Shown: positions 1 through 64,000, numbered from the stretch's first letter. The stretch: DNA of 64,000 nucleotides from an uncultured delta proteobacterium (GCA_963727625.1 CAVSHR010000009.1:416001-480000); one strand, 5' to 3'. Program-made: numbers and translations. Notes: generated by a model not told the origin, from the sequence alone.

Positions 1-5
1 CGATC

Positions 6-485
6 ATGAACCTTTCATTTCAACTCAACGGCAAGCCCTGGCAGGTCGACTGCGAGCCGCAGGAAACCCTGGCCGAGGTTCTGCGCAACACGCTGAACCT
101 CAACGGCACAAAAGTTTCCTGCGATGTTCAGGTCTGCGGTGCCTGCACCGTATTGGTTGACGGCGCCCCGGTAAGCGCCTGCACCTATTTGGCCTACGAA
201 GCGCGCGGCAAAAACGTCACCACCATCGAAGGTCTGGAAAAGCCCGACGGCACGCTCCATCCGCTTCAGCAGGCATTCATCGACGAATTCGCCTTTCAAT
301 GCGGTTACTGTACGCCAGGCATGATCATGTCGGCAAAGGCTCTATTGGACGAAAATCCCAAACCGACGCGCGACGAGATCATCCATCATATGGACGGCAA
401 TCTGTGCCGCTGCACCGGTTATCTGCCGATCGTCGCCGCGATCCAGCGCGCCGCTGACGTGATGTCGAAGGAGTCGAAAAAGTGA
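6..485 (+). CDS. Xanthine oxidase-family 2Fe-2S small subunit (CoxS/CutS-like)
   Basis: SCDVQVCGACTV and QCGYCTPG...NLCRCTGY iron-sulfur motifs; overlaps the large subunit start. Confidence 0.93.
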   Translation: MNLSFQLNGKPWQVDCEPQETLAEVLRNTLNLNGTKVSCDVQVCGACTVLVDGAPVSACTYLAYEARGKNVTTIEGLEKPDGTLHPLQQAFIDEFAFQCGYCTPGMIMSAKALLDENPKPTRDEIIHHMDGNLCRCTGYLPIVAAIQRAADVMSKESKK

Positions 486-2776
486 GCACCCAGAAGAGAT
501 CCGATTTCCACGTCGTCAATCATTCGGTCCCGCGCCGTGACGGTCGGGTTAAAGTCACCGGCAAGGCCCAGTACGTCGCCGATCTAAGGCTCATCGGCAT
601 GGCCTACGCCAAAGTGCTGCGCAGTCCGTACGCCCACGCGAAAATTATTTCCATCGATAAATCGCGCGCAGAAGCGCATCCCGGGGTTTATTGCGTCGTC
701 ACCGGCTACGATCTCGACGGGTTGAATCCCTATTTCGGCCACGCCGTCAAAGACCATCCGCTGCTGGCAATCGAAAAAGTACGCTACGCCGGCGAGCCGG
801 TCGCCGCGGTGGTGGCGATCGATGAACGGACCGCCTTCGAAGCATTGGAGTTTATCGAGGTCAAGTACCAAGAACTGAAAGGCGTCTTCACCCCGGAAGA
901 AGCGATGGCCACCGACGCGCCGCTCTTGCACGAAAAGAAATTCGAAGCCGGGGCGTTGCGCGGATTCGAAGGCGATGTCACCGCCGGCAAAGGGAACAAT
1001 ATCTGCCAGAGCCATAAAATCCAGTGGGGCAATGTCGAGAAGGCGTTCAAAGAAGCTGCTTCAGTCGTCGAAGGCAATTATTATTTTCCCATGACCTACG
1101 CCTACGCGATGGAGCCCTACGTCGCCATCGCCGATGTCACCGACCAAGGCGTGAATATTTATTCGTCGGCGCAGCATCCGTTTATGGTGCGCCACGACTT
1201 GAAATCCATTTTCAATCTCCCGGTGAGCAAGGTGCGCCTGATCGTTCCCTTTGTCGGCGGCGGTTACGGCAGCAAGTCATACACGAAAGTCGAGCCGTTG
1301 ACTGCAGCCTGCTCCTGGAAAGCCAAGCGTCCGGTGAAGCTTCAGCTCACCGTCGAAGAAGCGATGCTGACTACGCGCAGCGACGACGCCTACACCTGGA
1401 TGCGCACGGCGGTGGATAAAAACGGCAAGATCATCGCCCGCCAGGCCAAGATCTATATGAACACCGGTGCCTACGCCGAAAACAGTCCGCTGGTCGTCGA
1501 AAAGTCGACCAACCGTTGCGTCGGTCCCTACGCGATTCCAAATGTTTTGATTGAAAACTGCTCGCTGTACACGAATACCGTGCCGGCTAGTTCTTACCGC
1601 GGTTTCGGTTGCGCCCAGGTTACGTTGCCGGGTGAATCACAGATCGATGAACTGGCGGCAAAGATCGGCAAAGATCCCTATGAATTTCGTTTAGCCAATG
1701 CAGCCAAACCTGGCGAAGAATTTTTTCCCGGCATGCGGCCTTTCGACGGCACGTTAAAGGAGGACCTGGAGACCGCGGCTAAATCGATCGGTTGGGGAAC
1801 ACCCTTGGCCAAGGGGCATGGCCGCACCGTGGCCGTATCCGGCAGCGATGCCGGCGCTTATCCACTTACGTCGACCGCCGTGCGCGTCCACGCCGACGGA
1901 TCCGTGACGATCATGACCGGGAGCACGGAACTGGGACAGGGAAGCCACACAGTATTGCCGCAAATCGCGGCGGAAGCGCTGGGAGTCCCGTTCGAGGATG
2001 TCAACGTGGTTTCTTCGGACACCGCGATCACACCTTATGATCGCTCCACCGGCGCCAGCCGCACGACGACTTTAATGGGCAGCGCGGTGTTGGAAGCGAG
2101 CCAGGAGGCCATCCAACAGATGGTCGTGATGGCCGCCGATGTGTTGAAAGTGAAGGTTGAAGATATTCAAACCATTCGCGGCGGTGTGCGCTGCGGCGAG
2201 GTCCAACTCAATTGGTCTCAAGTGATCAGTAAATTTTACGGGCTTCCCGACGGTGAAGTGATCGGCCGGTCTTATATAAGAAAATCCGGCAGGTTCGCCG
2301 CCCTGCCGGTTTTCTGGGAAGCCGCCGCTACCGGCGTCGAAATTTCCGTCGACGAGGAGACCGGCAAAATCACCATGGAAAAGCTCGCCACCGTCGGCGA
2401 CGTGGGACTGGCGATCAACCCGGCGCTGGCCGAGGGCCAGGACATCGGCGCCGCGACCATGGGTATGGGCATCGGTCTTTTCGAAGAGCTGGTGTACGAA
2501 GGCTCGCAGCTGATGAACGGTTCGATTCTCGATTACCGCCTGCCGCGCTTCTCCGACTTGCCCCGGCAAGTGGAGCTTCATCTTGTGCAAAACCAGGACG
2601 GCGTCGGTCCCTACGGCGCCAAAGGCGGCGGCGAAGCGTCATTGAATTCGATGGCCGCCAACATCGCCAACGCGGTCGACCGCGCCGTGGGTGTGCGCAT
2701 CCGCCAGGCGCCACTCACGCCGGAACGAGTCTGGCGCGCCTTAAAAGATAAAAAGATTCAAGGTTCAAAGGTTTAA
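482..2776 (+). CDS. Xanthine oxidase-family molybdopterin-binding large subunit
   Basis: RSPYAHAKI, GGGYGSK, YRGFG, ELGQG and GAKGGGE motifs; lacks the CO-dehydrogenase AYxCSFR/AYxGAGR loop. Confidence 0.93.
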   Translation: MSTQKRSDFHVVNHSVPRRDGRVKVTGKAQYVADLRLIGMAYAKVLRSPYAHAKIISIDKSRAEAHPGVYCVVTGYDLDGLNPYFGHAVKDHPLLAIEKVRYAGEPVAAVVAIDERTAFEALEFIEVKYQELKGVFTPEEAMATDAPLLHEKKFEAGALRGFEGDVTAGKGNNICQSHKIQWGNVEKAFKEAASVVEGNYYFPMTYAYAMEPYVAIADVTDQGVNIYSSAQHPFMVRHDLKSIFNLPVSKVRLIVPFVGGGYGSKSYTKVEPLTAACSWKAKRPVKLQLTVEEAMLTTRSDDAYTWMRTAVDKNGKIIARQAKIYMNTGAYAENSPLVVEKSTNRCVGPYAIPNVLIENCSLYTNTVPASSYRGFGCAQVTLPGESQIDELAAKIGKDPYEFRLANAAKPGEEFFPGMRPFDGTLKEDLETAAKSIGWGTPLAKGHGRTVAVSGSDAGAYPLTSTAVRVHADGSVTIMTGSTELGQGSHTVLPQIAAEALGVPFEDVNVVSSDTAITPYDRSTGASRTTTLMGSAVLEASQEAIQQMVVMAADVLKVKVEDIQTIRGGVRCGEVQLNWSQVISKFYGLPDGEVIGRSYIRKSGRFAALPVFWEAAATGVEISVDEETGKITMEKLATVGDVGLAINPALAEGQDIGAATMGMGIGLFEELVYEGSQLMNGSILDYRLPRFSDLPRQVELHLVQNQDGVGPYGAKGGGEASLNSMAANIANAVDRAVGVRIRQAPLTPERVWRALKDKKIQGSKV

Positions 2777-2842
2777 AAACTGCTGCGACTGAAATGCGAG
2801 AGCTGCCAACCCTTGAACCATTGAACGTTTGAAACCTTGAAC
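2757..2842. repeat. Short-repeat inverted unit (TTCAA/TTGAAC arms)
   Basis: Left arm ttcaaggttcaaaggtt lies within the last codons of the large subunit; right arm ccttgaaccattgaacgtttgaaaccttgaac. Confidence 0.65.
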
Positions 2843-2853
2843 GAGAATTATTT

Positions 2854-3708
2854 ATGATGCCGCTAAGACGATTTACAATTCACCAACCGAAAACCATCGC
2901 CGAAGCTTCGCAGATGCTCGGCGCCTTCGGCGAGAAGGGCCGGCTCTACGCCGGCGGCACCGAGCTGCTTTTAGCCATGAAGCATGACTTGCTGCGCTAC
3001 GAGCACTTGGTCGACGTCAAGACGATTCCCTATCTCAACAAGATTGAAATGAAAAATGGCGCGCTGCTGATCGGCAGCACGGCGACGCATCGCGCCATCG
3101 AGCGCTCTTCGCTCGTCCAACAAAGCTTGCCGTTGCTCGCCGAGATGGAGACCAAAGTCGCCAACGTGCGCGTGCGCGCCACCGGCACCCTCGGGGGAAA
3201 TCTCTGCTTCGCCGAACCGCATTCCGATCCGGCCACCTTGCTGGTCGCCCTCGGCGCAAAGGCACATGTGCAAGGGCAAGCGGGAAACAAGACCGTCGCC
3301 ATCGATAAGTTCATCACCGGCGCCTACGAAACTTCGCTCGCCAGCGATGAGCTCTTGACTGGCGTTGAGATTCCGATTCCCCCTAAGAACCAGCGCTCCG
3401 CGTATCTTAAGTTCCAACTCAAAGAGCGCCCAACGCTGGGTTTAGCGTTAGTGCTCGATGTCGACGGCGACAGGATCAAGAAAGCCAGCGCCATCGTCGG
3501 CAGCGTCAGCGCCGTGCCGACCCAATCCGATAAAGCCAATAGCCTGCTTACCGGCGCGCGGTCCAAAGTCGAAAAGCAACTCGCCGACGCCGCCGAAGCG
3601 CTGGCGCAGGCCGCCGATCCGGTCGACGACCTCGAAGGCGGCGCCGATTACAAGCGCCACTTGATCAAGGTGTTTCTGCGCCGGGCATTCATTAAAGCAT
3701 TATCTTAA
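2854..3708 (+). CDS. Xanthine oxidase-family FAD-binding medium subunit (CoxM-like)
   Basis: YAGGTEL, RATGTLGGNLC and ADYKRHL motifs. Confidence 0.93.
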   Translation: MMPLRRFTIHQPKTIAEASQMLGAFGEKGRLYAGGTELLLAMKHDLLRYEHLVDVKTIPYLNKIEMKNGALLIGSTATHRAIERSSLVQQSLPLLAEMETKVANVRVRATGTLGGNLCFAEPHSDPATLLVALGAKAHVQGQAGNKTVAIDKFITGAYETSLASDELLTGVEIPIPPKNQRSAYLKFQLKERPTLGLALVLDVDGDRIKKASAIVGSVSAVPTQSDKANSLLTGARSKVEKQLADAAEALAQAADPVDDLEGGADYKRHLIKVFLRRAFIKALS

Positions 3709-3929
3709 AATTTTATTGCGCCGCGCCGTCGATATCGTCGTGGGGGCAAACCGAAACCCTGCCCAATACCAGGGAGTCCCTTCTTGACCTCGTTTGAACA
3801 TTTCCGGCTGTTTTTAGCAAGCTTCTCTGCCGATCGGCGGGCGGGAACGCTTGCTAAGCAACGGGGCGTAGCGCTATCCTTGCGCTCGCTTCTAGCCCGT
3901 ACGCGAATTGCTTTCCCGGAGGTGGTCAA

Positions 3930-4085
3930 ATGGACTTCGTCGGGGACTTCGCTTTCAGGATATTTTCGGAACTCAGGCCGCTGTTCGATTGGGCTCTGGG
4001 GAATTGGGTAGTCACCTTGCCCGTGCTCGGCCTGCTGATCTTTGGCGCCGGAAAATATCGTAGTGCTTACCGGCACCATTCGTAG
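3930..4085 (+). CDS. Small 51-aa single-TM membrane protein (below ORF-track cutoff)
   Basis: GGAGGT RBS upstream of ATG; MDFVGDFAFRIFSELRPLFDWALGNWVVTLPVLGLLIFGAGKYRSAYRHHS with hydrophobic stretch and basic tail. Confidence 0.6.
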   Translation: MDFVGDFAFRIFSELRPLFDWALGNWVVTLPVLGLLIFGAGKYRSAYRHHS

Positions 4086-4276
4086 CGCGCCGATTCTCAA
4101 AGTTTTCCAAGCTGGACCCATTTTGCTTGGCAAAGCGAGCCGTTGCGCCTAGTGCGCGCCGTGAATTCCTCGCGCCTTTCCTTGACCTGGCGACTTTCTC
4201 TGCGCTAGTCTCGGCGAAGAAAAGGTCGCGCCGGTTTTAAAGCTGGCGCGATCGACAAAAGCACTCGGGAGGAATC

Positions 4277-4729
4277 ATGGCGGGTGAAAAAAACGTCAAC
4301 AACATCACATTTCGCATTCGGCATACGATGCTGCTGGTCAGCGATCTGGACCGGAGCATCGACTTTTACACCCGGCTTTTAGGCATGGACGTCCAGCGCT
4401 TGCGCCCGGTGCCGGAAAAAAGCGAACGCGTCGGGTATATCGGCTACGGCACCGAAGACGAGTTTCCGGGTTTGGAATTGATCGAAACCGGCGGCCCGGG
4501 CCATATTCCAGAGATGCCCAAATGGTACGGTCACGTCGCCCTGTATGTCTCCGACCTATATAAGTTGAGTGAAAAACTAAAAGCCGAAGGGGTCAAATTT
4601 AACCTCGGCCCGCAACCCAATCGCCCGGGCAGCCAGGACCATGTCGCCTTCATCCAGGACCCGGACGGATACGTCCTCGAGCTCACCGAGCGTCACTCGA
4701 AGAGTGGTCCGCCGGTAAAGGTGACTTAA
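4277..4729 (+). CDS. gloA: Lactoylglutathione lyase / VOC family protein
   Basis: HTMLLVSDLDRSIDFYT, YGHVAL and AFIQDPDGYVLEL motifs; GGAGG RBS. Confidence 0.8.
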   Translation: MAGEKNVNNITFRIRHTMLLVSDLDRSIDFYTRLLGMDVQRLRPVPEKSERVGYIGYGTEDEFPGLELIETGGPGHIPEMPKWYGHVALYVSDLYKLSEKLKAEGVKFNLGPQPNRPGSQDHVAFIQDPDGYVLELTERHSKSGPPVKVT

Positions 4730-4786
4730 GCCCTGCCACCGCTCACGAACCGAGGGAGACCAATCGGCGAATAACGATTTTCCCAG

Positions 4787-5803
4787 TCAGCGCGCGCGAA
4801 TAAACAGCGACTCGTACTGTCGCGTGTAACCTTGCAGCTTCTCGGCGAGTTGGACGCGGCTGGGAAATAGTTTTAGCTGGTTGGGAAATCCGTCCGGCTT
4901 CATGCCGCTGCGCGATGACACCCTGCCCCGTTGTACGAAAATTTTCTGGGCTTCATCGGAGAGCGCGAAGTCGATGAAAAGCCGCGCCGCGTTGGGGTGT
5001 GGCGCGCGATCGACGATACTGATCGGGTGCAACGCCACGATCACCGGTTCCATCGCCAGCCAATCCACCGGCGCGCCTTGTTTTTTTAATAAATGCACTC
5101 GGTACCAGTAGGCGACGATCTGCAAGTCGAATTCACCGGCGACCAGGAGTTGCGTGAGCAGCGTACGCCCCTTGCGAAAGGATACCTGCTGCTTGGCCAG
5201 CGCCTCCATAAATCCCAGGCCCTTCTTCTCGCCCCATAGGTACAGCATGTTGGCAAACCAACGGTCCTCGTTTTGTTCCAACGCCATCCGCCCCTTCCAA
5301 CGGGGATGCAGCAGATCTTCATAGCGCTTGGGCAATTTATCCCGTTTCACCCCCGCCGTGTTGTAGGCCATGACCAGCAGGTTGTCGTAGAGATCGGTCC
5401 AGTAACCGTTGGGATCTTTGAAGCCGTCACCGTAGGCCGCCGCCATCGGCGATTTGTACGGCGCGATCAGCCCGGATTTTTGCATGTGATAAGTTTCAAA
5501 TTCGCCGACACTGATGGTGTCGGTGGCGTAATTACCCGCCTTTCGTTCCAAGCTCATGCGGCTGACGATGCGGTCATGAGTGGAACGAAAGATGTCGGTC
5601 TTGAGGAACGGATACTTGGCTTCAAATGCCGAAGTTAAAGCGCGAGCGAACGTGGTTTCCACCGAAGTGTAAAAAACCATCTTGCCTTCTTTTTTTGCCC
5701 CCTCGACCAGCGCCGCACCCCGCAGCCCCGTTTCCGCGCTGTAGCCTGCCCTACCCAAAACGGTTAGAACCAACAACGTGATTACTTGGATTTTGATTTT
5801 CAT
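4787..5803 (-). CDS. ABC transporter substrate-binding protein, AfuA/Fe(III)-type family
   Basis: Signal peptide; AKKEGKMVFYTS, YEDLLHPRWKG and APHPNAARLFIDF motifs. Confidence 0.85.
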   Translation of the reverse strand: MKIKIQVITLLVLTVLGRAGYSAETGLRGAALVEGAKKEGKMVFYTSVETTFARALTSAFEAKYPFLKTDIFRSTHDRIVSRMSLERKAGNYATDTISVGEFETYHMQKSGLIAPYKSPMAAAYGDGFKDPNGYWTDLYDNLLVMAYNTAGVKRDKLPKRYEDLLHPRWKGRMALEQNEDRWFANMLYLWGEKKGLGFMEALAKQQVSFRKGRTLLTQLLVAGEFDLQIVAYWYRVHLLKKQGAPVDWLAMEPVIVALHPISIVDRAPHPNAARLFIDFALSDEAQKIFVQRGRVSSRSGMKPDGFPNQLKLFPSRVQLAEKLQGYTRQYESLFIRAR

Positions 5804-5806
5804 TCC

Positions 5807-6445
5807 CTACCTCCGAGCAAAATCATTAATGTCCGCGGGCACCGCCGCGGCGAGCTCTTGCCAGTCGCGATAGCGACTGATCCGACGATGTCCATCGTCG
5901 GATTGATTCCACGGACAATCGATGAGCGCCACCGAGACGCCCATCGCACCGGCCAAATACTGCGCCATCGGCAAGGAGTCTTCCACTGCCCAGCAATACC
6001 GGCGGGTTGCTAATTCAGCCAATGAAATTGCGCCTGTATTTTCTGCCGGAAAGCGCGAGTACTTGTCGACCACCGTGAACGAACTGTACGGGATCTTGTG
6101 TTTTACCAACCACGCGATAGAGACGTCCACGCTCTCCGGCGGCCTGCCGGTGACAACCGCGATTTCAAATCCGAGCTCTTCCCACCGCTTGAGCACCGCG
6201 ATCGCCCGGTCGATCGGCGCCATGCTCAACAGCTCGTCCGGTCGATGCACGATGCGGTAAAGCTCGTCGCGCTCGTCCGGTTTTAAGCCGCAAGCATGTC
6301 CGACATCGAAATTGGTCAGTTGGTCATAAGCGATCCGCTTGCCGAACTCGCGCGCGACAATCGTGAGAAAATGCCGTGCCGCCTGGCATAGCACGTCGTC
6401 CAGATCTACATAAATGGTTCGTGAGCCGGAGAGCATCGGCGGCAC
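5807..6445 (-). CDS. HAD-superfamily phosphatase, 5'(3')-deoxyribonucleotidase-like
   Basis: IYVDLDDVL (motif I), VVTGRP (motif II), AVEDS (motif IV), DCPWN. Confidence 0.75.
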   Translation of the reverse strand: MPPMLSGSRTIYVDLDDVLCQAARHFLTIVAREFGKRIAYDQLTNFDVGHACGLKPDERDELYRIVHRPDELLSMAPIDRAIAVLKRWEELGFEIAVVTGRPPESVDVSIAWLVKHKIPYSSFTVVDKYSRFPAENTGAISLAELATRRYCWAVEDSLPMAQYLAGAMGVSVALIDCPWNQSDDGHRRISRYRDWQELAAAVPADINDFARR

Positions 6446-6943
6446 TCAGCCTTTCGCGATGGTCAACGCCGGATCGCCAAGCCACAAGTCCATTTTGCCG
6501 ATTTGGCCATCGAGCTCCAAATGAGCGCCCTGGAGAAACACTCTGCCTAATATGCCAATGACATTGGCGTCCTGCTCCCGGCTTTTTTCCCGCAGCGACG
6601 GCACGCCGACGCATTCCATCACTTGCTCAAAACAACACTCATAGCCATCAGGTCCCTTGGTCGGAAGAATGACTTTTCCGACGAATTGCTGCAACCTCCC
6701 GTAACCGTGAATTCCGTGAATTTCTCGCGTCCCCCGACTCGGCAGGTGCAAGAATTCGGCGGCCTCAAGATCGATCATCCCCCCATAAGCACCGGTGTCG
6801 AGCAGAAAGTCGCCGCGAATTTCCCTATTGAGCTCATCGCCGTCCCGGCCCCAGGCGCCGGGAATCAGCGGTCCGATCGCTTTGAGGCGCTCTGAGGTCA
6901 AATTGGCCTGGATATAATATCGCCGGTCAACCATCAGCACCAA
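6446..6943 (-). CDS. Retropepsin-like aspartyl protease
   Basis: FLLDTGA catalytic motif and C-terminal GILGRVFL. Confidence 0.75.
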   Translation of the reverse strand: MVLMVDRRYYIQANLTSERLKAIGPLIPGAWGRDGDELNREIRGDFLLDTGAYGGMIDLEAAEFLHLPSRGTREIHGIHGYGRLQQFVGKVILPTKGPDGYECCFEQVMECVGVPSLREKSREQDANVIGILGRVFLQGAHLELDGQIGKMDLWLGDPALTIAKG

Positions 6944-7009
6944 CTTACATCAGGTGGTCAATCCTTAACAACGGCTCACGGATAACCAGGCAGCTCAGCG
7001 GGCTGGTTT

Positions 7010-7642
7010 TCATTTTTTCGACACAAACTCGCTGCCGCGAACGAGAAACCGATACGGCTTATCCTTCCACTTGCCGGCGTAGTCAACGCCGATGCGCGCG
7101 GTGGTGTGAAACTTCGGGGGAGGCTCGCCGTGGTCTTCGATGTAAAGAATTTTACCGCCGAGATCCGCGCCGTTAAGCGTGCGGTCAACCGCGAAGGCTT
7201 GACAGAGCTTCCCTGGACCACTCGCGAGATTACGCAGCAGGCTACTTTTTCGCCGCTCTTTCATCAAATCGATGCCTTGCACCGGCTCCGCAGCCCGAAT
7301 CAATACCGCCGCGGGATAGTCTTTGGCCTCAGTGACCAGGTTCAACATGTTGTAAAATCCGTAGATGAAGTAAACATACGCGTGGCCCGCCGGCCCGAAC
7401 ATCACTTCGGTGCGGGCCGTCCGCCCCTTCGAGGCGTGACAGGCCAAATCTTGCGGCCCGACGTAGGCCTCGGCTTCGACAATCCGTCCAATCGTGTCGC
7501 CTTCGGGATGCTTGCGCACGAGATATTTGCCCAAAAGCTGCGTTGCGACAGTGACCGTCGTTTGTTCGTAAAATGCGCGCGGGAGTTTCAACGGATCGGG
7601 AAAACCTTCGATTGGAAGAGCGTTCGCTGGAATTCTAATCAC
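7010..7642 (-). CDS. mpg: DNA-3-methyladenine glycosylase (MPG/AAG family)
   Basis: GRIVEAEAY, AYVYFIYG, AVLIRA, GPGKLCQA and RIGV motifs; start codon uncertain (GTG at 7642 chosen). Confidence 0.9.
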   Translation of the reverse strand: MIRIPANALPIEGFPDPLKLPRAFYEQTTVTVATQLLGKYLVRKHPEGDTIGRIVEAEAYVGPQDLACHASKGRTARTEVMFGPAGHAYVYFIYGFYNMLNLVTEAKDYPAAVLIRAAEPVQGIDLMKERRKSSLLRNLASGPGKLCQAFAVDRTLNGADLGGKILYIEDHGEPPPKFHTTARIGVDYAGKWKDKPYRFLVRGSEFVSKK

Positions 7643-7662
7643 CGATGACTGAATGCTACTCA

Positions 7663-8049
7663 CTATTTCGACTGCGGCAAGCCGTCTTTGATCTCCACCC
7701 ACGGCGCCTTCGAGCCGACGTGCAGGTGCTTCGACGCCTTCACTCCCGGATCGCTGTCCAACGTGCCGGGGCGAAACCTCAGATGTTCAGGATCTTTATC
7801 TTTCCTTTTAAGAATCGGCGAGCCGCACCTGCCGCAAAACACCCGGTGATTTCCCGGCGACGACTCCCACTCCTTGAGCAACTCTTGCCCCGAGACAAAA
7901 CGGAACGAAGCTGTCGGAATCGTCGCCCCGCTGGAATACGCCGAGCCCGACATCTTGCGGCACAAACTGCAATGGCAGTTGGTCACTGTGCCGAGCTCGC
8001 CGTCGATCTCATATTTAACACCGCCGCAGAGACATGAACCGGTTAGCAT
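7663..8049 (-). CDS. GFA (glutathione-dependent formaldehyde-activating) family protein
   Basis: GSCLCG, CHCSLCRK and FCGRCGS zinc motifs. Confidence 0.92.
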   Translation of the reverse strand: MLTGSCLCGGVKYEIDGELGTVTNCHCSLCRKMSGSAYSSGATIPTASFRFVSGQELLKEWESSPGNHRVFCGRCGSPILKRKDKDPEHLRFRPGTLDSDPGVKASKHLHVGSKAPWVEIKDGLPQSK

Positions 8050-8120
8050 CTTAACCCTTTCCCCGCTCCATGCGCGGCTAGTTCATTAAACGAATTATTC
8101 GGAACTTCTTCCCGGTTCTC

Positions 8121-9089
8121 CTACTTCATCTCCTTCTTAATCTCCTTCACCAGACTCCAATCCACCAGCTGGCTCAGCGGAACGTCTTTCGTGAGTTTCA
8201 ACCTTTCTTTGGTGAGTTGCACATCGAGCCGCACGCCTTTGTCGGAGATGATGCCGTCGTCGGTGAACGAATTGATCGAGGCGTCGTAGGCTCTAGCGGC
8301 TTGCGCCGGCGTGATGTGGAGATAATCGGACAACATTTGCACCGCTTCGGCGCGGTTCTGTTTCATGTACCGCGTGCCGCGGATTGTCGCGCGAACCACT
8401 CGCTTGACCTGTTCTCTTTGGGTCTGGAGCTTGTGGTCCATCACGGCGATGCCCGACAAAGGCAGCTCGATCAAGTCGCCGAGATAAACCAATCGGTGAA
8501 AGCCCTCGTCTTCCGCTTTTACCGCGAACGCCACGTCGATCGGTGTGGCGTCGATCGAACCGGCGTGCAGCGCTGCAAGCCGCGTCGGGCTGGAGCCGGT
8601 CACGATGATCTTCACGTCTCTGCCTGGTTCGAAACCGAAATGGCGCAGCGCCACCCGCGAGAGATAGTCCACCGTGCCCGCCACCGAGTCCACCCCGATG
8701 ATTTTGCCTTTGAGATCCTTGGGCGTTTTGATTTCCGGACGGGCGACCAGGACATGCAACGGCCGGCTGGCCAGACCGACCACGGCTTTGATCGGTACGC
8801 CGGTAACCGCCGCGCGCAGCGCCGATCCCCAGGCGAGCAGATAATCGACGTCGCCGGATACCAGCGCTTTGACGGCGATCGCCGGCTGCATTTGCACCTT
8901 GTCGACGTCGAGCCCCTCGCTTTTAAAGAAACCTTTGCGCATCGCCACGACCACGGGAAATTCGAACAGGCCGCGGCTCGGTGTTGCAATGGTAATGCGT
9001 TCGGCGTGAAGCGCGTTGGGTATGCCGACCAGCGCCAGCAGCAAAGCAAAGAGGCAGGGGAACCGGAAAATGACGTGCTGTGTGTTCAT
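8121..9089 (-). CDS. ABC transporter substrate-binding protein, NitT/TauT (NMT1-like) family
   Basis: Signal peptide; KGFFKSEGLDV and DLKGKIIGV motifs. Confidence 0.85.
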   Translation of the reverse strand: MNTQHVIFRFPCLFALLLALVGIPNALHAERITIATPSRGLFEFPVVVAMRKGFFKSEGLDVDKVQMQPAIAVKALVSGDVDYLLAWGSALRAAVTGVPIKAVVGLASRPLHVLVARPEIKTPKDLKGKIIGVDSVAGTVDYLSRVALRHFGFEPGRDVKIIVTGSSPTRLAALHAGSIDATPIDVAFAVKAEDEGFHRLVYLGDLIELPLSGIAVMDHKLQTQREQVKRVVRATIRGTRYMKQNRAEAVQMLSDYLHITPAQAARAYDASINSFTDDGIISDKGVRLDVQLTKERLKLTKDVPLSQLVDWSLVKEIKKEMK

Positions 9090-9103
9090 AACGGCAAACC
9101 TTC

Positions 9104-9931
9104 CTATTCGAGACGCACGTTTTTACTGAAATCATAGTTCTTCGAGCAAGCGCTCTCGTAGGTGCAAGAGATTCGATCCTTGTCCCAATCGCCGGCGAAG
9201 CATTTTTTTAAGAACGCCATCATCAGCTTCCACGCATCGATGGCCGCTTCCTTGCGGTAGCGTCCCGGCATGGTGTCGTTGAGCCAGCCATGCGGGGCGT
9301 CGGGGTAGACGCGGATGTGATAATTCTTCCTCGCCTTCTCGAAACAGTTGCGCAAGCGCACCACGTCGTCGATCGAAATGATGTGGTCGGCTTCGCCGAA
9401 GACGCCCAGGACGGGGCAAGTCACCTGCACGACCAGATCTTCGATGGGTGTCGGGCGCAGCTCGTTTCCCTGCCACTCCCGGCCGCCAATGGCGCCGTAG
9501 AGCACCACCGCGCCGCAGATGTCGTTACGCTTCGCCGCCAGCAGTACCGGCTGGCGCCCGGTTTGGCAGACGCCGATGATGCCGACGCGCGCGCCGTCGA
9601 CTGCTTTGAGACGTTTCAAATATTCGACTGCGGCGTTCAGATCCGCCAGCGCGCCGTCGTCGGTGAGATCGACTCTCTGCTCGCCGCGCAACACCGCCTT
9701 GCGGTCGCCGGGAAAGCGATGAAACAGATCCGGCGCCAAGCCGACGAAACCGGCTTGGGCCAACTTCACGGTCAAATCTTTGGTATGTTGGTCGATGCCG
9801 TAGCGTTCGTGCAGAATGATGACCGCCGGTCGTCTGCTCTTGGCTTTGGGCAAAGCACGCACCGCGCTGATGCCGCCGCCATATTTGATCATCGTCGGTG
9901 CAATACCTTTAGAATTCTTCGCCGCCATCAT
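9104..9931 (-). CDS. Dienelactone hydrolase family protein
   Basis: ILHERYG, GVCQTG nucleophile elbow, GEAD and YPDAPHGW; start placed after GGAGG RBS. Confidence 0.85.
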   Translation of the reverse strand: MMAAKNSKGIAPTMIKYGGGISAVRALPKAKSRRPAVIILHERYGIDQHTKDLTVKLAQAGFVGLAPDLFHRFPGDRKAVLRGEQRVDLTDDGALADLNAAVEYLKRLKAVDGARVGIIGVCQTGRQPVLLAAKRNDICGAVVLYGAIGGREWQGNELRPTPIEDLVVQVTCPVLGVFGEADHIISIDDVVRLRNCFEKARKNYHIRVYPDAPHGWLNDTMPGRYRKEAAIDAWKLMMAFLKKCFAGDWDKDRISCTYESACSKNYDFSKNVRLE

Positions 9932-10061
9932 GCCTCCAAGATCAAATTGAATCGACTGGTTTCCTGTCAAATTTTGCCAAGCTTATCCCTGCCTCGGCAA
10001 ACTAGTCAAGGCGGCGGCGCACGACTTGTCTCGGTCCGATCAGAAACGTATATTCACCGCC

Positions 10062-10379
10062 ATGAACCTCAAAACGGGATCGAATGTAGTCGCAAATCTC
10101 ATCACGATCGGGCGAAAAACCAGAGAGCGGCGCACTGTGGAACTGCGTTTTCTTTATTTAAATGGGAATTTTTACGCTACCTCGAGCAAGATTCAAGGCA
10201 AGCACTGGTGTCAAAACCTGATCAAGAATCCCGCCGTCGAAATTAGCCTCAAAGGTGAGAAGCTGTCGTGCGTGGGCAAGCAAGTAACGGACGAAGCGCT
10301 GCGAAAGCAAATCCTGACCTTGCGCGACTCACCGCCGCAGCTCGACCGAGTCGTGTTCGAAATCCAGCCGCAGGGTTAG
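10062..10379 (+). CDS. Deazaflavin-dependent nitroreductase (DDN)-like split-barrel protein
   Basis: LITIGRKTRERR and WCQNLIKNPAVEI motifs. Confidence 0.65.
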   Translation: MNLKTGSNVVANLITIGRKTRERRTVELRFLYLNGNFYATSSKIQGKHWCQNLIKNPAVEISLKGEKLSCVGKQVTDEALRKQILTLRDSPPQLDRVVFEIQPQG

Positions 10380-10382
10380 CGC

Positions 10383-11273
10383 TTAACCGTGGCTCAGGAT
10401 AAAAACCCCGAAGACGATTAGCGCCGCGGCGAAGCCGTCGCGCAGCGTCACGACTTCGATGCCTCTCAGAGTGAAATGAGCCAGGGCGAAGGTGACCAGT
10501 GGCGAAATCCGCCAGATCGGCGACAAAAGCGCCGCCGGTCCATAGCCCAAGGCGAAAAAGCTAAACATCGAGCCCAGCGCTTCGGTGACACCTGCCAGCA
10601 TGAGTAGAATCAACCCCGGCGCTGGGATGCGCTCCCAGGTGGGCTTCAACCCCATAAACTTACCCAACAACAGCATAAACAGCAGAGCCGTAGTCTGGGT
10701 GATCAGTGCTCCGAGTATGGGCAGGTTGGCCGCGTTCACGCCGATCTTTTTAAAGATCGGATTAATACCGAAACAGAGGGCGGCGATGATTGGAAATGAC
10801 AAGTAGCGCAACCGGCCGACACTGCGCTTTTCAGTTGGTTTAGCCTGCGATATCACCGCGATGCCCGCGATGATGGCGAGCACGCCCGCGATGATGAAGC
10901 CATTTACCTCCTCGCCGAGAAACACGACGGCGAGAATTGCCGTCAACAGCGGCGAGCTGTTTTTGACCGCCGCGGCTTTCGACGCGCCGACCTTATCGAT
11001 GCCGCGGTAGAAAAATACCTTGCCGAAGCTGGCCCCGACTGCGCCGGCAAGAAAAAACGACCAGAATGCCCGGCCGGAAAAATCCACCGCGCCGATCTCG
11101 CCGTAATAAGCCGCCAAGCCGGCGAGCAAAAGCACCGCGACATGCTGCTGCACCAGTGTGGCGTTGCTGACGTGGGTGTAGCGGATGCCGCGCTTGAGCA
11201 GCAGCGGGCTCAACCCCCAAAGCACACCCGCCAACAAGGCGTAGGCGATGCCGATCTGCAGTTCCGCGCTCAC
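10383..11273 (-). CDS. EamA/DMT family transporter
   Basis: About ten hydrophobic segments in two repeats; LAVVFLGE. Confidence 0.88.
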   Translation of the reverse strand: MSAELQIGIAYALLAGVLWGLSPLLLKRGIRYTHVSNATLVQQHVAVLLLAGLAAYYGEIGAVDFSGRAFWSFFLAGAVGASFGKVFFYRGIDKVGASKAAAVKNSSPLLTAILAVVFLGEEVNGFIIAGVLAIIAGIAVISQAKPTEKRSVGRLRYLSFPIIAALCFGINPIFKKIGVNAANLPILGALITQTTALLFMLLLGKFMGLKPTWERIPAPGLILLMLAGVTEALGSMFSFFALGYGPAALLSPIWRISPLVTFALAHFTLRGIEVVTLRDGFAAALIVFGVFILSHG

Positions 11274-11291
11274 TCGTGGAAAAAACCCGGG

Positions 11292-11507
11292 TTACTTCTT
11301 GCTCTCCTGTTCGGTCATTTTTTTCTCGATGCTCTCGGCGCCCTTTTGCATGCCTTCCACCATCGCTTTCTCTTTTTGCATGCCTTCTTGAATCGCCTTC
11401 TGCGCTTCGGCCGCCTTGTCCGCGGACTCCTGCTTGTCACCGCCGCAAGCCGATAGCCCGAACAGCATTCCCACGATAACTGTCATGCGTACAAATTGTT
11501 TCATCAT
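11292..11507 (-). CDS. Small lipoprotein
   Basis: Signal peptide with LSAC lipobox; charged helical body with EGMQK twice; GGAGG RBS. Confidence 0.75.
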   Translation of the reverse strand: MMKQFVRMTVIVGMLFGLSACGGDKQESADKAAEAQKAIQEGMQKEKAMVEGMQKGAESIEKKMTEQESKK

Positions 11508-11631
11508 GCCTCCCGAAATTTCCCGTAATCTGTACTAGTTATCAGGTTTCCACCCGAAGTGAAAACCTTCGTCACAGGGATACCGCGCGGGCACTTTTTT
11601 TTGCCCCGTCATTTGTTATGGTTAGTCAGCT

Positions 11632-12462
11632 ATGCTGAAGCAGTTTTGGGCCGCAACAATTTCCGCCGCCGTTCTTCCGCTGCTTTTATTTGCGTCTCCG
11701 TCGGCGCAAGCGCAAGCCAAAATCGGCGTCACGCTCACCGTGACTCATGCGGGAACCTGGACAACTATTCAAAAAGGTGTCGAGTTCCACAAGATCATCC
11801 TGGAGCGCACCGAGCCGGGCTACGAGATTGAATTGAAGGTTTTCCGCCTCGACAGCCGATTTATCGTTCCACGGGTGCTCTATGCCGGGCAGTTTCAGTT
11901 GAAATCGGCGGATGCGAAAACCTTCGCCGAAAAAACCGGCGCCATCGCGGCGATCAACGCCAACTACTTCGACGACAAAGGCCGCCCGCTGGCGTACTTG
12001 AAAACCGCCGAAAAGGAAATCAACCGCTTGGTCTCCAAGCACCGGCTTTACACCGGCGTCTTCGGTTTGGGCAAAGCCGGGCCGTTCGTGACTCATCGCG
12101 ACGATTTTCAACCGGCCCAAGCTAGTCAAGCGCTGCAATCCGGCCCCCTGCTCTTGCATCTGGGCGCCGCCGTCGCAGGGATGGGCGGCTCGACGCGTTC
12201 CGCCCGGCGCAGCGTCATCGGCATCGATAGAGACAACCGCGTCCTGATCGGCGTCACCGACGCGGTGATCGGCGGCCTGGGCTTTGCGGAGTTACAAGAG
12301 CTATTTAGCCACTCCAAGTTGCAATTGGAGGCTGTCGAACTGTTGAACCTCGATGGCGGCGGCTCGTCGCAGATCTATGTTAAATCAGGCAAGTTCGAAG
12401 AATGGCTCCCCGGCACCACCGAGGTCCCGGTGGCCATCGGTTTTTTTAATAAACCAAACTGA
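11632..12462 (+). CDS. Phosphodiester glycosidase (NAGPA-like) family protein
   Basis: Signal peptide; AAINANYF, QSGPLL, RSVIG and NLDGGGSSQ motifs. Confidence 0.88.
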   Translation: MLKQFWAATISAAVLPLLLFASPSAQAQAKIGVTLTVTHAGTWTTIQKGVEFHKIILERTEPGYEIELKVFRLDSRFIVPRVLYAGQFQLKSADAKTFAEKTGAIAAINANYFDDKGRPLAYLKTAEKEINRLVSKHRLYTGVFGLGKAGPFVTHRDDFQPAQASQALQSGPLLLHLGAAVAGMGGSTRSARRSVIGIDRDNRVLIGVTDAVIGGLGFAELQELFSHSKLQLEAVELLNLDGGGSSQIYVKSGKFEEWLPGTTEVPVAIGFFNKPN

Positions 12463-12532
12463 TCCACGTGATCGCCAATAAGGGCCTTTTTGACGACGAA
12501 CGCTCTGACGCGCAGCCGCGGAGCAAACCTTT

Positions 12533-12630
12533 CCCGCCAAGTTCGCCAAACACGCAAAGGCCACCCAAACCGAAGCCCAGAGGATTGGGTCCCTTAACTT
12601 GGCGGTCTTTGCGAGCTTTGCGCGAGATAA
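12533..12630. repeat. REP-like inverted repeat between convergent genes
   Basis: ccgccaagtt...cgcaaag mirrored by aacttggcgg...ctttgcg. Confidence 0.55.
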
Positions 12631-12748
12631 TCCGGGGTTTGCTTGCCGCTTGGCGCCGGGTCTTTCGCGGTCAAGCTTATCGAACTATTCTTGGAGAAGA
12701 CCGCATGTTTTGACGGTCATCGCCCGCTCCGAAGACGGGATTTGACCG

Positions 12749-14191
12749 CTAATCGAGAGAGGAAAACGCCGCGCGGCTCAAGTCGAGGGCGGTTGCCGGC
12801 AGGATGCCGAGATAGATGGTGCCGGCCAAAGCCAGGGCGATGGCGATATAAACATAGGGCGCTTGTCTGAAGCTCTTCCCTTCGGCGCCGCCCTCTTCCA
12901 TATACATCGCGACGATCACGCGCAGGTAATAAATCACCGACAGCAAACTGTTGAGCACGCCGATGACCGCCAAATTGAGTTGGCCGGACAGCACCGCGCC
13001 GCGGAAGATATAAAATTTTCCGACGAAACCGGCCAGCGGCGGGAAACCTGCGAGGGACAGCATAAAGACCGCCATGGCCAAGCCGAGAAAGGGCCGCTTG
13101 AATCCTAGTCCTGCAAAGTCGCGGTAACCCTCGTGCGGATCGTCGCCCTCGGCGAGGGAGCTCAGCACGGCAAAGGCGCCGACGGTCATAAACGCGTAGG
13201 CCAGGAGATAAAACAGCAACGGCATGCCGCCCCATTCCTCGCCGATAACCACGCCGATCAGCAAATAGCCGGCGTGCGCGATGCTCGAGTAGGCAAGCAT
13301 GCGTTTCACGCTGATCTGGCCGATAGCGAGGAGGTTGCCAAGCGTCATCGTGCCGATGGCGATAATCCACAAAGGAAAAACCCAGTCACCGTTGAGGGGC
13401 GACAGCTGGTGCATCAAGAAGCGCGCCCAGGCCGCGAACGCGGCCGCTTTTACCGCCACCGACATAAAGCCGCTCACCGGCGTCGGCGCTCCATCGTAGA
13501 CATCGGGAACCCAGAAATGAAACGGCACGGCGCCGACTTTAAAGGCAAAGCCGATCAGCAAGAGAAATCCGCCGCCGACCAAATAAAGCGGCCAATCCGC
13601 CGGTTGCCCGAGCAGATAATCGGCGATGACATTGAGATTGGTCGATCCGGTGGCGCCGTAAATCAAGGCGATGCCGTAGAGCAAGAAGCCGGTGGCGAAG
13701 GCGCCCATGAGAAAGTATTTCATCGCCGCTTCGCTCGACCGGCTGCTCGAGCGCCACATGCCGGTGAGCACGTACACGGCGATCGACATGGTTTCCAAGC
13801 CGAGGAAGAACACCAGCAAGTCATTGGCCGCGGCCATGACCATCATGCCGGCGGTGGCGAAAAGGATCAGGGCATAAAACTCGCCCTCGTGGATCGCCGC
13901 CTGGCGGATGTAGTGAATCGACGAAAGGATGGTCAGTGCGGCGACGATGAGAAAAATCAGCGAGAAAAATAGCGCGAAGTTGTCCAGCAACACGGCATCG
14001 CTAAAGCCGCCATCCCTTGTGCCCCACAGGGCCACCGACTCGGCGGCGGCGAGGCCGATGCCGACAAAACTGATGAACGCCAGAAATCCCTTGGTCTTTT
14101 GCTCTTCGATAAACAGATCGCGCAACACCACGACCAGCGCCGTGAGCAGCACTTGAATAGCCGGTAACAGCGGCAATAGGTTAACGTCCAT
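12749..14191 (-). CDS. nuoN: NADH-quinone oxidoreductase subunit N
   Basis: EAAMKYF, FKVGAVPFHFWVPDVY, KRMLAYSSIAH, SLAGFPPLAGF. Confidence 0.97.
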   Translation of the reverse strand: MDVNLLPLLPAIQVLLTALVVVLRDLFIEEQKTKGFLAFISFVGIGLAAAESVALWGTRDGGFSDAVLLDNFALFFSLIFLIVAALTILSSIHYIRQAAIHEGEFYALILFATAGMMVMAAANDLLVFFLGLETMSIAVYVLTGMWRSSSRSSEAAMKYFLMGAFATGFLLYGIALIYGATGSTNLNVIADYLLGQPADWPLYLVGGGFLLLIGFAFKVGAVPFHFWVPDVYDGAPTPVSGFMSVAVKAAAFAAWARFLMHQLSPLNGDWVFPLWIIAIGTMTLGNLLAIGQISVKRMLAYSSIAHAGYLLIGVVIGEEWGGMPLLFYLLAYAFMTVGAFAVLSSLAEGDDPHEGYRDFAGLGFKRPFLGLAMAVFMLSLAGFPPLAGFVGKFYIFRGAVLSGQLNLAVIGVLNSLLSVIYYLRVIVAMYMEEGGAEGKSFRQAPYVYIAIALALAGTIYLGILPATALDLSRAAFSSLD

Positions 14192-15716
14192 TGGGCTTCG
14201 ATTCTCCGCTGCTCGCCGGCGCGTTGTTCGCGGGCTCGGCGGGAACCATGGTAATTTTTTTCAAGGTCAGCTCGACGGCCGGTTTCATCCGCTGCAAAAA
14301 CGGCTGCGGGTAGACGCCCAGGAGGACGATCAGAAGCAGGATCGGCGCGAGCAACAATATCTCCCGCGCGTTTAAATCCGCCAGTTTTTCATTGGCGGGA
14401 TTTTTAAGTGGTCCGAAGATCACCCGACGGTACATCCACAGCATGTAGATAGCGCCGAGGATGACACCGCTGGTAGCCGCCGCGGTCCAACCCGGAGTGG
14501 CGCTGAAAGCGCCGAGCAAGATCAAAAATTCGCCGACGAAGCCGTTTAAACCCGGAAGGCCGATGGACGAAAAGATCACCACCAGCAAGATCGCGGAGAA
14601 CAGCGGCATCTGCTTCCACAGACCGCCGAAGTCGTCGATCACACGCGTATGGCGGCGGTCGTAAATCATGCCGACGAGCAGAAACAGCGCGCCGGTGGAC
14701 AGGCCGTGATTGATCATCTGATAAACCGCGCCTTGCACGCCCTGCATGTTGAAGACGAACAGGCCAAGCATAACGAAACCGAGGTGGCTGACCGAAGAAT
14801 AGGCCACGAGTTTTTTAATATCGCTTTGCATCATCGCCACTAGAGCGCCGTAGATGATCCCGATCACGGCCAGAGCGACGATCACCGGCGCCGCGGCCGC
14901 CGCGGCCTCGGGAAACAGCGGGATGGCAAAGCGCAGAAAGCCGTAGGTGCCAAGCTTGAGCAGAACACCTGCGAGGATCACCGACCCCGCCGTCGGCGCC
15001 TCGACGTGGGCGTCGGGCAGCCAGGTGTGAAACGGAAAGAGCGGCACCTTGATCGCAAAGGACAGGGCGAAGACAAAAAACAGCCAGGCTTGTTGGTCGA
15101 AGGTCAGATGCATGCCGTAGAGCTTCAGCAGATCGAAGGTTAACACCTGCTCCAGCTCGGCGTGGCGCGCCGCCAGGTAAATGATCCCGACCAGCATCAG
15201 CAAGCTGCCGGCCATGGTGTAGATGACGAACTTGAGCGCCGCGTAGATACGCCGCGGACCGCCCCACACGCCGATGAGAAAATACATCGGCACCAGCATG
15301 ACTTCCCAAAACACGTAAAACAGAAACAGGTCGAGCGCGACAAACGCCCCGAGCATGCCGGTCTCGAGGAGCAGCATGAAAATGAGATACTCCTTGACCT
15401 TGTCTTTCACCGACCAGGAGGCCAGGATCGCGATCGGCATGAGCAAGGTCGTGAGCAGCACCAAGAACAGGCTGATGCCGTCGATGCCGACGATGTATTC
15501 GATGCCGAAGGAGGGCATCCACGGGATGCGCTCGACGAATTGCATTGCCCCGCTGCTGCCGTCAAAGGCGCTAAAGATTTTCACCGACCAGAGAAAATTG
15601 AGCGAGCCGGCGATGAACGCCAGAGAAAACAGCGCCCCGCTGCTGCGCCGCGGCACGAGCAGGAGCAAACCGGCCCCAATGACGGGCACTGCCAATAATA
15701 CGCTGAGATTTCCCAT
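14181..15716 (-). CDS. nuoM: NADH-quinone oxidoreductase subunit M
   Basis: FYVFWEVMLVPM, KVPLFPFHTWLPDAHVEAP, AYSSVSH. Confidence 0.97.
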   Translation of the reverse strand: MGNLSVLLAVPVIGAGLLLLVPRRSSGALFSLAFIAGSLNFLWSVKIFSAFDGSSGAMQFVERIPWMPSFGIEYIVGIDGISLFLVLLTTLLMPIAILASWSVKDKVKEYLIFMLLLETGMLGAFVALDLFLFYVFWEVMLVPMYFLIGVWGGPRRIYAALKFVIYTMAGSLLMLVGIIYLAARHAELEQVLTFDLLKLYGMHLTFDQQAWLFFVFALSFAIKVPLFPFHTWLPDAHVEAPTAGSVILAGVLLKLGTYGFLRFAIPLFPEAAAAAAPVIVALAVIGIIYGALVAMMQSDIKKLVAYSSVSHLGFVMLGLFVFNMQGVQGAVYQMINHGLSTGALFLLVGMIYDRRHTRVIDDFGGLWKQMPLFSAILLVVIFSSIGLPGLNGFVGEFLILLGAFSATPGWTAAATSGVILGAIYMLWMYRRVIFGPLKNPANEKLADLNAREILLLAPILLLIVLLGVYPQPFLQRMKPAVELTLKKITMVPAEPANNAPASSGESKPNGR

Positions 15717-15733
15717 GGCAAGTCAGAGCATTT

Positions 15734-17653
15734 TTACAATTGGCCGATGTAGTACGCTAACAGCGCCAGCGTGCCCACGAGGAAGCCGGCCACGTAGTGC
15801 TGCACATTACCGGTCTGCAGGCCGCGCCAGATCCAGCCGAGCCCGCGCACGGTGGCGGCGACCCCGTTTACCGTGCCGTCAATCGCCCAGGGATCGATAA
15901 AATAGGCGAAGAAACGCGCGCAGGCGGTAAACGGTCGCACGAAAACCCGGTCATAGAGCTCGTCGACATAAAATTTATTGAACGACAGACGATAGAGCAG
16001 GCCGCCGACGCCTTGCTCGACTCTTGCACCCGCCCTGGCATACCTGGCGTAAGCCAAGTATATGCCCGCCGCGACCACAGCCAGGGTCAGCAACGTCACC
16101 AGCAGCTCCGTGCCGAGCGAGCCGCGATGCGCTTCCGCAGCACCGAATAACGGTTGCAACCAGTGATCCCAGCGGCTGCCCCAGAGATATTCCGGCGCGC
16201 CCAACCAGCCGGTGAAAATCGAGCCGGCAGCGAGAATAATGAGCGGCAGCGTCATAACCGCCGGCGATTCGTGCAGATGAGCCTTGGCGTGATCGTCGGC
16301 ATGACAGTCGCCGTGAAACACCATGAACAGTTGGCGAAACATGTAAAACGCGGTCAAGCCGGCGGTCACCAAACCGATGCCCCAGAGTACCATCGCGCCC
16401 TGGCTGAAGGTTTGCCACAAAATTAAATCCTTCGAGAAGAAGCCAGCGGTGAAGGGTATGCCGGCAATCGCCAGGGTGGCGATCACATAGGTCCAATAAG
16501 TCTTGGGCAGGTAAGCCTTGAGGCCGCCCATCTTGCGCATGTCCTGCTCGCCGCCAAGCGCGTGGATCACGCTGCCTGAGCCGAGAAACAGGCAGCCTTT
16601 GAAAAATGCATGAGTAAAGACGTGAAAGATCGCCGCGCTGAACGCGCCCATGCCGACGGCGAGAAACATATAACCGAGCTGGCTCACCGTCGAATAGGCG
16701 AGGACTTTTTTAATATCGTTTTGAGTCAGCGCGATGGTCGCGGCGAGGATTGCCGTCGCCGCGCCGATCCAGGCAATCAGCGCCAATGTCGCGGGCGCCA
16801 GGCTGAAAAGAAAATGCAATCGCGCGGCCATGTAGACGCCGGCGGTGACCATAGTGGCGGCGTGAATCAGCGCGCTCACCGGCGTCGGTCCGGCCATGGC
16901 GTCGGGCAGCCAGACGAACAACGGGATCTGCGCCGATTTGCCGGTGGCGCCGACGAAAAGCAAAAGGGTAATCAAGCCGATCATCGACGGGCTGAGCAGC
17001 TGCACATGCTTTTGCAGCTCGGCAAAATCGAGCGTCCAGATGCCCTGGCGGCCGAGTTCGGTGACAAGCAGAAAAATCCCCAAGATAAAACCGAAATCGC
17101 CGATGCGATTGACAATGAATGCCTTGTTGCCGGCGATCGCATTGTTGGGATCCTGATACCAAAAACCGATCAACAGATAAGAGCACAGGCCGACGCCTTC
17201 CCAGCCGACGAACAGCAACAACAAATTATCGCCCATCACCAGCACGAGCATGAAGAAAATAAACAGATTGAGATAGACGAAAAAACGCACACTGTCGTCG
17301 TCATGACCCATATAACCGAGGGAATAAACGTGAATGAGAAAGCCGACGCCGGTGACGATCAGCAGCATGACCGCGGTCAGGGCGTCGACTGCGAAAGCTA
17401 GGTTTACCTGGAAGGCGCCGGACTCGATCCAGGTGTAAACCAGATCGCGGTAAACTCCTGTCGAGGGCAATTGTAAGAAAACGTAGAAGGCGAGCGCGAA
17501 CGATGCGCCCACCGCAGCGCAGGCCAAGGCGCCGGCGCGCTGGCGGCCCAGCATCCGGCCGCAAAAAAGATTGACCACGCTGCCGAGCAGCGGGATCAGC
17601 GGGATCCAGCGCAAAAGATCGTAGGTTGCCGCGCCCGGCTCGGAAGCTACCAT
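15734..17653 (-). CDS. nuoL: NADH-quinone oxidoreductase subunit L
   Basis: GWEGVGLCSY, KSAQIPLFVWLPDAMAGPTPVSALIHAATMV, HAFFK. Confidence 0.97.
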   Translation of the reverse strand: MVASEPGAATYDLLRWIPLIPLLGSVVNLFCGRMLGRQRAGALACAAVGASFALAFYVFLQLPSTGVYRDLVYTWIESGAFQVNLAFAVDALTAVMLLIVTGVGFLIHVYSLGYMGHDDDSVRFFVYLNLFIFFMLVLVMGDNLLLLFVGWEGVGLCSYLLIGFWYQDPNNAIAGNKAFIVNRIGDFGFILGIFLLVTELGRQGIWTLDFAELQKHVQLLSPSMIGLITLLLFVGATGKSAQIPLFVWLPDAMAGPTPVSALIHAATMVTAGVYMAARLHFLFSLAPATLALIAWIGAATAILAATIALTQNDIKKVLAYSTVSQLGYMFLAVGMGAFSAAIFHVFTHAFFKGCLFLGSGSVIHALGGEQDMRKMGGLKAYLPKTYWTYVIATLAIAGIPFTAGFFSKDLILWQTFSQGAMVLWGIGLVTAGLTAFYMFRQLFMVFHGDCHADDHAKAHLHESPAVMTLPLIILAAGSIFTGWLGAPEYLWGSRWDHWLQPLFGAAEAHRGSLGTELLVTLLTLAVVAAGIYLAYARYARAGARVEQGVGGLLYRLSFNKFYVDELYDRVFVRPFTACARFFAYFIDPWAIDGTVNGVAATVRGLGWIWRGLQTGNVQHYVAGFLVGTLALLAYYIGQL

Positions 17654-17949
17654 TTGAGTAAGTGCATCTCCTGCGGATCAAGGCTCTGGCGGTGGCGGAA
17701 GACTGCGATAATGATCGCCAGGCCAATGACGGCTTCAGCGGCGGCGACGGCCATCACGAAAAACACCGCCACCTGACCTTCCATCGAGCCGAGAAAGCGG
17801 GAAAAGGCGATGAAGGTCAGGTTCACCGCGTTGAGCATCAATTCGATGGACATCAAAACGACGATCAAATTGCGGCGGATCAGCACGCCGATCACGCCGA
17901 TGGCGAACATTGCCGCGCTCAGAATCAAATAATAGTTGAGCGGCACCAT
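17647..17949 (-). CDS. nuoK: NADH-quinone oxidoreductase subunit K
   Basis: RRNLIVVLMSIELMLNAVN and AAAEAVIGLA. Confidence 0.97.
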   Translation of the reverse strand: MVPLNYYLILSAAMFAIGVIGVLIRRNLIVVLMSIELMLNAVNLTFIAFSRFLGSMEGQVAVFFVMAVAAAEAVIGLAIIIAVFRHRQSLDPQEMHLLKW

Positions 17950-17954
17950 TGGCG

Positions 17955-18449
17955 TCAGTGCTCCCGCTTCGCCAGCACCACCGCGCCGACGATCGCCACC
18001 AATAACAATACCGAGGCGATCTCGAAGGGCAGCACAAAATCGTTAAACAGGCTCTTGGCCAACATCTCCGGGCTGCCGAAGATGTTGGTGGCGGCCACCG
18101 GGTCGCCTGCCGTTTCGGTTTTGCTAAACATCGCGACGAGCAGACCGCCCAGCAGCAAAGCCAGCAAACTGCCCAGACTCCACCAGGCCGGCCGGCGCTG
18201 TTCCGGCGTGGTCGGATTGAGAAGCATGATCACAAAAAGAAACAACACCATGATGGCGCCAGCGTAGACCATGACCTGAAGCACGCCGACCATCGGCGCT
18301 TGCAACGTGACGAACAACACTGCGACGATTAACAACGCCGCCACCAGCGCCATGGCGCAGTGGACCACGTTGCGCAGGTAAACCACCAGCAGCGAAGAGA
18401 GCAGCAACAGGCCGGCAAGAACGAAAAAAATCAGCGTTGAAGCATCCAT
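17955..18449 (-). CDS. nuoJ: NADH-quinone oxidoreductase subunit J
   Basis: VYAGAIMVLFLFVIMLL and PFEIASVLLL. Confidence 0.97.
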   Translation of the reverse strand: MDASTLIFFVLAGLLLLSSLLVVYLRNVVHCAMALVAALLIVAVLFVTLQAPMVGVLQVMVYAGAIMVLFLFVIMLLNPTTPEQRRPAWWSLGSLLALLLGGLLVAMFSKTETAGDPVAATNIFGSPEMLAKSLFNDFVLPFEIASVLLLVAIVGAVVLAKREH

Positions 18450-18461
18450 GACAACGATACT

Positions 18462-19592
18462 TTACTGCGCGGCGACGATCACAATCGCCGTAACCACGAC
18501 ATTGAATAGCGCCAGCGGCAGGAGCATTTTCCAGCCCAGGCGCATGACCTGGTCGTAGCGAAAGCGCGGCACGCTCCAGCGCAGGAGTATTTGCAGCCAG
18601 CAGAAAAAAAGCACTTTCACGGTAAACGCGCCGACTTGCAAAACGACCACGCCAAGCTGCGGCAGGAGCCACTGGCCGCCCCAGGGAAAATGAAAACCGT
18701 CGCGCAGCAGATAAGGCACCTGCCAGCCGCCGAAGAACAGCGTGACGACCAGAGCTGAAACGGTGACGATCTCGGCGAATTCCGCGGCGAAAAACATGAG
18801 AAATTTGCCGCCGGAATATTCGACGTGGTAGCCGGCGACGAGCTCCGATTCGCCTTCCGGTAAATCGAACGGGATGCGCTTGGTCTCCGCCACCGCCGCG
18901 GTGAAAAACAACAAAAACGCCAGAGGCTGGAGAAAAATTCCCCAGGCGGGCAGCCAGCCGACCAGCGGCTGCAATAACCCCAGCCACTGCGGCAGCAAGT
19001 CGCGGATCAAAGTGCCCTGGCCGCGGGCGATCTCCTGCAAATCCAAGGTGCCGTAAACCATCAGGATACCCATCACCGAGAGCCCCATGGCGACCTCGTA
19101 GGAGATCATCTGCGCCGATCCTCGCACGCCGCCGAGCAAGGAAAATTTATTATTCGAGGCCCAGGCGCCGATGACGATGCCGTAAACACCGAGGGAACCC
19201 ATCGCGAAGACGTAAAGAATCCCGACGTTGATATCGGCGACTTGCAGATTGATCACGCGGTCGCCGAGGTTGAGAACGTCGCCGAAAGGAATCACCGCGA
19301 AGGTCACCAGCGCCGGAAACAGCGCCATGCAGGGCGCCAGCGTGTGGAGCAATTTGTCTCCCGCCGGCGGAATAAAATCCTCTTTAGTAAGAAACTTGAG
19401 CGGGTCGGCGATCAGCGTGTTCACCAGGCCCAAACCGGCGAAGCCGAAGATGGAGGCGCGGTTGGCGCCGATGCGATCTTGAATCAGCGCGCTGCCCTTG
19501 CGTTCAATCCAGCCGAGCACGCCGGCCAGATTGAGAACCATAAAGACAACCAGAAACGCTTTCGCCGCGATAATCGCCAGGTCAACGATCAT
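18462..19592 (-). CDS. nuoH: NADH-quinone oxidoreductase subunit H
   Basis: ERK...QDRIG, AQMISYE, PFDLPEGESELVAGY, PRFRYDQ. Confidence 0.97.
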   Translation of the reverse strand: MIVDLAIIAAKAFLVVFMVLNLAGVLGWIERKGSALIQDRIGANRASIFGFAGLGLVNTLIADPLKFLTKEDFIPPAGDKLLHTLAPCMALFPALVTFAVIPFGDVLNLGDRVINLQVADINVGILYVFAMGSLGVYGIVIGAWASNNKFSLLGGVRGSAQMISYEVAMGLSVMGILMVYGTLDLQEIARGQGTLIRDLLPQWLGLLQPLVGWLPAWGIFLQPLAFLLFFTAAVAETKRIPFDLPEGESELVAGYHVEYSGGKFLMFFAAEFAEIVTVSALVVTLFFGGWQVPYLLRDGFHFPWGGQWLLPQLGVVVLQVGAFTVKVLFFCWLQILLRWSVPRFRYDQVMRLGWKMLLPLALFNVVVTAIVIVAAQ

Positions 19593-21178
19593 GATGCTCC
19601 GCCACCGCCGCTTCCCAATGAAATCCCCTGATCGCCGATGGAGTCAAAGTCGATACCTTTGTACACCGGAACTTCCCGCGCCAGGGCGGAAAAAATTTCT
19701 CCGGGAGTCGAATAGTCATTGGGCTCTCCGGCAAGTTTCAATAACCGCATGAAGATATCGCTGTCCTGTAGAGCGCCATCGGGCGCGATCACCGCCGCGT
19801 TGAGTTTTTGCAGCCGCCCCTGGCGATTGGTGTAGGTGCCGTCCTTCTCGCCGAAATGCGTCGCCGGCAAAACCACATGGGCCAACTTGGCGGTTTCGCT
19901 AAGTTTGGTATCCTGCACGACCAGGAAAGAAAGTTTTTCCAGCGCCGCGCGAACTTTTCCCGGCTCGGCCGCGGTCGCGAGCAAATCTTCGCCGACCACG
20001 TAGGCCGCGGAAAAATTTCCACCGATGAGCTTTTCCATCAGCGCGGCAAAACCGCCGTCGGAACCGACGCCCATGTCGCGCGCGCCGCGGAAGTTGGGCG
20101 AGCGATCCGGACTCATGAGAATTTTTTGCACCTCGGTCAGCTGGCGCTCCTGATAATATACCTGCAAAGCACCATCGGCCGAAAACTTTCTGCCAAGCCA
20201 AGCGAACAGATAGGCTTCTTCGTTGGTGTTTCTACCGGAGAGAATCCCGGCCACGGGCTTGGTCGAAGTCAGGCCGGTCAACGCCGCTTGCAGCGCTTGC
20301 TCCCAACTCGCCGGCACCAAGCCGCCCTCGTGGCGGATCATCGGCGTGGTCAAGCGCTCGCCGCCGGCGAGATCGTGAAAGCAGTAGCGCCCCTCATCGC
20401 AGATCCAGTGGCTGTTGACCGCTTCATTGATGCGCGGCTTAAAGCGCGCGATGCGGTTCTGGTAGCTTTCAACGCTGATATTGCAGCCGGTGCTGCAGCC
20501 GGGGCAGATCGACGGGGTTTTCTGCAAATACCAGACCCGCACTTTAAAACGGAAGTCGCGGTCGGTGAGCGCGCCCACCGGGCAGATGTCGACGACATTG
20601 GCCGATAGCGGATTATCGAGGACGGCGTCGGAGAATAAGGAGATCGTCGAGTGATCGCCTCGATTGATCACCGCCAGCTCGTCGGTCTTGGTGATCTCCT
20701 GGCAAAAGCGCACGCAGCGCGTGCATTTGATGCAGCGCTCGCCGTCAAAGACGACGTTGGGACCAAAAATTGTTTTCTTCCGATCATGCACCTTGCCGAC
20801 TTCAAAGCGGCTCTCCTGGCGGTCATGCTGCATGTAATAATCTTGCAGAAAGCACTCGCCGGCCTGATCGCAAATAGGGCAGTCCACCGGGTGATTGATC
20901 AGGAGAAATTCCAGCACCGCTTTGCGCACCGCCAGGACTTTCGGGCTTTGCGTGAGGATGCCCATGCCTTCGGCCACCTGGGTGTTGCAGGCGATCTGCA
21001 GCTTGGGCATTTTTTCGATCTCGACCATGCACATGCGGCAATTGCCGGCGATGGAGAGCTTGGGATGGTAGCAGTAGTGCGGAATCTGCACCCCCACCTC
21101 GGCCGCCGCCTGGATGACGTTTTTACCCTTGGTGGTGACGACTTCCTTGCCGTCGATGATGATTTTTACCGGGTCCAT
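19589..21178 (-). CDS. nuoG: NADH-quinone oxidoreductase subunit G (short, 529 aa)
   Basis: GNCRMC, HPVDCPICDQAGEC, RCIKCTRC and CPGCSTGC...WICDEGR cluster motifs. Confidence 0.93.
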   Translation of the reverse strand: MDPVKIIIDGKEVVTTKGKNVIQAAAEVGVQIPHYCYHPKLSIAGNCRMCMVEIEKMPKLQIACNTQVAEGMGILTQSPKVLAVRKAVLEFLLINHPVDCPICDQAGECFLQDYYMQHDRQESRFEVGKVHDRKKTIFGPNVVFDGERCIKCTRCVRFCQEITKTDELAVINRGDHSTISLFSDAVLDNPLSANVVDICPVGALTDRDFRFKVRVWYLQKTPSICPGCSTGCNISVESYQNRIARFKPRINEAVNSHWICDEGRYCFHDLAGGERLTTPMIRHEGGLVPASWEQALQAALTGLTSTKPVAGILSGRNTNEEAYLFAWLGRKFSADGALQVYYQERQLTEVQKILMSPDRSPNFRGARDMGVGSDGGFAALMEKLIGGNFSAAYVVGEDLLATAAEPGKVRAALEKLSFLVVQDTKLSETAKLAHVVLPATHFGEKDGTYTNRQGRLQKLNAAVIAPDGALQDSDIFMRLLKLAGEPNDYSTPGEIFSALAREVPVYKGIDFDSIGDQGISLGSGGGGAS

Positions 21179-21261
21179 GTTTCAAAGAGACGATAATCTA
21201 GGACGGATGATGGACGATCGTTTCCTTGCCAGCCTCAATCCTCTATTCTCCATCCTTGTTT

Positions 21262-22530
21262 TCAATGGGCCACCGTGCACCGCTTCTCTGCGATGTGCGC
21301 TTCGAATTCGCCGCGAAACTTGCGGATGAATGCGCCCGGCGGCCAGGCGGCGGCATCACCGAAGGGGCAGATCGTGTTGCCCGCGATGTTACCGGCGACG
21401 TTGAGAATCAGGTCTAAATCACCTGGTTCGCTCTGCCCGTATTCGATCCGGTGCAGAAGCTTCTCCATCCAGTGGCAGCCTTCGCGGCATGGGCTGCATT
21501 GGCCGCAGGACTCGTGCGCGAAAAATCGCGAAAGGTTCAACGCGGCTCGCACCATGCAGGTCGTTTCGTCCATGACGATGACGCCCCCCGAGCCGAGCAG
21601 GCTGCCCGCTGCCTGAACCGATTCGTAGTCGAGGTTCACTTTGTCAATTTCGTCGGGAAGCAGCACGGGCATCGAACCGCCGCCGGGAATGACCCCTTTG
21701 AGTTTTTTGCCGTTAGGCACGCCGCCGCAATCTTCTTCGAGAAATTTTTTTAAGGGATAACCCATTTCGAGTTCGTACACGCCGGGCCGGGCGATATGGC
21801 CGCTGACGCTGAAAAGCTTGGTCCCCTTGCTTTTTTCCGTGCCCAGCGCCGCATAGGCCGCCGCGCCCCGTTCGAGGATCCAGGGCAGCGTCGCGAGCGT
21901 CTCGACGTTGTTCACCACGGTCGGACAACCGAATAGTCCGTGGGTAGCGGGAAACGGCGGCTTGACCTTGGGCCATCCGCGGCCGCCTTCGAGCGAGGAA
22001 AGCAGACCGGTCTCTTCGCCGCAGATATACGCGCCGGCGCCACGGTGGACGATGAGATCGATGTCATAGCCCGAGCCGAAAAGATTCTTGCCGATATAGC
22101 CGGCCTCCACGGCTTCGGCGACGGCCTGCTCCAAACGCCTGGCGCCAAAGACCATTTCGCCGCGGATGTAAATGAACGCCGTGTGCGACTGAATCGCATA
22201 AGCGGCGATCAGCGTGCCCTCGATGATCGCGTGCGGATCCTGCTCGATCAGCAAACGGTCTTTAAAAGTTCCCGGCTCGCTTTCATCGGCATTGCAGACG
22301 ACGTATTTGGGCTTGGGGTTGTCCTTGGGCACGAAGCTCCACTTCATGCCGGTGGGAAAGCCGGCGCCGCCCCGGCCGCGCAGCCCGGAGGCTTTCACTT
22401 CATCGATCAACTGCTCCGGCTTCACGCTCTCGACGACTTTCTGCCAGGCGCGATAGCCGCCGCGCGATTGGTAAGTCGCCAGCCTATGCGAGTCGGCAAC
22501 GCCGATATTACGGAGCAGAAGCTTTTCCAT
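21262..22530 (-). CDS. nuoF: NADH-quinone oxidoreductase subunit F
   Basis: GRGGAGFPTG, NADESEPG, GAGAYICGEET, ESCGQCSPCREG. Confidence 0.97.
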   Translation of the reverse strand: MEKLLLRNIGVADSHRLATYQSRGGYRAWQKVVESVKPEQLIDEVKASGLRGRGGAGFPTGMKWSFVPKDNPKPKYVVCNADESEPGTFKDRLLIEQDPHAIIEGTLIAAYAIQSHTAFIYIRGEMVFGARRLEQAVAEAVEAGYIGKNLFGSGYDIDLIVHRGAGAYICGEETGLLSSLEGGRGWPKVKPPFPATHGLFGCPTVVNNVETLATLPWILERGAAAYAALGTEKSKGTKLFSVSGHIARPGVYELEMGYPLKKFLEEDCGGVPNGKKLKGVIPGGGSMPVLLPDEIDKVNLDYESVQAAGSLLGSGGVIVMDETTCMVRAALNLSRFFAHESCGQCSPCREGCHWMEKLLHRIEYGQSEPGDLDLILNVAGNIAGNTICPFGDAAAWPPGAFIRKFRGEFEAHIAEKRCTVAH

Positions 22531-22544
22531 GAAACCTTAAAAGC

Positions 22545-22612
22545 ACAATGGAGAATTGAAAATTGACAATGGAGAATGCGTTATCCATTTTCCAGTATCG
22601 ATTATCCATTGT
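22545..22612. repeat. Heptamer-like inverted repeat unit between nuoE and nuoF
   Basis: caatggagaattgaaaattgacaatggagaat versus ttatccattt...ttatccattg; same arms recur at 54712-54836. Confidence 0.7.
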
Positions 22613-22614
22613 TT

Positions 22615-23088
22615 TCACTTCATCGCATCGATAATCTCGTCAATTCTCTCTTCCGTCAAATTTTCAAAATAATCGTCATTCACTTGCATCATCGGTGCCG
22701 TGCCGCAGGAAGCCAGGCACTCCACTTCGCTCAGCGTAAAGCGACCGTCCGGGGTCGTCTCGCCGGGCTCGATGCCGAGCTTTTGCTTGAGCAGTCCGGT
22801 GACTTTCTCCGCGCCGCGCAGCGCGCAGGGCAGCGTGCGGCAAACCTGAATATGATGCCGGCCGATGGGCTTCATGTTCAACATGGTGTAAAAGCTCACC
22901 ACGCCGTGCACCCGCGCCGGCGGCTGGCCCATCAGCTTGGCGATATATTCGATCGCTTCGAGCCCGAGATGGCCGAACTCCTGCTGCGCCAGATAGAGCA
23001 CCGGCAACATCGCCGCTTCCTTTTTCGGATAGCGCGCCACCGTCTCCTCGAATTTCTTCAGCGTCTCGGGTGAAAATTCCAATGCCAT
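22615..23088 (-). CDS. nuoE: NADH-quinone oxidoreductase subunit E
   Basis: SFYTM, CRTLPC and ECLASCGTAP 2Fe-2S motifs. Confidence 0.96.
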   Translation of the reverse strand: MALEFSPETLKKFEETVARYPKKEAAMLPVLYLAQQEFGHLGLEAIEYIAKLMGQPPARVHGVVSFYTMLNMKPIGRHHIQVCRTLPCALRGAEKVTGLLKQKLGIEPGETTPDGRFTLSEVECLASCGTAPMMQVNDDYFENLTEERIDEIIDAMK

Positions 23089-23095
23089 TCCCTTT

Positions 23096-23163
23096 AGGAC
23101 TGAGAACTGAGCGCCGAGGACTGAGTTTTGGGTTTTAACTCAGCACTCAGTCCTCGGCACTCG
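23096..23163. repeat. Heptamer-like inverted repeat unit between nuoD and nuoE
   Basis: Perfect 14-bp stem gccgaggactgagt (23113-23126) / actcagtcctcggc (23145-23158) plus extra ACTGAG/CTCAG units. Confidence 0.75.
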
Positions 23164-23171
23164 TTACTTTT

Positions 23172-24362
23172 TTAGCGATCGCACTCCCCGCCGATCATGT
23201 TCACCATGCCGAAGGTCGGAATAATATCGGCGATCATGTAGCCCTTGATCATTTCGTGAAACGCGCCCATGGCGATGAAGCAGGGCGGCCGCACGCGCAT
23301 GCGGTAGGGCCTGCCGCCGCCGTCGCTGACGATATAAAAGCCCAGCTCGCCGTTGCCGCCTTCGACGGCGGAATAGGTCTCGCCCGCCGGAACCTTGATG
23401 CCATCCATGATGATTTTGAAATGGTGCATCAGACCTTCGATGCTGCCGTAGACCTTTTCTTTCTCCGGCAATACGAAGCGCGGATCGTCGATCCACACCG
23501 GCCCCACCGGCAACCGTTCCAGAGCCTGTTCGACGATCTTCATGCTCTGCTCGATTTCCCGCAGCCGGCAGACAAAACGATCGTAATTGTCGCCCTTGCT
23601 GCCCACCGGCACTTCGAAATCGAGCTGGTCATAAACAAGATAAGGGAAAGCCTTGCGCACATCGTAGCTCACCCCGGTGGACCTCAAGATCGGGCCGCTC
23701 AAGGAGTAACTCAAAGCAGTTTCCTGGGAAATCACCCCAATGTTGGAGACGCGGTCGAGAAAAATCCGGTTGCGCGATAGCAAACGATCGCAGTCGTCGA
23801 GCAGCCGGCGAATCGTCTTGAAAGCCTGTGTGACCCGCTCGGTGAAATCCTGCGGCAAATCATGCTTGACGCCGCCGATGCGCACGTAAGTCACGGTCAG
23901 CCGGGCGCCGGTCAGCCCCTCGACGATGCGAATAATAAGCTCGCGCGCCTCGATCATGTAGAAGCCGGCGGTAATCGCACCCAGCTCCGACGATGCCATG
24001 CCGCAGCAGGTCAGGTGGTCGTAAATCCGCGCCAGCTCGCTGATGATCACCCGGATATATTGGCAGCGCGGCGGCGTTTCCGCGCCGATGAGCTTTTCCA
24101 CCGCCAGCGCGTAGCCGACGTTGTTGATCAGCGACGAAGCATAATTGAGCCGGTCGGTGTAAGGGATGACCTGCGTCCAGGTCGCCTGCTCGCAGCTTTT
24201 GTCGAAGCCGCGATGGAGAAATCCGACCTCGACGTCGCAGGCAAGGACCTTTTCGCCTTCTAGCTTGAGATTGAATTTAATGGTGCCATGGGTCGCCGGA
24301 TGGGACGGTCCCATCTGCAGTTCCATAATTTCCGGTGGCAGTTCTTGGTTCCCGGCTTCCAT
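23172..24362 (-). CDS. nuoD: NADH-quinone oxidoreductase subunit D
   Basis: MGPSHPATHG, GFLHRG, DRLNY, ELARI, GELGFY, GECDR. Confidence 0.97.
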   Translation of the reverse strand: MEAGNQELPPEIMELQMGPSHPATHGTIKFNLKLEGEKVLACDVEVGFLHRGFDKSCEQATWTQVIPYTDRLNYASSLINNVGYALAVEKLIGAETPPRCQYIRVIISELARIYDHLTCCGMASSELGAITAGFYMIEARELIIRIVEGLTGARLTVTYVRIGGVKHDLPQDFTERVTQAFKTIRRLLDDCDRLLSRNRIFLDRVSNIGVISQETALSYSLSGPILRSTGVSYDVRKAFPYLVYDQLDFEVPVGSKGDNYDRFVCRLREIEQSMKIVEQALERLPVGPVWIDDPRFVLPEKEKVYGSIEGLMHHFKIIMDGIKVPAGETYSAVEGGNGELGFYIVSDGGGRPYRMRVRPPCFIAMGAFHEMIKGYMIADIIPTFGMVNMIGGECDR

Positions 24363-24378
24363 AAAATTCGGCCAAACG

Positions 24379-24942
24379 CTAGGTTTTGCTCCCCAGGGTT
24401 TTTTTCAAGCGCAGCAACTTGTTATGCGAGCGTTCGTCGACGAAGGTGCCCTCCACCTGGCGCTCGGGCACGCGCGGCTGGCAGAGGTTCACGGGATAAT
24501 CCTTGCGCAGCGGATGCCCCTGGAACTCGTCGTAGAGCAAAACCCGTCGCAGGTCCGGATGATCGATGAAGCGGATGCCAAAAAGGTCCCAGACCTCGCG
24601 CTCGAGAAAATTGGCGCCGCGCCAAAGCGGCGTCAGCGATTCCACCGCCGGATCGTTCTCGGGCACCGGCACGCGCAAACGCAGGCGGCGGTGCTGGCTG
24701 CGCGAGACGAGCTGATAGACGACTTCGAAGCGCGGCTCTTTTTCCTTCCAGTAATCCACCGCGGTAATATCGGACAGAAAGTCATATTCGAGCTGTTTGT
24801 CCTCTTTGAGCAGACGGAAGCTGTCGCGCAATCCGGTCCGCTCCAGCATCAACACGTCGTCGCCCTGAGCTTGCACGACCTCAAGCAGCCGTGCGCCGAG
24901 TTGTTGCTGGATAGTGACAATATGGGGGCTTGGCTCCGGCAT
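24379..24942 (-). CDS. nuoC: NADH-quinone oxidoreductase subunit C
   Basis: EREVWDLFGIRF, HPDLRR, GHPLRKDYP. Confidence 0.97.
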   Translation of the reverse strand: MPEPSPHIVTIQQQLGARLLEVVQAQGDDVLMLERTGLRDSFRLLKEDKQLEYDFLSDITAVDYWKEKEPRFEVVYQLVSRSQHRRLRLRVPVPENDPAVESLTPLWRGANFLEREVWDLFGIRFIDHPDLRRVLLYDEFQGHPLRKDYPVNLCQPRVPERQVEGTFVDERSHNKLLRLKKTLGSKT

Positions 24943-24948
24943 GTAAAA

Positions 24949-25305
24949 TCAATCCCAGTCCAGCGCGCCTTTTTTCCAAACGTAGACATAGCCGATGGTA
25001 AGAATGACGAGAAAAATTCCCATCTGCACCAAACCGAAGATTCCCAGCTGGCGAAAGTAGATCGCCCAGGGATAGAGAAACACCACTTCCAGGTCGAAAA
25101 TCAGGAACAACATGGCGATCAGATAAAAACGCACCGAAAACGGCATGCGGGCGTCGCCTTTCGGAGGATTACCGGACTCGAACGGCTCGGACTTTGCGGG
25201 GTTGGTCGATTTCGGGCCTAACTTGGTTGCCAGAGTGAGCAACGCGAGGACCACCACCGCTGCCAGTGCGAAGATAACCAGAAGCGGGAAATAGGGATCG
25301 TTCAT
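24949..25305 (-). CDS. nuoA: NADH-quinone oxidoreductase subunit A
   Basis: PFESG, FLIFDLEVVFLYPWA, KKGALDW. Confidence 0.97.
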   Translation of the reverse strand: MNDPYFPLLVIFALAAVVVLALLTLATKLGPKSTNPAKSEPFESGNPPKGDARMPFSVRFYLIAMLFLIFDLEVVFLYPWAIYFRQLGIFGLVQMGIFLVILTIGYVYVWKKGALDWD

Positions 25306-25393
25306 GAATTATCGGCCATTAAAAAAAAACCATACCCCGTCGGCAAGAAAAGGTATGGTATAAATTTCAGTCAAATCAACAGGATTACTAATT

Positions 25394-25422
25394 TTTCTAT
25401 GGGAAATTCGGCAGCTTGTCAA
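25394..25422 (-). promoter_or_regulatory. Candidate sigma70 promoter of the nuo operon
   Basis: TTGACA-N17-TAGAAA on the minus strand about 90 nt upstream of nuoA. Confidence 0.4.
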
Positions 25423-25437
25423 GGTAACGGACTATAT

Positions 25438-25572
25438 GGTGGTGGTTCCGTTATTTAAAGATATCTCACTTCGTTCGAGATAATAGCTTCGTTAATTTGC
25501 TGTCATTCCGAGCGGCAGCGAAGAATCTTTCTCCCTGAAAAAAGTAGTGTGAAGTCAACCTGAACCATTACC
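25438..25572. mobile_element. MITE-like element with an internal REP-like palindrome
   Basis: Imperfect terminal inverted repeats ggtggtggttccgtt / aacctgaaccattacc; internal arms agatatctcacttcgttcgagataa and tgtcattccgagcggcagcgaagaatct. Confidence 0.5.
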
Positions 25573-25693
25573 GACCGCACATGCATGCGCCGGATGGAGT
25601 AAATTCCGCGTTGACGATGGAGTCCGGCCGGTGCTAAGCGTCAGCCATTCGCTCAGCCGACTCGCGCTGGCGAAGTTTTTAAACGGAGGCTAT

Positions 25694-27055
25694 ATGACAT
25701 ACCAATCTGAAAGCGGCGACTTCACGATCGCTCTCGCCGGCGACACCATGCTCACCCGAAAACTTACGCCCTTCAAAGAAAAACGCTTTCTCGCCCTGCG
25801 CGATACTCTGCGCGGCGCCGACGCGGTCTTCGCCAACCTCGAAGGCACGGTGCACACCTGGGACGAAGGCACCCCCGGCATCACCCAGGGAACCTTCATG
25901 ACCACCGTGCCTGAGTTGGTCGAAGATTTAAAATGGCTCGGCGTCAACCTGGTCTCCTGCGCCAACAACCATGCCTACGACTACGGCGAAGGCGGCGTGC
26001 TCGCCAATCTCAATCATCTCGACGCCGCCGGCCTCGCACACGCGGGTACGGGCAGAAATCTCGCCGAGGCGCGCGCGCCAGGTTATTTCGACACACCGAA
26101 CGGGCGGGTGGCGCTGATTGCGATGACCGCGACGTTTCGACCCTGGAATCAAGCCGGCGAGCAGCGGCCGGATTTGCGCGGGCGGCCGGGCATCAATCCA
26201 CTTGGATTCACGACCACCTATAATGTCGATGCCGCCGCCTTCGAGCAGCTGCAGCGACTGAGCCGCGAGCTCGGCCTGGAAAAAAATCAAGAACGGGCGC
26301 GCAAGCATTTTTACAGCGACAAGGAAATCCCTGACGCGAAAGCGGCCGAGTTAAGCCTGCTCGGCCATCGCTATCGGCCGGGCGAAGGATTCTCGATCAC
26401 GACCAAGGCTAACGATCGCGATCTGCAGGATAATCTCCGCTGGCTGCGCGAAGCGCGCCGCCAGGCCGACTGGGTCGTGGTCAGCGCTCACTGCCACGAA
26501 TTCGGCGGCGCGAGTTTGTTGACCGCAAGCACCCGCGCCGAACTGGAAGAGAGCGCCGACTTCGTCAGCAAATTCGCCCACCAGGCGATCGACGCCGGCG
26601 CCGATGTGTTCGTCGGCCACGGCTCGCATTTTCCCATGGGGATCGAGATCTACAAGGGCAAGCCGATCTTCTACAGCGTCGGCAACTTCATTTTTCAAAA
26701 CGAGACCGTCGGCTTTTTCCCCGCCGACGCCTACGAGCGCTTCGATCTCGACCTAAAAGCTACGCCGTCGGATTTCCTCGACGCCAGAACCGCCGGCGGC
26801 AAGAAAGGCCACCCGAGCGATCCGGCCTATTGGGAAAACATGTTTGCCGTCTGCGAGTTCGCTGGCGGCAAGCTCAAAGAGATGAAAATTCATCCCATTG
26901 ACCAAGGCTTCGGCCGCCCCCGCCCCCAACGCGGCCGCCCCGTGCTCGCCGAAGGCGAAGTGGCCGAGCGCGTTATCAATCGAGTAACAAGGTTATCGCA
27001 AAGATACGGAACAAAGATTGCCCGCCGCGGCGACATGGGCGTGATTGAGCTCTAG
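25694..27055 (+). CDS. CapA (PGA_cap) family metallophosphoesterase
   Basis: AGD, NLEG, ANNHAYDYG, HCHE, GHGSH and YSVGNF motifs; start placed after GGAGG RBS. Confidence 0.9.
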   Translation: MTYQSESGDFTIALAGDTMLTRKLTPFKEKRFLALRDTLRGADAVFANLEGTVHTWDEGTPGITQGTFMTTVPELVEDLKWLGVNLVSCANNHAYDYGEGGVLANLNHLDAAGLAHAGTGRNLAEARAPGYFDTPNGRVALIAMTATFRPWNQAGEQRPDLRGRPGINPLGFTTTYNVDAAAFEQLQRLSRELGLEKNQERARKHFYSDKEIPDAKAAELSLLGHRYRPGEGFSITTKANDRDLQDNLRWLREARRQADWVVVSAHCHEFGGASLLTASTRAELEESADFVSKFAHQAIDAGADVFVGHGSHFPMGIEIYKGKPIFYSVGNFIFQNETVGFFPADAYERFDLDLKATPSDFLDARTAGGKKGHPSDPAYWENMFAVCEFAGGKLKEMKIHPIDQGFGRPRPQRGRPVLAEGEVAERVINRVTRLSQRYGTKIARRGDMGVIEL

Positions 27056-27329
27056 AGTTAGCTCGGTCGGATTTAGCGACCGCAGCGTTTCCCAAGGCCT
27101 CTCCCCCCCGGCGCCAGGTGTATCCATCGATCGAGAGAGCGCAATTTAAAGCGCCGGAGAGGGTGGACTGCGATTCGCGAGGCCTTATTTGCTTTTTGAT
27201 CCAGGGCTGAACCCCAGATCGTTCCTACATTGCTGACATATCTGGGCATAATCTCAATGCGTTCGATGCGGCACTACGCAACTTAACTGGTATTTGAGTA
27301 TACAACGGTTTTCTGCGGCAAGAAGCAAC

Positions 27330-27354
27330 TGGTCGGGGCGAGTGGGTTTGAACC
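27330..27354 (-). mobile_element. tRNA-Pro 3'-end fragment (putative att core)
   Basis: Minus strand GGTTCAAACCCACTCGCCCCGACCA = T-loop, acceptor 3' strand and CCA; no anticodon or D arm adjoins. Confidence 0.75.
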
Positions 27355-27513
27355 AACACTATGCCAGCGACAGTATCTGAAACATCTGATGTTTAAAGCG
27401 ATTTCGTATGCTTAGGGCAAGTCCACGCGAGATCTTGCCAATGTCTCAACCATTGAGTCCTGCAAAAACCGCAAGGGCTTTGGCTAGCGCCCCCGCGAAA
27501 GGTAATTGCCTGG

Positions 27514-28245
27514 TTGCAAAACATTGTTGACCCTAGCGACCGCTCCCTGCTAATTACGATGGCTATGGATCGTAAAAAACGAATCATCGCCGTCGGAGCC
27601 GCAGGCCCCGGCTTCGACGAAGCCCCGGATCCTCCGGCACCCGCGATTCGGACAGAACCCGCAACACAGGAGGCCGGCCCCGGCTGGACGGTGGTTTGTG
27701 AGGTCGGCGACGATGCTGTCGTGAAAGTATCCCAACGCGACCATATGCTGGCACGCATCGACGCCGCCAAGCGCGAGATTCTGACTGCCGACAGCATGGT
27801 CAAGCTGATGGCTTTTCGGAACAAGGCCGACGCGATTCGGCAGCTGGTTAGAGCCTCGCGAGACATGCAGCTCATCAACTTAGCCAACGAGCTCAAATTC
27901 AGATGTGAAACCCAGCTCGGAGAGATGCTGCGTGAGACGCGGCTAAGCAAGGGCGGCAGACCATCGAAAACCATTCCTGACATGAGGAATGGTTTTACTC
28001 TTCGCGAGCTCGGCATCGACAAGAACCTCTCATCATGGTGTCAGCGTCTCGCCGGCGCGCCAAAGGATAAATTCGAGCGGGTTATGACAGAGGCGCGAAC
28101 CGGCGAATGGGAGCTGACACGCCACAGCGTAAAAAAGTTTCTGCTGGGATGCCCGCCGGCGGGCCTTAAGAACTACGAGGAAGGCGTGGAACCGCAATAT
28201 CGCTGCCCTTCCTGCGGCTTTGCTTGGCGAGGGAAGCCTAAGTGA
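27514..28245 (+). CDS. Phage-like protein with C-terminal zinc ribbon
   Basis: RNKADAIR...ETQLGEML...KGGRP...TLRELGIDKNLSS resembles N-terminal domains of phage DNA methylase-associated proteins; CPSC at the C-terminus; start uncertain. Confidence 0.6.
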   Translation: MQNIVDPSDRSLLITMAMDRKKRIIAVGAAGPGFDEAPDPPAPAIRTEPATQEAGPGWTVVCEVGDDAVVKVSQRDHMLARIDAAKREILTADSMVKLMAFRNKADAIRQLVRASRDMQLINLANELKFRCETQLGEMLRETRLSKGGRPSKTIPDMRNGFTLRELGIDKNLSSWCQRLAGAPKDKFERVMTEARTGEWELTRHSVKKFLLGCPPAGLKNYEEGVEPQYRCPSCGFAWRGKPK

Positions 28246-28508
28246 ACGGGCTGATGTAAAGCCAGTAAACTAAGATTTCACCGCTATGTTCTTTATTTAG
28301 TCGAGGGGCGACGCTCATTGCGTTTATGGAGGGCGCGGAACTGTCGTGCAAAGAACTATGACGGTGATTCTACGCCTTAGCCCAGCCGGTGATGTCCAGC
28401 ACGGGATAAATCCCAATTGCAGAGATTGTTATGTCGGCAGACCCGGCTATCTCTTATAAATGATGGCAACTTCAGAGAAACTAGGAATGTCCCTTTTTCA
28501 TCCCCCGC

Positions 28509-28763
28509 CTAGGACTTCACAATTCTTAGCTTTGCGCGTTTTCGGTGCGCGAGACGTGCTCTGGCCTTGTCGGCGATCGCGTCTGCGGCCGCTTCGGCGT
28601 CCTTGATCGTTCGTTCGATTCTATCGGGAGCGATACCCCGGCAAATCAGGCTATCGATAACAGTTTTCTGCCGCAGCGACTTGAGCGCTTTCCTTATTAG
28701 TCTTGCCTCCGCCAACATCTCTTTTGGAATATTCGTCATTACGATCAGTTTATCGGTTTCCAT
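28509..28763 (-). CDS. Hypothetical basic helical protein
   Basis: ORF fills the gap with plausible composition; no recognised motif. Confidence 0.45.
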   Translation of the reverse strand: METDKLIVMTNIPKEMLAEARLIRKALKSLRQKTVIDSLICRGIAPDRIERTIKDAEAAADAIADKARARLAHRKRAKLRIVKS

Positions 28764-28933
28764 CTACGGTGCAAATCTGACCGGCGTCCTCGGCTCCAGT
28801 CGCGCAAATACAAAAAACTCTGTTCGTGAACGGGGCGAGCGGATTTGTTTGACTGTTGGCGACGGTCTCGGATAGTTTCCATGCTGTACCGCCCGAGCGG
28901 TGGAAAACAGAAGAAAATTGGAGGGAAAAGAAA

Positions 28934-29224
28934 ATGATCTCGCAGATTCGCATTTACACGATCAATAAGGGTGAGATGGATAATTTTCTCAAGCACTTCA
29001 AAGAGGACATCATGGTGCTGCACCAAAAGATCGGCGTCCCCATCGTCGGCACCTGGGTGAATCGGCCGCAAAACGAATTTATTTGGGTCAGAACCTACAA
29101 AGATAAAGCGGAGCTCGAAGCGAAGAACAAAGAGTTCCAAGCCGCGGTCGCCGCCGCCGGAGTCAAACTTGGCGGCAACGTTGCGAAGATGGAAGTGCGC
29201 GAGGCCGAGTCGGCGTTTGCGTAG
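28934..29224 (+). CDS. NIPSNAP family protein
   Basis: MISQIRIYTI...EFIWVRTY pattern; GGAGG RBS. Confidence 0.75.
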   Translation: MISQIRIYTINKGEMDNFLKHFKEDIMVLHQKIGVPIVGTWVNRPQNEFIWVRTYKDKAELEAKNKEFQAAVAAAGVKLGGNVAKMEVREAESAFA

Positions 29225-29566
29225 AGGCGGGTTACCCGGCGGTCACCGGCAGCGGCACGCCCATAGACGGATGTTAGGACAGGCCGACACTTTGCGGCTC
29301 GTCGTAGACGACCTGATTCAGTAGACTCCGGTCGTCGAGTCATTCAAGTGATGACGCACAAACTGCGTCAACGCCACCCTGACCCCTCACGTTTTCCCGA
29401 TGAGCCATGAATCGATGAATATGTTTACCAATTAACTGTCCGTCAAAGCCGGGATAGCTCAACCTGAGCCACATTCCCTGTTCTCTCCTTGCTGTCCGGG
29501 CAAATGGCGGACGTAGAGAGAATCTTTGATTTTGCTGGCTGAGCTATCCTATCTAAGGAACCACTG

Positions 29567-30691
29567 ATGGATTTTCACGCGTTTCTTTACGCTGTCGTCG
29601 GCCGGCGCGAAGAATTAGAGCGTGGGATGGCGGGGAAAGATCCAATATTATTTCAACGTATGTTGAATGAGATTGGAACTTACGCTCGACTGTGTGACGA
29701 AGCCGGCTACGCGGGTCTTGGGTTACCGGAGCATCACTTGCAGATCGAGGGCTTCGAGGCAGCGCAAGAGCCGGGGCTGCTGGCGCTGTATATCGGCATG
29801 CAGACCAAGAAACTGCGGCTCGACCAGTTTGGTTACGTGCTGCCCACCCATAATCCTCTGCGCGTAGCGGAGCATGCCGCCACTCTCGATCACCTGCTCG
29901 GTGGCCGTCTGAACGTAGCCTTTGTGCGCGGCTATCAGGCTCGCTGGTTCCAAAACTTTGCCGCGCTTCCGGGCATCAAAGCTGTAGGGGCTTGGAATCA
30001 ACGAACCCAAGAAGATCAAGCCAACCGCGAACTGTTCGAGGAGTGTGTCGACATCATCCTCACGGCTTGGCGCAAAGACACCTTCGCCTATAACGGTAAG
30101 TACTGGTCCTATCCCGCTGAAACCCGACTGCCGTACGATCATCCCGCGTATTATACCTATGGCCGGGGGGTCGGGCGGGATGGAACCGTGAAAGAAATCG
30201 GTATTGCGCCTCGCCCATTGCAGCAGCCCATTCCATTATACGGCGGCTTCACCAACAGTTTGCGAACGGTGCTGTATTGGGCGCGAGTCGGCGGCAAGCC
30301 GATCATCATGTCCGACAACATGGAATTCTGTGAGCTCTGTTGGAGTACCTACCGCGACGAGGCGGAGCGTTGCGGCCGCCGTGTTGCCGAGGGCGACGAG
30401 GCAGCTTGGGGAGGCTACCTGGTATTGGCCGAATCCAAAAGCGAGGCCGAAGCCTGGGCCGAGGATTGTCTATGGTATTGGAAAACCTGGTACGCACCCT
30501 ACGGCCGGGGTCTTCCACCCTTGCTCGTGGGCGATGTCGATACAATTTGCCGCAAACTCGATGCTGTCAGCCGACATGTCAAATCAAACGAGGTATTCCT
30601 GCAATTTGGCCAGGGGATTTTGGAACCTGACAAGTGTCTCAAGACGCTGGAGTTGTTCGCGGATAAAGTGATGCCTCGTTTCCGGGCTTAG
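29567..30691 (+). CDS. Luciferase-like (LLM class) flavin-dependent oxidoreductase
   Basis: PEHH, HNPLRVAEHAATLDHLLGGRL, PRPLQQP, LELFADKVMP. Confidence 0.92.
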   Translation: MDFHAFLYAVVGRREELERGMAGKDPILFQRMLNEIGTYARLCDEAGYAGLGLPEHHLQIEGFEAAQEPGLLALYIGMQTKKLRLDQFGYVLPTHNPLRVAEHAATLDHLLGGRLNVAFVRGYQARWFQNFAALPGIKAVGAWNQRTQEDQANRELFEECVDIILTAWRKDTFAYNGKYWSYPAETRLPYDHPAYYTYGRGVGRDGTVKEIGIAPRPLQQPIPLYGGFTNSLRTVLYWARVGGKPIIMSDNMEFCELCWSTYRDEAERCGRRVAEGDEAAWGGYLVLAESKSEAEAWAEDCLWYWKTWYAPYGRGLPPLLVGDVDTICRKLDAVSRHVKSNEVFLQFGQGILEPDKCLKTLELFADKVMPRFRA

Positions 30692-30776
30692 TGTCATCTC
30701 CTGTGACTTTGATGGTTGGTCTCGATGCTTTCACAGACTTTGTTTAGAGAAAATTTACCACTAAAAAGGAGTCGCT

Positions 30777-32675
30777 ATGTCTAACGATGCAAACCCGAAT
30801 CCGCTTGGCTCAAATCAAGTTCCATCGCGGCGATTCCTCGAGCCATCCGCCACATTTGTGCCCTTTCTCCGTGAGGATATCGAGCAATCCATCCCCGCGC
30901 GCTTCGAGCAAATCGTGCGCCGCTATCCCGATCGACTGGCGATCAAGACATCGCAGCATAACTGGACCTACGACCTATTGAACCGGGAAGCGAATCGCCT
31001 CGCCCACGCGCTTTTAGGGCGTGCCGGCGGCGGCAGATCTACCGTCGTTACCGTGATCGAACAGAGCGCGCCGCTCATCGCTGCCTATCTGGGTGCAATG
31101 AAAGCGGGAAAAATCGCCGTGGTGCTCGATCCGTCCCAGCCGTCTTCACGGCTCGCCGAGTTCATGGAAGAAAGCGAACCGACATGCGTCGTGACCAATG
31201 CCAACCAGTTTGCTCAGGCAGCGGAACTGGCCGGCTCGACCTGCCCGGTCATCAGGGCGGACCAGCTTCCGGCAGACCTTTCCGACATCAATCCTGACGC
31301 TCGATGCGCACCGGCCGACCCGGCGATGATTCTTTACACTTCCGGTTCGACGGGAAGACCCAAGGGGGTGATTGGCGATCACCGTAGTTGGATTCACAAC
31401 GCCCAAAGCTATGCCAACGCCTTTTACATCTGTTGCGAAGACCGCGTCACTCTGCTTTCGCTGGGAACCTCCCAGGCGGTGAAAAACATTTGCATGGCAC
31501 TCCTAAACGGCGCGGCGCTTTTTCCTTTCGAAGTGCGCCAAAGGGGCTTGGAAGAATTCTTGGCGCTGCTCGAACGCGAAAAGATTACCATCACGGTCAT
31601 GGGCGCCTCTCTATTCCGGTCGCTCGCCGATGTGCTTCCGAAGCCCGAACATCTGACCGATCTCCGTTTGATTCGTCTGGGCAGCGAACCGGTACAAAAA
31701 ACCGATCTGGATCTCTATAAAAAACATTTTCCATCCCATTGTTTGCTGGTGAACGGCCTGGCCTCCGGAGAAACCCAGACCACCAGATTCTATTGCATGG
31801 ACCACCGGAGCGAAATTTCCGCGAGCATCCTGCCCGTGGGTTACCCCATAGAGGATAAAACCATCCTGCTGCTCGACGACCACGGCAAGGAAGTGGCGCC
31901 GGGACAGGTGGGAGAAATCGTCGTTAAAAGCGAATATCTCGCGCCGGGTTATTGGCGTAATCCCGAGCTGACCGAAGCCGTTTTTCGCCCCGGTGAAACG
32001 CCAGCCGGCGCGCGTATGTACTTCACGGGCGACCTCGGTCGCATGGATGAGGACGGATGCCTCACCTGTCTGGGGCGGAAAAATGCCCGCGTCAAAATTC
32101 GCGGCTACGGCGTCGACCTCATCGAAGTCGAGATCGCCCTGACTCATTTAGACCAAGTGAAGGAAGCCGTGGTCATGGCGCACCAAAACAGCGCCGGCTA
32201 TGCGTATTTGGTTGGTTACATCGTCCCCGTGACTCTTCCAGGCCCGAGCAACAATGCACTGCGGCAAGCGCTGAGTGAGACGCTGCCGGATTACATGATT
32301 CCCACGACATTTGTGATTCTCGGCGCGTTGCCGCGGACAACTTCCGGTAAGATTGACCGTCAGGCATTGCCGGCACCGGGTCGCCCCTACCGAGACCTGA
32401 GCCGTCCACCGACACTGCCCCGCAGCCCAATGGAGACGACGATTGCGAAGATTTGGGGCGAAGTGCTGGGCCACAAAACGGTTGACGTCCATGACCATTT
32501 CTACGATTTAGGCGGCGAGTCCTTGCAGGGTTTGCGCATCATGGCGAAGATCCGCCAGACCTTCAACGTCGCCGTCGATATCCAGTCCCTGGTGGACGCT
32601 CCCACCGTGGCGGAAATGGCACTGCAAGTCACCAAACACATGGAGACGGGAACGGATGCGCATGGACGTAATTAG
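30777..32675 (+). CDS. Stand-alone NRPS-like adenylation + carrier (A-T) protein
   Basis: YTSGSTGRPKG, YFTGDLGR, VKIRGY, LPDYMIP, SGKIDR; carrier motif FYDLGGESL; no C or TE domain. Confidence 0.92.
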   Translation: MSNDANPNPLGSNQVPSRRFLEPSATFVPFLREDIEQSIPARFEQIVRRYPDRLAIKTSQHNWTYDLLNREANRLAHALLGRAGGGRSTVVTVIEQSAPLIAAYLGAMKAGKIAVVLDPSQPSSRLAEFMEESEPTCVVTNANQFAQAAELAGSTCPVIRADQLPADLSDINPDARCAPADPAMILYTSGSTGRPKGVIGDHRSWIHNAQSYANAFYICCEDRVTLLSLGTSQAVKNICMALLNGAALFPFEVRQRGLEEFLALLEREKITITVMGASLFRSLADVLPKPEHLTDLRLIRLGSEPVQKTDLDLYKKHFPSHCLLVNGLASGETQTTRFYCMDHRSEISASILPVGYPIEDKTILLLDDHGKEVAPGQVGEIVVKSEYLAPGYWRNPELTEAVFRPGETPAGARMYFTGDLGRMDEDGCLTCLGRKNARVKIRGYGVDLIEVEIALTHLDQVKEAVVMAHQNSAGYAYLVGYIVPVTLPGPSNNALRQALSETLPDYMIPTTFVILGALPRTTSGKIDRQALPAPGRPYRDLSRPPTLPRSPMETTIAKIWGEVLGHKTVDVHDHFYDLGGESLQGLRIMAKIRQTFNVAVDIQSLVDAPTVAEMALQVTKHMETGTDAHGRN

Positions 32676-32847
32676 CTGCTCGAAACGGCGAACGCAATCC
32701 GCGGTGACAGAGCGCGGGAGTGATCCCACCTGGTGCAGTTTCAACCTGGAACAGGACATCGGCCAATATTTTTCCTCCTTTGGCCTGTACCGCTCTGAAA
32801 TCAAGCAGGGCCGTCCAGTGGTGGGCGGCCGCTAAAGCGCTCGGACT

Positions 32848-33729
32848 ATGAAGGTATCGCTCGCTAAACTTTCGTACCGAACGCCCGGCATTCGTTTGGC
32901 GAGCAAAGCGATACCGCCCGCCTGGTTCTTCCGCTGGACGAGTTGGACCGCCAGCCTCACGGCCCGTTCGGGACTGACCCGGCAGTCACGGCTCAAATAT
33001 TTTCGGACCGTGTTGGCTTCAACCCATGACCCGGCGCGGCTGGAGGAGCTGGGGAGAAAGCACCTTCTCTTCCGCAAATGGGGCCGTACCATGCTTTGGG
33101 CTTGGCCCTGCTGGGCGGAGCGGCATAACGATCTTGTGCTGGTCGAAGGCGAGGAACACCTCAAGTCGGCGCTGCGTGAAGGGCGCGGCGCATTTCTGTT
33201 ATCGGGACACTTTTACGGCTTCGAGCGGATTGTCGCCCCGGCGTTGGCCGAGCGCGGCTACCGCATGAACCGCACCGGCTTCGGCTGGCGCGGCGACGAC
33301 ATCTCGGAGCGCTGGGGCAAAGGAAGCTATGCCCGTTGGGAACATATCAACTACGGCGACGATCGCCGCCAACGTCTGCAGGCACTCGCAAAGATCGAGC
33401 GCGCGCTTGGGCGCAACGAGGTCGTCCATTTATCCATACGCGGATTTTCTCAAGGCGAGCCGCAGTTCGAGATCCCGTTTTTCTACGGAAGGTTTTTTCT
33501 CGATGGGCGGCTGCTTGAAACTCTCGAACTTTTAGAGGCGCCGGTACTGCCCTGCTTCGCCCTGTCGGATGAGCGGGGCCGGTTCGTTATCCGCTTGTAT
33601 CCTGCCGCGCCGCCGAGAAGAGCCGAGATCATGTCCGGATTCGGACAACGCTACGCCGGTTATCTTCGAGACCATCCCGAGTTTGCCCAAATCTGGAAAA
33701 ACGTCGCCCAGAAACGAAAGGAATGGTGA
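32848..33729 (+). CDS. LpxL/HtrB-like lysophospholipid acyltransferase family protein
   Basis: VEGEEHLKSALREGRGAFLLSGHFYGFE (Hx4E), IPFF, APVLP, HPEF..W. Confidence 0.78.
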   Translation: MKVSLAKLSYRTPGIRLASKAIPPAWFFRWTSWTASLTARSGLTRQSRLKYFRTVLASTHDPARLEELGRKHLLFRKWGRTMLWAWPCWAERHNDLVLVEGEEHLKSALREGRGAFLLSGHFYGFERIVAPALAERGYRMNRTGFGWRGDDISERWGKGSYARWEHINYGDDRRQRLQALAKIERALGRNEVVHLSIRGFSQGEPQFEIPFFYGRFFLDGRLLETLELLEAPVLPCFALSDERGRFVIRLYPAAPPRRAEIMSGFGQRYAGYLRDHPEFAQIWKNVAQKRKEW

Positions 33730-33824
33730 CGTGGATAAGCGCAGCGATCCTTTTCTGCGCGGCGGCGAACGTAGATTCCCGGAAGTTGACCGGAAAAACC
33801 TTTCCAAGTACGATGTTTTCTCAC

Positions 33825-34010
33825 ATGACCGCCATCGCTAAAAAATTGGACGCTAAAATGAGCCGCTGGACGCCGGAAACCGCGAAGAAGGTCGAGAAGC
33901 TGGTCGCTGAAATTATCGAATTGGCCGATAATGACGCGCTCGACTTGGTCCGGTCCCGGCAAGTCGAACAGGAAGTTCTAAACATCATCGATGGCCGCAA
34001 AGCCGGGTGA
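33825..34010 (+). CDS. Putative antitoxin of a PemK/MazF module
   Basis: Small ORF whose end overlaps the toxin start; start uncertain. Confidence 0.6.
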   Translation: MTAIAKKLDAKMSRWTPETAKKVEKLVAEIIELADNDALDLVRSRQVEQEVLNIIDGRKAG

Positions 34011-34308
34011 AGTTTGGCTCGCTGATCTAGGACTCACCGCTAAAACCCGCCCCGTGATAATTGTCTCCCGCGGGGATCCCGATGCGCCTCGGGCCCCTGT
34101 TACGTACATTCCCCTGACGACCCAAAATCGCAATAGCCGTTACGAAATCGATGTGGGCAAACTCAGGTTTCTTAGAGAAACCTCCGTTGCCAATGTTCAG
34201 GGCATCGGTTCAATTACTTCGGTTCGTCTTCAGCGAAAGCTCGGCGTACTTCCCAATGATGTTCTAAATAGGGTAAAGGACGCTGTGAGATTTGCTCTCG
34301 ATTTCTAG
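33991..34308 (+). CDS. PemK/MazF family endoribonuclease toxin
   Basis: PGEVWLADLG..AKTRPVIIVS and IPLTT motifs. Confidence 0.9.
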   Translation: MAAKPGEVWLADLGLTAKTRPVIIVSRGDPDAPRAPVTYIPLTTQNRNSRYEIDVGKLRFLRETSVANVQGIGSITSVRLQRKLGVLPNDVLNRVKDAVRFALDF

Positions 34309-34500
34309 ATTGCAGAGGCGAGAGGGAGAGCCCGGAGCGCCACATCGACACTGGAAGCCGGACGACGGCGCCGCCGAGATCGAAGAGTAGCGCGAGTCGG
34401 CCGATGGGCAAGGCCTTGACCGTAACTTTTCCTCGGCTAAGAGTGTCGGTGAGCAAGCCCGGGGGCGCAGAAATGACAGTCGCGCCGCCGTAATCGTCCC

Positions 34501-35509
34501 ATGCCGATTCAGATCGATCGGAAAAAAGCCGAGAGTCTCGCAGCTCAATTCGACGAAGCGCTCGACCTCGCGCGCAACGAATTCGACGGGCTCGACCCGC
34601 ACCGCCAGTACCGAAACGCTTTCCACCGGCTGCTCAAGCCCGATCCGCTCGGGCGGGTGCTGATGATGGGCACCGACCAGCGCGACATGTTCGTGCCGGA
34701 GCTTCGCCGCGCCATCGAAACGTCGGTGCCGAGCGGCGGTCACGTCTTCGACTTCGGCGCCGGCGACGGTCAAACCTTCGCCCTGGTCGCCGATGCGGTG
34801 CCGCAGGGCACCCGCGTCTCCCTCGAGGAGCCCAATCCCGAATACCTCGCGAACTACCGCGCCTTTTTGAAAACCAAGGCGCATCTGCGGCCCGGCATGG
34901 CGCTGGCCGCGGAGTTCGACGAGATCGACGCGGCGGCCGAGCGCTCTGGGGAAACGCTGCCGTCGGACCGCAGCATCGACCTCGGCCTCGCCCTGCACAT
35001 GATCTATTTCGTCAACGACGTCCCCGCCACCATTAAAAGGATGGTGCGCTTCTTGAAGCCCGGCGGCGTGCTGTTCGTGGTCGTGACCGACGAAACCGTC
35101 GGCTATACCGGCCTCGCGCTCAAAAGTTTTATCGAACGGGGCGGTGATACCGGCGACAACGCCAAGCAACTCTCGGTCATCGCCGAGCGCCGCCGCTTGC
35201 TCGGGACTGCCCGCCGAAGGCGGCGGCGCGATCGCCGAACTGCTCGCTGCCGCCGGCACGCCGGTGGAAATCGAAGTGCGGCTTCAGCCGAGCCGGCTCT
35301 ACGGCCACAACCTCGCCGACATGATCGCGCTCTCCTCCATCGCGGTCCTCGCCGGCGTCGAAGGCGTCGAAAAGTTCGAGGCCGCCGCGGCCTTGCTGCG
35401 CCACGATCCCAAAGCCGTCGACCTGCGCATTGAAGACGACGGCCCCCGCAAAGGCATGTGGAGCGTCACCCAACCCCAATGGGTCGCCGCCCTTCGAACG
35501 CGCGGATAA
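34501..35509 (+). pseudogene. Class I SAM-dependent methyltransferase with a +1 frameshift
   Basis: VFDFGAGDG and HMIYF motifs; removing one G of GGG at 35203-35205 joins RRRLLG to LPAEGGGAIAELL (ORF ending 35509). Confidence 0.75.
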
Positions 35510-35634
35510 CCGATCTCCACTTGATTAGACCGACAAAGAGCGCCTAAGACTCGTCTCCAGCGACTACCGGCGTTTGTCGTCGTTCCTACTTCGGATTTCG
35601 GGTTATTTTCCATCAATTAACAGTCTCTACATTA

Positions 35635-35985
35635 TCACCTCAACCGAATCGGCGGCACGTCCTGAGCGGCATTGCGATAAACCGTTAAGGGAAATATCGT
35701 TGTTCGATTTACACGTAATTCGTAGATGCCTGGCGATATGTTTCTCAAATAATACAAACCATCCGGCCCAGTGTGAGCAGTGCGGATTATTCTCCGCGAC
35801 TGGATTAGCTCGACTTGTGCCCCAAAATACGGAACGGGTTGCTGACTGTATCTATTCTCACGGTAAACACCGCCGCGAATATCCGCAGCCATCGCTTGCG
35901 AGGCCGTTAGGGTTAAAAGCAACAGAATGTTAGCCAAACCAACGATAGGGTGAACGCGACGTATCGGTAGTTTGCGAAAAAACAT
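35635..35985 (-). CDS. Secreted carboxypeptidase-regulatory-like (prealbumin fold) protein
   Basis: AAGGAGGTG RBS; signal peptide ending AMA; TGPDGLYYLRNISPGIYELRV. Confidence 0.7.
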   Translation of the reverse strand: MFFRKLPIRRVHPIVGLANILLLLTLTASQAMAADIRGGVYRENRYSQQPVPYFGAQVELIQSRRIIRTAHTGPDGLYYLRNISPGIYELRVNRTTIFPLTVYRNAAQDVPPIRLR

Positions 35986-35986
35986 G

Positions 35987-36664
35987 TTACTCACCTCCTT
36001 TTTCACTCATGACCATATGCGCTGAACTGGTTTCGATTGGTTCTCGATGAGTTAAATTTGGAGCCATTGAATTGTAAACATTGTTGCGTTCCGTGCTTTT
36101 CGTTTGACGTAGCACTATCGGTCTCGGCAGATGAATCGTCCTTTTGAAGTTGTCTCTGATAGCCTTCGGGTCAGAAACCTCTTCAGCAAGATCAAGGTGA
36201 GCAGGTAAAAATCCCGGTAGACCAACGAGAATGCTTGGCCAATCTTCCGGACGAACAAGGGGGATTCGCATATCAAAGAGATTTCCCGCGGTTTGATCAC
36301 GATCCGGCTTAAAAAACACGGTCAAAGCATTAAGGTCGCCCGGCTCTAAAGGAATTTTTTTGTTATGCTCGTCAAGCAAGTCAATCGTGGCTCTGATTTT
36401 CCACGCAGGAAATGTCATTGCATTAATTAGACGTGTGGTATCAACGATCAAGAAAACCCCTATTCCTGCGGTCACGATATAAGCGGCAAATGCGCCAGTA
36501 GCTTTTACTGTCCAATTTTGGAAGGGCCCGGTAACAGCTACCTTGGTTTCGGGAAAGAGCTTGTAGATTATAGCTGTTGGGATGAGAGGTAGGAGAAGGA
36601 AAAGTATATAAAGGAAAAACTCCAAAACAACGGCAACGATGTTTACATCCAAATGTTCGACCAT
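35987..36664 (-). CDS. Hypothetical two-TM membrane protein
   Basis: GGAGGTG RBS; two N-terminal hydrophobic helices; AT-richer than the flanks. Confidence 0.7.
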   Translation of the reverse strand: MVEHLDVNIVAVVLEFFLYILFLLLPLIPTAIIYKLFPETKVAVTGPFQNWTVKATGAFAAYIVTAGIGVFLIVDTTRLINAMTFPAWKIRATIDLLDEHNKKIPLEPGDLNALTVFFKPDRDQTAGNLFDMRIPLVRPEDWPSILVGLPGFLPAHLDLAEEVSDPKAIRDNFKRTIHLPRPIVLRQTKSTERNNVYNSMAPNLTHREPIETSSAHMVMSEKGGE

Positions 36665-37122
36665 TTTTCACCTCCCGCTATTTTCCATTCTTACTGAGGT
36701 CGCTAAGAACGGGTTTCCCAGGGAACACAGGCCTTCAGATCTTGAACGCGCTTTGGATTATATCCTTGGCAGGTTGCCCCCCTTCTATTACGACGGGATT
36801 GCAGCGACTACCTTTCGTAACACTTAATCAGCAATGCTAGTGCCAGTCGCCGGGCGTCGTCCCATATGTCTTGAGGGGTGCGAATATTCAGAGGAAACGT
36901 GCTGTGCGCGTGTGAAGTTGTTTTGGCGTTCGTCAGTGGCGTCAACTTCTGGGTACACAGCCGTATCCGAAAGTTTACAACGAAGACGCTACAACCGAAT
37001 CGAGATTATCGGATTGATCCAACGCTTTTTTGAGCGCGCCAGCTAGAGTCAAAATGCGGTACCCAGGGTCTAACGGAGTTCCTTGGCAAAGTACGCGGCT
37101 ATTGTACGCTCCGCATTTCGGA

Positions 37123-37240
37123 TTGAAACGTTTGGAGCACTTGGAACCGCCGGAACGTTTGGAACCGCTCAACGGTTTGAACGACCTAGACGGACCCCGG
37201 ACTTGATCCGGGGAATTGAACGACTCGAACGGTTTGAACC
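37123..37240. repeat. Degenerate ~9-nt TTGAAC/TGGAAC tandem repeats with an embedded palindrome
   Basis: ttggaaccgccggaacgtttggaaccgctcaacggtttgaac; ccccggacttgatccgggg at 37195-37213. Confidence 0.65.
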
Positions 37241-37284
37241 TCACTCTCGATTCGTAGTAAGCGCAAGCTACGGAGGACACCGTC

Positions 37285-37833
37285 ATGATCGCGAACGATA
37301 TCTTGCTTGACGCTTTTACCCGCGTCCACGAGTCGCTGCACCGTACGTTGGGCGACATTACGGCGGAGGAACTGGTTAAAGAGCCGCATCCATCGGTCGG
37401 GTGGCTCGCCTGGCGCATCAGTCGAGTCATGGACGCCAATGTCTCCCGGCTTTCCGTCCGCGAGCAGCTATGGATCGGCGCAGGATGGGCTGCCCGGTTC
37501 GCTATGCCGCCCGAACCGGCGGACTATGGTCGATCGGCGAGACACACGCGCGAGCAAGTCAACTCTTTCCGCGCTTCCGCGCAGCAGCTCCTCGACTATC
37601 ACGATGCGGCGTATGAGCGGATGAAAACCTATCTCAAGTCAGTATCCGCCGACGAGCTCGCACGAGAGCTCGATGAGCCCCAATATGACCCGCGCCCAAC
37701 GGTAGCTGTGCGCTTGGTCAGCGTCTTGGAGAATGCCATGACCAACGAGGGGCAGATCAGTTATTTGAAAGCCTACCACCGCCTCGGCGGCTGGTTCCCG
37801 CGCGAAGCCAAGGATCCAGCGAGCGTCCGCTGA
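37285..37833 (+). CDS. DinB family protein
   Basis: SVGWLAWRI, W...GWAARF and GQISYLK motifs; GGAGG RBS. Confidence 0.8.
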   Translation: MIANDILLDAFTRVHESLHRTLGDITAEELVKEPHPSVGWLAWRISRVMDANVSRLSVREQLWIGAGWAARFAMPPEPADYGRSARHTREQVNSFRASAQQLLDYHDAAYERMKTYLKSVSADELARELDEPQYDPRPTVAVRLVSVLENAMTNEGQISYLKAYHRLGGWFPREAKDPASVR

Positions 37834-38189
37834 CAGAACCGCGCTCTTACATTGACCACGCGTGGTGGGACCGACGAAAATCCGAAATGTGTCAATTCAA
37901 GACGTCTCTACCTGTCTGCTACCTGTTCTCAAAAGCTCGCTTGAAGAAGCCATCCAACATTAAGTCAATACTCAGGCCCGACCCCAAATTTGACCTGCGC
38001 CGCAACTCGGCGTTTATTATCTATAAATTTATACCTCGGTATCAACAGGAAGGGATGGGGAAGTAAGAGAGGAGTGCTGAAACAGGACTTGATTGGCCTT
38101 AGCCGCGCCAATCACCTACGCAGCCCAGCAAAGCTGAGAGACAAATCGGCCTCCCTGCGGAGATGGACAATATGGCTTGACCGGCAAAA

Positions 38190-39361
38190 CTATTCCTCGT
38201 TATTTCGAGACAAATACCGTACCAGATCATTGACCTCTTCGATGGGATCAAGTTGGTAAACCGTCGTCGTGGCAGCGACCGGAGAATGTTCGCTCAATGC
38301 CTGCGCAAGATCCGTCAATCGCGAAAGTGACTCATGGCAGTAAACAAGTGCGTCTTTTTGGTTTCCACTACCTTGTGTGCTTGCGTATGCCTCCAACATC
38401 GAGGCAAAATCCTCGAAATAGTCTTCGGCCGAACGGAGCTTTAAAATTGCGTTGGGGTTCGAGGGCAGCGGACGGTTGTGTAAGGCACGTCTTCGGAACC
38501 GATGGAAAAAACGCGGGTTTGGGCAAATAGCCGCCTTTGTGCCCTTGCCAGCGGCGCCGCGTGCATTACCAGATCGCGGTAGGCCCCAAGTTCCTGAAGC
38601 CATCCGTCTTCCTGCATTGCCGAACGTAGGGATAGCGTCAATGCGTCCGAATCACCAATTTGCTGCAACATTTTCTTGAGACTTGCCGCCGTGCTCACGG
38701 CGATTCCCGTCATTCCTACTTTGGGGCCGTAGATAAAGTGCGCAGCGAACTCAGCCAGACGATCTCGAAGGACACATGCGTCGAATAGAAATCCATGAAT
38801 GGCTGCGTAAGATTGCCATACCCAAAGATTGTCGTAGCCGCTGATTCCAGAATCAATCTTGGCGCCTTCAAGTACCCGGCTCCTAAGTTGCCGAAAGTAT
38901 GCCTCACAAACCTCGCTGAGGCGCCATTCGCAAATCCTGAGTTGGTACGCGATGCGAGCAGCGAGGTCGAACAGCCTTCCCCTCTTTTCGGTATGCGCAG
39001 ACCGGCTGATACCACGCCAATCTTGGATAACATCGAAGGCCCAGACGCTTTTCGGGTGACGATGAAAAAATCGCCATTCAGTGGGAGAGAGACCATCCCC
39101 CTGGTCGGTACCAACTACAAACTCGACTCCGATAATGTGCAGTTTGTGCGACTCAATCACGGAATATAACGACCTGAAATCCGGCAGGGCCATTCGCAGG
39201 GTTTTGCCGGACGCGCTGTTTGGAACGATCTCAAAGTATGGTTCAAAGTTGCAGATCGCCCGACAACCCCCGCCCAAATGTACAATCCGCGCCGCCGGCC
39301 ATTTAGTTGTTGCTCCGGGGAGTTTTTGCCGTTCTGTAATGGTCAGTTTCGGCTGATCCAT
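38190..39361 (-). pseudogene. HEPN-like (Cthe_2314-type) protein, frameshifted near 38468
   Basis: Rx4H motif YRDLVMH with upstream LRDRLAEF; adding one C joins TTVR to LPSNPNA (ORF ending 38190). Confidence 0.55.
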
Positions 39362-39495
39362 TTTGCCTCTTTATCATCCAGCAAACCCGCAATAAATAGG
39401 ATGAGCGCAAGAGAATTGGGGTCACGTCTTTAATCTTGATATTCGTACATGGTACGATCGCAATCTTTGCTTTTGCCATTCCAAGGTCGCAATCT

Positions 39496-40419
39496 TTACG
39501 ACTCCTCGAAGTAATCGGAGTCAAGACGCTTGACCTCGTACGCTGTCGCCCTTGTCACCCCGACGCCGTGATCGATCATCAAATTACAAAGTCGCGTCCC
39601 ATTGATAAGCACGATACGGCTGTCGATCATCGCCGCGTAGTCGTTTGCGTCTTTCGTGAAATCCGACGTGGTTATGAAGATTCCTTTCTTTGCACGCTGG
39701 CCTTGAAGCGCGCCGGCGAACTTTTGAATCTCTGGGCGGCCGACGGTTCCTTCCCAGCGTTTCGCCTGGACATAGATAACATCGAGCCCAAGTCGATCTT
39801 CATTGATGACACCATCTATTCCGCCATCCCCGGCCCTGCCGACCGTGCGGCCCGCGTCTTGGCGCGATCCGCCGTAACCCATCGCCAGCAGCAACTCGAC
39901 GACCAGCTTTTCAAAGAATGCCGGTGAACCGTCCTTTACTTTTGCCAGCAAGTCGGTTGCAAGTTGGTCTATAATCCTTTGGTAGCCGTATTCCAGGTGA
40001 TCCTCGGGCGTCCATTTGTCGGTCTCTGGAATGCTTTGCGGTACCCCTTCCGATTTCGGCTCACCGATTTCGTTCTTCGGTTCGCGGAATTCGACGTATT
40101 CCGGAAATTGATTGAGGACGCGTAGGTCGACGCGTGTTGGATTTGCTTTCACAACTTCCAATCCACGCGGCCGAATTCTGTAATACCCGCGTTTCGGCGA
40201 TTCAATTAGGCCAGCCGCCTTTAGATGGCTCTTGGCCCAGGCAATCCGGTTGGTAAATACTGCTTGCAGTCCGCTTGGTAATCGTTGGGCAAGCTAATCG
40301 TCCGTGAGCAGAAAATGCTCTGCGAGAGACTTCAGCGTCTCCTGATTCGAGTGCTCATTGCCGTCACTCAGATGCTTGAGCAACGGAAGCATGATCGTTT
40401 GAAAATCGGGGATCGGCAC
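39496..40419 (-). pseudogene. mrr: Mrr type IV restriction endonuclease with an in-frame TAG at codon 42
   Basis: GTG start with GGAGG RBS gives MPIPDFQTIMLPLL...LTDD*LAQRLPSG...NRIAWAKSHL; catalytic DGGIDG...YVQAKRW intact; TAG at 40294-40296. Confidence 0.88.
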
Positions 40420-40573
40420 AAACCTCCCGGTAGCCGACAAAACACTTGATGGTCGCGTATTCTACTCGCAAAAATAGATCGGTCAAACGGCCCTTTCGAA
40501 AGTCTCAGTAACTTGAATCCGGTCCCGTGGGCGTTAAGGTGCAGGTACTATCTTTACTTGAACGGAGCGGATT

Positions 40574-41128
40574 ATGGCCAAATGGTTTTTCGAACCGGGG
40601 CATACGGCGGCGGAGTTTAGTGTGCGTCACATGATGGTGACTTTTGTCCGCGGCCATTTCAAAGATATTCACGGCACCCTTATCTTCGATCCCGCGGACC
40701 CGGGCGCGACTTCCGTCGAGGCCACGATCGAAGCGTCTGGAATCTGGACGGGTGAAGCAGCGCGCGACGCCCACCTCAAGAGCGAGGATTTTCTGGACGT
40801 GGAGAAACATCCGAAGATCACTTTCGCAGGGAAGCAGGTCGAACTGGCCGGCGCGAACGAAGCGGTTCTCACGGGCGCGCTGACAATTCGAGGTATAACG
40901 CGCACGGTGCCGCTGCGCGTCCATTATCTAGGACAGTGGCAGACTCCATGGTGGGAAGAGGGTGTCGACAAGGGACCGAAAGCCAGGGCCGGCTTTGCCG
41001 CCACCGCCACGATCAATCGCCACGACTTCGGCGTGAGCTGGAACAGCACCCTGGACAGGGGCGGCGTCGTTGTCGGCAACATGGTTGAGATCACGATCGA
41101 CGCCGAAGCGATCCTCCAAGAAGGATGA
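40574..41128 (+). CDS. YceI family protein
   Basis: FSVRHMM, RDAHLKSEDFLD, GALTIRG, RHDFG. Confidence 0.93.
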   Translation: MAKWFFEPGHTAAEFSVRHMMVTFVRGHFKDIHGTLIFDPADPGATSVEATIEASGIWTGEAARDAHLKSEDFLDVEKHPKITFAGKQVELAGANEAVLTGALTIRGITRTVPLRVHYLGQWQTPWWEEGVDKGPKARAGFAATATINRHDFGVSWNSTLDRGGVVVGNMVEITIDAEAILQEG

Positions 41129-41320
41129 TCGCGCACAGCTTCTTCGAAAGTTCCAGTAGCCAGCGGCGCGTTTCTGACTCACTCAGACGACAGCGAAGCT
41201 CTGAGAATCACGCATGAGTTATTGATTTATTTTTTGTCCGATAGCCGCTGAACCTCGCCGTCAAGGCCGTTGCGATCGGTTAAATTGAATACCGGGATAC
41301 AAAGAGATATTGAGGCAAGC

Positions 41321-42115
41321 ATGGCGGCCGAAGTGAGAATGGGCGAGCTTACCGCGGATTTCGGAAAGACCGCCGCGGACTACGGAAAACATCGGGCGGG
41401 TTTTCCGCCGGAGTTGTTCGATCGTCTCGCGGCGATGGGCATCGTCCGAGCCGGCATGCGCACGCTTGATCTGGGAACGGGAACCGGGACGATCGCGCGG
41501 AGTCTCGCGCAGCGCGGCTGTGAATCGACCGGTCTGGATCGGTCGGCGCCGTTGATGGAGGAAGCGCGCCGCATCGATCGCGCAGCTGGCGTCACGGTTC
41601 GCTACGTCGAAGCGGCGGCCGAAGACACGGGTTTTCCCGAAGCGAGCTTCGACCTGGTCATCGCCGGAGAGTGCTGGCATTGGTTCGACGGGCCGCGCGC
41701 GGCGAGCGAAGCGCGGCGGGTCGTGAAACCCGGCGGCAGTCTCGTGATCGCGCATTTCGATTGGATTCCGCTCCCTGCCAACGTCTCTGAGCTGACGGAA
41801 AATCTGATTAAGAGACATAATCCGAAATGGAACCTCGGCGGCAGTATGGGGATTCATCCACGCTGCCTCGCCGATATGTCGTTGGCGGGATTTCGCCGCC
41901 TGGAGACCTTCTCTTTCGACCTCGACATCCCCTACTCGCACGAGGCCTGGCGCGGGCGCTTTCGCGCCAGCGCCGCCGTCGGCGCGAGTCTTTTGCCCGA
42001 AGGCGTGGCGGCGTTCGACCGCGACCTGCAGGCGCAGCTCGCCGAGAAGTTTCCCCAAGAGCCGCTCGCCGTGCTTCATCGCGTCTTCGCCGCGGTCGGC
42101 AAAGCCCCGGAATAA
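41321..42115 (+). CDS. Class I SAM-dependent methyltransferase
   Basis: DFGKTAADY, LDLGTGTG, CWHWFD, VKPGG; start uncertain. Confidence 0.88.
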   Translation: MAAEVRMGELTADFGKTAADYGKHRAGFPPELFDRLAAMGIVRAGMRTLDLGTGTGTIARSLAQRGCESTGLDRSAPLMEEARRIDRAAGVTVRYVEAAAEDTGFPEASFDLVIAGECWHWFDGPRAASEARRVVKPGGSLVIAHFDWIPLPANVSELTENLIKRHNPKWNLGGSMGIHPRCLADMSLAGFRRLETFSFDLDIPYSHEAWRGRFRASAAVGASLLPEGVAAFDRDLQAQLAEKFPQEPLAVLHRVFAAVGKAPE

Positions 42116-42251
42116 ATCCACAGCTCACCGCGCTTCGGGGTGAGGCCTTCAATCATTGGCAAGCTCCGCGGAACGACCGGTTTGCGCCTTTCATCGATGC
42201 ATGGCGCCGAAAGAACAGGAAGCGCTTAGCGGCTCGGCCGCGATCTTTGGC

Positions 42252-42935
42252 TCAGCAACATCCGGGACCCGCCGAGCGTGCGTGCCGATCTTTGGTTTCC
42301 TCGAGGTAACGTTGCGCCCATCCCCGCCAGCTCTCCGAGATGCGAGGAACGGCGAGCAATCGCTCAACTTCTTCTCGGTCTCGAGTATAGATGCGAAATA
42401 TGTCTCGCACCGTCATATCGTGCGCCGGTCTTTCGATGATCCTGATCCCATCTCCGGCACCGACCGCGCCCTCGACGATGATGCGCAGGTAGGTCCCGGG
42501 TCGCAGCGCTTCGGTAAATCGGCGCACAAACCCCTGATCGTTCATCCGAACTCCCAGCCTCCAGCAAGGGATCCGCGGTTCGGATACTTCAAATACGGCG
42601 GTGCCGATTTCCCAACGCTCGCCGACGAGCGCGTCGTTCACCGCGACTCCTTCCGTCGTGAGATTTTCCCCAAACTCGCCGTATTGAAGCGATCGGCCGA
42701 GTTTTTCTTCCCACCACCGCATGTCTTCTATGGCATAGGCATACACCGATTTGTCCGGTCCTCCGTGCGCTTTACGATCGGCCTGGTCGTCCCCTTCGAG
42801 GTTGACGCCTCGGGCCGCGATCCGGCCGGCAACCGGCGATTTCCAAATCGCGCTTTTGGCCGGCCGACCGTTATAACCAAACTCGCGCGGCCGTCCAACG
42901 TTGACCGATAGAACTCTCGCGTTGGCAGCTTCCAT
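42252..42935 (-). CDS. MOSC domain protein (YiiM-like)
   Basis: GDDQAD..HGG, FGENL, PRIPCWRL, GTYLRII. Confidence 0.92.
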   Translation of the reverse strand: MEAANARVLSVNVGRPREFGYNGRPAKSAIWKSPVAGRIAARGVNLEGDDQADRKAHGGPDKSVYAYAIEDMRWWEEKLGRSLQYGEFGENLTTEGVAVNDALVGERWEIGTAVFEVSEPRIPCWRLGVRMNDQGFVRRFTEALRPGTYLRIIVEGAVGAGDGIRIIERPAHDMTVRDIFRIYTRDREEVERLLAVPRISESWRGWAQRYLEETKDRHARSAGPGCC

Positions 42936-43117
42936 GGGTTTCTCCTTCCTTTACAGTTTGTCGCCAATCTCCGCAAAAAAAAACCACCTCGCTTTTCGCT
43001 CTCGTCGATCCAAATCACTGCACTCATCGGGGACGCTCCATAGCAAAACAACTTGCCGTAGCGTCTCTTGAGGGTCAAGCCGTTTTAGGGAGACGATTCC
43101 GGTCGGCCGCTCGTGCT

Positions 43118-43855
43118 ATGGATACATTCATGTCTGTCGCGCATCTGATCCTGCTTGCGGGCGCCGCTTTTGCCGGCTCTATGTTGGCGGCGGTGGCGGG
43201 TTTTGGCGGCGCGGCGGTCTTGTTGCCGCTCCTCGTGGCCGCCTTCGGCGTGCGTGAGGCGATCCCGATTCTCACCGTGGCCCAGTTGTTGGGTAACTTG
43301 AGCCGCGCATGGTTTAACCGAAGCGAGCTGGATCTGCCCGTCGTCGGCTGGTTCGCTCTGACCGGCGTGCCCGCCGCGCTGGTCGGCGGGTTTCTCTTCG
43401 CTTCGGCGCCGCTGTCGTTTCTGACGCGTCTCCTGGGCATTTTTCTGATCGGTGTGGTGGTCTACCGCCACGCCGGCACAGGCAGCGCGACGCGATTCCC
43501 GCTCCGCGCCTTTGCCATCGTCGGCGCCGTGTTTAGTTTTCTCTCCGCCCTGTTGGGAAGTGTCGGGCCGATCATGATTCCGTTCTTCCTGGCGTATGGG
43601 CTTGTCAAAGGCGCGCTCATCGGCACCGAAGCGCTCGCAACCGTCGTCATGCACGTCACCAAACTGGTCGCCTACGGAAGCACCGCGATCCTCACGAGCC
43701 ATAGCGTCACGGTGGGGCTCGGGCTCGGAGTGATCATGATTTTTGGCTCTTTGATCGGAAAAAAGATTTTGGACCGGCTGCCCGAGCGAATATTTATCTT
43801 GCTTATCGAGGGGACGCTTCTAATCGCCGGATTGAGATTTCTGATCTACGGATAG
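43118..43855 (+). CDS. TauE/SafE sulfite exporter family protein
   Basis: AVAGFGGA motif and multiple TM helices. Confidence 0.88.
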   Translation: MDTFMSVAHLILLAGAAFAGSMLAAVAGFGGAAVLLPLLVAAFGVREAIPILTVAQLLGNLSRAWFNRSELDLPVVGWFALTGVPAALVGGFLFASAPLSFLTRLLGIFLIGVVVYRHAGTGSATRFPLRAFAIVGAVFSFLSALLGSVGPIMIPFFLAYGLVKGALIGTEALATVVMHVTKLVAYGSTAILTSHSVTVGLGLGVIMIFGSLIGKKILDRLPERIFILLIEGTLLIAGLRFLIYG

Positions 43856-43884
43856 CCGGCTGCCGACAAGCGAGCAGGAAGCGG

Positions 43885-44871
43885 TCAGCGATTCGATCTT
43901 TGGCGTGGAACTTTGAGCGCGTCCGGGTTGGCAACGTGGCTGGGTTCGCCGCGAAAATAATTCAAAATATTCTCGACCGACATCGCGGCGGCGCGTCGAA
44001 ACGTTTCCGTGGTCTGCCATGCCATGTGCGGCGTCAGCAGGGTCCGCGGCGCCTCGAGCATCGGGTCGGTCATCGACACCGGCAGGGGATGGCAGAGATC
44101 CATCGCGGCTCCGGCCAGGCGTCCGGCCTTGAGCGCGTCGGCGAGGTCCCGGCGATTTACGACACCCTCGCGCGAAATGTCGACCAAGAGAGCGCTCGGT
44201 TTCATTTGCAGCAGGCGCGCGCCGTTGACGAAATTGTCGGACAGCGCGCTGTACCGCAGGTGGACGGACAAAATGTCGGCACTCTGGAAGAGCTCCTGTT
44301 CGCCGACGAAGCGGGCCTGGGATGCGGCGGCGCGCTCGGCCGTAAGCGTAGGCCCCCACGCGATCAAGTTGACGTCGAAAGCCGCCATCCGTTTGGCCAC
44401 GGCGCTGCCGATCCGGCCCAAACCCAAGATTCCGAAGTTTTTTCCGGCGAGATCGAATCCGGTCGCCGGCTCCAAGCTCCGCCGGCGCAGCGCCTGATCC
44501 GCGCTCACGATATGACGCGCGAGGGCAAGCACCAGCGCGCAAACATAATCGGCCACCGCCGCGGTCGAGACCGCGGGCGTGTTCGCGACCACAATCCCCA
44601 GCTTGGTTGCGGCTTCCAGGTCGATGCGGTGAGGGCCGGTCGAAGCGATCATCTCCAGAGCGGGGAGTTCACTCAAAGTCGCTTGATCGAGGGCGACTCT
44701 GCCGCGAAATTCCAAAACCGCGCGGGCGCCGCGCAACCGGCGGACGAGGAGTTCCCGGGGCGGATCCAGCTCGTTGAATATTTCGATCGAGCCGAGGGCT
44801 TTTAACCTGCTCAGCTCGCCGCTTTTTTCGAGCTCGCCTTCGAGGTCGCCGCAGACGACGATATCGGCCAT
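43885..44871 (-). CDS. D-2-hydroxyacid dehydrogenase family protein
   Basis: GILGLGRIG, LVDISR, GAAMD and LLTPH; start set at MADIVV. Confidence 0.88.
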   Translation of the reverse strand: MADIVVCGDLEGELEKSGELSRLKALGSIEIFNELDPPRELLVRRLRGARAVLEFRGRVALDQATLSELPALEMIASTGPHRIDLEAATKLGIVVANTPAVSTAAVADYVCALVLALARHIVSADQALRRRSLEPATGFDLAGKNFGILGLGRIGSAVAKRMAAFDVNLIAWGPTLTAERAAASQARFVGEQELFQSADILSVHLRYSALSDNFVNGARLLQMKPSALLVDISREGVVNRRDLADALKAGRLAGAAMDLCHPLPVSMTDPMLEAPRTLLTPHMAWQTTETFRRAAAMSVENILNYFRGEPSHVANPDALKVPRQRSNR

Positions 44872-44949
44872 GGCATGTCTTATATTGATTCGTTCGAACC
44901 GTTCAAGAGAACGGATGACGCTTCGACTCGCGGCTGTTAAGATTGAACC

Positions 44950-45262
44950 ATGATCATGGCTCACGCTGACGTCGTCGGTAGCTTGCTTCGGCCGGCGGAG
45001 CTTCTTGAGGCCCAGAGGCGGCTCGCCGACGGAGCCATCACGGTTGAGCAGTTCAAGGAAATCGAAGACCGCGCCTTGGATGAGGCGGTCGCTTTGCAGG
45101 AAAGCGCGGGCTTGGAGATCGTTACCGAGGGCGAGATGCGCCGCCAGTCCTTTCAAAGCCAGATGACGGCCGCGGTGAGCGGCTTCGGTGAGTTTGGCCT
45201 CGACGCCTTTCTCTGGGGCGAGTGGCACGATGAAACCGGCGTCCAGAAGAAACGCCGGCCGG
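44950..45262 (+). pseudogene. N-terminal fragment of a cobalamin-independent methionine synthase II family protein
   Basis: ADVVGSLLRP, QESAGLEIVTEGEMRR; homology ends at the adjacent inverted-repeat element. Confidence 0.8.
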
Positions 45263-45268
45263 GGAGGG

Positions 45269-45380
45269 AAAGGGGGACATTCTACATTATTTAGATTATC
45301 GAGCTACGAATCGCGACTTATCTACCGCCATTTCCATCGCTCTGAGGCACCGAGATAATGGAAAATTAGAGTCCCCCTTT
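45269..45380. mobile_element. Non-autonomous 112-bp inverted-repeat element
   Basis: Perfect 10-bp inverted ends aaagggggac / gtcccccttt at the point where the upstream gene breaks. Confidence 0.6.
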
Positions 45381-45548
45381 GTTTCTCTTCAGACATTATC
45401 GCGTCAGCCAGTCGTAGAAACTTTGAGCCGCATCCCGCGCAGCGATGCTTCCGTTTGTGATCTGTCAATTAACTGCTACCCGGGGGTGTACCCTTCGGGG
45501 GGGTTTGAATAACCTGCATCTCGCTCACACAACCTCCCGACACCAGGC

Positions 45549-46280
45549 TCACTTTTTCTTCGGAATGGGCAATAACATCGATGTTTCTTTTTTATAACTC
45601 TCGTATTCCTTACCGTGAAAGCGGATGAGATCTCGTTCCTCCAATTGTATCGAGATTAAAATCCAAACCGTGGTCACGACCGCAAAGACCAAATGACCGG
45701 TCGTCATTCGTGGAGTTGCCCAGAACGCGATGATGAAGCCCAACATAAGCGGGTGACGAACCAGCCTGTACAAACCGGCGGTTTTGAACACAAGCGGCTT
45801 ATACGCTTCGCCGCGAAGATTAATAAAGACTTGGCGCAGGCCAAAAAGATCGAAATGATTAATCATAAACGTGGACAATAGCACGGTCACCCAACCGATC
45901 CAGAACAGCGCCCACATGACAATCTGACCCGCGCCATTTTCAATGTTCCAGACAACAGTGAGCATCGGTCGCCACTGCCAGTAGAGCAATATCAGCAATA
46001 AACTGGCAAACAGGACAAAAGTGCTGCGCTCGACGCTCTGCGGGACGATGTTTGTCCACCATTTTTTGAACCACGGTCGTGCCATGAGGTTATGTTGGAT
46101 GGCAAACAGACCGAGCAAAACCACGTTGATTACCAGCGCCGTCGTGAACGGAGTTTCCACGCCCGTATCGACGGATTTTGGAACCATCATATTGCCGACG
46201 AATCCGATGGCATACAAGAATGCAATCAAAAATATTAGATAACTGATTACACCATATATGAAAGCAACAATTCTTCCCAT
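45549..46280 (-). CDS. mddA: Methanethiol S-methyltransferase (ICMT-like membrane methyltransferase)
   Basis: FLYAIGFVGN..VPK, QH..MAR..FK.WWT, ERSTFVL, NHFDLFGLRQ, VRHPLMLGF, EERDL. Confidence 0.85.
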   Translation of the reverse strand: MGRIVAFIYGVISYLIFLIAFLYAIGFVGNMMVPKSVDTGVETPFTTALVINVVLLGLFAIQHNLMARPWFKKWWTNIVPQSVERSTFVLFASLLLILLYWQWRPMLTVVWNIENGAGQIVMWALFWIGWVTVLLSTFMINHFDLFGLRQVFINLRGEAYKPLVFKTAGLYRLVRHPLMLGFIIAFWATPRMTTGHLVFAVVTTVWILISIQLEERDLIRFHGKEYESYKKETSMLLPIPKKK

Positions 46281-46684
46281 AATAGCCTCCTCCCCGTCGA
46301 ACAAGTTTAATTCATTCTCTGGTCGATTCTTTTGGGCCCGGTAGCCTCCCCAGGCTTCAGAAAAAAGCGCTTATCAAATACCGAACGTAAGACAATAGGG
46401 AGGCACCAGCTCCTGCTGCGGTGGCCCGTTCCACTTGAGTGATTTATCGGGCCTACCTTCGCGTGGTTGTGGCACCTGGCCTGAGTATTAACTATTTTAA
46501 ATTGACGAGCCGGCTTCTATTGTTTTTGCTTATCCCGATGCAGCCGTGCCCGAATTCCTTGGTCGTGAGCCCATTCCCGCATCGGATAAACGAGCTGCGC
46601 TCTGCCCGCCATGGGAGTCTCCTCCCATCGACTTAGTGAGCTTTGGGATCTTTAACCGGGGCAGCTCAGCCATGAGTTTTGAGC

Positions 46685-48154
46685 CTACAGCCCCACCGCC
46701 GCCGCGTTTCTCCCTGCCAACCGCGAAAAGACCACATTGCGTGTCTGCCCGGTGCACGATGGATAATTGTGAAAAAACAGACCGACGATGTCGCCGGAGG
46801 CGAACAGGCCGCGGATCGGGTTGTTCGACGTGTTGAGCACCTGGGCCTGGGTGTTGATCTGCAAGCCGCCGAAGGTAAACGTGATCCCGCCGGTGACGGC
46901 GTAGGCCCAGAAGGGCGGCTGGTCGATGGTATCGGCCCAGTGGGATTTTTTCGGCGTGATCCCTTCGGTGCAGCGGCCGTCCAATTTGGTGGCGTCGAAC
47001 GGTATGTCCTTGCGCACCGCATTGTTGAAATTGTGAATCGTGTGATTCAGCACCGCGGGCTCGATGCTGATCTTATGCGCCAAGTCTTCAACGGTATCGG
47101 CTGCAATGGGATGGGAAAATTCGTAGTAACGTTTGTTGAGCAGCGCTTGGGCCTTCTGATCGTAGATCTGATAAGCCACCGCGCCGGGTTGGCCGAGCAC
47201 GGCCCAACCGGTTTTGGCGTAGGTGTAAGAATGACGCGCTTCGCCCTCGTCGAAGAAACGCTGGCCCAATGAATTGACCGTAATGCCGTAGGTGTAGCCA
47301 TAGCGATTCGCCTTGTTGCTAATCTCGACGTCGGGGAATGTCGCATCGATGGGCGTGGCGTGGGCGCCCTGCCAGTGGCCGGCAGTCTTGGCGCCCAAGT
47401 CGATCGCCATCATCAGCACTTCGCCGGTGTCATGCTTGCTGCCGCGCACCTTCATCAGATCGGCGTTCTGGCCGAGGTAACGCGCGCGCTTTTCGGCGCT
47501 GGCCTGAAAACCGCCGGCGCAGAGAATCAGCGAATTTGTGCGAATTTCATATTCTTCGTTGGGATCGGACACTCTCACGCCTTCGATCCGCCGATCGTTG
47601 CCGAGCAGCGCCGAGACCCGCGATTCGTAGCGCAGCTCGATACCCATCTTGGCCGCGATCTCGCGCCATTGCATCAGCTGTCCGATGCCCCCTTCGACGC
47701 CGCCGGCCGGGTGAACGACCATGCCGGGCTCGAAGTAATAGCGCCCATCGATGATCACGTGGCTGTCGATATCCCATTGGATGCCGACCTCGCGCATCCA
47801 GTGGATCGCCGCGGTGGATTGGCTGACGAGCACGTCGGCCAGCGTCTTATCGATTCGCCCGCGCGTGACCCGCTGCAAGTCGCCGTGAAACTGCTCCGCG
47901 GTGTAGGGCGGAATATGCAACTTGGCAAAGGTTGCCTCGTCGAGGTGCGGCAGGAACTGGCGGATCTCCTCGGCGCCGGAGAACACCCAGCGAAATCCGG
48001 TGTGGGAAAATCGCGCGTTGCCGCCGAACTCCGGCTCCGGCGCTTTTTCCAGCATGACGACTCTCGGCGCCCCCGCCTGCTTGGCCGCCACGGCGGCTTC
48101 GAAGGCGGCACTGCCGCCGCCAACCACAACTACAGGGATGTTTTCACTTCGCAT
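46685..48154 (-). CDS. TcuA-like FAD-dependent dehydrogenase (tricarballylate dehydrogenase family)
   Basis: VGGGSA, LEKAP...GGNARF, VRGSKHDTG, GITFTFGG. Confidence 0.8.
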   Translation of the reverse strand: MRSENIPVVVVGGGSAAFEAAVAAKQAGAPRVVMLEKAPEPEFGGNARFSHTGFRWVFSGAEEIRQFLPHLDEATFAKLHIPPYTAEQFHGDLQRVTRGRIDKTLADVLVSQSTAAIHWMREVGIQWDIDSHVIIDGRYYFEPGMVVHPAGGVEGGIGQLMQWREIAAKMGIELRYESRVSALLGNDRRIEGVRVSDPNEEYEIRTNSLILCAGGFQASAEKRARYLGQNADLMKVRGSKHDTGEVLMMAIDLGAKTAGHWQGAHATPIDATFPDVEISNKANRYGYTYGITVNSLGQRFFDEGEARHSYTYAKTGWAVLGQPGAVAYQIYDQKAQALLNKRYYEFSHPIAADTVEDLAHKISIEPAVLNHTIHNFNNAVRKDIPFDATKLDGRCTEGITPKKSHWADTIDQPPFWAYAVTGGITFTFGGLQINTQAQVLNTSNNPIRGLFASGDIVGLFFHNYPSCTGQTRNVVFSRLAGRNAAAVGL

Positions 48155-48211
48155 CGCTGACTCGCTTTCCGCCGTGCTTTATAGGAGAAATGAAAATGAT
48201 CGCGGCGCCGT

Positions 48212-48650
48212 TTATTTCTGCCAAATGCTGTGCACGAAACCCGATTGATCGAGCTTCCGGATGAACGAATGGTCGATCACCGAGTCGACCCGCACGTCCT
48301 TGACCTTGGGTTGATCGTGGCCGATAGACTATGCAACCGCCTCATGCTCGCGACGCCGGCGTAGGGCATGCTCGTAGGAACTCACCACCGAATGATAGGA
48401 CTCCGCGGTGTCGGCGGGATTGCTCAGACGCAGATTCCTCGCGATAATCTTAGTCACGCTTTCCTGATTTGCCGGATCGAGCAGCAGACCGACGCTTTCG
48501 ATCAAAGCTTTCAGATACGTTTCGATCACCTGCGATTTGGCGGCGGCCGTGCGCCGGCTGGTCGCCAACATGCTCTGCGGCAAGGTCATGGCGCTGTTGC
48601 CGCAGCCAGGCAGAGCGCCACCGCAAGCAGGGTGAGGAAAGCGCGGTGGC
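48212..48650 (-). pseudogene. C-terminal remnant of a NitT/TauT-type substrate-binding protein
   Basis: YLKALIE...IIARNLRL then, after frameshifts, KVKDVRVDSVIDHSFIRKLDQSGF*; no N-terminal half. Confidence 0.6.
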
Positions 48651-48685
48651 AACTGGATGGACTGCCACGGATCATAACGATTTGA

Positions 48686-49078
48686 CTAGCTCGGCTTTTT
48701 CTCGCCCACCGGCTCGACGGTCAAAAAGCCGTGTTCGGAGATGTCGAAGAAGTTGCCATCGATATCCGAAGTGCGGGTCTCCGCGTACGGCCGGCCGTTA
48801 GGACGTTGTTTCGGGAGCTTGTTAGGATTGTATTTCTTCAGGCGCTCGACGATCTTCTCGCCGTTCTCCACCTCGAAGCCGAAGTGATAGAGCCCGTTGG
48901 GTGCCTGCTGCTCGTGGTTGGGCAGGATCGCCAAGTTGAAATAACCGTCGGTCAGGTATACAGCACCGCCCTCGTTCTTGTCCTTGTGCAGGACTTGCAT
49001 CTCGAAGACGTCCATATAAAAGGTCGCGAGCTTTCCGGTATCCTCGGTGCGGATGGCAAGATGGCGAAGTTTGGGCAT
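48686..49078 (-). CDS. VOC (glyoxalase/bleomycin resistance) family protein
   Basis: LRHLAI, GLYHFGF, DIDGNFFDIS; GGAGG RBS. Confidence 0.85.
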   Translation of the reverse strand: MPKLRHLAIRTEDTGKLATFYMDVFEMQVLHKDKNEGGAVYLTDGYFNLAILPNHEQQAPNGLYHFGFEVENGEKIVERLKKYNPNKLPKQRPNGRPYAETRTSDIDGNFFDISEHGFLTVEPVGEKKPS

Positions 49079-49221
49079 ACAGACCTCCAATTGAAATTTT
49101 ACTCGCTCCACCCTTAGACCTCGAAGGCTCAATTTGTCAAGAAACGCCCGCAGGCAGCGCGGCGGGAAAAATCATGCGAGATGCAGAACAGGTGGGGCGA
49201 ACTGGAGATCGAGACGGCAAC

Positions 49222-50634
49222 TCAAGGCGCCGACGGCGAATGCAATTCGAGCTCGATCTGATCGCGGTCGACGATCATCGGCAGCATCGCATCGCGGATC
49301 ACTTTCTCGCTCACTTCGCCAAATCTCTCTTTGAAGCGGTCGAGCGGCACCACCGCCTTGGCCATGGCGCGGTGGCCACCGGCGCTACCGATATCGTCAT
49401 AGAGCTTTTTCATTATATCGCCGGCGCTTTTGACGTAGCCGACATTGCGCACGCAAATGACCACGCGGTCCTTGACCAAGCCGGAAACCACGCTCCACTC
49501 CACACCCTCGATTTGCATGCTGAACTCAGCCATCTGGGGAATCACGTCCTCGCGGTTGATCTCGCCCAGATGAATCACCGCGACGCCGCTGTCGACCTGC
49601 AGCCGGCTTAACGCCCGCCCCATCGCCTCGATATCTTCCCGCGGCAAGGCCGGCCGTTCGATGCGCGTGATCATCGCCTTGTTGGCGAGCGGATAGAGAT
49701 AATTAAACGCGCTCAGATCGGCCAGACTGCTGCCCCGCTCGAGAAACAGCGTGTCGGTCTTGATGCCGTAAACCAGTGCAGTGGCCAAACGCTGCGACGG
49801 CACCATGCCGGCTGCGCGCAGATATTCGGTGAAAATCGTCGAGCTCGCGCCGTAGCTGGTGCGCAAGTCGGCGAACCGGGCTTTGAAGGAGTTCCGCTTG
49901 GGGTGGTGATCCACGACCAGGTCGACTCTCCCCAGCGGCCGATCGAAATAGGGCGGCTGCACGTCGACAAGCGCCACCCGGGCGCCGTCCTTGTGCAAAT
50001 CTTCGTAGGTAATCCGGTCGATGTGGATCTCAAGCAGGCGGATCATGGTGAGGTTTTCCGGCCGGGTGATCTCGCCGAAGGTAACGATCGGCGTCGTTGC
50101 CCGATTCCGCCCGAGCAGCTCGCGCAGCGCCAATGCGCTGCCGATGGCGTCGGGATCGGGATCATGTTGCAGGAGAATATGGATCTTCTTGCTTTCGCTC
50201 AACAGCGAGCGAATCCGCTCGACTTTTTTAATATTGAGCGTGTCGAGCAAGTGCGTGGCGCAGAATTCTTCGAAAATATCGGCCAGATTCAAGTGGCGGA
50301 TCAACGGGTCGGCAACTTCTTTTTTACCGTCGCCGCCCGAAGTGAGAGAGACGATCGACATGCCTTTGTCGAGATCGCGCAGCAGCCGGCAGACACGGCC
50401 CTGGGTATCCGGGTCTCGGATAAGCACAATCGCCTGGTCTACGTGACGCAGTTTGATCTTTTTGTAAGTTTCCTCTTTGAGCAGATCGCCCTGGCGCACC
50501 ATGCCGCCCTGGCGTTTGATCGACCGCGCAACGGAATCATTGGGCACCAGATAACGGACTTCACCCTGTTCCGCGGCGACATTGCGCATGAACTGAAAGA
50601 GCAAATCATCCTCGCAAATCGCTAGATACTGCAT
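49222..50634 (-). CDS. DHH family phosphoesterase with an N-terminal TrkA-N/RCK-like region
   Basis: HDPDPDAIGS, VDHH, GIKTDT, AGGH; N-terminal QGDL...DQAIVL Rossmann-like segment. Confidence 0.85.
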   Translation of the reverse strand: MQYLAICEDDLLFQFMRNVAAEQGEVRYLVPNDSVARSIKRQGGMVRQGDLLKEETYKKIKLRHVDQAIVLIRDPDTQGRVCRLLRDLDKGMSIVSLTSGGDGKKEVADPLIRHLNLADIFEEFCATHLLDTLNIKKVERIRSLLSESKKIHILLQHDPDPDAIGSALALRELLGRNRATTPIVTFGEITRPENLTMIRLLEIHIDRITYEDLHKDGARVALVDVQPPYFDRPLGRVDLVVDHHPKRNSFKARFADLRTSYGASSTIFTEYLRAAGMVPSQRLATALVYGIKTDTLFLERGSSLADLSAFNYLYPLANKAMITRIERPALPREDIEAMGRALSRLQVDSGVAVIHLGEINREDVIPQMAEFSMQIEGVEWSVVSGLVKDRVVICVRNVGYVKSAGDIMKKLYDDIGSAGGHRAMAKAVVPLDRFKERFGEVSEKVIRDAMLPMIVDRDQIELELHSPSAP

Positions 50635-50820
50635 GGACGAGTCCCTAGATGGAGAATTGCTTGGATAGTTGGTGCGAGGCGAAATTTACCGATCGGTCCT
50701 TCATCAGTTCGGGCGTGAGTTTAGCACCAGGGTTTTGTCAATACTAGGGGGCGAGCTTGTACCCAGGCTCCGGTAAGATAATAGGGCACCAATTAATCAG
50801 TGGAACCGGAGAATGCGCAC

Positions 50821-51251
50821 ATGATCAACAGCGGTGAGCGGGGTTTCGGTTTGCCAAAGTTCAGGCAGGCTGAAAGGGAGCGGCGCTGGGGGCGCGTGCG
50901 CGAGCTCATGGGCGAGGCGCATCTCGACGCCATCATCGGATTTCCCAACCAAAGCCACTGGGACCAGTTTCAAGCCGATGTCCGCTATCTGACACACATC
51001 GGCGGCCACCAAACCGAAGCCGCCATGGTCTTCCCGCAAGCGGGCGAGCCGACGGCCTTCGTCCGGAAGGCGAGCGCAGCATTGATCTGTTCGATCCCGA
51101 CAACAATCGGCTGCAAATCACCGCCCACGCACCGAATCAAAAAGAAGAACTGCTTGACGACGAAGAAAAATGGCGCCGCATCATCGCCAGCCGCAAAGAA
51201 CAAGGCCGCGGCTTGAGCCGCCGGGAAAGCAGCGGGAAGAAATTGCTCTAA
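50821..51251 (+). pseudogene. Chimeric remnant: M24 aminopeptidase P-like N-terminus joined to a VOC-like C-terminus
   Basis: ERERRWGRVRELM...DVRYLT then in another frame GERSIDLFDPDNNRLQI...KKLL*. Confidence 0.55.
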
Positions 51252-51306
51252 GAATTGTTTCCACCCGGCTCGGGATTGAAATTTTCCGACCCGCCCAATC
51301 AACCGA

Positions 51307-52329
51307 CTATTTTTTGGCCATGATCAGCATCGTTCCCGGCAATGTCTTGGGAACCTCGCCGTGGGTTTCAATCGACGCGAATCCCGCTTTCTTGAGCCAG
51401 TCGGAATACTGCGACAGCGTCCAGCACTCGCCCTCCGGCGTGTGCGTCAGCGTGTAGACGGAAAAGCGCAAAGCGAAAGTCGGTTCGGTCCGTTCTTCGT
51501 TGGGGACGAAATCGTTGACGACAAAGATGCCGCCGGGTTTGAGCGCCGAGAAGGCTTTGGCGAATAATTCCTGATTACCCTTGGGGGATTCGAAGCGGCA
51601 GAAGTTACTGGCTAGAACTAAATCGTAATAATTCGACTCGATGTTGGCGGTGTGATGCTCGCCGTCGATGAAGCGGATCTTGCCTTCGAGGCCGCGCTCT
51701 TTGTTAGCCTTCTTGGCTACCGCATTGACGTTGGGCCAGTCGAGCTGTGTCACCTGCGCGGTTGGATCGCGCGTCACGATCGTCATGCCGAAGATGCTCG
51801 AGCCGCCGGCAATGTCGAGCACGCGCATGCCCCTGCGCTCCGTGCCGATTTTCAGGATATCGCAGAGCGCCTTGGCGGCTGGCTCGGCGATCACGATGAT
51901 GCCGAGCACCAGTTTTTCCCAAACCGGCAACTCGGCATTGGTATCCATGCGGCTCAGCGGTTTGCCGGTCTTGAGCGATTCTTTGAGATGCGCCATGCCG
52001 TCCCATAGCGCCAGAGCGACATGGCGGAAATCGCCGCAATAGGACGGCTTCCCTTTGACCAGAAAGGCCTGCGCTGATGGCGTGAGAAAATACTTGCCGT
52101 CGCGTTTTTCGATCAACGACAACGCCGGCAAGCTGTCGAGCACGATGCGCGTGGCGCGCGCATCCGTGCCGGCTTCCCGCGCCACCGCTTCAGCGCTGGT
52201 GAAACCTTTGCTGATCAGCGTGAAAAAATCGTACTCCAGCGCCGCGTCGAGAATTTGACTATTGGCGAAATCGCCGAGTATCCGCATCAGCGGACGGGGT
52301 GAAATATCTTCGTGGGTAGACTCCGCCAT
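51307..52329 (-). CDS. O-methyltransferase (Methyltransf_2 type with dimerisation domain)
   Basis: N-terminal AALEYDFFT dimerisation region, VLDIAGGS, LKPGG; start set at MAESTHED. Confidence 0.88.
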   Translation of the reverse strand: MAESTHEDISPRPLMRILGDFANSQILDAALEYDFFTLISKGFTSAEAVAREAGTDARATRIVLDSLPALSLIEKRDGKYFLTPSAQAFLVKGKPSYCGDFRHVALALWDGMAHLKESLKTGKPLSRMDTNAELPVWEKLVLGIIVIAEPAAKALCDILKIGTERRGMRVLDIAGGSSIFGMTIVTRDPTAQVTQLDWPNVNAVAKKANKERGLEGKIRFIDGEHHTANIESNYYDLVLASNFCRFESPKGNQELFAKAFSALKPGGIFVVNDFVPNEERTEPTFALRFSVYTLTHTPEGECWTLSQYSDWLKKAGFASIETHGEVPKTLPGTMLIMAKK

Positions 52330-52331
52330 AA

Positions 52332-53126
52332 TTATTCTTTGTACAGGCCTTCCTGCTTGATTTGCTGATAAACCCCCTCGAAGAACCAGGCGAAATACGC
52401 TGTGCCCATGCGCATGCAGTATTCTAAGTTGAAGCCCGGGCGGGTTTCGGCCTTGCCTTCGGTGAGCAAATTCTTCAAGACCAGCCAATCGAGATCGGCG
52501 TGGGCCATAATGCCATCATGCTCTTCCAGGTCAGCTTTGGCATGCACGCTAAAGTAGACGATCTTTTCTTCAGGAAAGTTGTAGACCTTGCGTAGCGCGG
52601 TGCCAAAGAAGCGCGCCCAGTGGCCCACCGCCTCTTCAACGCAGAAGGATGCCCACCACTCGGCGGTGGTGCCTTCATAAAGAACGCCTCGGTAGTATTC
52701 CAAGAATGCCCGGCATTCGGCGAGCATTTCGTACTCGACCATTTCGTCGTCGCGCAAACCGAAGTTGCGCCCCTGTTCGAGGACAATCTGAATATGGCCG
52801 GGGGGTTTGGGATGGATCATCTCGTCGGCCACATGGGCGGCAAAGTGTTTGAGCAGCTCGGGGTGACGTTTGAAAAATGGCTGCTGCCGTTGGTAGGCGA
52901 CGCCGTGAAAATTGTTGATTTCGGCGACAAAGCCATACCAGTTCTGCCAAAAGATTTTGATCGCCTCCATCGGCAGCGTGCCGTTACCCATGTCCGTGTG
53001 AAAGCGTCCCTTGATCAGCCACTTGTCGGCGATACCCAACAGATACGCTTTCAAATCCGCGATCACCGCGTCGGCTTCCTGCGGCGCCAGCTTCTTGCCG
53101 GAAAAATCCTGCCTGCCTAGTCCCAT
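52332..53126 (-). CDS. Heme-oxygenase-like diiron enzyme (PqqC/CADD/TenA fold)
   Basis: DEMIHPKPPGH, CVEE and YFSVHAKADLEEH...H metal-ligand pattern. Confidence 0.72.
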   Translation of the reverse strand: MGLGRQDFSGKKLAPQEADAVIADLKAYLLGIADKWLIKGRFHTDMGNGTLPMEAIKIFWQNWYGFVAEINNFHGVAYQRQQPFFKRHPELLKHFAAHVADEMIHPKPPGHIQIVLEQGRNFGLRDDEMVEYEMLAECRAFLEYYRGVLYEGTTAEWWASFCVEEAVGHWARFFGTALRKVYNFPEEKIVYFSVHAKADLEEHDGIMAHADLDWLVLKNLLTEGKAETRPGFNLEYCMRMGTAYFAWFFEGVYQQIKQEGLYKE

Positions 53127-53217
53127 AAAGTTCTCCTTACCGCAAATCTCGCGAAACCTTTAGTGCTATATTTCTTGGACGTTGAACTTTTGAACGCTTG
53201 AACCTTGAACGAACTTA

Positions 53218-54702
53218 TTAATAGAGCGCCCCAGGGTTGAGAATATTATTAGGATCCACCATCTGTTTGATTTCTTTGATCACGTCGTAAAGGTTGCCGA
53301 GCCGCTGGTACGGCAGCGGCCCCTTGGTGCTGAGCGTCGGCGCGGTCCAGACCACGCCCCGTTCGTTGCTGAACTGCTGAACCATTCCCATCCATTTGCG
53401 CAATCTGCCGATGTCTTCGTCATCGTAGGGGTTGTAGAAAACGAAGTACTCTTCTTTAATGCCGAAGTCGCGGGTGACGTAACTGTCGTGCTGAGGCGAA
53501 TGTGCGGCGTCCCACAGGCCGCACTCGCGTTTGGCCGCCTCGTCGAGATCGTACATCTCTTTCAAAAACGTCAGCGGGTACATTTTCGACGTCACCGCGA
53601 ACATGCCGGTGTGGCGAACCACAGTGCCGCACCAGCCGTCCGGCCCCATGACATGCCAGTCGGGCCAGCCGCGCAGTCCATGTTCTTGCGCCTTAGCGCC
53701 CATTGCCTTTTCGGCAATCTCCGGCACGTCGACGCCGCCGGCGTCATGATAGATGCGCCGCATGCGCCTTTCCTTGAGCGCGAGTTCTTCCTGGTCGCGC
53801 GCCATCAGCATGGTCTTCAAGAAAAACCAGCCGTCGTCGGGAATCTTGCTCTTGTCGTATAAACCCTCTTCCATCGGCCAGTGATACTGCCAGCGGTCGG
53901 TAAAATGGATATCGTAAACCGCCTCGCCTTTGACCTGCTGCATGAGCGCATTTTGCGCTTCCGCCAGCTGATCGCGGCGGAAAGAATAGCAATAATCGTG
54001 CAGCCACTCGCGCCTGCCCTCGATGGCTCGCAGGCAGACCTTGGTGATAATCCCCATGGAGCCCGCGGCGAGCGTGAAGAGTCCGAGCAGGTCCGGCAAG
54101 TGAATCCATTTTTGAAACGGCCCGAAGGTCGTCTCTTGATTGGCCAGCGCGCCAAGGCGAATAGTTTCGCCGTTGGCGAGCACCACTTCCAGACCGAGCA
54201 CCATGTCGGCGATCCAGCCGTAGCGCGTCATGCCGTAGCCGATGCCGCCCTTGTTGATCATCGCGCCGATCACCACCGCCGGGCCGTAGGTGCCGAAGTT
54301 GGGCAGCATCAAACCATGCCGCCTGAGCGCGTAGTGAATCGCATAGACACTCGCGCCGCCCTCGGCGATCACATACTGCATAGTCGAATTCACTTCGAGG
54401 ATTTTGTCCATGCCGAGCATATCCAGCAACAGACCACCCTTGAGGGGAGAGCTGATGCCCATGCCGACGCCGCCTTTGGCGACGATGGGAATCTTATGCT
54501 CGTTGGCAAATTTCAGAATCTCGGCCACCGGCTGATTGCCTTGGGTGTCGGACTCGACGCGCACGATCACGTCGGGCAGCGCCCGATAAGCGCCGTATGC
54601 GAGCGTGTGCTGGTAGTTGATCTTGTCGATCGGGTTGGTCGAGACGTGGCGCGGGCCGACGATCTCTTTCAATTTCGCGACAATCTCTTCGACAGAAAGC
54701 AT
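53218..54702 (-). CDS. FAD-binding oxidoreductase (GlcD/VAO-PCMH family)
   Basis: PDVIVR, VLGLEVVLANG, GSMGIITK, DPNNILNPG. Confidence 0.87.
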   Translation of the reverse strand: MLSVEEIVAKLKEIVGPRHVSTNPIDKINYQHTLAYGAYRALPDVIVRVESDTQGNQPVAEILKFANEHKIPIVAKGGVGMGISSPLKGGLLLDMLGMDKILEVNSTMQYVIAEGGASVYAIHYALRRHGLMLPNFGTYGPAVVIGAMINKGGIGYGMTRYGWIADMVLGLEVVLANGETIRLGALANQETTFGPFQKWIHLPDLLGLFTLAAGSMGIITKVCLRAIEGRREWLHDYCYSFRRDQLAEAQNALMQQVKGEAVYDIHFTDRWQYHWPMEEGLYDKSKIPDDGWFFLKTMLMARDQEELALKERRMRRIYHDAGGVDVPEIAEKAMGAKAQEHGLRGWPDWHVMGPDGWCGTVVRHTGMFAVTSKMYPLTFLKEMYDLDEAAKRECGLWDAAHSPQHDSYVTRDFGIKEEYFVFYNPYDDEDIGRLRKWMGMVQQFSNERGVVWTAPTLSTKGPLPYQRLGNLYDVIKEIKQMVDPNNILNPGALY

Positions 54703-54711
54703 GGGGAAAAC

Positions 54712-54836
54712 AATTGGTAATGGAGAATCGATAATTGAAAATTTACAATTCGGACAATCTACGCCGACTGGCTTCGGCTGGTGAGCAGTTCGGTAATTCC
54801 GGGGTTATCAATTCTCCATTATCCATTGTCAATTCT
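54712..54836. repeat. Heptamer-like inverted repeat unit inside the operon
   Basis: aatggagaatcgataattgaaaatt versus ttatcaattctccattatccattgtcaatt. Confidence 0.7.
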
Positions 54837-55613
54837 TCAAAGCTGCAGATGGCTGCCGCCGGTGATCAGGATATGGCTGCCCGTGAGCATGCTCGCTTCA
54901 TCACCGGCCAGGAACGCGATGGCGCCGGCGACATCTTCGGGATAGAGGTGTTTCTGCAGCGGCCGGGTGTCCTTGACTCGCTCCCTGTATGCCTCGGGCA
55001 TAATCATCGACGCATCGGTTAGCGTAAACGCCGGCGTAACGACATTGACGGCAATGCCTAAAGGCCCCAATTCGATCGCCATGGTATTGGCCATGGATTC
55101 GAGAGCCGATTTCGCCGCGGCATAAGCGCCCATCCTCGGCAACGGCTGCTGCGCCAATCGGGTGCTGACCACGATGATTCGGCCGCTCTTCTTTTGTTGC
55201 ATGGCGGGCAAACACGCGCGCGTGCAATGGAAGAATGCCGACAGCTCGTGCTCAATGGAGCGCTGAAAACCCTCCCAGGACAGCGCGTACAACGGACCAA
55301 CCTCAAAGGGAAAGTAGGCGTTGTTGACCAAGACATCGACGGGGCCGAGCGCCTGCTCAGTCGTCTGCACCATCTTGTCGATCTGATCCTTCCGGGTTAC
55401 GTCCGCTTGAAAGATTATCCCGCGGGCGCCGGAGTTCCTAACTTCCTGGAGGACCTTGTCGGCGGCCTCCTGATTCCGGTGGTAATTGACGACCACCGCG
55501 GCCCCGCCTTGGGCCAACCGGATGGCGGCCGCCGCACCGATGCCGCGGCTCGCGCCGGTCACAAGAGCAACCTTCCCGTCCAGCGGGCGACTGCTTAACT
55601 GGCCAGCCATCAA
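54837..55613 (-). CDS. Short-chain dehydrogenase/reductase
   Basis: TGASRGIG, NNA and YAAAK motifs. Confidence 0.92.
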   Translation of the reverse strand: MMAGQLSSRPLDGKVALVTGASRGIGAAAAIRLAQGGAAVVVNYHRNQEAADKVLQEVRNSGARGIIFQADVTRKDQIDKMVQTTEQALGPVDVLVNNAYFPFEVGPLYALSWEGFQRSIEHELSAFFHCTRACLPAMQQKKSGRIIVVSTRLAQQPLPRMGAYAAAKSALESMANTMAIELGPLGIAVNVVTPAFTLTDASMIMPEAYRERVKDTRPLQKHLYPEDVAGAIAFLAGDEASMLTGSHILITGGSHLQL

Positions 55614-55624
55614 GTTGGACCCGA

Positions 55625-57106
55625 TCAGATCGCGACGGCGTCTTCGGCGGCGCCTTTTTCGTATTTAGCGGCGTTGTTCTTAAATGACAGGAACTTCATT
55701 TTTACATAAGGCGAGCTGTAACCGTTCAAAATCCGCTCGACGCGGCCCGGCTTGCTGTAGAATGATTGGAACGCCCAGCCTGTCAGTTCGCCCAACTGCT
55801 GGCGTGTCAAATGCTTGGTCGGCATGACAGAGTGCTCGAGATCGTACAGGCTAAGATTGTCGATTTCGATGATGTTGTTCTTGATGGCGGCCTTATATAT
55901 GGGTGAGCCCGGAATCGGATTGAGCACCTGAATCATGACGATATCGGGATCGATCTCGTCGACGGCTTTCGCGCGTTGGCGGATCTTAGCTTCGTCATCC
56001 TCCCAAAAACCATTCAAATAAGTGGAAATCGTTGAAATGTCGTTCTTGCGTAGAAACTGAATCAGCTCTTTCAGTTCTTTGACGCCAACCTTCATCGGTC
56101 CCTTGCGCGCCTCGGCGATCTCTTCGTCCGTGCCGCCATCGATGCCGATCAAGACTTGATACAAGCCGACCTTGCGCAAACGCGGCACCAAATCCATGTC
56201 ACGAATTAGGTTTTGCGCTCGGCTGAGCATGAACCAACTCATGTCTAATTTTTTCTCTTCCAACGCTTCGACCAAGTCGACCATCTTTTGCCGATCGGAG
56301 TTGAAATCGTCGTCCATGAAGGTGAGCGCTTTGACGCCATAAGTTTTGTTCAGCAGCTCCATTTCTTCAGCGACTTTCTTGCCGCCTTTGGTTCGGTGCG
56401 AGCTGAAATCGCGCGGATTGCGCTGGTCGACCAGCCACCACTCGTAGCAGAAATGACAAGCGCCCTCGCATCCCCGGGAAGTCACCGTCTCGTTGTAATT
56501 GGGAATCACCGAGTAGCCATAGTACTTGTCCATCGGAAAGAGATCGTAGGCCGGCATGGGCAGTTCATCGAGATTGGCAATCACCGGCCTTGCCGGCGTA
56601 AGCACGACCTCGCCGTTGTCGCGGTAAGCCAGTCCCTTGATCCCGCTGAAATCGGGCGCGGGTTTTTTCAATTCCGCTAAGAGCTCCCACACCGCATACT
56701 CATTGTCGCCGAACACTCCGACAATCGCGAAGTCGAGCTGGGGGTTATCGGTCATGATTTTCTGCGGCACGGCGGTGTACATCAAACCGCCGCCGATAGT
56801 AATCGTGCTCGGGGTAACGTCCTTAATTTTCTTCATCGCTGCATGAAAGCGGTTCAACGTGGCGGCGCCGCCTGCAGCAGCGATCATCGCGCCGAAGAAA
56901 ACCGCGTCAGGTTTTTGCCGGCGAACCTCGTCCACCATCTGCTCGTCGGTCAGACCCAGGGCGCGGCAGTCGAGCACCGACACCTCAGCCGCCTTCTTTT
57001 CGCGGATGAATGCAGCGAGCTGAGAATACAGCGAGTTGACGGCAAAATGGCGGTCGCCCCAAGGCGCCCAATTTCCCATGGGGGGCGTAATAAATAGGAG
57101 TTTCAT
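55625..57106 (-). CDS. Cobalamin-binding radical SAM enzyme (BchE-like superfamily)
   Basis: N-terminal B12-binding domain, LDELPMPAYDL, SRGCEGACHFC; start at MKLLF after AGGAG RBS. Confidence 0.92.
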   Translation of the reverse strand: MKLLFITPPMGNWAPWGDRHFAVNSLYSQLAAFIREKKAAEVSVLDCRALGLTDEQMVDEVRRQKPDAVFFGAMIAAAGGAATLNRFHAAMKKIKDVTPSTITIGGGLMYTAVPQKIMTDNPQLDFAIVGVFGDNEYAVWELLAELKKPAPDFSGIKGLAYRDNGEVVLTPARPVIANLDELPMPAYDLFPMDKYYGYSVIPNYNETVTSRGCEGACHFCYEWWLVDQRNPRDFSSHRTKGGKKVAEEMELLNKTYGVKALTFMDDDFNSDRQKMVDLVEALEEKKLDMSWFMLSRAQNLIRDMDLVPRLRKVGLYQVLIGIDGGTDEEIAEARKGPMKVGVKELKELIQFLRKNDISTISTYLNGFWEDDEAKIRQRAKAVDEIDPDIVMIQVLNPIPGSPIYKAAIKNNIIEIDNLSLYDLEHSVMPTKHLTRQQLGELTGWAFQSFYSKPGRVERILNGYSSPYVKMKFLSFKNNAAKYEKGAAEDAVAI

Positions 57107-57142
57107 CTTAATCTCCTGGCTATGGCGGGATTCGTTCAATTG

Positions 57143-57171
57143 AAAATATTTAATACCTAAACGATTGTCAA
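57143..57171 (-). promoter_or_regulatory. Sigma70-type promoter of the radical SAM operon
   Basis: TTGACA-N17-TATTTT on the minus strand, 36 nt upstream of the ATG at 57106. Confidence 0.6.
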
Positions 57172-57333
57172 GGTTGGCGGCTGTTAAACCTTATCGATGC
57201 GGCGTTAATCGCCGGCCAAAGTGTAGAAAATGCGAGACCAAAGGCGTATTGACAAGGTTCAGGCCTTTTGATACTGATTCGCAGGCTAAGCAAGGGTATA
57301 GGTCTTTTACCGAGTTAACAGGAGGGTCTCGAT

Positions 57334-58176
57334 ATGGCTCAAGCCGCGCGCGAGGAACAACTTTTAGATATACGCGTCGCCGAGGCATCCGCCGCGTATA
57401 AGTTCTATCTCAATCAGGAAGCGAAGATCCTCGGCAGCATTGCCGTGGTACTCTTTTTGACGACCTGGGAGCTGGTCGGAAATACTCTTCAGCTCATCAA
57501 CCCGATGTTCATGAGCTCCCCCTCGCTCATTGGCAAAGCGGCCTACCAGCTGTTCGCATCCGGGGAAATCTGGAACGATCTCCGTGTCAGCGGCATCGAG
57601 TTTTTCTGGGGCTATCTCCTGTCCATTGTCGTCGCCATTCCGTTTGGCATCGCCATTGGCTGGTACAGAAGATTCGCCTACATATGCGACCCTTTCGTCA
57701 ATGCCATGAATGCAACCCCCCGCATCGCCCTGCTCCCTCTGGTCATCATTTGGGTTGGCATCGGCATCGCGTCAAAGGTCGCAATCATCTTCCTGGGCGC
57801 GGTCTTTCCCCTGCTGATCAACACTCGTGATGGAGTTAAAACGACCCCGGCCAATCTCCTCACAGCCGCGAGAAGTTTCGGCGCTTCCGAGTGGCAAATT
57901 TTCAAAGCGGTGGTTTTGCCCTCGACGATACCCTTTATCATCACGGGTCTCCGCCTCGCGGTGGGGCGCGCGCTGATCGGCGTCATGGTCGGCGAGCTCT
58001 ACGCTGCGACCGCCGGCATCGGCTTTATGATCACGGTTGCCGGTGCGACTTTCCAAACCGATAAAGTTTTCGTCGGTGTGTTGGTTTTCGCCATCACAGG
58101 GATGGCAATGACTGAACTCATCAACCGTTGGGAACGGCGTTTCGACAAATGGCGTCCAAAGGTTGGCTCCGACTAA
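57334..58176 (+). CDS. ABC transporter permease, NitT/TauT family
   Basis: PRIALLPL, EAA loop AARSFGAS, GLRLA, GELYA..AGIG. Confidence 0.92.
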   Translation: MAQAAREEQLLDIRVAEASAAYKFYLNQEAKILGSIAVVLFLTTWELVGNTLQLINPMFMSSPSLIGKAAYQLFASGEIWNDLRVSGIEFFWGYLLSIVVAIPFGIAIGWYRRFAYICDPFVNAMNATPRIALLPLVIIWVGIGIASKVAIIFLGAVFPLLINTRDGVKTTPANLLTAARSFGASEWQIFKAVVLPSTIPFIITGLRLAVGRALIGVMVGELYAATAGIGFMITVAGATFQTDKVFVGVLVFAITGMAMTELINRWERRFDKWRPKVGSD

Positions 58177-58198
58177 AAGCACGGCTAAAACTGAAACT

Positions 58199-58232
58199 AA
58201 AGGGCGCTAGATTAATTCTAGCGCCCTTTTTT
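58199..58232 (+). terminator. Rho-independent terminator
   Basis: aaagggcgctaga-ttaat-tctagcgcccttt perfect stem followed by a T tract. Confidence 0.88.
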
Positions 58233-58911
58233 ATGTCTCTCCTATCCGGAGAAATTTAATTTTGCCCGGTGCCTAAACATTTGTTCTCTCTACCTCCAAC
58301 TGCGGTTTCTAGCTTAATTCATTGACCAAAACATTTTTTACTGCACTTCAGGTGGCTTGGCGTTACCCGCCATTTACATCCTGCTGTGATTCTTACGCCA
58401 GCCCTTCGCTCCTTGCAGCGATCGGCTCTGGTTTGAAGTCGGCAGTTCGACTGTTTGCACAATATTAAATTTCGCTGAGACCCTGCGTGATCTTAGCTCC
58501 GGCGTGCTTCTGAGCCTAGCATTATGGCAATTTGTAGCTCGCGGCATCGCGGCCCAGCCGTTTCCGCTACAGAGGCCGGGAAATCGTCATCGAGTTAGTC
58601 TCAGCGGAGACCTTAGACCTGCCGTTCAAGCGTTTACTGATTCCGGGGCGCGTTGCTTATCGGTTTCATGGCGGTCCCCCAGCGTTGGCGAAAAGGGATC
58701 TAGCCGCATTGGCGTGAGACCATCCTAAGCGCGCAAAACTTTCTCAAACGCGGACATTGAGGCGCTTACGATGGAGAGTTGAAAAAGCTCGCAAGTCATT
58801 TCGAGGAGCAATAAAAGTCACCGTGAGATGCAAATTTCTAAGGGCTTCTAGCATCGCCTTCGAAATCTACGCAGTTTCTTTTTTCTAACTTTTGTTGTTA
58901 TAGAACGTTCG

Positions 58912-59643
58912 ATGAGCAACCAGCGCCGCCAGCTTGCCGTACGGGGCCTGATTTTTATCGCTTTGGTGGCTCTACTGTTCTTTTTCAGCCGCTATATTCC
59001 ACGGCCCTTCAGCGCTTTCGCGCCGGCGGGGGAGGACTTTGACGACTTCGAGGGCATCTACTCAAGCAGCGATCGGCTGAGTAAGTTCCTGCAAAGTTTA
59101 GGTCCCTATTCTCCCGCTGTCTTTGTCTTAATGCAGGTTTTACAGGTCATCGCGGCGCCTTTCCCGGGTGAGCTTACCGGCGTCGCGGGCGGTTACGCGT
59201 ACGGCGAAGCTGTGGGGTTCCTGCTTTCGACGATCGGTCTGTCGCTCGGCTCCTGGGTGGCCTTTGAATTGGCCAGCATTCTCGGCCGGCCGTTTGTCGA
59301 GCGTTTTGTCAGACGAGAGGTCTTGGAAAAATTCAATTTCCTCACGACCAAGACCGGAACGTTGATCTGTTTCGTGCTGTTTCTCTTTCCCGGTTTTCCC
59401 AAGGATTATTTATGTTATGTGCTCGGGCTGAGTCGGATGCGGCTCGGCACTTTTTTGCTGGTTTCTATTGTAGGACGGTTGCCGGGTACCTATTTGCTCA
59501 CCGTGCAAGGCGCGACCATTCGCAACGAAGAATACCACACATTCTTTCTTCTTTTGGTCGCCTCCGTCGCCGTGCTCATCGTCGCATATTTGTATCGCAA
59601 CCAGCTCTTCGATTGGCTCAAACACCGCCACGAATATAAATAA
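58912..59643 (+). CDS. TVP38/TMEM64 (DedA/VTT) family membrane protein
   Basis: LQVIAAPFPGE, PGFPKDYLCY, GRLPG. Confidence 0.88.
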   Translation: MSNQRRQLAVRGLIFIALVALLFFFSRYIPRPFSAFAPAGEDFDDFEGIYSSSDRLSKFLQSLGPYSPAVFVLMQVLQVIAAPFPGELTGVAGGYAYGEAVGFLLSTIGLSLGSWVAFELASILGRPFVERFVRREVLEKFNFLTTKTGTLICFVLFLFPGFPKDYLCYVLGLSRMRLGTFLLVSIVGRLPGTYLLTVQGATIRNEEYHTFFLLLVASVAVLIVAYLYRNQLFDWLKHRHEYK

Positions 59644-59698
59644 CGCCGGGCAAAGTTGGATTTTGATGCATACCGGGTTTTTTAAGGCCGGCTCCCGC

Positions 59699-60523
59699 CT
59701 AAAAAATTAAGCCGCGCGTCAAGAAATAAAAAACCGGCGCCGCGAGGATCCGATACCAGGCGAACGGCGCCAGCTTCCCCCGCTCAAGATAGCGGACGAA
59801 CCCCTTTACCGCCGCCAGCGCGACAATGAAAGAAACCAAGAAACCGATGCCGAGCTCCAGCGAATCTTGGACGGCCAAGCGACCGCCCATTTTAAGAAGC
59901 TCGTAGCCGGTCGCTGCGAACATCACCGGAACCGCAATGAGGAAAGAAAACTCCGCGGCGCTTTTTCGATCCAAGCCGAGCACCATGCCGCCAATAATCG
60001 TCGCCGCCGCCCGGGAGGTTCCAGGCCAAAGAGCCAGCACTTGAAACAGCCCGATGCCCAAAGCTTGCCACGCCGTCAGATGATCGACGTCGTCGGTTGA
60101 GCGCCTCGCCACGAGACGCTCGACCATCAGGATCGCCGCGCCGCCCACTGCCAGCGCCCAGGTCACTGTTTCGGGGTTGAAAAGCTCTTCTTTGATCCGA
60201 TGGCGCGCAAGGTAGCCGACCAGCAATGCCGGAAACGTGGCCAGCGCGACACACCACAGTCCCGACCAACCGTCCAGCGTGGATCTCGCTCTGATCAACG
60301 AGCGTTCTCGACTGGGTATCAGGCGAATAAATCTTTTCCAGTATAGAAAGACCACGGAAAGGATTGCGCCCAGCTGAATGATCACCTCGAAGCTGGAAGC
60401 TTTTTCACCGACGAATCCGAGCAAATGCCCGGCGATAATCAGATGCCCGGTGGATGAAACCGGCAAAAATTCGGTCAGTCCTTCGACAACACCTAAAATC
60501 ACTGCGATCACCCAGCTGTTCAT
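59699..60523 (-). CDS. uppP: Undecaprenyl-diphosphate phosphatase
   Basis: EGLTEFLPVSSTGH, IQLGA, PGTSR, AEFSF. Confidence 0.96.
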   Translation of the reverse strand: MNSWVIAVILGVVEGLTEFLPVSSTGHLIIAGHLLGFVGEKASSFEVIIQLGAILSVVFLYWKRFIRLIPSRERSLIRARSTLDGWSGLWCVALATFPALLVGYLARHRIKEELFNPETVTWALAVGGAAILMVERLVARRSTDDVDHLTAWQALGIGLFQVLALWPGTSRAAATIIGGMVLGLDRKSAAEFSFLIAVPVMFAATGYELLKMGGRLAVQDSLELGIGFLVSFIVALAAVKGFVRYLERGKLAPFAWYRILAAPVFYFLTRGLIF

Positions 60524-60792
60524 GCGCTCCTCGTTGAACTCTTAGCCTTAATCCGACGCTAATCATTGGCTGAAACATTAATTTTTTCCAGCAACGACCA
60601 CCGTCATTGTAGCACATTGAAAGTTCACCAATCGTTAAGTTAAGCGATGATCGGTTGAGCTGCGCCCGACCGCGCTGGACCCGCATGACAGAGCATTGCA
60701 GTAACTGTTTAGTATCGGATTAGGCTTAGTTTGCTGCGGCCTAACCGTAACGGTTCGCGGGAATAGCGCGGCAGCCGATCGCGCCGGTTCTT

Positions 60793-62568
60793 TCACGGTC
60801 TTTCAACCAATAGATACTCCTTCACCGCAGCTATTCTTCGCAAGGCTTGGCCGAGATTTTCCTGCAATCTCGGCAGATTTTTTTCCTTGACGATGATCAA
60901 CAAAGGTTGTTTGACGCTCCGCCAACGATCGTGAAATTCGTCGAAATCCAACATCGCTTTACCCCATGGGGTGACCGGTTCAGGGCGATTGTTGAGCGCG
61001 TAATAGTTGCCCAGAAAGGTCCGTTTATTTTTGCCCTTGTTCACTAACCAAATCGGTCGATCGGTACGCAAATAAAAAGCCATACCGGAAAGGTAGGTAT
61101 CGTAAAAAACCGCCTGCGTTGCCGGGCTGACATGTTGATGCGCTTCGGTCGCAACAGCTTTGGCGGACCGATCCGGCGATACTGCAATCATCATTTCGGC
61201 GACAAAGACGACGACACAACACAGGCCAAAACCCTGAACCAGGTAGAGCGGCTGTTGACGGCGCGGCTCGGCGGCGTTTTGGGTGGCGGTTAAGTAAACC
61301 AGCACAGCAGTCGAGAGCGCCGCGTAGATCCACACGATATAAGCCATGCTATCAACGGCATCGCGAATTTGGCGCGCCAAGACCATTGGAAAAAATGTTC
61401 CCAACGCCAAATACAGGGCCGTTGCGGATTGGAGCCACCAGGTTAACGACAAGGCAAATCGCAATTTGGCAACAGAGTCTCGGTAGCAGCGCACCAGCGC
61501 CGCCGCAGTCAATATCGCCAAGGCGGGAAAGATCGGCAAAATATAGTGCGGCAGCTTGGATTTGGAAGCGGAAAAAAACAGTAACGGTAGAGCGACCCAG
61601 AGAATCAAATAAAGAGTTCTATCGTCGAGCCTGAAATTCCAAGCTTTCTTTATGACCATGGGTAATAGCAGCGTCCACGGAAAAAAACCGACGAGCAAAA
61701 CTATGATAAAGTAAAACCACGGTTCGCTGCGATCGAACTCAGCCGTGGCAAAACGACCAAAGTGTTCATCCCAGAGATAGTAACGCAGATAGCCATCGTT
61801 GCGGGCATCGGCCGCGAGATACCAAGGCAAGACGATTGCGAAAAACAACAGCGCGCCAGGAATGAGATAAATACGCCGGAGCACCGCCCATCGATTGCTC
61901 AGCAACAAATAAAAAAAGAATACCATGCCCGGAACCACCACGCCGATCAGACCCTTGATCAGCGTGGCGATGCCCAGCGCCGAGTATAAAACCAGGCACC
62001 AGGTACGTCGCTGCTTGGCGTGATCGCTATGCGCAGCTTCGTAAAACGCCCACAAAGCCAGCGTCAAAAAAAACGTCAGGGACATGTCAAAGATCACGGT
62101 GCGAGCGAGAATGAAGAATTCCGCGCTCGTAAGCAAGATCAACACGCTCCACAGGGCTTCCCACGGGCCCCAGCGCGCCAGGACAAAACGGTAGACCAGA
62201 ACCAGGCAAGCGAAGGCCGCCAAGGCCGACGGTAGCCGCGCCGTCCACTCGGACAAACCGAGAAATTTGAACGAGACGGCGATCAGCCAGTAAAAGAAAA
62301 TTGGCTTGTCCAGAACGGCGTGAAAATTTTCATGGGGTGTGATCCAGTCGTCGAGCACGAGGATTTCCCGCGCCTTCTCAGAGTTTCTCCCTTCGTCGGG
62401 TTCGAAGAGAGCCGCTCCACCCAAACGATAGAACAAAGCGGCGATAAGCGCCGCCCACATCAGCCAGAAAAACCAACGCCCACTTGCGCCGCTCGCAGCG
62501 GACTCGGCTAATGGATTGGACGAGTTTTCGGATTGACTTGTCACGCTCGGGCTCGAATTGAAATTCAA
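60793..62568 (-). CDS. ArnT/PMT-family (GT-C) glycosyltransferase
   Basis: EPDEGR, DKPIFFYW, ARLPSAL, LIKG, SKLPHYILP; start uncertain. Confidence 0.88.
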   Translation of the reverse strand: MNFNSSPSVTSQSENSSNPLAESAASGASGRWFFWLMWAALIAALFYRLGGAALFEPDEGRNSEKAREILVLDDWITPHENFHAVLDKPIFFYWLIAVSFKFLGLSEWTARLPSALAAFACLVLVYRFVLARWGPWEALWSVLILLTSAEFFILARTVIFDMSLTFFLTLALWAFYEAAHSDHAKQRRTWCLVLYSALGIATLIKGLIGVVVPGMVFFFYLLLSNRWAVLRRIYLIPGALLFFAIVLPWYLAADARNDGYLRYYLWDEHFGRFATAEFDRSEPWFYFIIVLLVGFFPWTLLLPMVIKKAWNFRLDDRTLYLILWVALPLLFFSASKSKLPHYILPIFPALAILTAAALVRCYRDSVAKLRFALSLTWWLQSATALYLALGTFFPMVLARQIRDAVDSMAYIVWIYAALSTAVLVYLTATQNAAEPRRQQPLYLVQGFGLCCVVVFVAEMMIAVSPDRSAKAVATEAHQHVSPATQAVFYDTYLSGMAFYLRTDRPIWLVNKGKNKRTFLGNYYALNNRPEPVTPWGKAMLDFDEFHDRWRSVKQPLLIIVKEKNLPRLQENLGQALRRIAAVKEYLLVERP

Positions 62569-62764
62569 GCGTTCAGGTTTACCTGAGGGGAACCTATTTG
62601 CAAGTCATGGCGCGGTCGATTCCGCCATTTAGGCGCCACCAAACAAACTTCCAGGCAATCTGGAGTCGACTTACGGACGCCTGGAGTCGGGGTCGGCCAA
62701 CTGTGCCACGTTGACATCACCTACCCCCTGGCGTAGCTTGATCTTGCCGAAACGGAGGTGATTT

Positions 62765-62968
62765 ATGATCGGCAGTCTTGGTGCCCCGGAGCTTATTGTC
62801 ATTTTTCTCGTCGCTCTGATCGTCTTCGGCCCGAGCAAGATCCCCGAGTTTGGCAAATCCTTGGGCGAAGCAATTAGAGGCTTTAAGAAAGCCCTCAACG
62901 AAGCTGAAAAGACTCCCGTCGACAATCCAGCAGCGCCGGCCGCCCGCCACGACCCAACGAAGTCTTAA
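62765..62968 (+). CDS. tatA: Twin-arginine translocase subunit TatA/E
   Basis: GGAGGTG RBS; ELIVI...FGPSKIPE.GKSLG.AIRGFK. Confidence 0.93.
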   Translation: MIGSLGAPELIVIFLVALIVFGPSKIPEFGKSLGEAIRGFKKALNEAEKTPVDNPAAPAARHDPTKS

Positions 62969-63005
62969 TCCGGCTAGACTCGCACTCCTTCACCTAAGGC
63001 AGGCG

Positions 63006-64000
63006 ATGCAGCACCTGGCACGATTTGCTTGGTTCTTGCTTGCAGCGATCGTAACGCTTGCTCTGCCTTTTACGGCCAACGCGCAGCAGCCGGTCGCAAG
63101 TTTTTATTACGATGAGGGCGGCAACGTGATTCGTCAAGCGCAAGACAGCAACCGCGACGGCAAAATGGACCGCTGGGTCTACTATGATTCCCAGGGCCAA
63201 ACCGAACGGGTCGAACAGGACGTCAATTTTGACGGCCAGCCGGATACCACAATCTACTACGAATCGGGCAAACCGGTGCGTCAGGAGAACGCCAGCAAGA
63301 ACGACGGCCGCGTCGATACCTGGCTTTACCTCAATGCGGAGGGCGAGATCGAACGCAAGGGCCAAGATCCGGAGTACACCGGTAAACCGACCCTGTGGAT
63401 CTACTATAAAAACGGCCAGGTCGTGCGCAGCGAAGAGAGCGGCAATGCGACGGGCCTGTCGAAGCGAAAAGTATTTTATAAGGACGGCAAGATCAGCCGG
63501 GTCGATGAAGACACCAACGGCGACGGCGCGCCCGATAGTTTTTCCTACTATGAAAACGGCCAGCTGGTCCGAAAAGACCTGGATCGAAAACATCGCGGCA
63601 AGATCGATTTATGGGGTTACTACCAGGATGGTCGGCTGATCAGACAAGAAGAGGATCTGCACGGCGACGGTAAAGTTAGCCGAATCGTTTATTTTCGTGG
63701 CGATGAAGTCGTGCGCCGCGATGAGGACACCGCGCGGCGCGGCCGCATGGATATGATCGAATTGTTTTCCCAAGGCCGGCTGACCCAGCGCTTTCGCGAT
63801 ACCAAGGGAAGCGGTAAATGGGACATGGTTTCCTTTTATCAGGACAATCAGCTTGTTCGCGAAGAGCGCGATACCAGCGGCGATGGCGTTTTTGACCTGC
63901 GGGTACTCTACGACAAAGGCGAGATCAGCGCCCAGGAAGCCGATACCAACGGCGACCGGCGCGTCGATGTCTGGGTGAGTTTCCAGAACGGCGAGCGCGT
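63006..64000 (+). CDS. Secreted repeat protein with DxNxDGxxD..W.YY repeats (partial, runs off the window)
   Basis: MQHLARFAWFLLAAIVTLALPFTANA signal peptide then ~24-aa repeats such as DSNRDGKMDRWVYY, DVNFDGQPDTTIYY, DTNGDGAPDSFSYY; absent from the ORF track because no stop is reached. Confidence 0.82.
   Translation, partial: MQHLARFAWFLLAAIVTLALPFTANAQQPVASFYYDEGGNVIRQAQDSNRDGKMDRWVYYDSQGQTERVEQDVNFDGQPDTTIYYESGKPVRQENASKNDGRVDTWLYLNAEGEIERKGQDPEYTGKPTLWIYYKNGQVVRSEESGNATGLSKRKVFYKDGKISRVDEDTNGDGAPDSFSYYENGQLVRKDLDRKHRGKIDLWGYYQDGRLIRQEEDLHGDGKVSRIVYFRGDEVVRRDEDTARRGRMDMIELFSQGRLTQRFRDTKGSGKWDMVSFYQDNQLVREERDTSGDGVFDLRVLYDKGEISAQEADTNGDRRVDVWVSFQNGER

Follow-up and report, generated by a model that had tools for sequence, protein, structure and literature searches.

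A three-gene cassette joining a luciferase-like monooxygenase, an adenylation-thiolation protein and a putative carrier-dependent acyltransferase in an uncultured delta proteobacterium

LpxL/LpxM-type enzymes use donors that are bound to a carrier protein, and LpxXL has a dedicated carrier, AcpXL. PatA of Mycobacterium smegmatis, an acyltransferase of PIM, uses palmitoyl-CoA, and we know of no dedicated ligase or carrier for it. In Aas of E. coli, an acyl-ACP synthetase and a lysophospholipid acyltransferase of the PlsC type are joined in one protein. A distant relationship links AlmG to the late acyltransferases of lipid A. AlmEFG of Vibrio cholerae adds glycine to lipid A, according to part of the text of PMC4278540. 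Fungal non-reducing NRPS-like A-T-TE enzymes condense aromatic alpha-keto acids, as described in a portion of PMC9047271. Among the papers covered by our literature search, none pairs an LpxL-family acyltransferase with an adenylation-thiolation protein or a luciferase-like monooxygenase.

The cassette described here lies in a window of 64,000 nucleotides from an uncultured delta proteobacterium (GCA_963727625.1, CAVSHR010000009.1:416001-480000), the window being the whole stretch of DNA that was analysed. Its + strand carries three co-oriented ORFs, separated by gaps of 85 bp (LLM/A-T) and 172 bp (A-T/AT), exactly where an earlier note on this DNA had placed three such genes (29567..33729). 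The features are as follows:

29567-30691, + strand: luciferase-like monooxygenase (LLM), 374 aa, by its PF00296 match
30777-32675, + strand: stand-alone adenylation-thiolation (A-T) protein, 632 aa, by Pfam domain matches
31461..31490, + strand: A4 region of A-T, LGTSQAVKNI, Ser standing where GrsA has Asp235 (HMMER and MAFFT alignments)
31752..31775, + strand: A5 motif of A-T, NGLASGET rather than NxYGPTE, the Pro being absent (alignments)
32520..32522, + strand: Ser582 of A-T in GGES, presumed phosphopantetheine attachment site, inside the PP-binding match
32848-33729, + strand: acyltransferase (AT), 293 aa, of predicted PatA/LpxM fold and one of a small, separate subfamily (profiles and model fold)
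33202..33225, + strand: SGHFYGFE of AT, with invariant H121 and clade-specific E126 (family alignment)
29549..33739, + strand: three-gene cassette span common to relatives (X6/X7 contig matches; L041/L042 tblastn)

Conservation of the neighbourhood, which the earlier note had named as a check, is seen elsewhere. LLM, A-T and AT occur in identical order in loci L041 and L042, where tblastn matched only these three genes of the whole window, and a contig of 4270 nt from run X6 is ~91% identical to the window across 29549-33739 with both of its flanks unlike the window. Pieces from run X7 match at 29549-32664 and 32795-33739, with unlike sequence beyond both ends. Given the order in L041 and L042 and the unlike flanks of the X6 contig, the grouping is not due to chance. 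The window's upstream genes (PGA_cap/MslH-like and NIPSNAP-like) and downstream genes (MazF-like and a methyltransferase) had no matches in the L041/L042 flanks and were therefore not counted as cassette members. Rfam returned zero matches at gathering score in the whole window, and terminator and promoter predictions in the window were no more numerous than in shuffled sequence. PADLOC gave no match for AT or A-T and merely a weak oxidoreductase match for LLM, and a defence-system reading was rejected on these grounds.

The earlier note had called AT an LpxL-like acyltransferase with an Hx4E motif. By its profile scores AT reaches no late-acyltransferase equivalog or subfamily cut-off, with 16.9 bits on PF03279 (Lip_A_acyltrans, Pfam; cut-off 22.3) and, as its best scores on NCBIfam models of the LpxL/LpxM/LpxP group, 21.8, 16.3 and 15.3 bits (cut-offs 491, 540 and 297.8), so that the LpxL-like label is weak by sequence. 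The structure model (pLDDT 86, pTM 0.88) nevertheless firmly predicts what is clearly the PatA/LpxM fold: the best match is PatA (Z 20.1, rmsd 3.5 A over 232 residues), followed by LpxM (Z 18.5), with PlsC far behind (Z 8.1). Hx4E is present in the window's AT, and its His (H121) occurs in 30/30 aligned family members, but the acid is kept in only seven of them, position 126 being mostly Ser elsewhere. Hydropathy over 19-residue windows indicated no transmembrane segment in AT, the most hydrophobic window (score 1.29) lying in the core and away from the N-terminus. AT is in this respect like PatA, which is described as "membrane associated", and differs from it in sequence (16% identity). With LpxL/LpxM it has the fold and the conserved His in common, and it departs from them in its scores below the equivalog cut-offs, its unconserved motif acid and its missing N-terminal TM segment. 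The cassette resembles Aas in bringing an AMP-forming ligase, a carrier and a predicted lipid acyltransferase together as one unit; it differs in the PatA-type fold of AT, for which a Pfam search gave no PF01553 (PlsC-type) match, and in its dedicated carriers.

Judged by search scores, the AT subfamily is small and sharply separate. Among 1.84 billion representatives there were 19 full-length members (233-420 bits), and the next full-length proteins were generic PF03279 members at no more than 97 bits. On the PF03279 profile itself, subfamily members from the loci examined score 18.9-49.6 bits. The 54 AT matches represent 36 clusters at 90% identity, and 21 copies flanked on each side by 2 kb or more were informative. 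An AMP-forming ligase was found within 3 kb of AT in 21/21 of these, and in 17/21 the same distance also held a small carrier protein scoring 50 bits or more. These counts were made with ligase and carrier HMMs derived from some of the same loci; Pfam and NCBIfam confirmed the identities of both partners for a subset. The usual partners in the AT lineage are fatty-acyl-CoA-ligase-like enzymes. Because of this pairing, the carrier-dependent acyl transfer that the earlier note had proposed for the cassette is well supported as a prediction from gene neighbourhoods.

The genome itself encodes five further AT/ligase/carrier modules, making six in all. An MFS transporter adjoins AT in two of the paralogous loci, a further likeness to Aas. 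Free carriers occur in paralogous modules and weakly match the OlsHI ACP model, for which reason the OlsHI ornithine-lipid pathway was considered; that pathway, as set out in part of PMC12493201, works through an alpha/beta-hydrolase together with a GH3-like enzyme and has no relation to the cassette. Six canonical PF03279 genes lie elsewhere in the genome besides AT, and an LpxC above cut-off (253.7 bits) indicates that lipid A is made.

A-T comprises an AMP-binding domain (residues 43-393; 199.5 bits), an AMP-binding_C domain (450-525; 40.7 bits) and a PP-binding domain (555-615; 52.7 bits), and AAGGAG stands 6-7 nt upstream of its ATG. Pfam detected no condensation, thioesterase or reductase domain in it, in keeping with the earlier description of a stand-alone protein in which ligase and carrier are fused. 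YTSGSTGRPKG, YFTGDLGR, GRKNARVKIRG and SGKIDR, which we take to be adenylation core motifs, are all present, and GGxS is presumably the phosphopantetheine attachment motif. The A4 region was aligned to LgrA with HMMER and, with MAFFT, to an NRPS paralogue from the same genome that has the canonical F-D; the GrsA code numbers given to the motifs are in part our own assignment. On these alignments, the A domain appears to be without two residues typical of alpha-amino-acid activation, namely the amino-binding Asp and the A5 proline. Asp235 is replaced in A domains for hydroxy-, keto- and aryl-acids, according to a section of PMC11253843, from which the meaning of the A5 Pro was also taken. The predicted pocket (S/A, Q, K, A, R, G, G, T, T/I/V, K) is common to all 13 aligned members of the A-T lineage. 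The score on TIGR01733 (NRPS adenylation) is 289.2 bits (cut-off 317.4), A4 and A5 being atypical, and the two NCBIfam DltA models, whose cut-offs are 476 and 559.85, give 194.2 and 184.7 bits. The A domain appears to be of the NRPS type and not of the DltA/AlmE type. The predicted substrate is a carboxylic acid other than an alpha-amino acid; our best guess is a 2-oxo or 2-hydroxy acid, or another acid with a polar or anionic group.

LLM belongs to PF00296 both by score (86.8 bits; Pfam gathering cut-off 27.9) and by its TIM-barrel LLM fold, and no NCBIfam LLM subfamily cut-off was reached. The solved folds nearest to its structure model (pLDDT 89.2) are FMN monooxygenases, namely 2i7g (Foldseek E 4e-22), RslO1, luciferases and 6ket, an OX domain from a hybrid PKS/NRPS. 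The 6ket domain is a top match (sequence E 1.8e-11; fold TM 0.70/0.79), and LLM resembles the oxygenases of assembly lines also in that it adjoins a carrier-bearing protein; from the MupA/Atu3671 family TIGR04020 it differs in its score (55.4 bits, cut-off 244). The top NCBIfam match was an F420 subfamily (60 bits, cut-off 166.9). The genome encodes CofD, so an F420-dependent reductive role is still conceivable, but we rank this reading lower, as the best 50 fold matches, the PKS/NRPS OX domain among them, were all FMN-dependent monooxygenases or unnamed LLMs. We regard LLM as most probably a two-component monooxygenase that depends on FMN. The earlier note had described it as an added flavin enzyme that could tailor substrate or acceptor. 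The addition itself is confirmed: LLM is present in 3/36 AT clusters, all in the window's clade, and is an add-on restricted to that clade which travels with the A-T lineage and is not part of the AT lineage. More distant LLM relatives (52-58% identity) had no A-T match in their 1.5-kb flanks.

The A-T lineage also has sister forms that are AT-free and terminate in thioesterase (TE) or condensation (C) domains. Database homologues of A-T at 59-70% identity are A-T-TE or A-T-C proteins, and genome G257 has an LLM orthologue with 86% identity immediately before the gene for an A-T-TE protein of 918 aa. Since LLM pairs with the A-T lineage and its sister forms end in TE or C, AT appears to take the place of these domains as the off-loading enzyme. 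The cassette A-T resembles the fungal NRPS-like A-T-TE enzymes, by description only, in having A-T-TE sister forms and an A domain without Asp235; it differs in that a separate AT replaces TE, and its LLM partner is outside that paradigm.

These fused forms of the LLM and A-T pair had not been among the expectations of the earlier note.

Taken as a whole, the cassette may be a compact three-enzyme unit for acyl activation, tailoring and transfer, with a membrane-associated lipid as the most likely acceptor, a reading on which our confidence is evenly balanced. The A domain would adenylate a carboxylic acid other than an alpha-amino acid and would load it as a thioester on A-T's own T domain, once this had been primed by a phosphopantetheinyl transferase whose gene would lie in another part of the genome (which has two PF01648 enzymes). 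LLM would oxidise the acyl group, either in its tethered state or as the free precursor. Finally, AT would use the acyl group carried by the T domain to esterify a hydroxyl of the acceptor, most probably a membrane-associated lipid or glycolipid, going by the fold relatives of AT.

The sister forms with fused TE or C make a small-molecule product a serious rival, and TE or C domains usually release soluble products. The cassette would then be a minimal NRPS-like pathway in which AT acts as a trans-acting release enzyme that joins the LLM-oxidised acid, held on the T domain, to a soluble alcohol as an ester, the envelope being uninvolved. Besides the TE or C that the closest A-T relatives bear instead of AT, such a pathway would fit the abundance of NRPS-type A-T genes in this genome, the lack of a TM segment in AT and the TPP-dependent enzyme that lies directly upstream of LLM in L041. 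We consider it unlikely, however, as PatA and LpxM, both strong solved matches of the AT model, acylate membrane lipids, and the partners of the AT lineage are usually fatty-acyl-CoA-ligase-like.

Envelope-lipid transfer from a carrier, the preferred reading, also has a counterpart in reverse, in which AT would O-acylate a (hydroxy)acid bound to the T domain, using acyl-ACP or acyl-CoA as donor and leaving an acyloxyacyl product on the carrier. LpxL-family enzymes do form acyloxyacyl esters on 3-hydroxyacyl chains, and LLM could supply the hydroxyl. This arrangement seems quite improbable, since it would leave the cassette without a release enzyme and since the family-wide pairing of AT with dedicated carriers more simply fits a carrier that acts as donor.

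Similarly little credence is given to an incidental adjacency, whereby AT would have nothing to do with A-T and LLM and would simply acylate lipids from acyl-ACP or acyl-CoA, as ordinary acyltransferases do. The 172-bp gap and the weak ribosome-binding site before AT would suit it, as would locus L040, where LLM and AT are adjacent but divergent, without A-T between them. Against this stand the ligase found near AT in every informative locus, the relatives that have exactly these three genes in common between differing flanks, and the A-T/AT spacer, from which the contigs of X6 and X7 lack 130 nt relative to the window.

The cassette is like AlmEFG in its three adjacent, co-oriented genes and in the scheme whereby a ligase loads a carrier and a transferase passes the group on. 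It differs in that ligase and carrier are fused, the AlmF carrier being small and separate; in a ligase that appears to be NRPS-type, is not DltA-like and is without the amino-binding Asp; in the added LLM; and in an AT that, by search scores, comes from a separate small subfamily. The earlier AlmEFG-like label, in the sense of kinship or of aminoacylation, is not supported, given the DltA scores (184-194 bits against 476-560), the Ser at Asp235, the missing A5 Pro and the AT scores below every LpxL-family equivalog cut-off. A true AlmEFG-type system, which would place an amino acid on lipid A and alter surface charge, is scarcely credible: the gene logic of ligase, carrier and PF03279-superfamily transferase (for AlmEFG, per part of PMC4278540) and a genome that makes lipid A speak for it, but these A-domain features, the six canonical PF03279 genes that can serve lipid A, and AT scores of no more than 21.8 bits on every LpxL-family model speak against it.

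Under the preferred model of carrier-to-lipid transfer, the LLM and A-T-TE sister systems would offer an easy experimental handle, as the same oxidised acid is expected there as a free product. More broadly, AT may represent a new class of trans-acting, carrier-dependent off-loaders that replace TE or C, draw on carriers loaded by a ligase or an A-T protein, and attach unusual acids to envelope lipids, lipid A possibly among them. We put this forward as a rather unlikely extension. If it were true, the six paralogous modules would be a set of envelope-acylation systems, to which the window's module would contribute a flavin-oxidised non-amino acid. If the three-enzyme model is right, a lipid A-type acyltransferase fold would have been recruited for release and transfer from NRPS-like carriers, and assembly-line chemistry would be joined to envelope-lipid remodelling, two fields that are usually separate. 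Uncultured soil bacteria would, moreover, be seen to possess a small and so far unstudied subfamily of enzymes whose partnership with a ligase and a carrier is fixed.

Three co-oriented open reading frames lie at exactly the coordinates that the earlier note had given for the cassette:

29567-30691, co-oriented with A-T and AT: luciferase-like monooxygenase (LLM), 374 aa, PF00296 at 86.8 bits
30777-32675, co-oriented with LLM and AT: adenylation-carrier (A-T) protein, 632 aa, with AMP-binding, AMP-binding_C and PP-binding matches
32848-33729, co-oriented with LLM and A-T: acyltransferase (AT), 293 aa, PF03279 at 16.9 bits

The intergenic gaps are 85 bp and 172 bp. The start codons of LLM and A-T are preceded by AAGGAA and AAGGAG, respectively, no clear ribosome-binding site was seen before that of AT, and no flavin reductase gene lies within the cassette. 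Similarity between the window and a related contig is confined to 29549-33739, with the spacer between A-T and AT 130 nt shorter in that contig, and the only window genes common to the related loci L041 and L042 are the three cassette genes. The cassette is flanked on one side by the nuo operon and on the other by a stretch of reduced GC content with genes for a MazF-like protein, a methyltransferase and an Mrr-type nuclease.

Several features of the surroundings were also recorded. The MazF/PemK-like ORF (33991-34308, +) overlaps an upstream 95-aa ORF (33723-34010), and the two (33723-34308, +) are likely a toxin-antitoxin pair directly after the cassette. The 2.5 kb at 27055-29566 is lower in GC, its sole Pfam match is a weak NIPSNAP (28856-29224), and its 243-aa ORF (27514-28245) ends with a CxxC pair. 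A PGA_cap (CapA-like) protein (25631-27055, +) scores 320 bits with the model for the lasso-peptide Trp epimerase MslH (cut-off 700). In the nuo operon (23172-25305, -), nuoC (24379-24942) directly follows nuoA (24949-25305), leaving a gap too small for nuoB in a scan of a subset of the small subunits. Tailoring-type enzymes are encoded by a run of genes at 51307-57139 (-): an O-methyltransferase, a TENA/PQQC-like protein, a FAD_binding_4 oxidase, an SDR and a B12-binding radical SAM enzyme. These genes possibly form a small biosynthetic cluster of their own.

The PF03279 score of AT is under the cut-off of 22.3, and LpxL equivalogs gave at most 21.8 bits. A model built from 30 family sequences (pLDDT 86, pTM 0.88) placed LpxM of A. 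baumannii and PatA of M. smegmatis at the top of the Foldseek ranks; VIA-align gave Z 20.1 for PatA (3.5 A over 232 residues), 18.5 for LpxM and 8.1 for PlsC. Of 4662 candidates from a word-indexed search, 25 proteins had E <=0.001, one of them carrying a Candidatus Binatia MAG name. When a profile was searched against 1.84 billion representatives, 2762 proteins had E <=0.001 and 26 had E <=1e-30; 19 full-length proteins (233-420 bits) were followed by fragments and then by generic PF03279 proteins at no more than 97 bits. On a quick maximum-likelihood tree, the family was split from seven generic PF03279 proteins with SH-aLRT 100. No member examined has an N-terminal TM-like window. H121 is kept in 30/30 members, and the acidic motif residue in seven (six rows of the window's clade and P0024). 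A non-canonical partner for H121 is plausible, because according to a review passage on LpxM (PMC6286764) the His of the motif is paired there with a distal Asp, and its Glu with an Arg.

The earlier note had proposed neighbourhood conservation as a check, and the ATs do occur with a ligase, and usually a carrier, across loci and genomes. By tblastn, Pfam and NCBIfam, this pattern recurred at five other sites in the window's genome, in genomes from its taxonomic family and in metagenome loci. The AMP-forming ligase (~485-500 aa) beside these ATs is fatty-acyl-CoA-ligase-like, yet under every cut-off, and there is usually also a free PP-binding protein (77-105 aa). Using local HMMs that were themselves built from a subset of the counted loci, 54 AT matches (36 clusters at 90% identity) were accompanied by a ligase in 41 rows, a carrier in 39 and both in 29, the missing partners being mostly at contig ends. 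Where at least 2 kb was available on both sides, a ligase lay within 3 kb in 21/21 and a carrier scoring 50 bits or more in 17/21; the four exceptions for the carrier were L137, L138 (which is truncated) and the remnants in L001 and L044. LLM is near AT in 3 of the 36 clusters, all of the window's clade, which has a support of 100 on the quick tree and is nested among clades partnered by ligase and free carrier.

The five further modules of this genome are at C5:611701-624181, C6:76734-79501 and C4:852671-855651 (loci L090, L091 and L092). Three are within 13 kb on contig C5; in one of these the AT is split and the ligase fragmented. NMT1-like binding proteins, OCD/mu-crystallin, FAD_binding_2 proteins and an MFS transporter recur as neighbours.

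Among the sampled genomes of the class, the AT family occurred in 5/25 from the window's taxonomic family (its own genome not counted) and in 0/275 from other families, and no copy exceeded 44% identity to the window's AT. Decayed cassette copies in L001 (8848-10423), L043 and L044 carry the same lesion in all three contigs: A-T residues 202-593, then AT residues 153-293 in a different reading frame, with an inverted T-domain fragment upstream. At L040, LLM and AT are divergent neighbours without A-T between them.

LLM reaches no curated subfamily cut-off. Among the best 50 fold matches to its model (pLDDT 89.2), all named ones are FMN-dependent oxygenases: Atu2307-type 2i7g, RslO1, luciferases, the 6ket OX domain of a hybrid PKS/NRPS (likewise the best sequence match), a type II Baeyer-Villiger enzyme, SfnG, MsuD, SsuD and LadA. 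F420 chemistry is a possible alternative, since the genome encodes CofD. The family is large (790 matches). In the class sample, 49/301 genomes have a match at E <=1e-80, including 45/48 genomes of another taxonomic family (identity 52-58%).

The A-T protein has no domain beyond its three Pfam matches, of which PP-binding contains GGES with its Ser; it holds the strings YTSGSTGRPKG, YFTGDLGR, GRKNARVKIRG and SGKIDR, which we take to be motifs. Database homologues at 59-70% identity are A-T-TE (thioesterase; ~870-925 aa) or A-T-C (condensation; ~1040-1060 aa) proteins. Among 29 of the LLM loci at E <=1e-80 taken with 1.5-kb flanks, an A-T adjoins LLM in only one: in G257, a genome of the window's taxonomic family, an 86%-identical LLM lies directly upstream of a 918-aa A-T-TE. 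Four A-T homologues and close LLM homologues report equal longest-contig sizes (36191, 268446, 9066, 4980), which suggests, but does not prove, shared contigs; three AT and A-T matches do likewise (3995, 15019, 4076). Since the A-T relatives end in TE or C domains and the AT lineage is elsewhere found with ligase and carrier, the cassette is a junction of two lineages, in which AT occupies the place of the TE or C domain.

The A domain was aligned to LgrA with HMMER and, with MAFFT, to a same-genome NRPS paralogue with canonical F-D and YGPTE; both alignments place Ser at the Asp235 position and give motif A5 as NGLASGE, without Pro. The ten predicted pocket positions are S, Q, K, A, R, G, G, T, T and K in GrsA numbering, whose placement on the motifs is partly our assumption. 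Across the LLM-linked lineage, 13/13 aligned sequences, A-T-TE and A-T-C forms among them, keep the pattern, with S at 235 in 11 and A in two. Passages of a 2024 review (PMC11253843) regard D235 and K517 as invariant for alpha-amino acids and describe D235 as replaced in hydroxy-, keto- and aryl-acid A domains; the proline treated there would, by our reading of the LgrA alignment, be that of A5. From Ser235, the A5 motif and these passages we conclude that the predicted substrate is not an alpha-amino acid, and the pocket Lys and Arg may point to an acid that is polar or anionic. At L041 only, a co-oriented TPP-dependent enzyme (700 aa, 4522-6624, +; best model PRK08327, benzoylformate-decarboxylase-like at 191 bits) ends 166 bp before LLM, a weak lead towards 2-oxo-acid chemistry.

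A-T-type genes are numerous in this genome (C4:1531-1552 kb, C4:1620-1633 kb, C2:541-548 kb, C9:508-513 kb), and 8/9 aligned paralogous A domains lack the canonical F-D and YGPTE motifs, as does that of the window.

We give roughly even chances to a mechanism in which A-T would activate and then tether a non-amino acid, LLM would oxidise that acid or its precursor, and AT would move the acyl group from the T domain onto an acceptor hydroxyl, probably, by fold analogy, of a membrane lipid or glycolipid. The main rival is a soluble ester product, which we consider possible at a clearly lower probability; it is so ranked on account of the terminal TE or C domains of the sister systems. It is improbable that AT instead acylates the tethered acid, and just as doubtful that the genes are adjacent incidentally. 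True AlmEFG-type aminoacylation is very improbable.

The genome encodes LpxC, six canonical PF03279 proteins and two phosphopantetheinyl transferases. The cassette resembles AlmEFG in the outline of its working logic, but it failed every test run here for membership of AlmE/AlmF, LpxL or Aas. A literature search of a limited collection found no paper on this acyltransferase/A-T/LLM combination. We class it as known logic in a differing architecture, with AT in place of a TE or C off-loading domain; this architecture and the exchange of TE, C and AT are open to direct testing.
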